Positions 1-64,000 of a stretch of 64,000 nt of DNA are shown piece after piece (the stretch's first letter is position 1; each line of letters starts with the position of its first letter). Under the pieces are notes generated by a model. The model saw only the letters and a list, made by a program, of their open reading frames with translations, searched no databases and had not been told where the DNA came from. The stretch is from the NCBI RefSeq assembly GCF_000143415.4, contig NW_003314265.1, positions 1,964,777-2,028,776 of the forward strand, read 5' to 3'. Origin of the DNA: Selaginella moellendorffii (taxonomy: Eukaryota > Plantae > Lycopodiophyta). The position numbers and the translations under genes were made by a program.

Positions 1-2199
1 AAATGATCGCACCTTGCTTCAGGATTGGAAGCTGGGCCCTGTTGGAGACAACGAATAAAATATGAAGAATCTTTCAAAGGAAGATTACCTTTGCCCGAGC
101 ACAGACGTAGAAACCACGGCCAAGATTGGGACCAGCCTTCTTAACTGTTCTCACGACACAAGGCTCACCGTGTCCCTTGCACAATGGAAGATTTCGCGAC
201 ATCAAGCTTTTCAGTCGTTCCCAGCCTGCTGCCGATTTTTCCAAGCTTTGCTGAGAGCTTTCCGTCGGTGTTTCATCTGACATATCCATCAGACTGGCAC
301 TCTCCCCGCAAGCTGCAACCTTTGACAGGTTGTTATTGTCGCATGATTCAGGTGATTGCTGGATTTCATCCGTAAGGCTGGAGCTCTGCCCATGCACTGC
401 GACCTCTGTGCAGCTCATTTTGTCAGAAGATTCATGCCTTTGATAGCAAAACCCTGTCAATCTGCTTTGTGACAGCCTCTGTAGTTTCCTGCTGCCCGTT
501 TCCTGTGTAAAAGCGGGCTTGGAAACATTTCGGCTTGTATCAGGCTCGGTGTTAGCTGTTGCTTTCTCGTTGAGCTTTTGGAAAATGGAAACTGCACCAG
601 TTAGCGCGAGCGGTTGTCAGAAACGTCCTTCGCTATAAGAAGTTACTTACGGATACTTTGCTGACGACCGCGAAGCTCAGGCATAAATCGAGCAGCCAGT
701 TGTGGAGCTTCATGTGGTGGAATGGAAGGTAAATGCTTAAGCTGCAGAATAACAGGAGCGTGATCTGAACCATCCAGTTTTAAGCTTCTCCCACCACTCC
801 ATCTGCCATAGAGAAACATCAACACTGGCAACAACTAGTCTGTCTTTTTTGCGTACCTCGGAAGGGTGTCCAGCTTTGCACGCTTAAACTCGAGAAGAAT
901 GTCACACATATCTGTTCCACACTTTGCGAATCCGTCACAGCTACTGTTATCATGCGATCCATCCGGAGACTGACAATGGCCAGCGCAGGGACCGGCAATA
1001 AGAACGTGATCAATACGACTGCCGTAGTTAAACTCCTCCGCACCCGATGCCTGAGACCAGCAAGTGTAAGCCTCTGCTCTGAACAACATGTTTATAAGCA
1101 CATATGTTTTGGCCAGACAAAACCGTGAAGAGTTACCTTTCAGGATGAAACACGCGAAACGCGTCTGAAAACGCACCGCCCTCGCTCACCAGCAATGATC
1201 TAAACCATTGACGGCTTCTGTTAAAATGAACATGTTAAAAAAGTACTAGAAATCAGTGAGTGACTTACGGACTGGTATCAAATTCTGGGCCAGGGTCACA
1301 TGAATCGATAGGATATGGAGAAATGTTCAAGTCCCCCACGATAATAATCCTCCTGCCTTGTTTTAAGATGCTTTCCAGCCTACACTGCGAATGAAGAAAA
1401 AGGTTCACAACAAACAGCAACACATCTGTCAATACCTGTAACACTTTGTAAAAGTTCAGCTTAAAGTCCTGCCGTTCAGCGTCTCCACAGCCAACATTAG
1501 GACCATAGATATTGAAGAGTACTAGGTAGAGAGAATCCATCAACAAACAGAAGAGAACAATCAGTGCGAATGAAAGCGAGGAAGCTCCATACCAAAATGC
1601 CCGTGATCCGTGACGATGCATCGGCCCTCGTTGTCCAAATCGAGAAGTTCCTGCCTCGTAAATCCTTCCACGGTTAGAACTGGATCGTAGCTTCCAAGCC
1701 AGAACTCTTTGTCACCTTCACCAGCTCTGGCACTAGTCAAGAGACCCGTAAAACCTTCCTCGGCAGCCACAGGCAACGCTACATTGTTGCCACACTCCAC
1801 CTTGCAAAACGTAGCCACACCTGACCAGCAATGCGCTTTAATCGAATGCCAAGGATGAAGAAAAGTTCTAAATCGCAAAGTCTCTACCCAGTCCAACAAT
1901 GCAAAACAATACCAAAATCATACCTGAATAGCCGAGGCGGCCTTTCTTCACGGTGCGCGTGCAAGAGATGAAGGATTCGTATCCTTGCGGTGTGGCAATA
2001 TCCGCCGTGAGCTCCTGCCTGCGAATCTTAGTCTCCTAGCTCGAGAACAAAGAACAAATCAGCAACAACAATCGAAAATCCAATCTCTCACCTGGAGGCA
2101 TATGATGTCTGCGTCGAGCGAGTCCAAGAAAGCGCGCAGCGATCTCGCTGGAGACAATCGCGCTCTCAGTCCATTCACATTGTAGCTCACGATCCTCAT
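1..2199 (-). CDS. APE2: AP endonuclease 2 (ExoIII family plus C-terminal zf-GRF), multi-exon; 3' end runs off the window
   Basis: ATG at 2199 gives [12 protein letters not shown]...DADIICLQ. Other motifs: [37 protein letters not shown] and the GRF zinc finger CKGHGEPC...[17 protein letters not shown] introns. Confidence 0.93.
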
Positions 2200-2340
2200 T
2201 TCCCCGCCCAGCCACGGAGGAGCTCAAACGAAATAGGGCAAAAGCAATCTTATACTCTATCATATCAAAGTGTTATAGTAGTTACCAAAGAAAAGAATAC
2301 AATGTATTAACTATGGAACTATGGAACGATGTCAAGTAAC

Positions 2341-3969
2341 TTACACTGGCACTGGCGAGGAGCTCGACTGCTTGGACATGAGATACGCTGTGAGAAGTGG
2401 CTCCAAATTCCCGTCCATGATTCCACTGATATCCGACGTCTCCACGTTTGTTCTCAAATCCTTGACGAGCTTGTAAGGATGGAAGACGTAGTTTCTTATT
2501 TGCTGCCCCCACTCCGCCTTGACGACGTCCCCTCGAATCTCTTTGATCTCGGCAGCCCTTTGCTCCTCGAGAATCACCAGGAGCTTGGATTTGAGCAGCG
2601 CGATTGCTTTTATCTTGTTCTGGAGTTGGCTTCTTTCCTCTAGAAACATGAAGAAAGTTTTAGAGCACTGCGCTGTTACTTCGTTTCATGTACCTGAGCA
2701 GCGAAGAGCAATCCCGGTTGGAATGTGCGTGACACGAACAGCAGTCTCGACCTTGTTCACGTTCTGCCCGCCTTTGCCTCCAGATCTACACGTTGTAATC
2801 TCAAGGTCGCCTTCGGGTATCTCCACCTCGATCTCGCTCTCTTCCAGCAGAGGCATCACTTCCACTCCTGCAAAGCTCGTCTGTGAAGAGAAGCAAACGT
2901 TGAGACAAGAGTTTCGATGAAACTACCGTTTGCCTCACCTGTCGGAGACCTTTAGAGTTGAAAGGCGATTGTCTCACCAGCCTGTGCGTGCCTTTCTCTC
3001 CGGAGATATAACCATACGCATATCTCCCGTCGATCTCGAGTGTGGCCGATTTGATCCCAGCTTCCTCGCCAGGAGAACTCTCCACCACAGTCGACTTAAA
3101 GCCCGACCTGGTAGCCCATCGCTGGTACATCCTTAGAAGCATCTCAGCCCAATCCTGTGCTGGAATGTATGTAGAACAATCTCAAACCTTCGAAAAAGAT
3201 ATCGGCACAAGATGTTACCTGCGCATCGGTTCCGCCAGCGCCTGCGGTAATAGTGATCCGAGCTCCTTCTTTGTCATAAGTTCCAGACAGGAGCTTGTTT
3301 AACTCGAACCTATCCATCGCCGCGGTGATCCACGAGACCGTCTCCGCGGCTTCCAGTTTCAGAGCAGCGTCCGGACTCTCCATTTCCTCCAAAAGTTCCA
3401 CTATGCATTGGGCATCGTCAACCTGTTCTTCCAAGTTAAAGTGCTTGTAGTTTGTCTTCTCTCAGCAAATTACCTTGGCTCGAAAAGTTTTGTAAAGATT
3501 GACGCGATCTTTGATCTCGTTGAGCTCGGAGAGTATCTTCTGTGCCTTGGAACGCTCTTCCCAAAACGCTGGATCGCTCGCTTGGTTCTCCAGGTCGGCC
3601 AGAACAGCTTCCTGTTGCTCCAGGTCTGCCGAATCGAGGAGCTGGCGAACGCGAGCGGCCACATTCTCTACATCCTTCCTCAAACTGTAAAATTCTGCCG
3701 AGTTTGATCGATTCATCAGCCTTAGCTCCTAGAGAATCGAGACACTTACCTAGCTCTGTCACGGATTGACTGCCAGTATCTAAAGCAGCACATACCGTCC
3801 ATGAAATCGATGACATTCTCTTCCTCCCCTCGAGAGCTTGCTCATGGAATCGAGTCCTTGCACAAAATCCAGTATCCACTGAGAACCTCTTGGATACCTG
3901 CGAGGGCAACTGGAGGCGCTGCTGTGTTGTCGGCGCCATAGCCAAGGCGCTCGCTCTCAAAGCCTCCAT
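2341..3969 (-). CDS. prfB: Organellar (probably plastid) peptide chain release factor 2, multi-exon
   Basis: [22 protein letters not shown] (RF2 SPF motif), [18 protein letters not shown] (GGQ), [18 protein letters not shown]. The N-terminus looks like a transit peptide. Confidence 0.93.
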
Positions 3970-4038
3970 GGCAAACGGAAACTAGGGTTTTAGGCTAGAT
4001 AGAAATATTTCGGTCCTCTGTTTTTAGGGCTATGGGCT

Positions 4039-4897
4039 ATGGCGCTCCTCTCTCCCGTCGCAATGCCGCTCCGGCTGAGGAGTCCAGGCACACGGCCGGA
4101 GCTCTCCACGAAATCGATAGCTGTTTCGTGCTGCTGGAGCGAAGAATCGCGAGGAGCGAGAAGAATGCAGGCACTGGTTGCTTTGGCCGGATCGATTTTG
4201 CTCGCCGCGCAGCCTGCCTGGGCAAATGCTGATCCTGTGACGCCGTATTCTCGAGCGCAGGAGCCTCCGGAGATGGGATTATTGGACGGGTGAGTGATTC
4301 ACGAAAATCTCCTTTTCTCTGGACCAAGCTTGCAAATATTTCTTGCTCGCAGGAGAATTCGTCCGTGTCCACTGGACATTAATCCCAATTGCATCTCCAC
4401 TTCTTCGAGATATGGAGCCTCCGCGGCGATTCCGTGGACGATTCCAGACAAGGATTCTTCTACCGCTATCCAGGTAGAAGAATTCTCTCTTTCACTTTCT
4501 TAATGTCTATCGATCTTCCAGAAAATCAAGGACGCAATCCTGTCTACCGAGAAGAATCCAACCATTGTGGAAATCAAACACTTAGAAAATGGTATAGCAA
4601 TGGATCTATAGCTTGAATCGATCGAAGCTCAACTAAGTTTGTTCCAAAATCTCTCCAGGTGGTGACTACCTCCTGGCCGAGATGGATGGATTTTTGGGAC
4701 GAGACGCCATCGAGTTCCTGGTGAAGAACAACACGGTGACTTACAGATCAATCGCAAAGAAAGTGGTCTACATCTATCCTCTCACCACGCCGCTCACCGA
4801 TTTTGGCAAGCAACAGAGTAGAATCGTGTCCCTGGAAAATCGCCTCGGATGGACATCGCCATCGTTCCAGGGCTTTGGCGATTACCCAGAAGAATAG
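4039..4897 (+). CDS. Thylakoid lumenal 17.9 kDa-like (DUF1499-type) protein, multi-exon
   Basis: Bipartite transit peptide with RR...AQPAWA. Also GLLDG|RIRPCP..NPNCISTS, and a C-terminal VTYRS...YIYPLTTPLTDFGKQQSR...LGW. Confidence 0.72.
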
Positions 4898-4991
4898 CGA
4901 CGCATTTAAAAATGAAAGAATATCCTCAAGTATATATTCTAGGTTTCGAAGAGCCCTAAAATCCCAGGTTAGGGCTTTCGCGCTCGGGAGG

Positions 4992-6245
4992 ATGGACGCG
5001 CTCAAGCAGGAGATCGAGCGCAAGCGCAAGCAAATGCAGGAGGAATTCGGGAGCCGCAAGTTCGTGAAGCGCGCGGAGTTGGAGAAGAAGGAGCTAGAGA
5101 AGCGGCGGAGGGAGGAGGAGGCGGCGGCGGCCAGAGCTAGGGCGGCGGGCAGCAGCAAGGGCGGCGAGGTGAGGAGCGATGACCAGAGCAGCGAGCGGCC
5201 GTCGGCGTCGGCGACGTCGTCGAAATCCCGGGTAAATCTCAGCGAGGACGAGAAGCTGGACGATCTCGTCCTCCCAAACGCGGAGGTGATCCGCCGCCTC
5301 CGCCTCCTCAAGCAGCCCATCACGCTGTTTGGCGAGGACGATGAAATGCGGCTGGAGAGGCTCAAGGTGGCGCTCCGGGCGGGGGTGACCGACACGGACA
5401 GCGAGCTCATGGAGGGCCAGAGGAACGATTTCCTCATGGATCTGGCGGAGCTCAAGAAGAGGGAGAAGCACGGATTGGAGCCCAGGAAGGAGAAGAACAA
5501 GGAGAAGGAGGACGACGATCGCGGAGACGATAACGCCGGGGGAGAAGCGCTGGATGGCGAGAGCGGCGGAGACAAGGACAAGGATCTCCTCATGAAGGCC
5601 AACTTCGAGGAGCTGTGCGACGAGGACAAGATCCTGGTCTTCTTCAAGAGGCTTATCCAGGAATGGGAGCAAGAGATCAAGGCGCGGCCCGACGCCGAGA
5701 AGCGAGGTGGTCGGATTGTCGCTACTTTCAAGCAGTGCTCCAGATATCTCAAGCCTCTGTTCAAGCTGTGCTCCAAGAAGGTAACGCTTTGATACTCTCT
5801 CGCAAGCTTTTCTAGTTGGTTTCTCTCCGGAGATGGATTTTTTCATGGTTTTTCTCCCTTGCAGCTTCTTCCGGATGATATCCGGCAGGCTTTGGTGATC
5901 GTGGTGGACTGCTGCCGGAGGCGCGACTACCTGGCCGCCATGGACCAGTACATCAAGCTCGCGATTGGAAACGCTCCCTGGCCGATCGGTGTCACCATGG
6001 TTGGCATCCACGAGCGGTCGGCGCGCGAGAAGATCTACGCCAACAGCGTGGCTCACATCATGAACGACGAGACAACGCGGAAGTACCTCCAGTCGATCAA
6101 GCGGCTCATGACGCTTTGCCAGCGACGGTATCCTTCGCTCCCCTCTCGCGCGGTGGAGTTTAACAGCCTCGCAAATGGTAGCGATCTCCAGACGCTCCTG
6201 GATGAGGAGCAAAAGCTTCTGGAAGGGACTCATCATCAATCATAA
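4992..6245 (+). CDS. PRP18: Pre-mRNA splicing factor 18 (2 exons; intron about 5781-5864)
   Basis: MDALKQEI...; PRP4-like EVIRRLRLLKQPITLFGE; Prp18 domain AIGNAPWPIGVTMVGIHERSAREKI...HIMNDETTRKYLQSIKRL. Confidence 0.95.
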
Positions 6246-6643
6246 AAAATAAACACAGATTGCAAATCCCATAACCTCGGAAGATTTTTGCAAAAGAGAG
6301 ATCTCTTTTTGGATCTTAGTGTTAATGTCACTACCAGATCATCTCCAGTGCTAGAGATACCTGATGATTTAGTGACAAAGCATGCCACCTTGAGTATCAA
6401 TGTAGAGATCTGGAAATCACAAAAAGTGACAAACAAACAAACACGATTTCCATGTGTTAGATTTAGAATCTTTTTAGTGATTCCGGGTAAATGTAATCTT
6501 GGATTAGGAAGGTCTAATGTTAAAATATCTTTGGGTCAAAATTTCAAACTTTGGCGCCAAGACGTAAGCTTAACGCTTATTTAAATTGCGCTTTACTTGA
6601 CTGAGCAGATGCGCGGATATTCTCCTCCCAACGGTTACTTTCA

Positions 6644-6684
6644 CACGTGGCGGTTTATGGTCCCCACCCTGCGCGACACGTGGC
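6644..6684 (+). promoter_or_regulatory. Pair of G-box/ABRE elements (CACGTGGC)
   Basis: Two exact CACGTGGC at 6644 and 6677, upstream of the WD40 gene. Confidence 0.4.
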
Positions 6685-7354
6685 CAGCGGTAGCCCCGTT
6701 GATTTCGTAAACCCCCACGCGCGTTTGCCGCCTAAACATGCTTTAGGGTTTGTGGGGTGCTCTGTTTCTAGGGCTTTTGGCGATGGCGGGGCAGAATGGA
6801 GCCCACGGACTGGGTGGAATGCTGCTAACGCTACCGTGATCAATACGTTGGATTCCCTTCTCTTTGTTTTTTCTTTGCTCTCTCGCCGCGGAGAAAGAGT
6901 GCTGTGGGCTTTTTCTTCCTCTTTTTCCTGTTTCTCTCGCTTTTCCTCTTGATCCGTTGCGTCCAGGAGAGAGAAACCGAGGAATCGAAGGCGCTGTGCC
7001 ACGGAGAATCGAGCGGCAATCGGGCATTGCAATCGCTTTCTCGTCGCTGGTGATGCTCGCTGTTCTTGTTTTCCCCCAGTTTTCGGTTTGGAGCAGTACT
7101 TGGAACGACTTTTCCTTTCCTTGGGAACGATCTGTTTGATCGAAGAGATTCCTTCTTGTTTTCCCTGTGCTTTGGGTGTCGATCGGTTTTGGAGAACATC
7201 TTTACGTTGTCAGCGTCCGGTGGGTCGTTTCAAGGGAGTTTTCCCTCTTTTTCTGTCCTGGAAGATCACGCATTTGTTGTGTGGGGTGTGGAACAAAGCG
7301 ATCATCTTCGCCAATAGAGAAGACTTGAGTGTGAAGAAAGGAAGCTAGCTAGCT

Positions 7355-8809
7355 ATGGTCGGATCGATGAAGAAGAGGAGCTTCGCGTGCTTTCCATCCA
7401 GCTCCGCCTCGATTGCAATGGCCTCCTCGTCCTTCTGCGACCCATTCGACGATCTCCCCATCTCGGACTCCATCTCGGACACCACCACCTCCGACAAGGA
7501 TCAATCCGAGCAGCAGCAGCAGCAGTTCCTCCTCGCCACCGCGATCGATCAACCCCGCCCCAGCAGCTCCTCCAGATCCTCCGCGGGCTTCCGCTGCCTC
7601 CTCTCCTTCAAGCCCCACGCGTCTGGCATCTGCGCGCTCGCCATCTCCGACCACTCGCTCTACTCGGGCTCCGAGGATGGCCTCGTCTGCTCGTATCGCC
7701 TCGCCGATCTCCAGCCCAGCGATCGCCTCGCCGCTGCCTCCTCGGGCTCCGTCAAGGCCCTCCTCGTACGCCGCGCCGGCCTCGAGATCTACAGCGCCCA
7801 CCAGGATCACAAGATCCGGGCTTGGAGCCGGGCATCGCCATCGCCACCATCGCAGCACCGCTTGATCGCCACACTCCCCACCATCCGGGACGTGGTGGCG
7901 ACCTCCATCCGCGGCAGCAAGGGCCTGGTGAGGATCCGGCGCCACCGCAAGAGCCCCTGGAACCAGCACTTCGACACCATCTCGTCGCTGGCCGTGGACG
8001 AGGCCGCCGGGATCCTCTACTCGGGCTCCTGGGACCGATCGCTCAAGGCGTGGCGGCTGCGCGACCTGCGCTGCCTGGAATCCATCGGGGACGCTCACAC
8101 GGACGCGATCAACGCGCTGGCGGTGGCGCCGCGAGGTGGGTTCCTGTTCTCGGCCTCGGCGGACTCGTCGGTCAAGGTGTGGAGGCGGGGGAAGTGCGAT
8201 CGATCGAGGAAGAACCACAAGAACACGAAGGGATTGAGCGATGGCCTGAGCTTCGTGGTGGAGCTCGCGCAGCCCAGCCCCGTGAATTGCATCGCGCTGT
8301 GGGGGAGCTGGGTCTACGCGGGGTGCAGCGATGGGAGGATCTCGGTGTGGATGGTGGCGATCGAGCAGGAGGACGAAGCATCGCCTCCGCGAGGAGCAGA
8401 GGACCCATCATCGTCGGAGTCCGGGGAAGAGGAAAACCAGGGAATTAGGGTTCTTCGCGAAGAGCCAGAGATTAGGGTTTATCGCGAGGAATTTGCGGCG
8501 CTGTGCGGGCATTCCATGTCAGTGCTGTCGATCTCGGCGGCGCGCGACGTCGTGTGCAGCGGATCCGCGGATCGGACAATCCGGGTGTGGAGGCGCGAGG
8601 ACGAGCGGCATTCCTGCGTGTGCGTGGTCCAGGATTTGCACAGCCGCTGCCCGATCAAGAGCGTCATCGTCTCGATCGAGGGGATTGTGGACGGATGCAT
8701 GGTCTACAGCGGCGGGCTGGATGGATTCCTCAAGGCGTGGTGGGTGTCGCTGAGGAGCAAGCCCAAGATCTTTGGCGAGAGCCCTTGCTCTGTTCTAGAC
8801 TATCGGTGA
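7355..8809 (+). CDS. Intronless WD40-repeat protein (JINGUBANG-like family)
   Basis: 484-aa ORF with family motifs IYSAHQDHKIRAW, LYSGSWDRSLKAW, AHTDAINAL, SASADSSVKVW, CSGSADRTIRVW, YSGGLDG. Confidence 0.88.
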   Translation: MVGSMKKRSFACFPSSSASIAMASSSFCDPFDDLPISDSISDTTTSDKDQSEQQQQQFLLATAIDQPRPSSSSRSSAGFRCLLSFKPHASGICALAISDHSLYSGSEDGLVCSYRLADLQPSDRLAAASSGSVKALLVRRAGLEIYSAHQDHKIRAWSRASPSPPSQHRLIATLPTIRDVVATSIRGSKGLVRIRRHRKSPWNQHFDTISSLAVDEAAGILYSGSWDRSLKAWRLRDLRCLESIGDAHTDAINALAVAPRGGFLFSASADSSVKVWRRGKCDRSRKNHKNTKGLSDGLSFVVELAQPSPVNCIALWGSWVYAGCSDGRISVWMVAIEQEDEASPPRGAEDPSSSESGEEENQGIRVLREEPEIRVYREEFAALCGHSMSVLSISAARDVVCSGSADRTIRVWRREDERHSCVCVVQDLHSRCPIKSVIVSIEGIVDGCMVYSGGLDGFLKAWWVSLRSKPKIFGESPCSVLDYR

Positions 8810-8924
8810 GAGAGAGACACGCTCGTAGAGAAAAAAGTTTTTCTTAGTGTTTGGCACCTAGAAAGAAATCTCAGATGTAACCAAAATGCCTGCTTGATCG
8901 ATTCATGGGTGCTCGAGCGCTTCT

Positions 8925-9472
8925 CTATGTGGCCGCGGACGCTGGAGCTTTCTTCTGGAGAGGCTCTCCTAGGGAAAAAGCAAGAAGAACGAGCTTAGAA
9001 CACATATTGGTCGATCGATCGATCAATCCGTGGCAAGCGGCAAATCCTCTTTCATTAGCCCCGGCTAGACACCGATGACACTGAAATGGATGCGCTAGCA
9101 GTAGTACCTTCTCTGAAGTTGCTCTTGAATCGCCTGGGGAGATGGCGCAGGTACCTCATCCGCCCGGTTCCAGTGGTCTTGCGCCGGATCGCCTTCTCGC
9201 TCCAGTTATCTACACACGAGAGATTTCGAGATTTCGTGAGCTCGCGGATCCACAAGGGAGAAGTCTCCTCACATTTTCGGATGCGCTTGGCAGGGTAGGC
9301 GCACGCCGCGCATCTGGCCTTCTGGATGTGGAAGCTGCGCCGGCCGCAGCGGCGGCAGAGCGTGTGCGATTTGTTCCGGCGCTTGCCGAAGCTCCCGGTT
9401 CCCTTGCCCTGGAAGAACACGAATCGAGAAGAATCAAGACGAGCGGAGGACGCGAAAGAGGAGCATTACCAT
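8925..9472 (-). CDS. RPL37: 60S ribosomal protein L37 (eL37), 4 exons, first exon is ATG only
   Basis: [37 protein letters not shown]; [20 protein letters not shown]; last exon ends ...KKAPASAAT* at 8925. Confidence 0.93.
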
Positions 9473-9489
9473 AGCCGCGAGCCGCCCAC

Positions 9490-9511
9490 AAACCCTAAAA
9501 CCCTAACCCTA
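9490..9511. promoter_or_regulatory. Tandem telo-box (AAACCCTA) elements upstream of RPL37
   Basis: aaaccctaaaaccctaacccta lies about 20 nt from the ATG. Telo-boxes are typical of plant ribosomal protein promoters. Confidence 0.65.
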
Positions 9512-9544
9512 TATCCGACGGTAGTAAAGGGAGCTCTGCGTGTT

Positions 9545-10885
9545 TTAGGGCAAAGCGGTATAGATTTTAAACTTCCCGTCTAGGGCGCTGCTATAGACAG
9601 TGTAGGAGGAGCTCTCGCGATCGCGGGCCATGGCGAGCGATTTCACGGGCGCACAGTGCAAATCCAGCGCGGCCACGCAGCAATGGCCCCGCCAGATCCT
9701 CACGCTCTTGTCCGCGGAGCCGCTGCACAGGAGCTCGCCGTCGATGGTCGCCGCCAGGCACAGCACCGCTCGCCTGTGCCCTCTCAGGATCTCCACCACC
9801 CTCAGATCGTGGAGATTCTCGTTCGATCGCGCCCACACTCTCACGGTCTTGTCGCCCGATCCCGAGTAGAGGAGAGTAGAATCGCGGCTGAGCAGCAATG
9901 CGTTGACGGCCGAAGAGTGATCGTGGAAGCTGGCGGCGAGGCGGTGCTTGATCTTGCGGTGATCTGATGACTCCCAGGCTCTGATCTCGCCGCTGGCGGA
10001 GGCCGAGTAGAGTGTCGTCAATCCATCGCCATCACAAGAAGCCACCGCGAGCGCATTCACTGCGTCGTCGTGAGCCGTGAAGGATTCCACGCACTTGATG
10101 GCGATGGAGGAGGAGCTGGAGGATGCGGCGATCCTCCACACCTTGATGGACTTGTCCCAGGATCCCGAGTAGAGGATCTTCCCAGAAGAACTGATTGCTA
10201 GCGCCGAGATAGCGTCCCTGTGCTGGACGAGCTTGGTGGAGTCCGAGGCGTCCGATCGTCGTTTTCGTCTTGGAAGGCGATGGCTATGGTGCTGCTGCTG
10301 CTGCTGCTGGTCGCGGTCGCGACTCATGGAAAGCGATCGGAAACACATTCTATCCTGGAGGCTTGGTAGCGTTGCGGAGAGCTCGTGCTTGACGACCATG
10401 AGCTCGTCCTGGCTCTCGGCGATCCTTCTCGTCCACACTCTGATCTTCATATCGCGATGGGCGGTGAAAACTCTGGCGCCGCTCGCGAGGATTGCTCTCA
10501 CCGGTGGGGTTTTGGGAGCAAGGCTGCCAACTGTGGACAATTCCCTGCTGCTACAGTCGAGCACGTCGATCCGCCGGGAGATGGAAGTGTTTGATGACAC
10601 GTAAAGGAAACAGTGATCCCCTTCGGTGGAGGCGAGTGCCATAGCCACGGCTTGATCGCCGGGAAAGCTTGTTACACACTCCAAATTAGCTCTGCGATCG
10701 CACCTGGAAGACGAGGAGGAAGACGAGGATGCCGAGCTGCGATCGTCTCGGCTGCTTGATCGCGACGATAATTTGCTGCCGCTGTTGCAGCTACTACCGC
10801 TCGTGCTAGATGATGAGAACTTGTCCAGTGGTTCCTTCGCCTTGGAGCCAGACTTGAGATGTTTGGAGAGCGCCAAGCACTTCAT
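9545..10885 (-). CDS. Intronless WD40-repeat protein (JINGUBANG-like paralog)
   Basis: VFTAHRDMKIRVW, LYSGSWDKSIKVW, AHDDAVNAL, GHRRAVLCL, CSGSADKSVRIW, YSSALDG. First ATG is at 10885. Confidence 0.86.
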   Translation of the reverse strand: MKCLALSKHLKSGSKAKEPLDKFSSSSTSGSSCNSGSKLSSRSSSRDDRSSASSSSSSSSRCDRRANLECVTSFPGDQAVAMALASTEGDHCFLYVSSNTSISRRIDVLDCSSRELSTVGSLAPKTPPVRAILASGARVFTAHRDMKIRVWTRRIAESQDELMVVKHELSATLPSLQDRMCFRSLSMSRDRDQQQQQQHHSHRLPRRKRRSDASDSTKLVQHRDAISALAISSSGKILYSGSWDKSIKVWRIAASSSSSSIAIKCVESFTAHDDAVNALAVASCDGDGLTTLYSASASGEIRAWESSDHRKIKHRLAASFHDHSSAVNALLLSRDSTLLYSGSGDKTVRVWARSNENLHDLRVVEILRGHRRAVLCLAATIDGELLCSGSADKSVRIWRGHCCVAALDLHCAPVKSLAMARDRESSSYTVYSSALDGKFKIYTALP

Positions 10886-11442
10886 GATTGAAGCTAAGAT
10901 CCTGGACCCGGAGAACACAGGTTTTAAGAGGAATCTCACCCGGAGATAAGGATCTAGCACGGGAAAAGAGAAGTTCCACAAAAGTCGCCACCATTGTGTT
11001 GACATTTAAACGGACGAGAAGTCTAACAAGACGCTGGCTTGGCTGGCTGGAAACAAACAATCAAGAACAAAAGGAGGTGGAGGACGTGTTTTCGGGAAGA
11101 AAATCCGCGAGAAATGTGTGCTAGCTATCGAAAAATCACCACAGCGCCGCATTGGGCCGCACTTTGGCTTGAAAGTCTCGATTAAAAGTAAAATGTGTCG
11201 CGATTGGGTTTGCAGGACATGATATTTTTTGCCTTCGAAGTTCTGGGGATTCACGCAAAATCAAACACATCAAAAAGTGCTAGATTGATACGAGAGTTTC
11301 TTAGCCACTGTTTTTGGTCGAGCTGTTTGTTTGTGATTGGACGCCCGCGTGATTCCTTTCCCTGGAAGAAATAGACACACAAGATTTCTGAGCTTTAGTA
11401 GACATGGTCCACGAGCCTTTTCCTGGAGCCTGGAAGGGAAAG

Positions 11443-11640
11443 TTTTTACGTGGACGGAAGTGAGAGAGAGACAGTAAACTTCTACGTATAGCTACGCCGC
11501 CCTCTTCTTGAACTTATATCAGGCTGTGCTGACTGCAAGGTGACCAGAGTGTGAGATCGTACCTTTTCATCCAGGTAGTGCTTCAGCTAGCCGCTTTGAT
11601 CCTGTTTCTTGTCCTCCCGGCTCTTCCATAATTCTAGAAT
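11443..11640 (-). pseudogene. Degenerate copy of the RAD50 3' end (last exons plus 3' flank)
   Basis: Collinear blocks match 46241-46521: tttttacgtggacgg, tcttgaactt.tatcaggctgtgctg.ctgcaaggtgac.agagtgt, gctcttccataat.ctag. Confidence 0.75.
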
Positions 11641-11840
11641 CTAGAGTTGAATACAAGTTTTGTGACCCTCCCCAGCAAAATCCACCAGTGCCAAGGAAAA
11701 CTTCGTATATCAAATCAAATCAGATCCATTGCTCCAGAGGTTCTGGAGGTTAAGAACAGCAACGATTTCCGGTGCAAATTGTTGCTAGTAGACCTCTGAT
11801 TGAACTGCTTCTCTTTGTCATTCCTTTTAGTCAACAGCAA

Positions 11841-12450
11841 TCCAGCTTCCTCACCCTCCACCACAGTCCACTTAAAGCCCGACTGGTAACCCATCGCTAG
11901 TACATCCTTAGAAGCATCTCAGCTCAATCCTGTGCTGAAATGTATGTAAAACAACGCATCTACAGGCTGGTGAGACAATCGCCTTCAACTCTGACAAAAT
12001 CTTTAGTTTCATCGAAACTCCTGTCTCAACTCTCTTCACAGACGAGCTTTGCAGGAGTAGAAATGATGCTGGAAGAGAGCGAGATCGAGGCGGAGATACC
12101 CGAAAAAGACCTTGAGATTATCTGGAGGCAAACGCCGGCAGAACGTAAACAAGGTCGAGACTGCTGTTCGTGTCACGCACATTCCAACACATTGCTCTTC
12201 GCTTCTAAGGTACATGAAACAATGTTTCTAGAGATCTAGCGCTGTAAAACTTTCTTCGAGTTCGAGAGAAGCCAAAGAGACGTTGTCAAGGCGGAGTGGG
12301 GGCAGCAAATAAGAAACTACGTCTTCCATCCTTACAGGATTTGAGAACAAACGCGGAAACGTCGGACATCAGTGTCATCATGGGTGGGAATTTGGAGCCA
12401 CTTCTCACAGCGTATCTCATGTCCAAGCAATCCAGTGCCAGTGTAAGTTG
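11841..12450 (+). pseudogene. prfB pseudogene fragment (11841-11954 in native orientation, remainder inverted), with introns, deletions and frameshifts
   Basis: Near-identical blocks to 2341-3179, e.g. RLVRQSP, TSFAGVE and aaggcggagtgggggcagcaaataagaaactacgtc. Confidence 0.88.
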
Positions 12451-12499
12451 CTTGAGATAGTTCCATGGTTAATACATTATGTTCTATTTCTCTTGATAC

Positions 12500-13593
12500 T
12501 CTTTACGGTTTTTGTCTGGGCAAATCATACGTGCTTATTAGTATCTTGTCCAGGCATCGGGTGCGGAGGAGTTTAACTATGGCAGTCGTATTGATCATGT
12601 TCGTATTGCCGGTCCCTGCGCTGGCCATTGTCAGTGTCCTGATGGATCGCATGACAATAGTAGCTGTGACGGATTTGCAGAGTGTGGAACAGATATGTGT
12701 GACATTCTTCTTAAGTTTAAGCGTGCAAAGCTGGACACCCTTCCGAGGTACGCAAAAAAGACAGACTAGTTGTTGCCAGTGTTGATGTTTCTCCATGGAA
12801 GATGGAGTGGTGGGAGAAGCTTAAAACTGGATGGTTCAGTTCACGCTCCTGTTATTCTGCAGCTTAAGCATTTACCTTCCATGAAGCTCCACAACTGGCC
12901 GCTCGATTTATGCCTGAGCTTCGCGGTCGTCAGCAAAGTATTGCTAAGTAACTTCTTATAGCGAAGGACGTTTCTGACAACCGCTCGTGCTGACTGGTAC
13001 AGTTTCCATTTTCAGAAAGCTCAACGAGAGAGCAACAGCTAACACCGAGCCAGATACAAGCCGAAATGTCTCCAAGCCCGCTTTTACACAGGAAACGGGC
13101 AGCAGGAAATTACAGAGGCTGTCACAAAGCAGATTGACAGGGTTTTGCTATCGAAGGCATGAATCTTCTGACAAAATGAGCTGCACAAACGTCGTAGTGC
13201 ATGGACAGAGCTCCAGCCTTACGGATGGAATCCAGCAATCACCTGAATTATGTGACAATAACAACTGCTCAGAGGTTGCAGCTTGCGAGGAGAGTGCCAG
13301 TCTCATGGATATGTCAGATGAAACACCGATGAGAAGCTCTCAGCAGAGCTTGGAAAAATCGGCAGCAGATCTTCCATTGTGCAAGGGACACAGTGAGCCT
13401 TGTGTCGTGAGAACAGTTAAGAAGGCTGGTCCCAAACTTGGTCGTGGTTTCTACGTCTGTGATCGAGCAAAGGTAATCTGCCTTGAAAGATTCTTCATAT
13501 TTTATTCGTTGTTTCCAACAGGGCCCAGCTTCCAATCCTGAAGCAAGGTGCGATCATTTTCAGTGGTCTTCGTCCAGGACAAAAAAGAAGTGA
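12500..13593 (+). pseudogene. APE2 3'-half duplicate (inverted relative to native), introns retained
   Basis: Reverse-complement match to 1-1135. The N-terminal catalytic half is missing and there are small deletions. Confidence 0.9.
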
Positions 13594-13768
13594 AAAGTCG
13601 CTTCTATATCTAAGCTATTAACGTGCATTCGAGTACAACGACTGTTATATCTCAGCTTCGCTGCTTAGGTGAGGGCGTTTTAACACATCTACTTCTGTTT
13701 GTGAATGTTTTTTATTTTCCAGACAATCATATCTAAGATCACTCCTAAGAAGGAAAGTGCCTTCAAGT

Positions 13769-14125
13769 CTACTTGATGAGTTTCCTGAGCTCGCTCACAA
13801 GCTCGGGATCCGAGACTTGGAACGCCTTGGTAATTACATCGTCGCTCACGTCCGGCAAAGACCGTCTTTGCAACCTCGAAGTCCCCGGATTCTGGCTGTT
13901 AAACGTGGCGATCCCCACAGCTTCCTACTTCCGAACGTTGAATTGGAAGTGGACGACCCGAGGAAACATGACCCGACACGAACATGTTCCCGGCCTACAA
14001 AGAGGAGCTCCGTACGCATAAGGGTCCTCGTCTGATCCTGGAGCACAGGCCAGCAGGCTGGAGGAGAAGAATGGCCAAGCAGCAGCTCACTGAGAATGCT
14101 CTTTCCCTAGTCTAGAATTTTCAAT
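13769..14125 (-). pseudogene. Germin-like protein pseudogene with internal deletion
   Basis: Minus frame reads MFPRVVHFQFNVRK*EAVGIATFNSQNPG...DVSDDVITKAFQV...LRKLIK* (germin C-terminal box). An upstream SDEDP remnant is present. Confidence 0.8.
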
Positions 14126-14568
14126 GAGAATTTTTTACTTGCATGCTACGCTCATGCATGCACAGGGGCTGAATCGTAGGACTCCTGCGTTGCACGGTTG
14201 CTTTGTGGAAACTTTGGAGTGTGCGATGATGTGGAGAGAGGTCTTAAGGTTTGATCACTAAGTTCCCTGGACAGCAGATGCATTATATGAGCTCTGGACA
14301 TACAATGGCATGGTCATCTTCTTTCACGATGGTAAGAAGCAACAATCTCTTTTTGTCCTTTCGTGAGATAGGCAGGAGGAAAATTTCCTAGTGGCCGCCA
14401 TCACCCAGTCAGTTTTTTTTCAATCCCGTGCAGTGGACGCGGGAGGAAATGGAAAGCTCGTTCCAAGAGATTGGGAAGCAATTCGTAGGGAAATCAGTCA
14501 TCAATGTTCCTGGGATTTGAATAAAAAACTGCTTCTTCATTTTAGTAGTTTTACTAAGCCCTTCTTCT

Positions 14569-17500
14569 TTAATAATGGTGATCTTTACAGACCCAGCCAC
14601 TTGGACTTTTGACGAGTCCAAAGCACTTCTTCATCATCAAGATTCGGTCCTTGCCATATCGTTGAGGTGAATTCTTTTTCACATACTCAAACAACTCCAC
14701 AATGTCATCTTTTGATGCTGGTTGCAACCTGTTATTGAGATCGCCTTCAAAGCAGGAGTCGATTGTAGCCTTCAAGCCATTTGCACCAAGCTCAATCAAG
14801 GTGCCAACCAGCTCCCCTCCCTCAGGCATTGCCACTTTACCGAGCTTTGCAAGGGTGAAACACATTGTGATGGCTGGGACGAAGATGTTGCTATACTTTT
14901 TGAACCATTGATTTGGGATAGTGATTGGTACTCCTGGGTACTTCTTCAAATCAACTGGGTGACAGCCGCTCGGATGCTCACATAAGTAGCTAATATTTGC
15001 TCGTTTCCCTATCAGTGGTGAATATTTTAGTAACAGACTTGACGCCATTGTAAGGTGCGGGAGTTTTGGACACTCCAGCTTAATGGATTCCAACAGTGAT
15101 GAGCAGCTCTTGATCAATGCGTTTTCTGTGTCTTTCAGGCCCTTTTGCAGCTTCTGTAAAGATTCTTTGATATCTGTTATGGAGACCTTAAAGTCCTCCA
15201 TATATATCTGAATCCCCTGCATTTGACGCTTATGTAATTGGTAGCAAAACTTGGCAAGGTTGCTCATGTCATCACTTTCAAACTTTGGGATCTCAACCTG
15301 CACAAGCTGTTGCTGCTGGCTTTGATACACAGGCACTATGTGCTGGTTGTATTCTTTGACAACCTCTTCAACAGCACGCTTACGTGGCTGAATAATCTCG
15401 TTGACTTCACTTGGCATCAAGAGTTCCAAGGCACTTGTGGAGTCACCAAAACCCCAGGTAAAGTGATAATCAAAGCCCTCCCTGGCTACCATCTGTTTAA
15501 CCTCTTGCAGTGCCCAACAGCTCTTGCTGTTTTCATTGCATGACCCCTGTTGTCGTGATGCTTTTCCAAATTGTCTTACCTTTACTGGATTTAGAGCATG
15601 CTCTTCAAGCTTGATGAAAGGACAGGCCCTGTTAGTTTCCTTGACTACACAATCCCGTATCTCCTTCATGAACTGCTCCCCTTTGAGTCCCCTCTTTTCT
15701 TCCTTGGGCACCATCAACATAATATCCACCCATTGCCGATCTGTCCAATGCTTATAATCCCCACCAATAGTCACCAGAACTTGAATGAGATCCTCTTGGA
15801 AGGAAACCCAACCAGCACCAATGTTACTTCCATGGCCCCATCTGTTACACATCTCCTTCACCTTGGCTTGAATAACTGCAAAAACTCCTACTTTCAACCA
15901 ACAAACACACAGACATCAATGTTTAATCTCAATCCCAGCAGTGAAGAGCATAATTACCTGATGGGAGAAGAACGAAGCCCTTCATAGTGTCGTCTGCTTG
16001 CAATCTCCGACCCCAACAATCATATGTTTGCTCGCTTTCAATCCATCCAGTGAACTCATCACGCAATAATGCAGGCACAATGAGGTGTTCTGGCAGATTT
16101 CGTGGCTCTGACCACCTTATGTCCCAGCTCCTCATGCCATCAGGAATCAAAACCCCCATCTCACAAAGCAGCTTGAGCAGGAAATAGATGTTGCCCTCTG
16201 CAGTCTCTCCAAGTATTTTGAGCTCTTGTACTGCTTTCGCAGTAGACCACTTGGGCTCCCCCCACTTCATTGTATTGTTTCTGTCTTGCTTAGGAATGAA
16301 AATTCCTAACACAGTATGGAGAAACCATGGCATGTCTAGAACTGCATTGTTGACAATCAATGCAGCTTCCTTGTCGTTTGGATGCGTGTTTTGATATGTG
16401 TCATCTGCCCCAAAGTAGACCACTTCTCCCATGTCATGTAGGCAGATGAATGTGTATTGTGCAGCAAATGCCTGATCTTCTTTCTCCCCCTGGAACCAAG
16501 CCTTGGACATCTCATGTAGGTCGACCACCCTCTGCTGGACAATTGTTTGTGCCCGTTTGTGGATATGATACCATGGTGTGGATGAAGCCCGCTCTCTGAT
16601 AACCTCATCACAAGTCCAGGGAATCACAGTAACTTCATTTATCATTTCGCCCACTGCTATAGCCAGCTTGGGCTTCAGTTCCTTCTGTACCTGACGAGCA
16701 TTCAACCCATTCACCTCGAAATAGTGATCACCACGTTGGCCCTGAACAAAGTCTAGCTTGTCCTTATACTTGAGTAACAGTGTCGTCGCAGCTGCTCGAG
16801 CTTCTACCAAGAAACGGTCATGACGAACAAAGATGTTGAGTACTAAGAAAATGGTGGGTTTCCTAGCTGGTGTTGCAGTTTGGTGGGCCGCTATGAAGCG
16901 AAGCCAGTATTGGAGCTCTGTTTCCAAGTCACCTCCAGGACCTCCAACCTTGCACACCACCATGAAGAGATCTTTGTCGCTGCCCCTGAGGAAATAGTGA
17001 TGAAAAGCGTGGTAGACCTCCTGGCCTCCCAGATCGTAAATCAGGAGTTTCTTCCTCTCTCCAAATCTGAGAGTCCTCCTCTCAATTCCCACTGTTGATG
17101 CATGATCCTGACTCACACACTGGCAGAGGGCTGCATAGGGGCGGACCAGATTGGTGGAGATGGTGGTCTTGCCCGAGGCAGTGTGGCCGCACATGAACAG
17201 CTTGGTAGTTGATGGTGTGACTGGAGGGTTTTCTAGAGCGCTTTGTGCAAGAACGGGGCTCTTCTGAAATAGAGCATTCCGGTACTTCACCCTCAACCAT
17301 CTGTCCTCCAACAGTTTGGAAGCCCATTCCCCGCGAATGCGCAGTCTCTGGATCCGGTTGCTGTAGTTGGCCTCCAAATTGCTGAGAATCGCATCTTGAT
17401 ACTCCTTGAGAGGAAGACTAAAGTACTCACATGAGGAGAAGCTTTCCCTCTGCTTAAGAAAATCGGTGTCAATATCAATGTTGAAAAAACCACTCACCTT

Positions 17501-18328
17501 CACCCCCAAGGAGAAACTTTCAAGCTTGCAATATGGGCTCGTCAGCAGCCGGCCCAGCAGCTGAACGATAGATAAAGGTAAATAGAATGGTGTTAACTCC
17601 AGGAACCAGAGCTTGGACTTCGCATTGTTGTTTATGCAATCTTCTAGCAGGGAAATCTCCGCAGGGCTGGGCTCATTTGAAATTCCTAGGCCCTCTATTG
17701 CTCCGCAGATTTGGCTGAGTAGCGCCTGATCATTTGGGATGTCGATCAGCGTAAGCTTCCGTAAACTTGTTCCAGCCTGGAAGAGGGCAGGAGTCAAGTA
17801 TTCATTCTGATCCAGGGACAGCTCCCAGATCTTGCAGGCTGGATCTTGCAGCAGCTTCTCCAGATGGGGCGAGCAATCGCAATGAAAAAACTCCAGACGT
17901 TCTAAATACTTCGGAAGTGTTGATCCTGCTAAAGCATCTAAATCTACAGCACAGGAATATACAAAAAGCGTCTTGAGCTTGATTGGCATCCCCTTGTGCT
18001 TGGCAGCAGCAATAGCTTCATCGAAGCTGCGAATCACCAACTCGCGAAAATCTATTTCATATATTCCAAGGCTGCTTAGCTTGGACACAGCTGCTTCTAG
18101 AAACCCCTCCGCTTTGTGGTAGCCCTCTCTGCGCAGGATTACGTGCTCCAGAATGTTGTCCTCCTGCAGCAGCAGCTCACGGAAGCCTTCGAAGTCTTCT
18201 GAATCGAATTTTGCTGCTCTATATCTGTTCAGCTCGAACACATGCGACACCCAATGGTACCACATCTCAGAGCGAATGCTTCCCAAATCCTCGTAATCAT
18301 CTATCCGGGCCTGCTTTGGCTCCCCCAT
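14569..18328 (-). CDS. TORNADO1-like LRR-Roc-COR (ROCO) GTPase, about 1230 aa, two exons (intron about 15889-15956); apparently intact
   Basis: N-terminal RI-type LRRs. Roc: KLFMCGHTASGKTT, STVGI, IYDLGGQEVYHAFHHYFL, ELQYWLRFI. COR: LHDMGEVVYF, LLCEMG, LIVPALL, WGRRL, PSG|VFAVIQ. Then a coiled coil and a TRN1-like tail (YLCEH, FGLVK...WVCKDH). Both long ORFs are open. Confidence 0.85.
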
Positions 18329-18889
18329 AACTTCCCTCAGAATACCCTCAGAAATTACAACAAATGTCGCTGATGAATGAACATCCAAATGACAACTTGG
18401 AAGTGGCTAGCAAAGATGAGTAAGTGGCTGCTTGGCTTTAAACATGAAATCAGATGCCAATTCTGATAGCAACGCAACCCTACGGTGCACGTTGTACAAA
18501 GTCATGCCAAATCTATTTCTCTTTCTTTTGCTTTTGCTTTGTAAAGGTAATTGTTTTTGTAAGCAATTAGCAAAGCACATGCGTTAGACAAGCTGTACAA
18601 GTTTCGTATGTCGTTCGATGCTTGAGCACAAGCCAGGTAGCTTGCGAAGAGAAGAATGCCAAGCAGCAGCTCGTTCTCTCACTCAGAGCGTCTCCGAGTC
18701 TAGAAGTTTACAATAACAACGATTTAATTACATGCTCTCAAATTCTCGATCTTGAATGGATTTTAGTCCACAAAAATGCGCCTCCTATATATTTACATGG
18801 AGAAAATGATTTACGGGAAACAGAGTATGTCATTTAACTAGAAAACTAACAAGATCTTCCAAGAAAGAAGAAAAAGAATAAGAAAGAAG

Positions 18890-19120
18890 ACCCACAGGGA
18901 TATCACATCCACGGCGTTGGGTCGCCGTTGCCAACAGGTTCTTCCATCTTGCCGGAAGAAAGAAAAAAAGAAAAGAAAAGAGGATTAAAGCAAGATCCGG
19001 AGAGACAAACCTGATCATGCAGTCGGATGAGGATGGAGGCCCAGCGCCGTGCGCGAAAACGAGCAGCGGCACCGGATTCAGGCGCGGTCGCTTTGTTTGG
19101 ATGGTTTCGAGCTCATCCAC
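18890..19120 (-). pseudogene. Fragment of a KANSL3-like alpha/beta-hydrolase gene
   Basis: PLLVFAHGAGPPSSSDCMIR|WKNLL resembles the VFAHGAGAPSSSDWMIRWK motif of plant KANSL3-like proteins. It is truncated after about 2 exons. Confidence 0.6.
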
Positions 19121-19334
19121 AGCGGGCTAGACAGCTTTTTGGTGGAGGGATTTGCTTAGAGTTCTTTTGCAGTACGGGGGACTGGCTTTCATGGCAGCGA
19201 TTTGGGAGGTACATTCTTGGAAGAGCTTGCTTGGATGGTTTCGAGCTCATCCACAGCGGGCTAGACAGCTTTTTGGTGGAGGGATTTGTTTAGAGTTTTT
19301 TTGCGGTACGGGGGATTGGCTTTCATGGCAGCGA
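19097..19334. repeat. Local tandem duplication (period 134 bp; second copy partial)
   Basis: ttggatggtttcgagctcatccacagcgggctagacag...ggcagcga occurs at 19097 and 19231. The paralogous region at 44721-44827 has one copy. Confidence 0.9.
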
Positions 19335-19582
19335 ACACGTCAATGTTATTGACTTGATTCTCTCGTGGTTTTCTTGCTGTTTTCTTTGGTTTAGACATCC
19401 GCGACGAAGAACGGGGATACGCAAAACAAAGAAGCAAAGAAAAGCGAGAATATTTGTTTCACATGAAATCATCAAGTGTGGTACTAAGAAACGAAAAGAT
19501 CTTTCCATTAAAGGGCTTTTTTTTATATTGCTTCAGGTTTCTAGGGTTTAGCGACGGAAGAAAACGTTTTAGACCATCAAAG

Positions 19583-20190
19583 ATGCTCCCGCCCGATCGA
19601 GCTCAGGGCCTACATTGCCACGGGTTCCAGGGACGTAGAGGGCGACGATGGGGAAGTACTCTCCCATTGTTTGGGACCTTGACGACGGCAGGAAATCTGA
19701 TGCCCTTGTCTATATTCTCCGAGGCGGCTGCTGCTGGAGAGGATGAAACACAGCCGATTGACACCGACGTGCTTTCCAGCGGTGGTGGTGACAAAGACAA
19801 TTCCGGGAGCCGAGATGAGGAGCAGCGGTACGAGCAGGAACTTTACGAGAAAGAGCTTGTGGAACTTAGCGACGACGATGGTAGTGCTCCAGACGAGCGC
19901 TTGGGGTCGGACTCGGACTAGGACGATAGATCGCTGCCCCCACAGCTACGTAGTATTGATATGCTGCGAGGCTGCCGAAGCGTGGACGAGTTTGAGAGGC
20001 TTAACAAGATCGACGAGGGGACTTGTGGGGTCGTCTATCGTGCTCGGGACAAGAAGAGTGGAGAGATTGTGGCGCTCAAGAGAGTGAAGATGGACCACGA
20101 GAGAGAAGGATTCCCCATGACTTCTGTACGGGAAATCAACGTTCTTCTCTCGTTTCACCATCCATCAATCGTGGATGTCAAGGAAGTTAG
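19583..20190 (+). pseudogene. Cyclin-dependent kinase G (CDKG/CDK11-like) 5' fragment
   Basis: KYSPIVWD N-terminal motif, then [44 protein letters not shown]...[27 protein letters not shown], then truncated. Confidence 0.88.
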
Positions 20191-20264
20191 TCTCATGCCT
20201 TACAAAGCAATGACCAGTGCTCTTTCTGAGTATCTGCACGACGACTGATCAAGCTCTTTTCTTG

Positions 20265-20875
20265 AACTTATGACAAAGAAGGAGCTCGGATCACTATTAC
20301 CGCAGGCGCTGGCGGAACCAATGCGCAGGTAACATCGTGTGCTAATATCTTTTTAGAAGCTTTGAGATTGTTTTACATACATTCCAGCACAGGATTGGGC
20401 TGAGATGCTTCTAAGGATGTACCAGCGATGGTCTACCAGGTCGGGCTTTAAGTCGACTGTGGTAGAGAGTTAAGAAGCTGAGATCAAATCGGCCACACTC
20501 GAGATCGACGGGAGATATGCGTATGGTTATATCTCCGGCGAGAAAGGCACGCACAGGCTGGTGAGACAATCGCCTTTCAACTCCAAAGGTCTACGACAGG
20601 TGAAGCAAACGTTAGTTTCATCGAAACTCTTGGGTCAACGTTAGCTTCTCTTCACAGACGAGCTTTGCAGGAGTGGGAGTGATGCCTCTGCTGGAAGAGA
20701 GGGAGATCGAGGGGGAGTTACCCGATGGGGACCTTGAGATTACAACGCGTAGATCTGGAGGCAAAGGCGGGCAGAACGTAAAAAAAGGTCGAGACTGCTG
20801 TTCGTGTCACGCACATTCCAACATGAGCATATCTCATGTCCAAGCAGTCGAGCTCCTCGCCAGTGCCAGTGTAAG
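20265..20875 (+). pseudogene. Second prfB duplicate fragment (inverted, introns retained, internal deletion)
   Basis: Reverse-complement match to 2341-3285, including [21 protein letters not shown] and RSGGKGGQN. Frameshifts are present. Confidence 0.9.
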
Positions 20876-20974
20876 ATCGTTCCATAGTTCCATGGTTAAT
20901 ACATTGTATTTTATTCTTCTTTAACACTTCGATAGGCTATAAGGCCCTATTTCGTTTGAGCTCCTTCCTGGCTG

Positions 20975-22020
20975 AGGATCGTGAGCTACAATGTGAATGG
21001 ACTGATGTCTCCAGCGAGATCGCTGCGCACCTTCTTGGACTTGTTTGACGCAGACATCATCTGCCTCCAGGTGATTTGGATTGGATTTTGGATTGTAGTT
21101 GCTGATTTGTTCTTTCTTCTCGAGAACAAAGAAACAGGCAGGAGCTCACGGCGGATATTGCCACAGCGTAAGGATACGAATCCTTCTTCTCTTGCACGCC
21201 CACCGTGAAGAAAGGCTGCCTCGGCTACTCAGGTAAGAATCACATGACTCGGTGTTAAAGATTTTGGTATTGTTTTGCATTGTTCGACTAGGTAGGGAGT
21301 TTGCGATTTAGAACTTTTCTTCATCCTTGGCATTGGATTAGAGCGCATTGCTGGTCAGGTGTGGCTACGTTTTGCAAGGTGGAGTGTGGCAACAATGTAG
21401 CGTTGCCTGTGGCTGCCGAGGAAGGCTTTACGGGTCTCTTGACTAGTGCCAAAGCCGAGCCTGATACCAGCCGAAATGTTTCCAAGCCCGCTTTTACACA
21501 GGAAACGGGCAGCAGGAAATTGCAGAGGCTGTCACAAAGCAGATTGACAGGGTTTTGCTATCAAAGGCATGAATCTTCTGACAAAATGAGCTGCACAGAG
21601 GTCGCAGTGCATGGGCAGAGCTCCAGCCTTGCGGATGGAATCCAGCAATCACCTGAATTATGTGACAATAACAACTGCTCAGAGGTTGCAGCTTGCCAGT
21701 CTGATGGATATGTCAGATGAAACACCGACGGAAAGCTCTCAGCAAAGCTTGGAAAAATCGGCAGCAGGCTGGGAAAGACTCAAGAGCTTGATGTCGCGAA
21801 ATCTTCCATTGTGCAAGGGACATGGTGAGCCTTGTGTCGGAGTTAAGAAGGCTGGCCCCAATCTTGGCCGTGGTTTCTACGTCTGTGCTCGAGCAAAGGT
21901 GATCTTCCTTGAAAGATGCTTCATATTTTATTCGTTGTTTCCAACAGGGCCCAGCTTCCAATCCTGAAGCAAGGTGCGATCATTTTCAGTGGTCTTCGTC
22001 CAGGACGTGAAAGAAGTGAA
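20975..22020 (+). pseudogene. Second APE2 duplicate with about 1.2-kb central deletion
   Basis: SYNVNGL...DADIICLQ and SGVATF...GLLTSA are joined at about 21452 directly to [11 protein letters not shown] and the zf-GRF exon. The start ATG is lost. Confidence 0.9.
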
Positions 22021-22112
22021 AAGTCGCTTCTATATCTAAGCTATTAACGTGCATTCGAGTACACCGATTGTTATATCTCAGCTTCGCTGCTTAGTGAGAG
22101 CGTCTTAACACT

Positions 22113-22366
22113 GTTATGAGTTTCCTGAGCTCGCTCACAAGCTCGGGTTCGGAGAACTGGAACGCCTTGGCAATCACGTCGTCGCTCACGTCCGGCCAGG
22201 CAGTACTTCACAACCTGAGAAATCCGGGGATTCTGGCTGTTAAACGAGGCGATCCCCAGAGCTTCCTCCTTCCCAACGCAAAAGGGTCCTCGTCCGATCC
22301 TCGAGCATAGGCCAGGAGGCTGGCGGCCGCTCCTGCAAAGACTAGAATGGCCAAGCAGCAGCTCAT
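22113..22366 (-). pseudogene. Second germin-like pseudogene (signal peptide plus C-terminus, core deleted)
   Basis: ATG at 22366 reads MSCCLAILVFAGAAASLLAYARGSDEDP. Then ALGIASFNSQNP and DVSDDVIAKAFQF...LRKLI. Confidence 0.8.
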
Positions 22367-25300
22367 TGAGAAAGTTTGCTCGCTCTTGTCCTAGTCTAGA
22401 ATTTTCAATGAGAATTTTTTACTTGCATGCTACGGTCATGCGTGCACAGGGAGTAACTGGCTGAATTGCAGAAATCCTTTGCACTGTTGTTTTGTGAAAA
22501 CTTTGATGGTGTGGAGAAAGGTCTTAAGGTTTGATCTCTAAGTTCCCTGGACAGCACATGGATTATATGAGCTCTGGACATACAATATATGAACTATACC
22601 TTAAGTAGGCATGTTCGTCTTCTTTGAATAAAAATTCACTGCTTCTTCATTTTAGTAATTTTATTAAGCCTGTGCCCTTGTTCTTCAATAATGGTGATCT
22701 TCACAGACCCAGCCACTTGGACTTTTGACGAGTCCAAATCACTTCTTCATCATCAAAGATTCGGTCCTTGCCATATCCTTGAGTTGAATTCTTTTTCACA
22801 TACCCAAACAACTCCACGATGTCATCTTTTGATGCTGGTTGCAACCTGTTATTGAGATCGCCTTCAAAGCAGGAGTTGATTGTAGCCTTCAAGCCATTTG
22901 CACCAATCTCAATCAAAGTGCCGACCAGCTCCCCTCCCACAGGCAATGCCACTTTAACGAGCTTTGCAAGGTGAAAACACATTGTGATGGCTGGGACGAA
23001 GACGTTGCTATACTTTTTGAACCATTGATTTGGGATAGTGATTGGTACTCCTGGGTACTTCTTCAAATCAACTGGGTGACAGCCGCTTGGATGCTCACAT
23101 AAGTAGTTAATATTTGCTCGTTTCCCAATCAGTGGTGTATATTTTAGCAACAGATTTGACTCCATTGTAACGTGCGGGAGTTTCGGACACTCCAGCTTAA
23201 TGGATTCCAACAGTGATGAGCAGCTCTTGATCAATGCGTTTTCTGTGTCCTTCAGTTCCTTTTGTAAAGATTCTTTGATATCTGTTATGGAGACCTTGAA
23301 GTCCTCCATATATATATGTGCAACCCTTGCATTCGACGCTTGTGTAATTGGTAGCAAAAGTTGGCAAGCTTGTTCATGTCATCACTTTCAAACTTTGGGA
23401 TCTCGACCTGCACAGGTTGGCTTTGATACAATGTGCCGGTTGTATTCTGCGACAACCTCTTCAACAGCACGCTTACGTGGCTGAATAATCTCGTTGACTT
23501 CACTTGGCATCAAGAGTTCCAAGGCACTTGTGGAGTCATCAAAACCCCAAGTAAAATGATAATCAAAGCCTAGCTACCATCTGTTTAACCTCTTGCAGTG
23601 CCCAAGAGCTCTTGCTATTTTCATTGCATGACCTGACGTGAACTACGGGAATATTCCGAGAATATTCCATGGCCTGTGGGATTTAAGGCCGTAACACAGG
23701 GAGGTTGGCCTAGGGCTCATTATCTTATTCGTTTCATTGGTATTGGAACAGCATGTTCTTTTGGGGATGGTGGGTGAGCAAGACATTGATCCTGATGAGG
23801 AGTATGGCATTAGTGATGATAGCCATGACGATGCGGAAGAGACTTTTAATAATGTCGTTGTGTGGCAAGGATGCTAGATTACTAAGGTTCAGAGCGACAT
23901 AAAGGAGGTTAAAGATTCTATTAATCTCATTAAGGATTTCCTGCTTCGCATGGACCCTCAAGGGTTGAATTAATGTCATGTCCGTGATTAGTATTGGTAT
24001 GTCAAACATGCCAAGGATATGGTATTATGGAATGGAAATCATCATCGGATGTTTGTGATAGTCAAAAGGTTGATTCTTGGAATTATGAGAAAGTTGTTGG
24101 TCTCACAATCCTTGTGAAAATAAGGTGAAGATAAATTTCTTTGTGACGAAGCTTACAGGCCATGTTTCTTCGTGGTGGAAGAACTACATCAAAGCTAATC
24201 CAAAACCGACTTCTTGGACTGACAAAAGTTTTCCATGCTTCGTTTGTCAAGAAGTTTGAAAAGGTTGATTTTGTGAACTAGTTGTTAGAGATCCAGCAAG
24301 GGACTTTGTCTTTGGGCAAGTTCCGTGATCTTTGCCTTAGTCTTATGGGCACCTATAATGAGTTGTTACAATGTTTTATCAAATGATTGAGCTCAGTGGA
24401 TATGCAGCAGAAGGTCAAGAAGGATTTTCCAGCAATATTGACTGATGCTATCACTAAGGCTCAGATATTTTCGCCCAAACCATCAGTCAACTCTGGTCAA
24501 CGAGATAGTCTACAGAGTAGTCAATGTGATGACCAGCTCTCTAATTCTTCATATTCAAGGAAGAAACAGTCGTTATTCCGTTGTGGCTCGATGCATGAAG
24601 ATGGCAGTGAGGTTAAGAAACTTTGTTTGGACCAGCTGTAAGTGACTAATTTTTCCATTCTACTTTAATCACTTAACTATACCTCTGACCATTTGAAGGA
24701 GTCTCATTCACAACCTTCATAAGTCCAATTCCAAACTTGGGGCTTGCTCGCCCCGAGAAGGGCATCCATGCCTCTCAACCTTTGCACTTGGTCCAAGTGC
24801 TCCACGTGTCCAATCCCATGATCAACACCCTAAGGTACCACCAACTTATTAACCCATTACGCTAGGCCATGCCTATTCACCTTGGTCACATCGGTGGACC
24901 ACCACCTGCATTGCAATCCCATCTCTCCAAGACTGGGCCATCCGTCTAGGAGTGGTCATCCCAAATCCATTCCTTAGCATCCTTAGGATGTCGGCAGACA
25001 TGGGGAATAGCCTTCCCCAATATCTTCTTTCCAGTCCTTACTAAGTCCTTTTCTGTTCATGGCCATGCTCATCAACACTGCCACTGGATCAAGACCTATA
25101 GGCTTGACCATTATGTCCCATGGTCCTCTGGGACTTCCTCACCGTGTGACTGTGTCCTTGGTCACCACACCAGAGGGCTACTCCTTTTCCTGTTTATGGT
25201 TTGGGACATTGGGACAACATTTCGGAACACCGTGACCCTATGCAGACCTCATAGGTACTTTCCCCGCCTTCCACCTTTGGGTGCTCTAGCCATGGGCTTA

Positions 25301-25629
25301 GAGCGAGGTTCCATTGAGCCACGCCAGGTATCCAAGTAAGTAGTGCCACCCACACTTGGACTCGGAGCATCGGCCAATCAATCTCCTGAGGGAATTAGAG
25401 TTGGCTCTTGAACACTTCACCAAGCTACCCCATTTGTCGGTCCGTATTCACTCTAGCTTTGAACTTCCTAGTGGTTATCCCATCACCCAACACCTGGGTA
25501 CAGCCTTTCTGGGACAAACTAGCCTTTCCTAGCCAAACTGGCTCCACTGGAGTCCTCTCCCTTACTATACTTTTGGAGCTCACTAAATCCCCTAGGGTCT
25601 GGGAGACGAATGCTTTGGGCTTTCACACT

Positions 25630-25970
25630 CTCAGACTCGAACTCGGACTCAGACTTGGACTCGGGCTCAGACTTGGACTTGGACTCGGGCTTGGGCTCAG
25701 CCTCGGTCTCGGTCTCGGTCCCAGTCCTAGTCTCGGTCTCGATCTCGACTTCGGACTCCATCTCGGGTCCTTCTCGGACTCCATCTCGGGTCTATTTCGG
25801 ACTCCATCTTGGGTACATCTTGGACTCCATTTCAAGTCCATTTCGGACTCCATCTTGGGTTCATCTCGAACTCCATCTCAGACTCTATCTCGGGTCCATT
25901 TCGGACTCCATTTCAGGTCCATCTCGGATTCCATCTTGGGTCCATCTCGGACTCCATCTTGGGTCCATTT
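25630..25970. repeat. Hexamer-derived tandem array in LTR (ggactc/ggtctc/ggactccatctc)
   Basis: Degenerate 6/12/18-nt periodicity; yields low-complexity SDSD/LGLG ORFs. Confidence 0.85.
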
Positions 25971-26115
25971 TCTAGAGACTCTCTTATGGCTCGTTTCATG
26001 CTTGTTCCTTGAGCACTCCATTGGGAGTTCCACTCCCGCCCTCAACCTTTCAAGTCGGAGCTTTTAGTCCAAACGTGTTATGCTCGTTTGGTTTTTGCTT
26101 CGGCCACTACCATTG

Positions 26116-26711
26116 TGTAAGCAACCAAAGGGAACGACTTGAGAGACGATCCATGGGGTTCAAATATAGAGGGAAAGGGCCCATGAACAAAGAGTGCACC
26201 CCCTTTTCCAATTGGTTAAGGGTCTTGGGATACTTGGAGTTAAGCGTCCTTGGGGTTGAATAGTACTGGGCTGGGTGACCTCCCGGGAAGTCCAAACTCA
26301 GGAGCTTACATTTGGTATCAGAGGGGTCTCGGGTCCGACTTTGTTGGTTGGCTTAAGGAAATCGCACCACATGTTGATTGACATCTGGCTGGTCCAGTTT
26401 GCTCCCGCTGGGCTCGACCCGAGGGGTAGGGTGTCAAGAGAGTGAGGCTCTCGGGAGAGTTGCGGCTCTCAGCTTCCGTTCACGAGGGCGTGAACTTGCA
26501 GGGAAGCGTGGTGGATTGTAAGCAACCAAAGGGAACGACTTGAGAGACGATCCATGGGGTTCAAATATAGAGGGAAAGGGCCCATGAACAAAGAGTGCAC
26601 CCCCTTTTCCAATTGGTTAAGGGTCTTGGGATACTTGGAGTTAAGCGTCCTTGGGGTTGAATAGTACTGGGCTGGGTGACCTCCCGGGAAGTCCAAACTC
26701 AGGAGCTTACA
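26116..26711 (+). mobile_element. Cassandra TRIM retrotransposon (5S rDNA-derived segment in LTRs)
   Basis: 195-bp LTRs (26116-26310, 26517-26711) that look identical by eye, PBS tggtatcagag, perfect TSD cattg. Each LTR contains agttaagcgtccttggggttgaatagtactgggctgggtgacctcccgggaagtcc, matching 5S A-box/IE/C-box. Confidence 0.95.
26238..26293 (+). promoter_or_regulatory. 5S rRNA-like Pol III internal promoter in the Cassandra LTR (repeated at 26639-26694)
   Basis: Matches the 3' half of plant 5S rRNA (AGTTAAGCGTGCTTGGGCGAGAGTAGTACTAGGATGGGTGACCTCCTGGGAAGTCC). The 5' half of 5S is absent. Confidence 0.85.
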
Positions 26712-29700
26712 CATTGGTGCCCTTTTGGCTCCACTTTGGGGCTTAGGGATTTGTGTCTCACAACTCCACCACCCATAGATGAAGTTTGATGTCCTCATCA
26801 AACGGTAAACCATTTTTATAAAGTAACACCAACATGTATTACCCTTTCCATGCTTAGCACCTAGCCAATATTTATCAATGGTATGACACCGAAGGCTCAC
26901 CATGCCTTCTCCATCCTCTAAGGCGCATAGCCTCTTTAACATAGAGACTTGATCGACCACCTATGGTGGTTCTTTCCCTTTAATTGGTTTAGTTCTTGCT
27001 AAACCTGTTAGAGGCACCTCCTCTATCTCAATCCCAGTACTCACTTCTGAGTAGCCTCAGTTCCCATTGATATAAACTTACACTTTGGAACTTTTAAATT
27101 TGACTTGTCAGAGTCAATTTCTTAAGTGTCTCCGACACCTTGCATTGCACATATTATACAACTCCACTTCCCCATATTTAGAAGTTCTTTATTTGAGGGC
27201 ATTACCATCCTCTTTCCCATTTTGTGCGACCTTTGGCACTAAGTTCTAGTTATCCTAATTCGTGCTAGGGCTGTCCATGTCCATATCATTTGGCTACTTT
27301 ACCGCTTCCTACCTTGGAACTTCCACTTTCGCCAAATCGAAGCAATTGGGGATCCATCCTTGGAAACACATTGCCTTTCCCACAATTTGTTAGCACCCAA
27401 CACATTAGTGTTCTTGGCCTAACTTTGCATTTTGGATTCTTTCTCATGATTCCCATGGTTCTTTTTTTAGCCATTGGTTTTTTGCTTCTATCCTTGATTG
27501 TTGCACCCAATAACATCGGATCACTACCTCCATTATCGAGGTATCTTTTTGGTTCCATAGCAAAGACTTTGCTTTGCCAAATCCAGAAGGTGTTCACCCC
27601 TAGTACGTCTCTTTAGGATTTTCTATTATAGGCTCTATCTCTGGCCCAACTTTGTGACCCTCCCATGGGTTTCTTATAGAAACTATTTTCTTCGGACTCA
27701 TTATGCCATTGCACAGTCACAAATCATTTCCCTTAGATGTTCTTCCCACTTAGTCACCTTGACCAAGCCACACCATCATCAATAATTCAAACTAACACTT
27801 TGAACTATGAACTTTATCCCTTAACCTCACAAGGACCTTGTTCTTGTTTTAGACATAAGATCACCTAGTGATCACACCTTAGCACCTTAATAGGTTTGCC
27901 AATAGATATTAGGTCTTCCAAACCTTTAAATTGTTCACCATAAACACTTGGTGGTGCACCCAAGCCAGCCCTTTCGGTTAACAACTGAGATTGAGTGTCC
28001 CCATCTCATTCACCATGTCCTTGGTGCCATTCGCACCAAATGTTCAAGTTAGATATGCCGAGCCACACTAAGCAATCTAACCGTGCATCACGACTTTGAG
28101 GCATCCCTCGTTTGGCGGTGTGCCCAAACCAGTCTCCTCACTGAGAGTCCATGACCACTGAAAAATGAGTGTCTTCATATTCTAAACCATCACCATGCCC
28201 TAGTGATTTGGGACTCGAACCCAAGCATTAAAGGGTCGGGACTCAAACCCAACCTCCATATATGCATCTACGGATGGCATTGCACAGGATGCCTGGCGTG
28301 ACTCCCCACGCCGGTGCACCAACATGTACTTAAAGCGCACTATAGATCACAACTTAGGAACCTAGTTCCTTCGCACTGCCAAGTCCTCTCACTTGATAAA
28401 TCTATGGTCATGCATGGACTCCTCTATGCTCGGCCCCATGGGCCACCCCTTTTGAAGTTAGCACCTTCGACTAGGGGATTTGTTCCCCTGACTTGCCAAT
28501 CTCATTTAGCAAGTCATTTGGCCACTATAACATAGTTCATGCATAAGCGTGAAGTCTTTAACCATTGACTTTCGTTCAAAACCCTCTTTTTGAACACTCG
28601 GGAACTACTTCCCCAACCTTGATAGCCTCGCCTCATGGCCAGCTTCAAGACCAACCTTTTGTTGCGCCACTCTGATTTCGCACACTCTAGGAACCATTTA
28701 CACTTGGTTTTCTAGGTACTTATTTACCTAGAATTGTCTTTGGGAACCTTCAAGGAATTCTGTTCCTTGGTTTGCTAAGGTTTCTCCTTTGTAAGCTCCC
28801 TACTCACTATATGGTCTAATATGAATAATTCCACATTTTAGACTCTCCATAGCATCGCGGTTGCTAGTAATAACATCCTCGAACACCCTCTTGATTCTCC
28901 ATTCTCAACTTGCATAATCACCCTTGGTCATGCTTGTCAATTTTTATGGTTTGGTTCTATCCCTTTATTATTTGCCTTTTGGTTCCATACATTTCTTTCG
29001 GTCATTTTCCTCCAGACTAGGAAGGTAGCTTTGCATTTTCTATCATGCCTTGGCAAGTATTCATAGGGATGAACCTACCTGATAGCCTAGGGAGTGGTTC
29101 CTCAATTTAAATTTGCTCACATTGTAATCCCACACATTAGGCTTACCGTTGCTATTTATGGGCTTTTGTATGCCCATCACTAGCCTTGCCAAAATTCTTT
29201 TTTGGCTTTGTCTAATTTGGGTAGATGGACTTTTCCCATCTCTGCAACCTTGGACATTTAGATAACACCTCCTATCCATCATTTGCTAAGGACTTTGTCC
29301 CTTGGGCATTATCCATTACCCTCATGACACAAAACACCCCTCCTAATGTTCTAGAGTGCTTGGGTGTTTCAATGATGGCCTCTTTAGCAATGAGCATTCC
29401 CTTTACGATATTGATTTATTATATCGCAACATAAGTAATTTATCTTCCCATAAGGGTATATCTAACTTTTTTATCCCGATAAAAAGTCTTAGGTAGTTAC
29501 ATTCTACCAGTTTAACTAATTATTTTGCACCTTTTGCTTAGTTACCTCATAGTTGTCAAGTCTTACAACTCATTGCTAGTGCTTCCACACCTCCATCATT
29601 ATTTGGGTCACCACAGTCTAATCGCATGCCTTTTAGCTTAGGCTATGTCATTCCCAATTTCATTAGGATTCCTTTGGGAAGGGGTTTTCATGAACCCACC

Positions 29701-29818
29701 AACTTGACCTCAAGGCAACACGCCTTGGCACATTTGGTGTCTCTACACTATCGGCTCTACAAGCCGACCTTTATGACAGTTCCCACTTGTGTCGGGGTCT
29801 TTGCCAAGACCAAAGCAG

Positions 29819-31622
29819 TGTAAGCGACTAATTTTTCTATTTTACTTTAGTCACTTACCCACACCTCCGACCACTTGGAAGAGTCTCACTCGCAATCTCC
29901 ATAAATCCTATTTTCGGACTTGGGCTTGTTAGCCCCGAGAATGGCATCCCCGCCACTCAACCTTTGCACTTGGTCCCAGTTCTCCACTTGTCCGGTCCTA
30001 TGACCGACACCCCAAGGTACCATCAACATATTAGCCTGTTACGCTATGGCCATGCCCATTCACCTTGGTCACATCGGTGGTCTGACACCACCTACATTGC
30101 AATCCCATCTCTCCAAGACTGAGCCATCTGTCCATGAGTGATCATCCCAGATCCACTCCTTAGCATCCTTAGGATGCCCATAGATATGGGGAATAGCCTT
30201 CCCCAATATCTCCTTTCTGGTCCCCACCAAGTCCCTTTCTGTCTTTAGCCGTGTTCGCCAACACTGCCATTGGATCAAGGCTCACAGGCCCGACCACTAA
30301 GTCCCACGGTCCTTTGGGACTTCCTCACCACACGACTGTATCCTTGGTCACTACACTAGAGGACTACTCCTCTTCCTTTCCACAGTCTGGGCCTTTGGGA
30401 CAACATTTCGGAACACCGTGGCTTTACGCAAGCCTCGTGGGTACTCTCCCCGCCTTCCGCCTTTGGGTGCTCTAGCCATGGGCTTAGAGCAAGGTTCCGT
30501 TAAGCCATGCCTGGTATCCAAGTAGGTAGTGCCACCCACACTTGGACTGGAAGCATCGGCCAGTCGATCTCCCGGGGGAACTAGAGCCGGCTCTTGAACA
30601 CTTCACCAAGCTACCCCACTTGTCAGTCCGTATTCACTTTAGTCTTGGACTTCCCAGTGGGCAGCTCATCACCCAACACTGGGTACAGCCTTCTTGGGCC
30701 AAATTGGCCTTTCCTGGCCAAACTGGCTCCACTACAATCCTCCCCCTACTATACTTTTGGAGCTCACCAAACCCCCCAGGGTCTGGGAGACGAACACTTT
30801 GGGCTTTCACCCTCTCAGACTCGAACTCGGACTCGGACTCAGACTTGGACTCGGACTCGGACTCAGACTTGGACTCGGACTCGGACTCAGGCTCGGGCTC
30901 GGGCCCAGGCTTGGGCTCGGCCTCCGCCTCGGTCTCGGTCTCGGTCCCGATCTCGGTCTCGGTCTCGGTCCCGGTCTCGGTCTTGACCTCGGACCCCATC
31001 TCGGGTCCTTCTCGGACTCCATCTCAGATTCCACCTCGGACTCCATCTTGGGTCCATCTCGGACTCCATCTCGGGTCCACCTCGGACTCCAACTCGGTCT
31101 CCATCTCGGGTCCACCTCGGACTCCAACTCAGGTCCATCTCGGACTCCACCTCGGACTCCAACTCGGGTCCATCTCGGATTCCATCTCGGACTCCACCTT
31201 GGACTCCACCTCGGACTCTAACTCGGGTCCATCTTGGATTCCATCTCGGACTCCACCTCGGACTCCACCTAGGACTCCAACTTGGGTCCATCTTAGACTC
31301 CATCTCGGACTCCACCTCGGACTCCATCTCGGACTCCACCTCGGACTCCAACTCGGGCCCATCTCGAACTCCATCTCGGGTCCATCTCGGACACTTCCAC
31401 GTGTCATATGTTGGTCTTTTTGAGTCCCTTTTTAGAGCCTCGCTTATTGCTCGCTTCGTGCTCATTCCTCGAGCACTTTGTTAGGAGTTCCACTCCCTCT
31501 CTCGACCTTTCAAGTCGGAGCTTTTAGTCCAAATGTGTTACGCTCTTTGGCTTTCACTTCGGCCACTACCACGTGGTGCTCTTCCGGTTCCACTTTGGGG
31601 CCTAGGGATTTTGTGTCTCACA
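29819..31622 (-). mobile_element. Solo LTR of the same large-LTR family inserted within its own family member
   Basis: Full LTR copy (tgtaagcgac...tctcaca) flanked by perfect TSD agcag (29814-29818, 31623-31627), with no adjacent PBS or PPT. Confidence 0.9.
30815..31392. repeat. Expanded hexamer-derived tandem array in the solo LTR
   Basis: tcggac/tcggtc runs followed by ctcggactcca(c/t/a) units; longer than in the other two LTRs. Confidence 0.88.
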
Positions 31623-33589
31623 AGCAGTTGTTTCTCATGCCAACTATTAATTAGCACTACACCATAGTGTTCACACACAACTCTATACTAAAGTTGATTT
31701 TTTTTGAGGAACACCTTTCCCATGACTTTAGTATGGCACATTCTGCCATTAATGAGATATCCACTATTCTCATACTTGGATCCTATGATCCCCCCATCCT
31801 TTGTGGGGTACAAACACCTCAGTCCAAATGCTTTCATCAATCCTTTAAGATTTGTTCCTTGACTTTATTTGAGTCATCTAGCCTTTTGGACTTTGTTAAT
31901 CCGATGATCTGTGAGGTCCTACTTTTGATGTGTCAGCTCATTGGAATACAACTTTTTGTATTCATGTCCTACTCACAAGGACCATCTTTGCAAGTGTTAT
32001 TTTGACACTTGATTTTCTTCTCTAGGGGCAACCTTTTACCCCTTAGGACCGTGATGAGAATACCAACTCATCCTCTAAGTACACCCCCAACTCCTTGGGT
32101 TGTTCGAGCATTTATTAAAGGTAGCCCCAGCTACCATTTCTAGGACTTGTGTCCTCTTTCGTATTTGACCTCTCATGGTCATCAATTCCGGTCTTAAATT
32201 CATGAGCACCAGCCTCAACTATGTGAGGATAATCTTGTGACTCCTTTATTGTTTTGGAGTCTGCATCTTTCCCGTGATCCCAACTATAGTTGTTTACCAT
32301 AACTACATTAGCCCATTTGCTGAGTCAAACGTTCATCTGGATCACATCCTCAACTCCCTGAGGAAACCCTTATACTGTTCCCAAGATCCCGAAGTCGTTT
32401 CATTATTGGCTCTTTTCTATCCACCGCCTCACCTAGAAGTTCACACATAAACTGTAGTGGAGAGCCATATCTTCCCGACCTGCTATTCCTCAAAGATAGG
32501 CCCATTCTTAGGACCTTTCGATGCCAACATTGGCAGTGATATACTTGAGCACCAATAAAAGTCGGACTAAGGAACAACTCCGATACCAAGTTGTAAGCGA
32601 CTAATTTTTTCATTCTACTTTAGTCACTTAACTATACCTCTGACCACTTGAAGGAGTCTCATTTACAACCTCCATAAGTCCAATTCTGGACTTGGGGATT
32701 GCTCGCCCCGATAAGGGCATCCATGCCCCTCAACGTTTGCACTTGGTCCAAGTGCTCCACGTGTCCAATCCCATGATTAACACCCCAAGGTACCATCAAT
32801 TTACTAGCCCGTTACGCTAGGCCATGCCCATTCACCTTGGTCATATTAGTGGACCACCACTTGCATTGCAATCCCGTCTCTCCAAGACTGGGCCATCCGT
32901 CCAGGAGTGGTCATCCCAGATCCATTCTTTAGCATCCTTAAGATGTCGGCAGACATGGGGAATAGCCTTCCCCAATATCTTCTTTCCGGTCCTTACCAAG
33001 TCCCTTTCTATCCATGGCTGTGCTTGCCAACACTGCCACTGGATCAAAACCCATAGGCCCGACCACTATGTCCCATGGTCCTCTGCTGGGACTTCCTCAC
33101 CGTGTGACTGTGTCCTTGGTCACCACACTAGAGGGTTATTCATCTTCCTATTCATGGTCTGGGACTTTAGGTCAACATTTCGGAACACCGTGGCCCTACG
33201 TGGCCTTCATAGGTACTTTCTTTGCCTTCCACCTTTGGGTGCTCTAGCCATGGGCTTAAAGCGAGGTTCCGTTGAGCCACACTAGGTTTCCAAGTAGGTA
33301 GTGCCACCCACACTTGGACTAAGAGCATCGGCCAGTCGATCTCCCGGGGGAACTAGAGCTGGCTCTTGAACATTTCACCAAGCTACCCCGCTTGTCGGTC
33401 CGTATTCACTCTAGCTTTGAACTTCCTAGTGGTTATCCCATCACCCAACACCTGGGTACAACCTTCCTGGGACATACTGGCCTTTCCTGACCAAACTGGC
33501 TCCACTAAAGTCTTCCCCCTTACTATACTTTTGGAGTTCACTAAACCCCTTAGGGTCTGGGAGATGAACGCTTTAGGCTTTCACCCTCT

Positions 33590-34035
33590 CAGACTCGAAC
33601 TCGGATTCGGACTCGGACTCGAGCTTAGACTTGGACTTGGACTCAGGCTTGGGCTCGGTCTCGGTCTCAGTCTCGGTCCCGGTCTTGGTCCCGGTCTCGG
33701 TCTCAATCTCGACTTCGGACTCCATCTCAGGTCCTTCTCGGACTCCATCTTAGATTCCATCTCGGGTCCATCTCGATCCATCTCGGACTCCATCTTGGAC
33801 TTCATCTCGAGTCCATTTCGGGTCCATCTCGGACTCCATCTCAGACTCCATCTCAGGTTCATCTCGGACTCCATTTCAGGTCCATCTCGAACTCCATCTT
33901 GGGTTCATCTCGAACTCCATCTCAGACTCCATCTCGGGTCCATTTCGGACTCCATCTTAGGTCCATCTCGAAATCCATCTCGGATCCATCTCGGACTCCA
34001 TCTCGGGTCCATCTTGAACTCCATCTTGGGTCCCT
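33590..34035. repeat. Hexamer-derived tandem array in the 5' LTR
   Basis: Same unit family as 25630-25970 and 30815-31392. Confidence 0.85.
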
Positions 34036-37000
34036 TTTCTAGAGACTCTCTTATGGCTCGCTTCATGCTTATTCCTTGAGCACTCCATTGGGAGTTCCAC
34101 TCCCGCTCTTGACCTTTCAAGTTGGAGCTTTTAGTCCAAATGTGTTACACTCGTTTGAATTTTGCTTTGGCCACTACCACGTGGTGCCCTTTCGGCTCCA
34201 CTTTGGGGCTTAGGGATTTGTGTCTCACATCAGCGAGAGAAGAACAAGGTGGAGGGCAATTGTTTTTGTTGTCACAAAGTTGGACATCATGGCAAGGATT
34301 GTCCTCTTGTGAAGGGATCAAAGAATGCTAAAGTGAATGTGGTGGAATCCATTGTGGATACAGCTCAGGCATATGTTGTGGTGGCTTTTCCACACCCTGT
34401 GGCAAAAATTCAAGAATCTAAGTCTCGAGTTCGTATCAACTTTGTCGAGATTAATGGTTCTATGCGCAATCAACTTGTGAAGGCCAAGGGGGACATTCAG
34501 GGTAATGCTATTAGTATTCTTTTCGATCTAGGTGCTACACACAACTTTTTGAGTTCCAAGGTGGTGAAGAAACTTGGTTTGCCTGTGGAAAAGAGTTCAG
34601 TAATCTACGAGGTGGTTATGGTAGATGGACATAACACTCATGTTTACGGTGAATGGGTTCTGAGTGTTTCTTTGATGGTTCAAGGGATTCTCGACCATCC
34701 TTTGTTCCAGGTTATGAATCTTGGTCGCACAGACGTTATTCTTGGGAAGGAATGGTTTTATGGCAGGAAGCCAAGGATTGATTGCGAGCGTAATGTTCTG
34801 CGTATCGAAGTTGGTGGCACTATAAAAGAGATTGTCAGGACAGACAATAGTGATACTCCATTGATTAACGCTTTGGAGTGTTAATTCTTTTGTGGTGTCC
34901 CCGTTTCTTTCTAATATGATCATGTCTGATTTGGATATGTTCGTGAGCATGGGGCTAGGGTGGATTCCATTCAGGAGGAGTTCCGTGACGTATTTCCAGA
35001 TGAGTTACCTAATGGTTTGCCTCCCAAACGTGGCATTCAGCATGAGATTGATTTGGTTCCTGGAGCTACTCCTTATCAGCGATAACCGACTTGTACTAGT
35101 CCCGCTGAAGATGAGGAGATTAATAGACAGCTTGCTGAATACCTTCGAAAAGGGTGGTTACGGATCAGCAAGTCTCCTTGGGCTGCTCCAGTGGTGATGG
35201 TCATAAAGAAAGATGGTACATGGCATCTCTACGTGAACTACAAGGGATTGAATGATATGACAGTGAAGAATATGTTCCCGATCCCTCATATTGATGATTT
35301 GCTTGATGGTGCTTGATATTTTTCGAAGATTGATTTGAGGCAAGGATATCATCAAATTTGTGTCAAGTTAGAGGATGTTTCGAAAACTGCATTTTGGACA
35401 AGGACAGGTCGCTACAAGTTTTTAGTGATGCTGTTTGGTTTGACAAATGTTCCTGCAACTTTTCAAAGATTGATGAATCAAGTTCTACAACCTTACTTAG
35501 GAAAGTTTGCAATTGATTATTTTGATGATATCCTGGTATTCAACTCTTCCATGGAAGAACATGAAATGCATGTGAGAAGTGTTTTACAACTTTTGAGGGA
35601 CAACAAGCTCTACTCGAAGTTATCTAAGTGCAAGTTTTTTTTAGAAGAGATTGGATATCTCAGGCATATGATTTTGGTACATGGAGTGAGAGTTGATCCC
35701 ACAAAGATTCAGGCTGTGGTTGATTGGCCTATATCTTCGACAGTGCATGATCTCCATAGTTTCCTTGGTATGGCTGGAGTTTTTCGACAATTTGTGAAGG
35801 ACTTTTCAAGGATAGTAGCCCCTTTAACTGATCTTCTCCAGAACACGTCAAAACATGCTACTATTCATGGTTGGGATGAGAAGTGTGAAGTGGCATTTCA
35901 ACGTTTGAAGCAGTATTGTATCTCTACTCCGGTGTTGAGAGAGATGCAAGTGACATTGCTATTGGAGCCGTCTTGCTTCAAGTTGGGCATCCTTTTGCGT
36001 ACATGAGCCATAAGTTTGATGCCACACAGCGGAATTGGCCTATTTGAGACAAGGAGTTATATGCTGTGATTGCTGCTGTGAAGGAATGGCAACATTATCT
36101 ATATGGATTAGACTTCCATGTGGATTCAGACCATCAGCCTCTCCAATATTTCAGTCAATAAAAGGATCTTCAAGGCCGCCTTGCTCGTTGGTAAGAGTTT
36201 CTACAAGAAATGTCTATTAAGATTTGATACGAGCATGGAGGTGACAATAAGGTGGTTGATGCATTATCCAGGATAGTAAATTCTATCTTATTCATGAAGC
36301 TATCCAGTGATCTCTTGGATGAGCTTAAGGAGTTTGCTGACTTCGACTCCTTTATCATTGATATTCACGCAAAGGTTTTGTTGAGGGACGCCTCTACAGA
36401 TTTGAAGGGTGACAAGTTTGCATCATTTGAAATACGAGATGGAATTCTATTGAAGAAGGGACATGTAGTGGTTCTTTGTGTTGAAAAACTCATCAAACAG
36501 ATTTTGGTTGAGTGTCATGATGTGCCAAGTGCTGGGCATCCGAGGGTATTGAGAACGTATATGTTGGTGAAGAGGCATTTCTTTTGGCTTGGGATGAAAT
36601 CAGATGTTGAGAAGTATGTATGTAGTTGTTTGACCTACTAGGTGGTCAAAGTTGATCATCAGAAGCTCGCTGGCTTCTATCATCCTTTACATGTACTCGA
36701 GAATAAGTGGGATAGCATCTCGATGGACTTTATCATTGGTTTGCCCAAAACCTTTCGAGGAAATTATGTTATTTGGGTTGTTGTGGATCGCTTAATGAAG
36801 ATGGCTCACTTCTTCTCTGTGAAGACAATGATAAAAGCTTCTGAACTTGCTCAGTTATTTGTAGACCGGTTATTCAATCTCTATGGTTTGCTGGGTGACA
36901 TTGTGAGTGATTGGGATCCTAAGTTCACGTCCAAGTTTTGGCAAACGGTCTTTGAGAAACTAGAGACTAAGCTGAGCATAAGTAGTGGTAAGCATCCACA

Positions 37001-39377
37001 ATCTGATGAGCAGACAGAGCATATGAATCAGCTATTAGAAGATATGCTATAGTCTTTTGTGGGAAACTTGACTCAACAAGGAGTATGGGAGAAGTACTTG
37101 CCTTTGTTTCAATTTGCTCACAATAGCGCTCATCAATCGGCTATTGGCATGTCTCTCTTTATGGTGATGTATGGCTATTAGCTTAGGTCTTCTATGAGTT
37201 TGAATTTGGCTTTGGTTCGGGTCCCTCATGCTTGTGATTTCCTGGAGGATATGCAAGACAAGCTTGAGTTGGCAAAATTGAACATGAGGCAAGCTCAAGA
37301 GCGAGACAAAAGATTGGCTGATGAGCATCGTCATCATCAAGAGTACAAAGTTGGTGACAAAGTTTTCCTTAAGCTATCGGATGCACAATGGTCTCTGAAA
37401 GGAGGTGGCAGTGCTAAGTTGTCTCCACGGTATTATGAGTCTTGGACAATTTTACAGTGTGTAGGGGATCTTGCATACACTTTGAACTTGCTAATTATTT
37501 CGAAGATTCATCCAACGTTCCATATGAGCAAGCTTAAAGCATGTTTGCACTTTGGTGATATCATGGATCAATCCATCATCTAAGTTCCAGAGATTGATGT
37601 AGAGAAGGCTAGTCTAGCCAATATTCTTGCTCAAAGATTGGTAAAAAGATGCCGGAAGACAACTAGGGAGTTGTTAGTTTAGTGGAATGGTTATTCCATG
37701 GACGAAGCTATATGGGAAACTAAGGATGACATGAAGAGAGTATTTCCAAGTTTTGGTTATAACTTGGATGACATTCTTGAGAAAGGGGAGAATTGAGTTC
37801 TATAGCTATATTGCTATATGATTTGAGTAGTTTGTTTTATTCTCATTCTTTTGTTTCCATGACCGTATTGTCATGTGAGAAAGCCGTATTGCTTTCTTTC
37901 TTTCGTGGCCGTTTGTTGCGATGTTGGTGTTGCCGTTTGCACATCTTTTCTCCATGCCCATATTGCCTTGGACTCCCTTCATGTGAGGCTTGTTTAGCTT
38001 CTTGAGGCTGCCGTATGTGGCTGGGTCATGAGGGAGGGGAAAATGACATGAACCATGGGAATATTCTAAGAATATTCTATGGCCTGTGGGATTTAAGGCT
38101 GTAACACCTTAAGGGTTGGGAGGTTGGCCTAGGGTTCACTCTCCTATTTGTTTCATGTTGTCCCCTATTGTCCTAATGCTTTTCCAAATTGTCTTATCTT
38201 CACTGGATTCAGAACATGTTCTTCAAGCTTGATGAAAGGACAAGCTCTGTTAGTTTCCTTGACTACACAATCCCATATCTCACTCATGGATTGCTCCCCT
38301 TTGAGTCCCCTCATTGGGCACATCAACATAATATCCACCCATTGCCGATCTGTCCAATGCTTATAATCCCCACCAATAGTCACCAGAACTTGAATGAGAT
38401 CCTCTTGGAAGGAAACCCAACCAGCACCAATGTTACTTCCATGGCCCCATCTATCACACATCTCCTTCACCTTTGCTTGAATAATTGCAAAAACTCCTGC
38501 TTTCAACCAACAAACACACAGACACCAATGTCTAATCTCAATCCCAGCAGTCAAGAGCATAATTACTGAGAATGAAGCCCTTGATAGTGTTGTCTACTTG
38601 CAATCTCGGACCCCAACAATCATATGTTTGCTCGCTTTCAATCCATCCAGTGAACTCATCACACAATAATGCAGGCACAATGAGGTGTTCTGGCAGATTT
38701 CATGGCTCTGACCACCTTATGTCCCAGCTCCTCATGCCATCAAGAATCAAAATCCCCATCTCACAGAGCAGTTTGAGCAGGAAATAGATGTTGCCCTTTG
38801 CAGTCTCTCCAAGTGTTTTGAGCTCTTGTACTACTTTTGCAGTAGACCACTTGGGTTCCCCCCACTTCATCATATCATTTCTATCTTGCTTAGGAATGAA
38901 GATTCCTAACACAGTGTGGAGAAACCATGGCATGTCTAGAACTGCATTGTTGACAATCAATGCAGCTTCCTTGTCGTTTGGATCCGTGTTTTGATATGTT
39001 TTATCTGCCCCAAAGTAGACAGCTTCTCCCATGTCATGTAGGCAGATGAATGTGTATTGTGCAGCAAATACCTGGTCTTCTTTCTCCTCGTTGAACCAAG
39101 CCTTGGACATCTCATGCACAGTCTCTGAATCCGGCTGCTATGGTTGGCCTCCAAACTGCTTTTTGATTCTCCTGGAGAGGATGACTAAGGTACTCACGTG
39201 AGGAGAGGCTTTCATTCTGCTTAAGAAAATCAGTGTCAATATCAAGATGAACATGTTGAAAAAACCAAGGTAACAAGGAGAAACTTTCAAGCTTGCAATA
39301 TGGGCTCTTCAACAACTGGCCCACGAGCTGCACAAAAGATAAATCAAAATGTAATGCTGTTAACTCCAAGAACCAAA

Positions 39378-42300
39378 TGTTGGAACCAAGGAGAGATCAA
39401 GGCGCAATCAAATGTGTATATAAGGTGAGAAAAGCTGTACCGATATAGGTCAAGTACTATTCCTTTACACCTGTTCTATCATGGTATCAGAGGAATAAAA
39501 AGATTCTCTTTTCTAGGGCTTTGGTTTTTCCAATCAGTGCAGTGATTTGTGGCATGAACCATAGAAGTAGTGTGGATCTCTTCTTTAAGGCAAGAATAGG
39601 CTAGACAGTAAGGGCTCAGGTTGAGATGGGGAAGGGAAAGGAAGAAGGGAAGCTTCTTCTTTCTCATGATAATGCATTTGAATGGTTTTCCATCATGGAA
39701 GCCAAGTTCTCCAAGAAGAAGGTATTGGGAGTAGTCACAGGGCGTGAACAGGTGCCAGTTCTTCTCCCTCCAGAAGAAGTTGCTCGAATGTCTGTGGGGC
39801 AAAGACAAGCATATCAATGACGGCATGAAGATTTCGAACAGAATGATGCCAATGCGAGAGCGATGCTGATTGAGCGAGTGTGTTCAAAGGATATCTTGAA
39901 GGTGAAAATTTCTCAAACAGCAGCTGCAGCTTGGAAAACTCTCAAACAGTTCTACTGTGAGTAGTCTTAGGCAATAGAAATGAGCATCTTCTGACAAATG
40001 GTGAACTGCTGCCAAGGTCTTCATGAGAAGGCTTAGGATTACATAGATCGGATGACAGCTCTTGGGGATAAGCTGCAGAATATGAGATCGACATTTTCTG
40101 ATGTGACTGGAGCTCTCATGATACTTGGACTAAATGAGAAGTACTAGAAAGCCAAAATGGAGCTCCAAACAAATTGTCTTCGTCCAGGATTGGATCAAGT
40201 GATCGCTAACAGTCACCACTATGCCAATTTGAACGAGGTCTTTCAAGACAAGGATGTTGAAGAGTCCAAGGATGAGGAAACAGTGGCAATGGCAGCTCAA
40301 ATGACTGGAAGAAATTCTTTCAAGCGACAGAAATTTTCGAGTGAGCACAACTTGGTGGAGCAAGCATGACAACAGTATGGGAGTGTTTGTTGCAATGAAT
40401 ATTGTGGTTTCGAGCATTTTGCAGTGGATTGTCCCAGTCAAAAGGTAAAGGGGCTGATTGCAAATTTAACAGCACATAAGGAAGAGGATAATCTTAATGG
40501 TATTAATTTTTCAAGGACACCTCTTTTGTATTTGCAGATTATGCTCAAAGTAGGAATGTTAGAGTATGAGTTGGCTGCTGGATAGTGGAGCAATGCATCA
40601 CATGACTTCAAATAAGATGTTCTTCAGACAGATAAACTATTGATGTGTCAGTTAGCACAGCGAGTGGTGAGGCTTTATGAATAATTGCATATGGCACAGT
40701 TTATTTTTCATGTCTTCAACTTGAGGTTACTAACGTTCTATATGTGCCAAAGCTAGCGAGACACCTTCTGTCTGTCTCAAAACTCACAGAGCAAGGAGTG
40801 TATACATTCTTTCATCGCACTGCAGCAGATTTTATTCTTCATCGAACATGAATTGCTCAGGCAATGGCCTTGAATGGCCTTTATTTCCTTTCACTAGACA
40901 ATCCAAGTGTGCATTTTATCTCCTTTTCTAAAAACTTGTCTTTACAACTATGGTATCTTCAGCTAGGCCACACAAGCTTTTGATGAGTGAAGGAAATCCC
41001 TAAGCTAATATTTGGAGTGCCAGACTTGAAGCACATAAGTTCAGACACATGTGAGGTATGTCTTCAAGCTAAGATGAAAAAGAAACCACTTCCAAAGAAA
41101 GTGTCAATTTGAGGTAAAAATATTTTAGACTTAGTTCATGTCGACATTTGGGGAGCATCACCGGTAAAGTCACTCAATGGTGCTCGTTACTTCCTACTAA
41201 TTGTGGATGATCTAAGTCGTTACACAATTGTTTATTTTTTAAGACAGAAATCTGAGGCACCTTGTAAGTTCCTGGAATGGATTCGAGAGTCAGAAAATAA
41301 ACGTGGGATGACAATCCGCACACTCAAAGTCGATGGAGGACGGGAACTTCTCTCACGAGAATTCTGGACAATCCTTGCATCACATGGTATCTTTCTCCAA
41401 ATCTCTGTGCCATATGAACATGGTCAAAATAGGGTTGTGGAGCAGAAGATGTTAACAGTCCTTGATGTGGCCAGATCAATGCTTAAGGCATTCAATGTTC
41501 CAGTATTCTTTTGGGCCGAGGCCGTGAATACTGTGGTTCATGTGCAAAATATTCATCCTACAAAAGCAGTACTGGACAAAACACCATATGAAATTTGGAC
41601 AGGTTTGAAACCATCTATTACGTATTTATGTGTGTTTGGATGTGTAGGATACACATACATTTCAGCTAAAACAAGATGAAATAAATGAGAAGATCGTTCA
41701 ACAAGATGCATGATGCTTGGCTATAGTGAGAATACTAAAGGTGGATATCGGGTTTGGATTTTCAGTCAGAAAAAGGTGCTAGTTAGGTGTACTGTTTTCT
41801 TTTGAGAAGTTGTACCAGTGTACTCTACCTCGTCATTCAGCAATAAAAAAGGCACCAGGTATTTCTTACATTCGATTCTAACCAGAGGACATGGAAATAA
41901 TAGTGATAAGGAAGGAGTATCAACTCTAGAGACTTCTCCAGCAGAACCACCACTACCTCTGGAACCACCACTGCCACTACCCCTTGAACAACCACCTGAG
42001 GATTCATTGCCATCTCAAGAAGTTTTGTCTCCAGCTATGGACGATAATGACTCTGAAATCTCAGAACGAGGTACTTTGCCTCAGAATTTTAATGAGTTGG
42101 ATATTGCTCATGCAGATCTAGAGAGTAGTGGCTTATCATAGCCAAAGCAGGGTGAATCTCTAGATGCTCCAACACTGCCAAGATGTTCTCTCAGACCTTG
42201 GAAACCTACATCCTGCATTATATGTTATTATGCACAAGCAGCACAAGCAATTCACGAGCCAACAAACTTAAAAGAAGCACTCTCTAGACTGCAACATTTT

Positions 42301-43961
42301 CATTGGCGACAAGTAATGTAGGATGAATATCATGCTCAATTAGAGAATGGTTCTTAGACACTCATTTCACCATAGGAGGTTCCTTGCAAGGCTTCAATCA
42401 TACAGTGTAAGTGGGTTCACAAGATAAAATATAAGGAGACAGGTGAGATCAATCGGTACAAAGCAAGGTTAATTGCAAAAGGATACACATGGCAAGTAGG
42501 AATTGATTATAGTGAGATTTTTTCACCTGTAGTTAAGATGGTTTCTATTTATTTTGTTTTTGCAATTGCTAATCACTTAGACCTTGAGATTGAGCAGATG
42601 GACGTCAAGAATGCATTTCTCATTGGCAAGCTGGAGGAACCAATGTATATGTAGCAACCTCCAGGTTTTGAGATCCAAGGGAAGGAGTGTTATATTTGTA
42701 AACTCCAGTGGTCCATTTATGGATTAAAATAGTCACCAAGGATCTGGTATAATACTTTGCACAAGTTTTTTTTAACTCTTGGTTTCTCTCGTGCAAAAGC
42801 AAATTGGAATTTATATTATTGTTTTCATGATAGCTCATTTATTCTCATGTGTATTTATGTTGATGATCTTATCATGGCTGGAAAGACAGCAAATCTTAAA
42901 TGGCTTAAAGAACTACTCTCCAAACAACTTCAAATGACAGATCTTGGTAAAATTTCCTTTTGTTTGGGCTTACAAATTGTGCGTGATAGGAAAAGTCAAG
43001 TTCTAAAAGTCCATCAATATAAATATATCTCGAAGAATATGGTGGTTTCTTTACTGCACGTCCAACTCCGACTCCAACACTCCAATTCAACAAGCTCTCC
43101 AAAGCAGATCAACCATGTTCTGAGGGGGAGAAGAAGGAGATGGCTAAGCTACTATATCAAAACGTGGTTGGAGCATTGATATATTTAGCCACATCAAGCA
43201 GACCAGATATAGCTGCAGCTATTTCCAGAGTGTGCCAGTTCATGCAAAATCCCGGAAAGAGACATTGGTATGCAGTAGAGCAGATCTTTAATTACATACA
43301 ACAAACTTCATCACTTTATCTCGAGTACAAGGGGATGGTAGGAGGAGAAATTGGATCAGGTGCACTTATACCATGTGGAATGGTAGATGCTGATCTTGCT
43401 GGTGATCTGGATGATAGGAGATCAACAACTAGGTACGTGTTCAAATTCTCTAATGCAGTTGTGTCATGGCGCAGCCAGAAACAAAGGATGGTGGCATTGT
43501 CTACTTGTGAAGCAGAGTACAATGTGGTTACAGAAGCTGTTAAGGAAGCTTTATGGATTCAACACTTGCTCCGAGATATCAGTTTTGAGATGCAAGTACC
43601 ACTGAATATCTACAATGACAACACAACATGTCTTGGTACATCATGGGAGAAACAAACACTTCAAGATATTTCATTATTTTATCAGGGAGCGGATCGAGAG
43701 AGAAGAAGTCAGGCTCCCCACAATGAAGATGACTGCAGATTTGCTCACAAAGACTACAATTGAAGTCCGACAGTTTGAATGACTACGATGACAACTTGGA
43801 CTAGTTTCACAGGCGATCTGATTAAAAGACATCAGATCGAGGGGGAGTGTTGGAACCAAGGAGAGATCAAAGCACAATCAAAGGAACTAGGATGTGTATA
43901 TAAGGTGAGAAGTGCTGTACCGATATAGGTCAAGTACTATTCCTTTACACCTGTTCTATCA
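39378..43961 (+). mobile_element. Degenerate Ty1/copia retrotransposon with short LTRs (39378-39481; 43848-43961)
   Basis: TG..CA LTRs, PBS tggtatcagag, PPT gagggggag, TSD ccaaa/ccaga. Integrase (VDDLSRY, LKVDGG.E, FWAEAVNT, TPYEIW) precedes RT (YKARLIAKG, MDVKNAF, IYVDDL) and RNase H (DADLAGD..DRRST, VALSTCEAEY). Confidence 0.93.
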
Positions 43962-44696
43962 CCAGAGCTTGGACTTTGTATTGTTGTTTATGCAATCTTC
44001 CAGCAGGGAGATCTCCGCAGGGCTGGGCTCATTTGAAATTCCAAGGCCCTCTATTGCTCCACAGATTTGGCTGAGCAGCGCCTGATCATTTGGGATGTGA
44101 TGGAGCGTAAGCTTCCGTAGAGTTGTTCCAGCCTTGAAGAAGGCAGGGGTCAAGTATTCATTCTCATCTAGGGACAGCTCCCAGATCTTGCAGGCTGGAT
44201 CTTGCAGCAGCTTCTCCAGGTGGGGCGAGCAATCGCATTGTTTAAGCTCCAGACGTTCTAAATACTTTGGAAGTGTTGATCCTGCTAAAGCATTTAATTT
44301 TTTGTCGTCACGCATAGGTAGAAAAAGCGTCTTGAGCTTGATTGGCATCCCCTTGTGCTTGGCAGCAGCAATAGCTTCATCCAAGCTGCGAATCACTTCC
44401 TCGCCAAAAACTATTAGATCAATTGCAAGGCTGCTTAGCTTGGACACAGCTGCTTCTAGAAACCCCTCCACTTTGTGGTAGCCCTCCCTCCACAGGAATA
44501 CGTGCTCCAGAGTGTTGTCCTCCTGCAGCAGCAGCTCGAGCAAGCCTTTGAAGTCTTCTGAATGGATGTTTGCTGTTCTGTATCTCTGTTCCTTCAGCTC
44601 CCTCACACTCGACACCCCATGGCTCCGCATCTCAGCGAAAATGCTTCCCAAATCCTTGTAATCATCTATCCGGGCCTGCTTTGGCTTCCCCATAAC

Positions 44697-45690
44697 TTCG
44701 ATTCAGGCGCGGTCGCTTTGTTTGGATGGTTTCGAGCTCATCCACAGCGGGCTAGACAGCTTTTTGGTGGAGGGATTTGTTTAGAGTTTTTTTGCGGTAC
44801 GGGGGACTGGCTTTCATGGCAGCGACTTGGGAGGTACATTTCTTGGAAGAGCTTGCTTGGATTTGGATCTAACGCGTCAATGTTATTGACTTGATTCTCT
44901 CGTGGTTTTCTTGCTTTTTTTTTTGGTTTAGAACATCCGCGACAGAGAACGGGGATACGCAAAACAAAGAAGCAAAGAAAAGCGAGTATATTCGTTTCAC
45001 GTGAAATCATCGAGTGCCGTAGAGAAACGAAAAGATCTTTCTGGAAATTCTTTAGACCATATCCATTAAAGGGCTTTTTTTTATATTGCTCGAGGTTTAG
45101 AGGGTTTCTAGGGTTTAGCGATGGCGATCTCTCGATAGAGTGAGCGATCGCGGCACGGGGAAGAGGTTCGTTCTTCCATTTTAACACGAACCCGACAGAA
45201 GAAAACGTTTTAAGTACCTTCAAATCCTCGTCGAGCTTTCTTTCCTCCTTTCATAAAGAATCATAAAATGCATAACATAAAATGCAATAATACCAACAAA
45301 GGGTAAATAATTTTACTTCTCTGTGGTTTAGGGCTCGTGGCTCTGGAGTGGAGCGAATGGCGCTCGCCGGTGAGCTCCAAATGCACTAGCTCTCATGCTC
45401 CCGCCCAAGCGAGCTGATGGAGTCAGGGCCTACATTGCCACGGATTCCAGGGACGTAGAGGGCGACGATGGGGAAGTACTCTCCCATTGTTTGGGACCTT
45501 GACGACGGCAGGAAATCTGATGCGGCGTCGCCCTTGTCTAGATTCTCCGAGGCGGCTGCTGCTGGAGAGGATGCCTTCTTGGACTCGATCGACGCAGGCA
45601 GGAGCTCACCGCGGATATTGCCACAGCGCAAGGATACGAATCAAAGTGGTCGTCAGCAAAGTATCGGTAAGGAACTTCTTATAGTTAATT
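44697..45690 (+). pseudogene. Third, collapsed copy of the mosaic unit (19075-type spacer, CDKG N-terminal fragment, APE2 micro-fragments)
   Basis: 44700-45125 matches 19075-19555. 45396-45572 matches the CDKG fragment (KYSPIVWDLDD). 45575-45684 is a chain of three APE2-derived pieces. Confidence 0.82.
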
Positions 45691-46311
45691 GACACGAGGC
45701 ACATTCTTATTGACGGTACGATTCTTTGTGTCACATAAGCAATAATACAGGTTCTCCAAAACTGTATAGACCATGGAATAACTAATCTCGATCCAACGGT
45801 CGGCAACGGTGCGATCAACTTAACTGGCGCGTGAACGATGAGCATACACCAAATTACACAGCAATCAAGATAATGTTATACTGGAGATTGGCAAACCTGC
45901 TAGAAGGTATAGTCGTTTCAAATAGGTTGGAGAATAACCTATGCCTGGGAAACAACGATGCTTGACAAATCTGGATTCATTTGATGGCCTGGGATTGCAC
46001 TGTCCTCAAATTTGGCCCGATGAAAAGCCAAACTGGTCAAAGAGTGATATCTAAAAGCGCATGGAGCGTGAGGGAGGGAGCGAGAAGACCCCAAACAAAC
46101 TTGCAAATTTATTTGCTTCTTGTCTGAGCCAGCCAAAACAAGATAGAATAGATAGGATAGATAGATAAAAAGTAGTCAGAAATTTAGTAAAGAAGAAATC
46201 TTAGTCATCTCAATGAAAAATAAACCTCATGTGTGAGCATTTTTTACGTGGACGGGAGAGAGTGTGTACCTCTACATATATTTCTATATACGCCACCGTC
46301 TTCTATTCTAT

Positions 46312-49300
46312 TTACCCGAAAATCTCTTGAACTTCTATCAGGCTGTGCTGCCTGCAAGGTGACGAGAGTGTCAAATACAGACTGAGATAAACAGCTAGCT
46401 TAGCTTACCTTTCATCCTTGGACACTCGGTAGTACTTCTCCGTTAGCTGCCGCTGCCCGATAAGTTGCGCAAATCTCTCGTCGTGGGTGATCACGATAAG
46501 CTGGAAGTTTTCCTGTCCTCGCCGCTCTTCCATAATCCTAGTGTGTCTGCTGGTTAGAGACTAGAGGCCAGGTTCGAAGCCCACCTTAAGAGCGCAGCTG
46601 CAAAGCTCTCAGCGTTTTGAGCGTCCAAGTTTGTCGTAGGCTCGTCCAGCGTCAGAATCCCGCAGTTGAGGCAAAACGTCTCAGCCAAAGCCAAGCGAAT
46701 GATCAGGGCAGCCAGGACCTGTAAAACAGACACTACATTCAGCAAGCCGTGGAGATCATTCGATACCTTCTGCCCAGCACTGCAGCGGCCACGCATTTCG
46801 AGCTCTGCGCCTCCCGCCCTCATTACCACCTGTATCAAAAGACGCATCATCTGCACAAGAACAGCTAACAGTGCACCATACCCGATAGCTATAAGAACGA
46901 GTGCCAGTTCCTTCGGCGTCGGCTCTTATTTCGATAAAGTCGATATCTTGTCCCCTGTATGTCTGCTGCCAGAGCTCTTTGATTATTTTGTTGATTTCTT
47001 CCATCTTCATGGTATGGAATCGCATCAGGGCTCTGCAATAAAGCTCGAATCATCCAATGACATTAGCATCGAAAACAACGTACCGATCCAGTGCGTTATA
47101 GTATTTATCCAGATCCTTATTCGCCATTTCCATCGTCTGCAGCATAAAGAGGACAGTGAGGACCACAAGAAAAACAGAAAAAGAACTTCCACCTTAAGCT
47201 GTATAAGCTGGGCTCGATAACGCTTGTCGATATTTTTGTACTGCGGCTGCTTTAAGTCTGTTTTGTTCCTTGCTATGTTGCTTTCGTGCACCGCAATAGT
47301 TCCTTTGTGATGGCTCTCCTGCAAGTCAATTCAATAACATATACTCACAATCGTGGGTGAAACTCTTTACCTCGCCCATTAGATGCTGTTTTTCTTTCAA
47401 AGCTTTCTTCAGTTCTCCCTCGAAGTCCAATGTGTTTCCAATTGCCAGCATTCTTTCTTCCAGCGCTTTAATTTCCTGGATGCACTTCTGCTCCTCTGCG
47501 CAAAGCTTACGATATTTTATGTTGTCGGCAATGTTTCTTTCGATGACTTTCTGCTGCGCGAGCACGTTATTCACTCTCTGAACTTCCGCAAGGCAAAAGC
47601 TTTTTTTGGACTCTTCTTCGTCCTTCTGCGCCTGCAGCTCAGACAACCTTCTCTTCGCGGTCTGGACGTTGTGTGTTTTATGACGCTCCACATAACTGCA
47701 CAGCATACAAAAAGAAATAGAATTACGCTAATGACGAAGAACAAGCATACTCTTTAATCTTTCCCCAGATATTCGTTAAGGAATGAACCTCTTTGTCGAA
47801 GTCGTTTACGCCCTGAGTGCTAACATCCTGCTCTTGTCTAAACTTTCTCTTAAGTTGATCGAACTCTTTTAGGTGCCTTTCTTTTTCTTCTGCTAGAGGC
47901 TCCAGCTGCTCCATTTCAAACTGACCACAAAAAGCAGAATGTTGACGTAAATTTTTTACCAGCAAACAAAATCAAACCTGAATTTCAGTGTCGATTTGAT
48001 TCATCTGTTTAACCAAGCTAGCTTCCTCCTCCTTCAAAGCTTTGTTCCGTTCTAGCTTTTTCTCTAAATCTGCTTTCTTCATCTCCTCAGCATGTTTCCT
48101 CTGCTTGCAGTTTGCAAGATCGTCTTTCATGTAGTCATGTTCTTCCTTAAGCCTATCGAGCTTTCGATTTAATTCTTCCCTGCGCCAAAATAAACGAGAG
48201 AAAGTCAATGAAAACACGGTCCTGCTCTTGCTTACAGTTGTTTCTCGTGCTTTTCAAGTTCTTCTCCTACGTCATCTGGGGACCGCAGAGATGACTCAGG
48301 GTTAAGCTGATTTTCAAGCGTTCTGACCTCCCTTTCGAGGTTTTGAACGCTCGTATAAGCTTCCTCGATCGACTGCGCAGTAATTCGAAGCTCTGTTACC
48401 AAGCCAAGCTCGGCTTTGGACTGTGCTAGGAGACAAGATACCTGAAATAGCAGAAACAAGCAAGTTAGCTAGCTTCCAAACATTGAAGCGGAAAGAATTT
48501 ACGTCATTTTGCGTTTCTGTACTTCTCTCAAGCTCCATTGTCATGTCCGAGATAGATTTCTCCGTAGCTGAAATTCCTTGACTCTCTAGCTTTTGGTATT
48601 CCTCAAACAACGGCCGAAGTTTATCCAGCTGCTGAAATTTATTATCCGCAATGCTGGTCAAGGACGCCAATTCATGCAGGCGTTGTGCAGTAGATGAGCG
48701 CTTTACTCGTTGCTGGAAGAAGAAAAAAATGAGTGCAGCTTTGGACCGGAAGACAAACCAACCTTGTCAACAAACTCGTCTTCCTCCTCAGGAGTGGCAA
48801 AAGGTCGTTCACAGCACGGGCATGCATGAGTTGCCCTTGCAATTCGCTCGAACGGGTCAAACATCCGCCGCATTCCGTCGGCCATGTCATGTTGGCTGCA
48901 TTCATTCAAGGCCAACCGTGAGAAAGCTTCTTGTAGACCTTAAACAGACCTTTTGCTCGAATCTCTTGCGTCAGAGAGTTCGCGTAACTTTGATGGATAA
49001 CTGCTGGGATTCAAATCCTGTTGAAAAAGACTGTAAAGCCTGCTAATCAAGAGCTTCCGTTTAGCTGCAACATCAAGTTTGAACTCGGTGCGTCTTTAAC
49101 AATGATTTTATTAAACAGAAGGTCACCTTCTTTCTCTTCTTGCTGCTTCGCAAGTGTAGACTTTGCATCGTCAAGCATTGCGCGTGCCTGTGCAACTCTC
49201 ATATCGGCATCTCGGGATCTATCAAGAAGCTCGTCGTATGCCTTAGAGATGTTGCTGCAAATATAAATCCGGTTTTAGACATTCAAAGGGTTTGCGCGTT

Positions 49301-51637
49301 ACCCGAATGTAAGCTCCACATCTGACTTCACAGTCNNNNNNNNNNNNNNNNNNNNNNNNNNNNNNNNNNNNNNNNNNNNNNNNNNNNNNNNNNNNNNNNN
49401 NNNNNNNNNNNNNNNNNNNNNNNNNNNNNNNNNNNNNNNNNNNNNNNNNNNNNNNNNNNNNNNNNNNNNNNNNNNNNNNNNNNNNNNNNNNNNNNNNNNN
49501 NNNNNNNNNNNNNNNNNNNNNNNNNNNNNNNNNNNNNNNNNNNNNNNNCCAAACGCAAGCTCCGAATCTTTTGCTCTATGCCCAGCTTATTTTTTCGTTC
49601 TTCGCTGATGAGCTCATCAAAGTTCATGTCGTCCATTTTCCTCTGCATTCTTTTAACTTCCGTATCCTGTTACCAACAGAGCTAGGCAGTTGATCATTTG
49701 TGCTTTAAGCCTCACCATTGATGCAGCTCTCTCTGCGCTTCTTCTTAACTCGCCCTCGAGAGTTGACGTGTCCCGGAAGTGTGGTTCTTAGCTCGTCAAT
49801 ACGCTTTTCTATAGACCTCTGCAAGTCCTTGTCAAACATCACAAAAGGCTAAAAAGGCATATGTATACCTTCTGACCAATTTTTCCATCCTTTCTTCCAC
49901 TAGCATCGCTGTATTTCTGGTTGACGTCATCCAGTTTTTTTGAAAATGTAGCTAGTTCCTTCTCGTGAAATCTCTGCAAAATTGTGATATCAGACTTCCG
50001 CCATAAACAGCGTTAAGTGGCACCGTAAGTTTAGCATGATCCTGCTTCAAATCTTCCAGGCGATTTGTAATCCTAGCAATGGATCTTTCTGTCGCCTGTT
50101 CATCAAGTGGAAGCACCAGATTGCCAAGTTTGTAACGGTCAAAAAGCTGTTGTATAAGGGCATCGCACTGCTTTTTATCTTGAAGATGGGCCTGAATTTA
50201 ACGATGTTAGTATGGCATGCAAAACTCATTAGGCATACATTTTCTTCTCCCTCGAACTTTCCAACTTGTGTAGACGCTTGAGCAATCAACTCAGACAAGG
50301 TGTCATATTGCGTGTTAGCAGCATCCAAGCTCCTTTGAAGATCGCAAATCTCTTTGTTGGACTGCGCAATCCTTTCATGAAACTTTTCTTGCCATTCAGC
50401 CAGATCTTCATCGCTGTCTGCAGAGTGAAGCGCGTTAGATTTGATTCGACCCGTTTAAAGCCATGGATGTATACCTTCGTTTTCCTCCTCCAGCGCATTG
50501 TACTGCTCGGTCTTGGCCTTTAGCACAGAAGTTCTGACGCCATCTTTGAAATTTATTTCTTTCTGCAGCTGCCTTATTTCCTCCAGAACACCCTCTAAAG
50601 AGTTTATCTTAGCCTGCGCAGCCTGGATCTTTGGAGTCAGAATGGCTATCAAGTCTTGCAGTTGCTTTGTCTTCTGCTGATCGCCGTCGATAGTTTCTTG
50701 CAGCTGTAACAAAGGCATTTAAGAAAAGGTAGTGCCAAATAAGCACGAAAGAACCTTGTACGCTGCATCCTTGAGCGTTTGCACGTTTTCAAGCTTCAGT
50801 TTCTGCATCTTGATTTCTTGTGTTTGGTCCTTGTGGAGCTTCTTGATGACATCCAGGGCCTTCGTGTATCTGCAAGTCAAAAGTAAGAAGATATATTCCC
50901 ATGCATTGTCCTGCATTACCTGGTCGCCGAAAAAATGTCATCGAACTTTTTCTTCAGAACAGAAGCTTCCGACAATGGCCAGTTCGCCTCGTCCTGATGC
51001 ACAAAAATTACGTTCTCCAAAATGGCCTTCGATACGCCCATGAGAGCTGGAACCTCTCTGTCCATGTCCGCACAGCGATAACTAAGGCACACTTTCTGCC
51101 AAAGAGCAAAGAGAACCAACATGAAAATACAATCACACAGTACTACCTCTCCGGTGTGAGTGTTGATAGTCTGAAGAACACTCTCGATGGCCTTGTATTC
51201 CATCTTTGACGCCTTTTGCGTGAGCTGAAAGGATCGAATGCACACAACGTCTTTCCCAGACGCTGTCCTGAATCGAAGCTTGATCTGCCCCTTTGTCTCG
51301 GTCTGGCCATCAACCTAGAGAAGAAAAATCGATATGAAAAAGAAGCGAGGACATGGAAACATACCTTGGGGTCATGGATGAAGCTCTGGCCGGACCTCGC
51401 ATTTGGAGGCAGCTCTCCAGTGCACGCGTTCTTGAGGCACTCGATGATCGTCTGTCCCAAAGGAGACGAAGATCATCCCATCGAGAATAGAAATCACTTC
51501 GATCTGTCACTTACAGTCTTTCCAGCGCCATTGGCGCCGACGACGAGCGTGAGCGGCCGATAGAAGGTGATGACATGCGTATTATCCGGGCCGAAGCTCC
51601 GGATTCCCTTGATCAGCATCTTGTCGAGCGTGCTCAT
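46312..51637 (-). CDS. RAD50: DNA repair protein RAD50, many exons (assembly gap 49336-49548)
   Basis: [15 protein letters not shown], Walker [26 protein letters not shown], zinc hook CPCC, signature [10 protein letters not shown], Walker [21 protein letters not shown]. Confidence 0.96.
49336..49548. other. Assembly gap (N run)
   Basis: Run of N inside RAD50. Confidence 0.99.
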
Positions 51638-51719
51638 GGCGCTTCACCCTCTCTCGGAAGAACCCTAAATAAACCCCAAATGAGAGAGTGGCGCGAAAAT
51701 AGATATCGCCAATGCCTAG

Positions 51720-53516
51720 ATGCTAGTGACGCTCCTCGCGGCGAAGAATCGCTGGGGCAGGAGCTTCTCCACTTGCGGCAGCGATGATCGTCTCAAGGAG
51801 ACATTCGCCAGGCTACTCCGGGAATGCGCGAGCTCTAGGGATCTCTGGGCGGGGAGGAGGATCCACGCCCAGATCGATTCCAGCGGGCTCAAGAGCGACA
51901 TCTACCTCGCGAATTTGCTCGTCCAGATGTATGGCAAATGCGGGAGCCTCGGCGACGCGCGCAGGATCTTCGACGCCATCGCTCGCCCCAACGATTTTTC
52001 CTTCAACATCATCATCACTGCCTATGCCCAGAACGGGGCCATCGATCAGGCCGAGACGTTCTTCCACCGCTTTCCCAGATTGAACGCGGCATCCTGGAAT
52101 GCCATGGTCACCGCGCATGCCCAGGCTGGGAATCTGGCGAAGGCAAAGGACTTCTTCGATCGAATGCCAGGGCGAGACATCATCTCCTGGAACGCATTGA
52201 TGCAAGCTTCCGGAGAGGCAGCGACGATCTTTGATCGGATGCCCGGCCACAATCTTGTCTCCTGGAACACCATTCTCTCCGCAAATGCCCAAGACTGGCA
52301 CTTGGAATCAGCCAAGGAGATCTTCGCGGCCATGCCGATGAAGAACGAAATCTCCTGGACGTCGATGATCCAGGCCTATGGCCAGCGCGGCCACTCCGAG
52401 GCGCAGAACCTCTTCATGATCATGCCCACCTGGAATATCGTCGCGTGTACCGCGATGATCACCGCGTTCTCCCAGCGGGGAAATCTCCAGGAATGCGAGC
52501 GAATCTACAAATCCATGCCGGAGCACGACGCGATCGCTAGCAACGCGATGATCGCCGCGTGCTCCACCAGCGGCGATCTCGATCAAGCAGAGAGAATCTT
52601 TCACAATATGGCGGAGAGGAACACAGCGTCGTGGAATGCCATGGTAGCAGCATATGCCCAAAACGGGCATTTGGAGTATACGAAGCGTGACTTTGATACC
52701 GCCCAGTGCCGGGACGTGATTACCTGGAACACTATGATCGCGTCGTACGCCATTTATGGCCACATGGCGATGGCCAAGGCTCTGTACAACACCTCGCCGG
52801 CGTGGAACATCGTCTCGTTGAATGCCATGCTCTCGGCATTTGCCTTAGAAGGGCTCTTGGATGAAGCGGGAGATCTCTTCGCCGCGATGCGCGAGCGCGA
52901 CGTCGTGTCGTGGAACGCGCTGCTCTTCGGCTATGGCCAGAATGGCAATATGGAGGACGCGCGCAAGGTGTTCTTGCGATCGCCCAGGCACGATCTCGTG
53001 TCCTGGAATGGCTGGCTCGCGGCGGCGGCGATCAATGGCCATGTCGGCCAGGCGCTGGCGGCGTTCCACGCTATGCCCGAGAGGAACGCCGTGTCCTGGA
53101 ACTCGATGATCGCGAGCTGCGCGAATCTCGGTCGCGGGGCCGAGGCGCTCGAGATCTTCTTTCAGCAGCTCCTCGATGGGATCTCCCCCGACGAGATCAC
53201 CTTCACGAGCGTGCTCCACGCGTGTGGGCACCTCGGCCTGCTCGATCGCGCGCATGATTTCTTCTCCAGTATCGGACACGACCACTGCCTGGTGCCGATC
53301 CGCGAGCACTACTGCTGCCTGGTGGATTTACTGGGGCGATTGGGGCGGCTGCGCGACGCCGAGGATCTCGTCCAGGGCATGCCATTCCCGGCGAGTCACA
53401 ACGATTGGACGAGCCTGCTCAACGCCTACATCGTTCACGATGAGATGGATCAGGGGCGCCAGGCATTGGGCAATGTGGTGCGCCATCGCCTCTCTCTTGA
53501 CGAGCTCCTCGGATGA
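51720..53516 (+). CDS. PLS-class PPR protein rich in short (about 31-aa) S-type motifs, with a partial E domain and no DYW
   Basis: Intronless 598-aa ORF: LVQMYGKCGSL.DAR, repeated (V)SWNAMI.AY.Q.G...A...F..MP, HYCCLVDLLGR.GRL..A, WTSLL.A. Confidence 0.92.
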   Translation: MLVTLLAAKNRWGRSFSTCGSDDRLKETFARLLRECASSRDLWAGRRIHAQIDSSGLKSDIYLANLLVQMYGKCGSLGDARRIFDAIARPNDFSFNIIITAYAQNGAIDQAETFFHRFPRLNAASWNAMVTAHAQAGNLAKAKDFFDRMPGRDIISWNALMQASGEAATIFDRMPGHNLVSWNTILSANAQDWHLESAKEIFAAMPMKNEISWTSMIQAYGQRGHSEAQNLFMIMPTWNIVACTAMITAFSQRGNLQECERIYKSMPEHDAIASNAMIAACSTSGDLDQAERIFHNMAERNTASWNAMVAAYAQNGHLEYTKRDFDTAQCRDVITWNTMIASYAIYGHMAMAKALYNTSPAWNIVSLNAMLSAFALEGLLDEAGDLFAAMRERDVVSWNALLFGYGQNGNMEDARKVFLRSPRHDLVSWNGWLAAAAINGHVGQALAAFHAMPERNAVSWNSMIASCANLGRGAEALEIFFQQLLDGISPDEITFTSVLHACGHLGLLDRAHDFFSSIGHDHCLVPIREHYCCLVDLLGRLGRLRDAEDLVQGMPFPASHNDWTSLLNAYIVHDEMDQGRQALGNVVRHRLSLDELLG

Positions 53517-53862
53517 TCCTAGCGCTTCATACAGTACGGGCCGTTGTTATTTGTGGACCATGTGGCCCAAGAGGCAGTGTACGGCGCCATTCCACGCGCT
53601 CATCTCTTTCAGTCACTTCTTGTGCGCCTGGCCGTGTAAAAAAGATGCGCAGCTAGGGTTATGGAGCAGCGATGGCGGCCAGCGGCTCTACAGTAATGGA
53701 TTCTTCTCTCGCAGCGCGCGGAGGCGAGCTGGAGCTGCGGCGCGGCAGATCCTCCTCGTCCTGCCGCCGACAGCGCCGCGCCCGAAGAGGTACGTTCTCC
53801 TGGATTACAATGCAAGATCGTGAAAGGCGAGTCGAATTTCCCTGCGCTGCTTGGTGATCAGG

Positions 53863-56800
53863 ATGACCGTTGCCGCAAGCATCATGGAGCCGCAGCCTCT
53901 AGACCCGCCGGACATCTCACTGGAGAATCTCTTGAGGCCCATGCTGCCGCCGGGAGCGCCTATTCCAGACTACGATCAGCTCGATTATTCATTCGCAATA
54001 GAGTACTCGGGACCTGTAGGTGATCATCCGGTTCCCAGGGCTGATCCACTGGTTGGATCTCGGGATAGTTCCAGCCAGGTGGATTCGTCGTCGGTTTCCA
54101 AGACGCCAAGGCCCAAGCCGTCTGCGCTACACATAGATACCAGGAAACGAGCTCATTTGGCAGCAGAGAAGCTGATAAGCGAGTCGGGGTCAGCAAGATC
54201 ACCTATCACAGGACTGGTAGAGAAGGACAGCTCGTCTACCACAGGAAGAAGTCCTTTGTCCAACAGTGGGACAAGAGGAAAGGCTGCCTCTAAAGAGAAG
54301 GAGGCCGGCTCGAGTTCCCCGGATTCAAGGCTAGCGTACTCCGGATTGAACTCCCTGTCGCGGAAATCCTCCTCCTCGGAGATTGAAGAGCTGAACGTCC
54401 AGTTTTCCGCGGCAGTGTCAGCTGCGGCCTCTGCACTGCCTTCTCCGTCGGCTTTAAGATCCGTGTCGCTCAGTGAGAACCACAACTTGGAAAACTCGGA
54501 CTTCCATTCCACTCCGCGGTCCATTTCGATGCCAGAGAGGGATAGAGCTGACGGATCTTCGAGGCCTGGCTCGCCATCTGGTGTTACTGCGGTGGAGCCA
54601 GTGGTGGTGGTGACGAAAAAGCGTGAATGCCATCGGTGTCTTAAAAAACACATGTTACAGGAGAAAGAGACGTGCCTCGTCTGCACTGCGAGGTACTGTC
54701 GGAACTGCGTCCTTATTGCAATGGGCTCCATGCCGGAGGGGCGGAAGTGCTTACGGTGCATTGGCCTGCCTATTCATGAATCACGACGACCGTATCTTGG
54801 GAAGCCGTCCAGGCTGCTCAAAAGCATTCTGAGTCCCTTGGAGATCCAGCAGATCATGCGCACAGAGAAGGATTGTTTGGCCAATCAACTACGTCCCGAG
54901 CAGCTTATTGTGAACGGCAGGGCCCTCGCTGCGCCGGAGATGTCCGAGCTATTGAGCTGCAGCAATCCTCCTCCAAAACTTAAGCCCGGCAAATACTGGT
55001 ACGACAAAACCTCTGGACTGTGGGGAAAGGTAAGTTTGCTTTATTACGAACGAAGCTTTCAGAGTACTGAGAAGTTTTTATTCTATGCTGCAACAGGAAG
55101 GTGAAAAGCCAAGCAAGATCGTCACTGCAGAGTTGAAAGTTGGTGGCAACCTTAAGCCGGATGCAAGCCTTGGTACAACGGAGGTCTATATAAATTGTCG
55201 TCAGATCACCAAGTCTGAATTAAAAATGTTGAAGGTAGTTTCTTGTTCTTGCATAGCGCTACAGTAATTTCTACGTTGTTGTTATGATCAGTTGGCAGGA
55301 GTGCAGTGTCCTCCGAGTACTTACCTTTTTCTATCACCCGATGGATCGTATATGGAAGAAGGACAGAACAACTATAAAGGAAACATATGGGAGAAGGTAA
55401 CTCTAAGCGTGCGTATCAATGTGCTCTGAGCGTTATGTTTGTACAGGCTTCCATAAGAGTGATGTATTCTCTGTTCTCATTGCCGACGCCTCGTGGAAGT
55501 GTACGTGCCAACAAACCAAGTGCTCGTGAGCTTTCGGCTAGGTACCCTCCTGCCATTTTGGAGCATAAGAATGTGAGCAAGCTGCTTTTACTGGGTCACG
55601 AGGGCTCTGGCAGGAGTACAATCTTCAAGCAGGTAAAGACCTTTCACGTGAATGAACTCAATACTAAAATTTGTGGTATTTCTCAGGCCAAGTTTCTCTA
55701 CAGAGGTGGTTTCGAGCAGAAGGAACTTGAGAGATACAAGGAAATGATTCAAACGTACATCTACAAGTATCTTGTTATATTGTTAGAAGGTCGCGAGCGT
55801 TTTGAAGATGAAGAAGGTGATGCTTTGTTGAAGATCAAATGTGATCCTCCTGCGACAGGTATGGTGACACTGCAAGTAAGGCCTTATCAATGTATCTTTC
55901 TCAGGCGAAACCTCAAAGAATATGTATTCGATGGATACGCGGTTGAAGAATCTAGCGGACTGGTTCCTTGACATTACAGCTGATGGATCTTTGGAAAGGT
56001 ACTTTCCTGCTGCTACACGAGAGTACGCAGCATCTGTGGAAGAGCTTTGGCGCGATCCTGCTATTCAAGCTACATTCAAGAGGAAGGAGGAACTTCATAA
56101 GCTACCTGATGTTGCCGGAGAATTCCTAGAAAGGGTGAGCATGTGCAGTTTAAATGGTGAAGGACTTAAATTCTTTGTTTTCAGGTCGTGGAGCTCTCAA
56201 GCAATGAGTACGAGCCTGTGGATCACGATATCTTATATGCAGAAGGCTTGACCCAAGGTTCCGGACTTGCAGAGATAGAATTTGGTTTACCCGATCGGGA
56301 GCAGACTTCAGGTGCAATGCATGACACAGTGGATTACTCTCCTACGGGAAGGTTAGCCAATTAACTTCTTTTGCTTTCTCGCGCGTCTTGACTTGAAACA
56401 TCACGCAGGTACCAGCTTATACGAGTGGGTGGTATCGGTCTTAAAGAAGGAAAGAAATGGCTGGGAATGTTCGAGGACGTTCGAGCGGTTGTCTTTACTG
56501 TGGCACTCAGCGAATTCGATCAATTATGGATAGACAGCGATGGCGTTGCCCGAAACAAACTTCTTATAAGCAAGGAGCTTTTTCAGGACATTGTGGCACG
56601 CCCCTGCTTCAAGGGAACCCCCTTCATTCTCTTTCTCAACAAGTACGACAAGTTTGAAGAGAAGATCATGAAAGGCGTTCCACTCACGACGTGTGACTGG
56701 TTTTCCGACTTCAGCCCCGTTGGTGTTCCTCACTCTACCCAAGCTCAACAGGCCTACACATACGTTGTCCACAAGTTCAAGAAGCTCGTCGGTGACCGCA

Positions 56801-57003
56801 AGCTCTACACCTTCCAGCTGAACGCTCTCGAGCGGAACTTGGTGGCCTCGGCATTCCAGTACGTGAAACACATACTCAAGCACGAAGAGAGCAAGGCGGC
56901 CGGCTGGATGGCACTCCCAGAGGACTCTTCCTATTGCACAGACTTGAGCTCATACTCGCTGCATTCCGCGAGGCAAGAGAATGGCAACTCCTGGGACAGG
57001 TGA
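53863..57003 (+). CDS. XLG: Extra-large G protein (XLG), multi-exon; start codon uncertain (53863 or 53884)
   Basis: DYSFAIEYSGP; Cys-rich CHRC...CLVC.ARYC..C...AMGSMPEGRKC; PPPKLKPGKYWYDK.SGLWGKEGEKP; Galpha domain KLLLLG..GSGRSTIFKQAK, KWLGMFEDV, LNKYD. Confidence 0.92.
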
Positions 57004-59284
57004 GCCTTTGGATGTTGCGGTTTGAGCTATCATTTTATTCTAATCCGGCTGCCACTACAGAAGTGCAAGATATGGTACATATGTTTCATAATTTGCAGAG
57101 TTTTAGAAACGCGCAGTGACAAGTACGCGAATTTTTGCTGTGCTCTTCCCCTCTTTTTTTCTTCTGGCTCATTAGTTCCCGATCCATCTCGGCTGCTAAA
57201 GTCAGACATTTTGGATATGAATTCATTTGTTTCTTGAGGCCATAATGGAAACTTGTGAGGCGGACAGACTTCGACACCAAAGGATAGCATGTGGTGGGTC
57301 GCGAAATGGTACGGTGTTTCTTTTGTTGGAATTGATTCATTCAAGTCTCATTGTTCTTTCTTCCTTTTGTGTTTCTTTTTTCTCAGAGAGCGACCAGAAA
57401 GTCTGGCAGTGGTGCTGTGTGGTGTGTGGTGCTTTTGCTTTGCACAAACAACACCCAAAGTGCCAAAGTGGAGATTTAGACATGTCTAAGCGCGAGAAAA
57501 AAATGATGAACAGTGGTGCGTGCGTGCAAGCAGACTCATTCTACTGGCCAGAAGAACTCATCACATTCCATTAGCTGTGATCACGAAAGGTGAGGCCCGA
57601 CTTTTCAAACGATTCCAAAGCTTTTTCATCAATCTTATTCAATCCTTTGATGGTCCAGGTGATATTAAACACTTTGCTCGGTCGGGCCTGACTGGATATT
57701 CTCTTCTCCAGATCCGAATGTTAAAAGTACTGGCCAGTCACGGGAGGCTTGTGAGCGGCACAACACACTCGTTGCAGGCTGGAGACTACTGTACCGCGAG
57801 AAGATAAAAGGTAAGAGGAGCTTTAGGCTTTGTTAGGTAGACCACTGATCCAGCACGCCATTACAGGGAGAGGCTATAGGCATCGCAGAGTGACAAGAGG
57901 ATCTTTGTAGCCGAGCTCTTGTCACGACGCTTCTTTTGGATCTCCAGTGCAGGAACAAAGCTATAGAAAAATCAAATCGCGAGGTTAGAGCTTCCTGTAT
58001 CTTAAAATCCTACATTGCTAACAGTTCTATTCTCACTGTGACATAGGCAGGCCTGCCATCACGCGAAAAGGGAGCCGTGCTTAACAGAAACTCCGTAAGA
58101 AAGCCCATCGCTTTCACTGCAACAGAACCAAGCAAGGAACGCTCCTTTTCTCGTTTCCTCGGACGGTAAGCCTTTGCAAAATCGATTTTTACGTGATCAC
58201 GTACTACAATGTTTGGTGTTGCAGAGGTTCTCCCAGAGTTCTCAGTGGGGACCAAGTGTAAGTTAAGTTACGGCCGCTTTATAGTTATGAGCGATACAAG
58301 GAGACAAGCTCTTGCCACCCGGGACACACAGTGCCAAGGGAATTGTTTGCTTGCGACGAAGTACTCGACTTTATAAAAACTCGGCAGAGCGGCTCTCTGG
58401 ATCGCGGCGAGTGACGAGTGATGGATCAACCGCCCAGCCATTCTCTTGTATCCATCCATACAGCTTGGATCTTAGCTTGTCCGAGAGCCAAGAACACGTA
58501 AGGACTATACGCTTCCAAGATATGGAGGAGATAAAAAAACGATAACGCGGCGTGGAGGTTTTTAAAACCATGTAACTAGAATCGTGGGATTCGATCACAC
58601 AATATAATCGGTCGTGGTTGGACGAAATTCCGCCAAGTTTGGCGTAGCGCCGCCAAAGTGGGGTCCTGCTGAAATAGTTAGCAGTAGTAGTAGCATGACG
58701 CCGCGCCTCCCCATTCACATGCTCGTACTGGAATGGCTCTTTCCTAGGGTTCTAATCCACGCATCTATGACAAAGATATGGCGCCCAGACGCGACGGCGA
58801 TGGCGGCCTCGATCGCTCTCGTGGTTAGGCTGCCTACCATGCACTGCCCGTAACGGAGCGCGCGGTCGGAATCGCATTGTCCCCAGGTATCAGCTCGAAA
58901 TTTCGTCACAGGGGACGGAAATGCGAGCGATTTCTGGGAGATTTCAATGGATCATCGTCTCCCTCTCGCGGTCGATCGGATTCTTGGAGCTCCTAGGCTA
59001 GGTTTCTAGAGGCGCTGACCGCTCGGGTACTTTTCCAAGATACAGGTCCAAAGTGGAAGAAGTATGTTGGGCCTACAAGGGGATTGCGCTTGCGTTTCCG
59101 TCCGAGCACGGGGATCCGAGCAGATAGATAGTGGATTTTGGTGAGGGAAGCAGCGGGCAGGGGCATCAGGAAAAAGTCTTCCTTGGAGAGAAATCTCTCC
59201 TCCCTTTCTCTCTCTCTCTCCTTCTCCCCTTCTTCTTCTCCTCCCCCTTCTTCGTCTCTCTCGGGGGACGTTGCATCGGAGGAG

Positions 59285-62200
59285 ATGCTGAGGAAGGCCT
59301 CCTCCAAATTAGATCTGGCTCGTCCTCCTGGAGGAGGAGCTGCCAGGCACCGGCTCGACTTCGACAGGCCCAAGCCTTTCCCGATGAGCTTTGGGCTCAT
59401 GGGCGCTGCTGTCGGGGACAAGGCCAAGACGAAGAAGATCGCCCCCTCCTCGAGGAGCAATTTGATCGCGAGGCCCGAGAGCTTCCGGCAACTTGCTGCC
59501 GAGGTGATTGTGGTGGCAATTGACGGGAGCAAGAGCATCACGAGGCATGCTCTTGAGTGGGCTCTATCGAATGTGGTCCAGCCCGGGGATAGGATCATCC
59601 TGCTAGCGCTGCTTCCTTCCAGCTCCGGTAAGCGTTTCAAGCGTTTTTTTCTTTCTTCTTCTTCTTTTTTCTCGTATTCTGGCCGGTGATTGCTTAACTG
59701 GTTTGGGTTGTTTCTAGGATGGAAGTTTTGGAAATTTGCGAAATTCGCCCGCGATTCTTCGACGAAGGACAAGATCCGGCAGGAGGAAACGCGGAAGTCT
59801 TGCCAGTGTATGATGGAGCAGCTTCAAAGCCTTTTTGATGCGAAGAAGGTGAGTACTTCACGATTCCGTTATAAGCTTTTCTATACCGACGGGATCGATT
59901 GCGACAGGTACAAACGACCGTGAAGATTTATCCTTCGGCAGAGAAAGGAGCAACGACGATCGAAGCGAAGAAACTTCAGGCTACATGGGTTGTACTTGAC
60001 AGGTACGTTACTCGAAAGTTTTTCCGTTTTTCTACGTAGATTTACGGTGGAAATTTTCTTTTTCAGGCACTTGAAGAAGGAAGAAAAGAGGTGCTCAGAC
60101 AACTTACAGTGCAATTTGGTCATTGTGGATCGCTACAATCCCAAGATACTCCGGCTCAATCTCAAGCAATCTCCAGAAGCGACGCCATTAGAAAAGGCCG
60201 CAGTTCCACCACCGTTGGCAAAGCAGGCTGAAACTCCCGCAAGCAGTCCCGATGTAGGAACGCCTTTCACATCTACCAGCAGAGGAAATTCATCATGCTC
60301 CGAGTCCAGCACCTCCCCATTCTCAGGCACAGAACCTGGCAGCTATCAAACGACTACTCCTGAAAGCTTTGGTGTGACCATCGAGGACGTACGTCGTCCG
60401 GAATATGGTGCGTCAGAATCCGATAGCGACGACCCGACGGTTGTCCCAAGACGGTGGAGAAACTCATCCAGGAATCTCTCGACTAAGGACCACTCCAAGA
60501 ACAAAGAATACAAGGAGGCACGACAAGCTGAAGGTACTTCCACTTGTGTTTGTGTGAATCATGCTAATTAGGACTCCTTCAGGTAAGAGAAGCAGCACAC
60601 CAGTTCAAAGAGCAAGAATCAGTCCAATCAAGCAACGGATTTCTTCAGATTCCCGGTTGTCTACAAGTATGAGAGAGGGCGGCTCCAGGCAAAGCTTGAA
60701 AACTATTCTGAACCCTGCCGCTCCGCGATTAAGCAGCAGTGGTACTGCTCCGAAGCTAGCGCTGTCTGATTTGCTCACATCCTGCAAGCTCAGCTCAGAA
60801 CTGGACGAGAGAAACAACCGGCCAAATTGCGAAGAAGCCACAAGCATAAGAAGAGCTGTGTCTTTGACGACACACTCTCCGTTGGAGCCACCACCTCTGT
60901 GCTCGATCTGCCAGCACAAAGCACCTGTCTTCGGCCGACCTCCCAGAGAGTTCACGTTCGAAGAGCTCGAGCTCGCCACAGGTGGTTTCTCCCAGGCAAA
61001 CTTTCTGGCGGAAGGTGGCTTTGGCTCGGTGCACAGAGGCGTTCTTCCTGAAGGCCAAGTCGTTGCGGTTAAGCAGCACAAGCTCGCGAGCTCGCAAGGC
61101 GACGTCGAATTCTGTTCAGAGGTTGAGGTTTTGAGCTGTGCTCAACACCGAAACGTTGTCATGCTTATCGGCTACTGCATGGAGGACAGCAGGCGTCTTT
61201 TGGTCTACGAGTTTATATGCAATAATTCTTTGGATGCTCATCTTTACGGTAAGTTCTTCTGTTTTGTTTTTTTCCTTTTGCTAACGATGCCAAGTTCCTG
61301 CAGGTAAAACCATGGATCCACTGGAGTGGAAATACAGACAAAGGGTTGCTATCGGTGCTGCTCGAGGATTACGGTATCTGCACGAGGAATGCCGGGTCGG
61401 CTGCATAGTTCACAGAGACATGCGTCCTAACAACATTCTTCTAACACATGACTACGAACCTATGGTAAGTTACATTGTTATGAAAGAGCACGCGTGATGT
61501 TCCGGTTTTGTTCCAGGTTGGTGATTTTGGTCTAGCTAGATGGCAACCAGATGGAGAACTTGGAGTTGAAACCCGCGTTATTGGCACCTTCGGGTAAGGT
61601 TTTAAAATCGTTACGTGAAACAAAACTTAGCTATGGTATGGACTCTGCTCTGTCAGGTATTTAGCACCTGAATATACTCAAAGTGGTCAGATCACAGAAA
61701 AGGCAGACGTTTACTCGTTTGGAATAGTGCTCTTGGAGCTTGTAACTGGCCGCAAGGCCATCGACATTTCGCGTCCAAAGGGTCAGCAATGCCTCACGGA
61801 ATGGGTAAGTTCTTGAGCTGGTCTCTCACAGCCTTTCTCTAATATGTTCGTGTGATTTGTTCTAGGCTCGTCCATTGTTGAGAAAACGAGTCTACCGGGA
61901 GCTAGTCGACCCCAAACTTTGCGGCGAGTTTGAGAAGGACGAGGTGACCTGTATGCTCCATGCTGCTTTCCTGTGCATATCACGGGATCCAAACACACGG
62001 CCACGGATGTCCCAGGTATGGTTTGTTTTCCATTCGCATCTAGCATCAACTTCGAGCGAGTTCTCACGACACAAACGAAAACGAAACAGGTTCTTCGGAT
62101 TCTCGAGGGCGAGATGATAATCGACCCGGCTCCAGCCTCATCTCTCAGCGACGAAGATATCCCTTCCAGGCCAGTGAGCGAGCCGACGCGGCGGTCGACG

Positions 62201-62386
62201 AGCGCCATCTCCAGCCGGAAGAACAGGTACATTCCCAGCAGCGTCGGCCACTACAGCTCGGGAGCTGCCAAGGAAGATGGAGCTCTCGCAAGGCCAAACT
62301 CTGGCAACTTGACACTAGAAGAGCTCAAGGCTGCGTATCGACACAAGCTCGGTCATCGCAGGCTCTCCCTGGGCGATGCTTTGTAA
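59285..62386 (+). CDS. USP/adenine-nucleotide-alpha-hydrolase-domain receptor-like cytoplasmic kinase, multi-exon; start uncertain
   Basis: IVVAID.SK.I...[14 protein letters not shown]; [19 protein letters not shown]; [26 protein letters not shown]; VAVK; HRDMRPNN; DFG; YLAPEY. Confidence 0.9.
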
Positions 62387-62574
62387 CATAGCATTGTGAT
62401 TTTGCGCTTATATTCTATGTAAATTGCGAAGAGATGATTTTGTTAGTATTCTTTTTCGGCGGTCCAGATTATGTTCTTTCTTGTTTTTGACGGTTGGGAT
62501 CTGCTGACGATGCTGCCACGTTGGCACAAAAGAATTTTCTGACACGTGGCAGGATTCTCTAGGGTTTATCGGCA

Positions 62575-64000
62575 ATGGGGACAGTGGTGGAGAGCGCCAC
62601 TGAGCAAGCGAAGACGCTCGTGGCGGCGCTGTGCAGGCAGTTCTATGGCCTCGGCTGGGTGTCTGGAACTGGCGGAGGTGTTACTCTCAAGGTGGAGGAT
62701 CCGCAGCTCCCCATGGCCGATCGCTTGATCGTCATGGCTCCCTCAGGTAAAATTTCTGCGATGCGATGCGAGCATTGTGATCTTGGGATTCGTTTCGATC
62801 TCCCAGGAGTCCAGAAGGAAAAGATGAATGCGGAGGATATGTATGTGCTGGATAAGAATGGGGCCGTCCTCTCCACACCACTGCCATTGCCTCCTCCTCA
62901 CAAGCCGCCCAAATGCACGGACTGTGCTCCTCTTTTCATGAAGGTTCTAAAGCTTCTTCTTTTACTTTTTTTTTTATTCTTTCTTCTCATGAGACTTGGA
63001 TTCGTGACTTAGGCGTACACGATGAGGAATGCTGGAGCTGTGATTCACAGCCATGGAATGGAGAGCTGTCTCGTGACCATGATCGATCCCGGTGCCAAAG
63101 AGTTTCGGGTAATACTTTTCTTTTTCTCTTTTTATTCATTTGAGCTCCATCTCGTGTGGCTGCTGTAGATCACTCACATGGAGATGATCAAAGGAATCAA
63201 AGGGCATGGTTACTACGACGAGCTTGTAGTCCCGATCATTGAAAACTCTGCGTATGAATACGAGCTCACGGACTCCTTAGCAGCAGCCGTGAGTAAAAGC
63301 TCGTTCGTTTCTCACTGTTGTCTTTCTGATTCGTGTTTTGCTGGAAGATTGCCGCTTATCCACGAACGACGGCGGTGTTAGTGAGAAACCATGGGATTTA
63401 CGTCTGGGGTGACTCGTGGATCAGTGCTAAAACTCAGGTGATAGTATTTTTGCCAGCTTGACTCTTAATCTTTTGCGAAACAGGCAGAATGCTACCATTA
63501 TCTTTTTGACGCCGCACTTAAGCTTCGCCAGTTTGGCCTCGACCATACAAACCCCTTGCATGGACCAGTGAAGAAACTCAGCCTTGCAGCTCCAAAGAAA
63601 AACTATCCCGTAAGAAATACTGTCCATTTATGCGGCTTTTATCAAATGTTTTTCTTCTGCTTTGCAGCGTGTGATTTTACTTGATATTGAAGGCACCACC
63701 ACTCCCATATCGTTCGTGACGGACGTTTTGTTTCCCTATGCGCGTGACAATGTGGGAAAACACCTCTCAGCCACTTACGATTCGAAGGAGACTCAAGATG
63801 ATCTAGAACTTCTCAGGCAACAGGCAAGATTTCAATGGTTTTGGTGGCAGCAGAAATCAAGCTCTCGTGTTATGACAAGCAGGCTTCTAAAGACACGAAG
63901 GAGGGAAACGTGCAAGCGCAGCTCATTCCTCCAAGTGATGCTCCTAAGGACGAAGTCATTGCGGCAGCGGAGCGTAACGTTCTCGCCATGATTGCTGCCG
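62575..64000 (+). CDS. DEP1: Bifunctional methylthioribulose-1-phosphate dehydratase/enolase-phosphatase E1 (partial, runs off window)
   Basis: [49 protein letters not shown], then HAD domain [22 protein letters not shown]. Confidence 0.94.

Follow-up and report, generated by a model that had tools for sequence, protein, structure and literature searches.

The window analysed here, a 64,000-nt stretch of the Selaginella moellendorffii genome corresponding with 100% identity to scaffold GL377569.1, contains one intact gene of the LRR-Roc-COR (ROCO) type and the remains of a second (Table 1). The intact gene, copy 1 (14569–18328, minus strand), is transcribed and spliced, and encodes an N-terminal cap and LRR followed by Roc, COR-A, COR-B, a coiled coil and a C-terminal domain. 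Translation of its three-exon coding sequence is exactly XP_024525065.1, which RefSeq names 'protein TORNADO 1' (TORNADO 1 isoform X1). Transcript-like contigs from four studies, all without usable depth, covered the exons alone and revealed both introns in spliced form. Contigs with zero mismatches spanned the patches specific to copy 1, and spliced forms of the paralogs L2a, L1 and L4b were also present. Intron 1 is removed in the RefSeq model and retained in the JGI model; its spliced joint (17449>17498) was seen in run X2, and run X10 has a contig (17371–17478) that keeps the intron. The joint of intron 2 (15886>15957) was present in runs X1 and X2, and the two isoforms of the protein, X1 and X2, are 1214 and 1213 aa in length.

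Table 1. Features of the two ROCO copies and of the inserted elements (window coordinates)
Feature	Position	Strand	Description
Copy 1 exon 3	14569–15890	-	COR-B (aa about 780–940), long helix, C-terminal domain, stop codon
Copy 1 intron 2	15891–15957	-	67 nt; 70 nt with alternative NAGNAG acceptor
Copy 1 exon 2	15958–17449	-	Linker, Roc GTPase (about 16868–17203), COR-A
Copy 1 intron 1	17450–17497	-	48 nt, in frame, stop-free, GT..AG
Copy 1 exon 1	17498–18328	-	N-terminal cap and LRR units, aa 1–277
Patch H	17558–17599		Hypervariable, within exon 1
Patch F	17741–17752		Hypervariable, within exon 1
Patch D	17876–17893		Hypervariable, within exon 1
Patch C	17942–17965		Hypervariable, within exon 1
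Patch B	18038–18067		Hypervariable, within exon 1
Patch A	18125–18139		Hypervariable, within exon 1
Patch N-cap	18236–18289		Hypervariable, within exon 1
Upstream flank	19075–19745		Common to both copies; 44700–45573 in copy 2; 91–98% identity
Copy 2 3' piece	22623–23633	-	C-terminal domain; frameshifts, stops and indels
Nested repeats and retroelement DNA	23634–38150		About 14.5 kb, splitting copy 2
Copy 2 third piece	38151–39116	-	COR region and start of exon 3
Copy 2 second piece	39114–39375	-	Last LRR units, intron 1 remnant, linker
Ty1/copia-type retroelement	39376–43960	+	Inside the LRR exon of copy 2
Copy 2 5' piece	43961–44699	-	LRR codons 1–241; open for 244 aa (ORF 43959–44693)

The original prediction spoke of two ROCO paralogs. 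Copy 1 answers to this description as an intact gene, but copy 2 (22623–44699) is a tandem pseudogene, fragmented, devoid of a Roc domain and carrying frameshifts and stops. It is broken by a copia element and by a 14.5-kb insertion. The 5' piece has 88.6% identity to 17605–18334 of copy 1 (blastn). The Ty1/copia-type element that follows has direct repeats (39378–39481 and 43848–43961, 87.7% identity) and ORFs matched by Pfam rve and RVT_2, and a 4-nt duplication, TGGT, is found at the joined ends of copy 2. The second piece (78.6% identity to copy 1 17337–17608) ends where an 821-bp deletion has eliminated the Roc domain, and copy 1 16516–17337 has no counterpart in copy 2. The third piece (92.0% identity to copy 1 15531–16516) has stops and frameshifts in the frame of copy 1. 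The 14.5-kb insertion is bordered by direct repeats of 104–113 bp (23634–23737 and 38044–38156, 81% identity) and contains ORFs at 36642–37583 matched by Pfam rve and SH3_Tf2-1, while the 3' piece (91.0% identity to the 3' part of copy 1) gave tblastn matches in two frames. The shared upstream flank belongs to the duplicated unit.

Pfam PF08477 detected the Roc domain at aa 360–471 of the spliced protein with 36.5–37.1 bits (cut-off 27), and the residues of the P-loop (G..GKTT) and of DxxGQ are invariant throughout the family and its fern relatives; a G4 NKxD motif was not obvious in the family. A family profile spanned Roc and COR-A of LRRK2 (residues 1330–1676, E = 2e-18) and also aligned to the Roco proteins of M. 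barkeri and C. tepidum; the single sequence of copy 1 stayed below the Pfam COR-A threshold. VIA-align matched the AF2 model of aa 780–940 to the COR-B of 3dpu_B (Z 10.3, rmsd 2.8, 129 aligned residues) and of LRRK2 (1707–1860, Z 8.5). Roc is directly followed by COR-A and COR-B, the arrangement that characterizes ROCO proteins. The AF2 model of the LRR exon (pLDDT 84.6, pTM 0.84) has 11 beta-alpha (strand-helix) units, and its top Foldseek matches were NLRP9, NLRP3, NLRP14 and ribonuclease inhibitor (E about 1e-6, TM about 0.5). The modelled strand/helix solenoid with its LxxLxL core places the LRR in the ribonuclease-inhibitor-like class, and no Pfam LRR model fired on copy 1. Pfam found neither NB-ARC nor NACHT, giving only Roc and weak generic P-loop matches. 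The C-terminal domain (aa about 940–1214) has no recognisable fold: its model is weak (pLDDT 40–70), a PDB sequence search gave only coiled-coil noise, Foldseek gave no match, and VIA-align recognised nothing beyond COR-B and generic long helices. The N-terminus of the copy 1 protein is not signal peptide-like, so the protein probably acts inside the cell.

At least eight copies were found on five scaffolds, which agrees with the predicted lineage expansion and shows that the two copies of the window are not the only ones in the genome. Two of the eight are intact, three (L1, L2a and L4a) have one late lesion each, consisting of a stop or frameshifts, and three (copy 2, L2b and L4b) are wrecks; the family evolves by birth and death. 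One of only two intact copies seen lies in the window, and beside it is a dead twin that is clearly dated. With six of eight copies damaged and an omega of about 0.7 outside the LRR, constraint on the family overall is weak. Trees of the eight copies were star-like, with bootstrap values of 24–75%, and therefore no claim was rested on branching order. That some copies merely represent the other haplotype was considered and rejected: no ROCO pair is closer than a dS of about 0.047 outside the LRR, so that simple allelism accounts for no pair. The flank of L003 matched window 1–8101 with 98.2% identity, and because the assembly mixes two haplotypes, highly diverged alleles could be among the 'paralogs'.

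The LRR part of copy 1 (aa 1–310) had no match outside S. moellendorffii. Outside the family, the closest relatives share about 33% identity and align only from aa about 312 (the Roc domain) onward. The label 'TRN1-like' given originally is thus only a database name. Judged from these database relatives and from copy number, copy 1 was rejected as a TORNADO1 orthologue; a ROCO protein as long as TRN1, in which Pfam recognises COR-A and COR-B, gave 24% identity to copy 1 over 38% of the query. Ferns hold related ROCO proteins.

Comparison of copy 1 (18328–17498, minus strand) with copy 2 (44693–43961 plus 39375–39114) by blastn and MAFFT reproduced the alignment on which the original prediction was built, in which near-identical stretches are interrupted by short replaced patches. 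The LRR exon showed 97 differences over 825 aligned nt (88.2% identity). These are clustered: the variance/mean ratio per 15-nt bin is 1.55, where 5000 permutations gave 0.87 (P = 0.0002), and 46 neighbouring differences stand no more than 3 nt apart, where 29.8 were expected (P = 0.0002). In the COR/C-terminal part, for which scattered changes had been described, 107 differences over 1784 nt show no significant clustering (P = 0.06 and 0.23); divergence is therefore not uniform along the gene. The example given of a frame-preserving DNA swap between identical flanks is real: at 17942–17965 (about 44293–44321 in copy 2), 48 identical bases, a 26/29-nt patch (12 substitutions and a 3-nt insertion) and 25 identical bases follow one another. 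Each patch had been placed at or just after an LxxLxL strand. Six of the seven do begin at position 5–7 of an LxxLxL unit, but the last one listed (GVKVSGFFNI vs LLPWFFQHVHL) consists mostly of the 48-nt GT..AG intron 1 (17450–17497), the donor site of which is deleted in the remnant in copy 2. The N-terminal cap (codons 14–48), absent from that list, varies as much as the LRR patches.

Codon models, fitted with home-made code to eight sequences and read by NEB rather than BEB posteriors, revealed that about one LRR-exon codon in six is under strong diversifying selection. M0 gave an omega of 1.40 for the LRR exon of the eight copies, and the M1a/M2a and M7/M8 comparisons each gave 2dlnL = 106.9 (p about 6e-24), M2a assigning omega2 = 6.5 to 16% of codons and omega = 1 to 60%. 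The class with omega about 6 persisted when the five least-damaged copies were analysed alone (2dlnL = 49.4). A gap-masked alignment gave 2dlnL = 53.8, and three LRR segments, each with its own tree, were all significant. Recombination inflates site-model tests. It is present in this family, yet the trees built per segment and the pairwise counts both bear out the main site-model result. The Roc-COR-C-terminal control had an omega of 0.67 and no strong positive class.

Codons grouped a priori by repeat register had an omega of 2.83 and those of the N-cap 5.19. Tree dS was 0.54 and 0.18 for these classes and 0.41 for the rest, so no mutation hot spot is present. At the hypervariable codons, leave-two-out NG86 estimates of omega exceeded 1 in 27 of 28 pairs, including copy 1 versus copy 2 (1.33), and dN was 2.7–7.3 times the dS of the remaining gene; the patch sites do not evolve at a dN/dS of 1 or less. 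The selected codons lie mainly at positions 7 and 8 of LxxLxLxx, in the loop after them and in the N-terminal cap, with 11 of 22 selected sites at positions 5 and 7–10 (Fisher 9e-5). Mean P(omega>1) was 0.69 at positions 7–8, 0.01 at positions 2–3 and 0.04 at the core. The leucine core, positions 2–3 and the Roc-COR module are conserved, and the stretches between patches are nearly invariant in all eight copies. The selected sites thus occupy one repeat register (positions 7–8 and the following loop), and, as deduced from this register and DSSP rather than from coordinates, they would be co-located on one face. The predicted binding rim changes much more quickly than neutral DNA, a pattern shared with the disease-resistance genes of plants.

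Positive selection or segmental gene conversion had been offered as the source of the variation, and both have left a signal. Besides the site models, recombination between copies was detected by PHI (P = 0.0005), about half of the informative site pairs being incompatible, and the patches showed a mosaic nearest-neighbour pattern among copies. Patch D of copy 2 is identical to that of L3, patch C of copy 1 is 1/33 from that of L3, and a stray 60-nt LRR fragment upstream of L4a carries the patch C of copy 1 and L3. In the roughly 170 kb sampled, near-identical counterparts were found for three patches only, C in copy 1 and D and N1 in copy 2; the remaining patches of these two copies have none there. 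Some patches are reshuffled by exchange between copies (recombination or gene conversion), and others are unique to a single copy.

On balance, we think it probable that the LRR rim of this birth-and-death ROCO family diversifies in an arms race of ligand recognition, most likely of pathogen molecules. The recognition surface would be the variable rim of the horseshoe, which is ribonuclease-inhibitor-like; the Roc-COR GTPase switch would receive the binding signal, like NB-ARC in NLRs, and pass it on to the conserved C-terminal domain. Recognition of pathogen molecules would be its most likely role, and the evolutionary signatures that point to immunity make the family a credible candidate non-NLR receptor family. 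Selection could also be real and serve another function, such as self/non-self or gamete recognition, the perception of symbiont signals, or the recognition of transposon or viral products (in a non-classical sense) or of a fast-evolving endogenous partner. The evidence of selection says nothing about the ligand, and TORNADO1, the only studied plant ROCO, is developmental (cited in PMC11378527). We regard a non-immune function as unlikely, however, given that tandem clusters, many pseudogenes, exchange and hypervariable LRR positions are together the hallmark of a resistance-gene cluster and that the family is only about 24–33% identical to TRN1-like and other ROCO proteins and lacks their LRR part.

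It seems improbable to us that the patchwork is non-adaptive, a product of short-tract gene conversion or multi-nucleotide hot-spot mutation that the codon models misread as selection. The PHI result, the incompatible site pairs, the mosaic sharing with L3 and the stray fragment near L4a are what speaks for it, along with an NG86 dS that is somewhat raised at hypervariable codons. Yet conversion redistributes variation and makes no non-synonymous excess, and the ML synonymous tree length of the a-priori class is just 1.3 times that of the rest, and lower in the N-cap, whereas dN is 3–5 times higher. Moreover, the patches keep to one structural register, are absent from the core and positions 2–3, preserve the reading frame in the intact copies and mostly have no donor in the sequence sampled. 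We give little credence to a decaying family, with constraint relaxed after duplication and the differences between copies 1 and 2 largely due to pseudogene drift: the wrecked and lesioned copies, the low constraint outside the LRR, the many LRR codons at omega = 1 and a hypervariable-codon omega of just 1.33 between copies 1 and 2 would fit, but relaxation cannot raise omega above 1, the strongly selected class survives in the five least-damaged copies, the stretches between patches hardly vary in any of the eight, and copy 1 and several paralogs yield correctly spliced transcripts.

Diversification of the LRR rim for pathogen recognition would matter in S. moellendorffii, a plant for which only about 2 NLR genes have been reported (PMC3782705), and might help to explain how it recognises specific pathogens. 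In full-text literature searches we met no article dealing with the ROCO genes of Selaginella. The family, with its clusters, pseudogenes, exchange and an omega of about 6 on the exposed LRR rim, is a concrete candidate. More tentatively, and with some doubt, we suggest that in lycophytes, and perhaps ferns, LRR-Roc-COR proteins may form the kind of polymorphic intracellular immune repertoire that seed plants have in their NLRs, one in which Roc-COR replaces NB-ARC and the C-terminal domain serves as executor.

The family resembles plant NLR clusters in being tandem, in evolving by birth and death with many pseudogenes, transposon insertions and exchange between copies, and in combining diversifying selection on exposed LRR positions with a P-loop NTPase switch beside the LRR. 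It differs in having no NB-ARC, its switch being a Roc GTPase with COR, and in an N-terminal LRR of the ribonuclease-inhibitor/animal-NLRP type, in which strand positions 2–3 are conserved and variation falls at positions 5, 7 and 8, in the following loop and in the N-cap. Ribonuclease inhibitor and animal NLRP LRRs are the best structural matches of the LRR model, although there is no sequence homology (12–20% identity) and the Selaginella repeats are shorter and irregular (22–34 aa). Ribonuclease inhibitor meets its ligands largely via strand C-termini and beta-alpha loops, the same zone that varies in the Selaginella family. Arabidopsis TORNADO1 (TRN1/LOP1), a conserved single-copy developmental gene, shares the LRR-Roc-COR order; the Selaginella family is multi-copy and hypervariable, with an LRR part peculiar to S. 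moellendorffii among the sequences matched.

The LRR-ROCO proteins of the brown algae Ectocarpus and Saccharina have been proposed as immune receptors from evolution alone (Zambounis et al. 2012; PMC11378527). Their family is expanded, their LRR sites are positively selected by M1/M2 and M7/M8, and each LRR is a separate 72-nt exon, diversity arising via exon shuffling and alternative splicing (PMC11378527). The Selaginella family is alike in its N-terminal LRR followed by Roc-COR, its expansion and its selected LRR sites. However, it belongs to a different kingdom, its LRR sequences have no detectable homology to those of the algae, its LRR domain is a single 831-nt exon rather than one exon per LRR, and its diversity comes from substitutions at positions 7–8 and from exchange between copies. 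If our reading is correct, the family would represent, after brown algae, a second independent case in which ROCO proteins were recruited for variable recognition.

Copy 1 is an intact, expressed LRR-Roc-COR gene with a dead tandem twin, copy 2; the features of the region are collected in the table. Scaffold GL377569.1, the locus of the JGI model for copy 1, matched 4720 bp of the window at 100% identity. In four studies, Logan contigs covered the copy 1 exons and ended at the start-codon region, with none on 18482-18795. The RNA nature of the runs is itself a guess, and the RNA origin of the contigs is shown by splicing: both introns were removed, with the joint 17449>17498 in run X2 and 15886>15957 in runs X1 and X2, and the GT..AG ends were as expected on the strand of the gene. 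Patches specific to copy 1 were spanned with zero mismatches by contigs of 220-242 nt, while contigs with other letters at 17400-17507 exactly matched spliced L2a, L1 and L4b, family copies on other scaffolds, indicating that several family members are transcribed. Intron 1 was both spliced and unspliced in the contigs; its retention would put 16 residues behind the last regular LRR, although the unspliced contigs could instead be pre-mRNA. The 740 bp missing upstream of copy 2 was also missing in contigs of two runs (joint 18334>19075, non-canonical ends), and is either an insertion in the copy 1 promoter/5' region or a deletion common to copies other than copy 1.

Features of the region, in window coordinates
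Feature	Position	Details
Copy 1 exons (minus strand)	18328-17498, 17449-15958, 15890-14569	joined, exactly XP_024525065.1, 1214 aa
Copy 1 ORF (minus strand)	15929-18388	819 aa; matches S. moellendorffii 'protein TORNADO 1 isoform X1'
Copy 1 intron 1 (minus strand)	17450-17497	48 nt, in frame, stop-free
Copy 1 C-terminal domain	14569-15410	aa ~940-1214
Segment missing in copy 2	18335-19074	740 bp, immediately upstream of copy 1 start codon; 18334 joins 19075 at 44699/44700
Tandem duplication upstream of copy 1	19027-19352	~150 bp; 19075-19236 and 19227-19334 each match 44700-44862; single in copy 2
Kinase, RF-1 release-factor and GRF-zinc-finger nuclease fragments	19961-20248, 20673-20924, 21611-21967	short pieces separating copy 1 from the copy 2 3' end
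Copy 2, 3' end	22623-23633
Nested repeats in copy 2	23634-38150	~14.5 kb
Repeats within the 14.5-kb insertion	24631-34229	three of 1.3-1.5 kb, 82-88% identical; tandem arrays, period ~100 bp, around 30900-31400 and 33700-34030
Ty1/copia-type element in copy 2	39376-43960	4.6 kb; terminal repeats 105-114 bp; integrase and RVT_2 matches; short target duplication
Copy 1 vs copy 2 (blastn)	17605-18334 vs 43961-44699	88.6% identity
Copy 1 vs copy 2 (blastn)	17337-17608 vs 39114-39375	78.6% identity
Copy 1 vs copy 2 (blastn)	15531-16516 vs 38151-39116	92.0% identity
Upstream flanks (blastn)	19075-19745 vs 44700-45573	91-98% identity
ORFs (minus strand)	46554-47220	signature LDEPTTNLD of ABC/SMC type; may be a Rad50-like gene
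Assembly gap	49336-49548	213 N

A segmental duplication links both regions. The original prediction took copy 2 for a second receptor paralog, which was not borne out. Copy 2 lacks 821 bp containing the Roc domain (copy 1 16516-17337), is broken at LRR codon ~241 by the Ty1/copia-type element and a second time by the nested repeats, and shows several frameshifts and three stops when read in the copy 1 frame; it is therefore a tandem pseudogene spread over 22 kb. The patchwise divergence noted for the LRRs was confirmed. The 97 differences between the two LRR exons are clustered (dispersion index 1.55 versus 0.87 permuted, P=0.0002; close neighbouring differences 46 versus 29.8 expected, P=0.0002), whereas the same tests found no significant clustering in the COR/C-terminal part. 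The example cited at the DNA level was exact: a replaced patch of 26/29 nt lies between 48 identical bases on one side and 25 on the other. The seventh patch listed is mostly the GT..AG intron 1; in copy 2 the donor of this intron has been deleted.

Eight copies were found in the window and in four further scaffolds reached via cluster members: copy 1 (W1), copy 2 (W2), L1, L2a, L2b, L3, L4a and L4b. Of these, just W1 and L3 are intact. A single nonsense codon (557) interrupts L1, two frameshifts affect the C-terminal part of L2a, L4a carries a stop at 1048, and W2, L2b and L4b are wrecks. Matching pieces of a protein kinase, an RF-1 gene and a GRF-zinc-finger nuclease gene recur beside the copies, also on scaffold sequences L001, L003 and L004, which indicates duplication of a composite unit that includes bits of neighbouring genes. 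Window 1-8101 matches L003:15604-23699 (scaffold GL377692) over 8.1 kb at 98.2% identity, closer than any pair of ROCO copies, and this block is probably a second haplotype. Intact L3 lies just before it, and this position suggests that GL377569 carries another ROCO copy directly beyond the left edge of the window. A phmmer search against 1.84 billion representatives returned no match to the LRR part outside the S. moellendorffii family, and the sole match to the LRR part in a second, word-based search was a family member. From residue ~312 onwards, the family is closest to other Selaginella 'ROCO family proteins' and to proteins of the fern Adiantum (30-36% identity).

In the eight-copy DNA alignment, long stretches that are near-invariant even at synonymous sites are interrupted by short patches at which nearly all copies differ. 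When hypervariable codons were set for each pair from the six remaining copies, Nei-Gojobori omega exceeded 1 in 27 of the 28 pairs (range 0.92-7.6), and dN at these codons amounted to 2.7-7.3 times dS elsewhere in the gene; the pair of copy 1 and copy 2 gave dN 0.39, dS 0.29 and omega 1.33. Likelihood analysis of the LRR exon (self-written GY94/F3x4 code, NEB posteriors, eight sequences, with recombination present and an assembly that mixes haplotypes) gave omega=1.40 under M0, and M1a versus M2a and M7 versus M8 each gave 2dlnL=106.9 (p ~6e-24), with omega=6.5 for 16% of codons. The signal survived restriction to the five least-damaged copies (2dlnL 49.4, omega2 6.0), separate trees for three segments (2dlnL 68.0, 16.4 and 7.4) and masking of codons within two of any gap (201 codons left, 2dlnL 53.8, omega2 5.5). 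The Roc-COR-C-terminal control gave omega 0.67 and just a diffuse class at 1.65 (2dlnL 10.1). A class defined a priori from the LxxLxL repeat register (positions 5, 7, 8, 9 and 10) gave omega 2.83 (p=6e-4 against 1) and the N-cap 5.19. The excess is not attributable to a mutation hot spot at these codons, since synonymous tree length was 0.54 for the register class and 0.18 for the N-cap versus 0.41 for the remaining codons.

Recombination was also detected (PHI test, P=0.0005 for the LRR exon and 0.027 for the rest of the gene), with about half of the informative site pairs incompatible. Patch sharing is mosaic. In copy 2, patch D equals L3 exactly and the N-cap differs from L2a by 3/54; in copy 1, patches N2, C and E differ from L3 by 0-1 and patch F from L2a and L4a by 1/21. 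For patches B, F and H, neither copy had a close relative among the eight copies. Together with the site models, these data demonstrate that selection and segmental exchange, the two processes originally proposed, both operate. Upstream of L4a (L004:9430-9556) are two isolated LRR fragments of 60-70 nt; one bears the copy 1/L3 version of patch C (13/17 11-mers) and could be left over from another copy or be a donor for conversion.

The N-terminal 345 residues gave a confident AF2 fold (pLDDT 84.6, pTM 0.84) of 11 strand-helix units, closest to animal NLRP LRRs and ribonuclease inhibitor. Twenty-two NEB sites had P >0.9 (16, 19, 20, 26, 29, 31, 66, 67, 88, 90, 91, 92, 124, 125, 148, 195, 222, 223, 246, 250, 251 and 254), and half of them (11/22) fall on position 5 or 7-10 of the register (Fisher 9e-5). 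P(omega>1) averaged 0.69 at positions 7-8, 0.24 at 5, 0.04 at core leucines and 0.01 at 2-3. In the model, selected sites occupy the strand C-termini and the loops towards the helices; with corresponding positions stacked from one repeat to the next, they would be expected to line up as a single stripe on a rim of the horseshoe. Pfam detected Roc and no NB-ARC in the copy 1 protein, and a Roc-COR profile of the family with its fern and Selaginella relatives matched LRRK2 1330-1676 (Roc and COR-A, E=2e-18) as well as prokaryotic Roco proteins. The AF2 model of aa 780-1214 was mediocre overall (pLDDT 68.7), with its first 160 residues resembling the COR-B domains of C. tepidum Roco (Z 10.3) and LRRK2 (Z 8.5). 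The last ~270 residues, a long helix and an alpha/beta part, had no PDB sequence match, fold match or Pfam domain. Selaginella ROCO subfamilies and Adiantum ferns share this C-terminal domain in conserved form, with invariant C, E, G, H and W residues in their alignment; it is likely an output module.

Taken together, this is a recombining birth-and-death family whose LRRs are under strong diversifying selection in a defined register. The variable rim may bind fast-evolving ligands, with the Roc-COR GTPase as a putative switch, in what would be intracellular pathogen recognition. Such a role is attractive because roughly 2 NLR genes are reported for S. moellendorffii (PMC3782705). A literature search found no published work on Selaginella ROCO genes. 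Plant NLRs differ from this family in that their positions 2 and 3 vary as well. The brown-algal LRR-ROCO genes offer a parallel, but they diversified via exon shuffling (PMC11378527).
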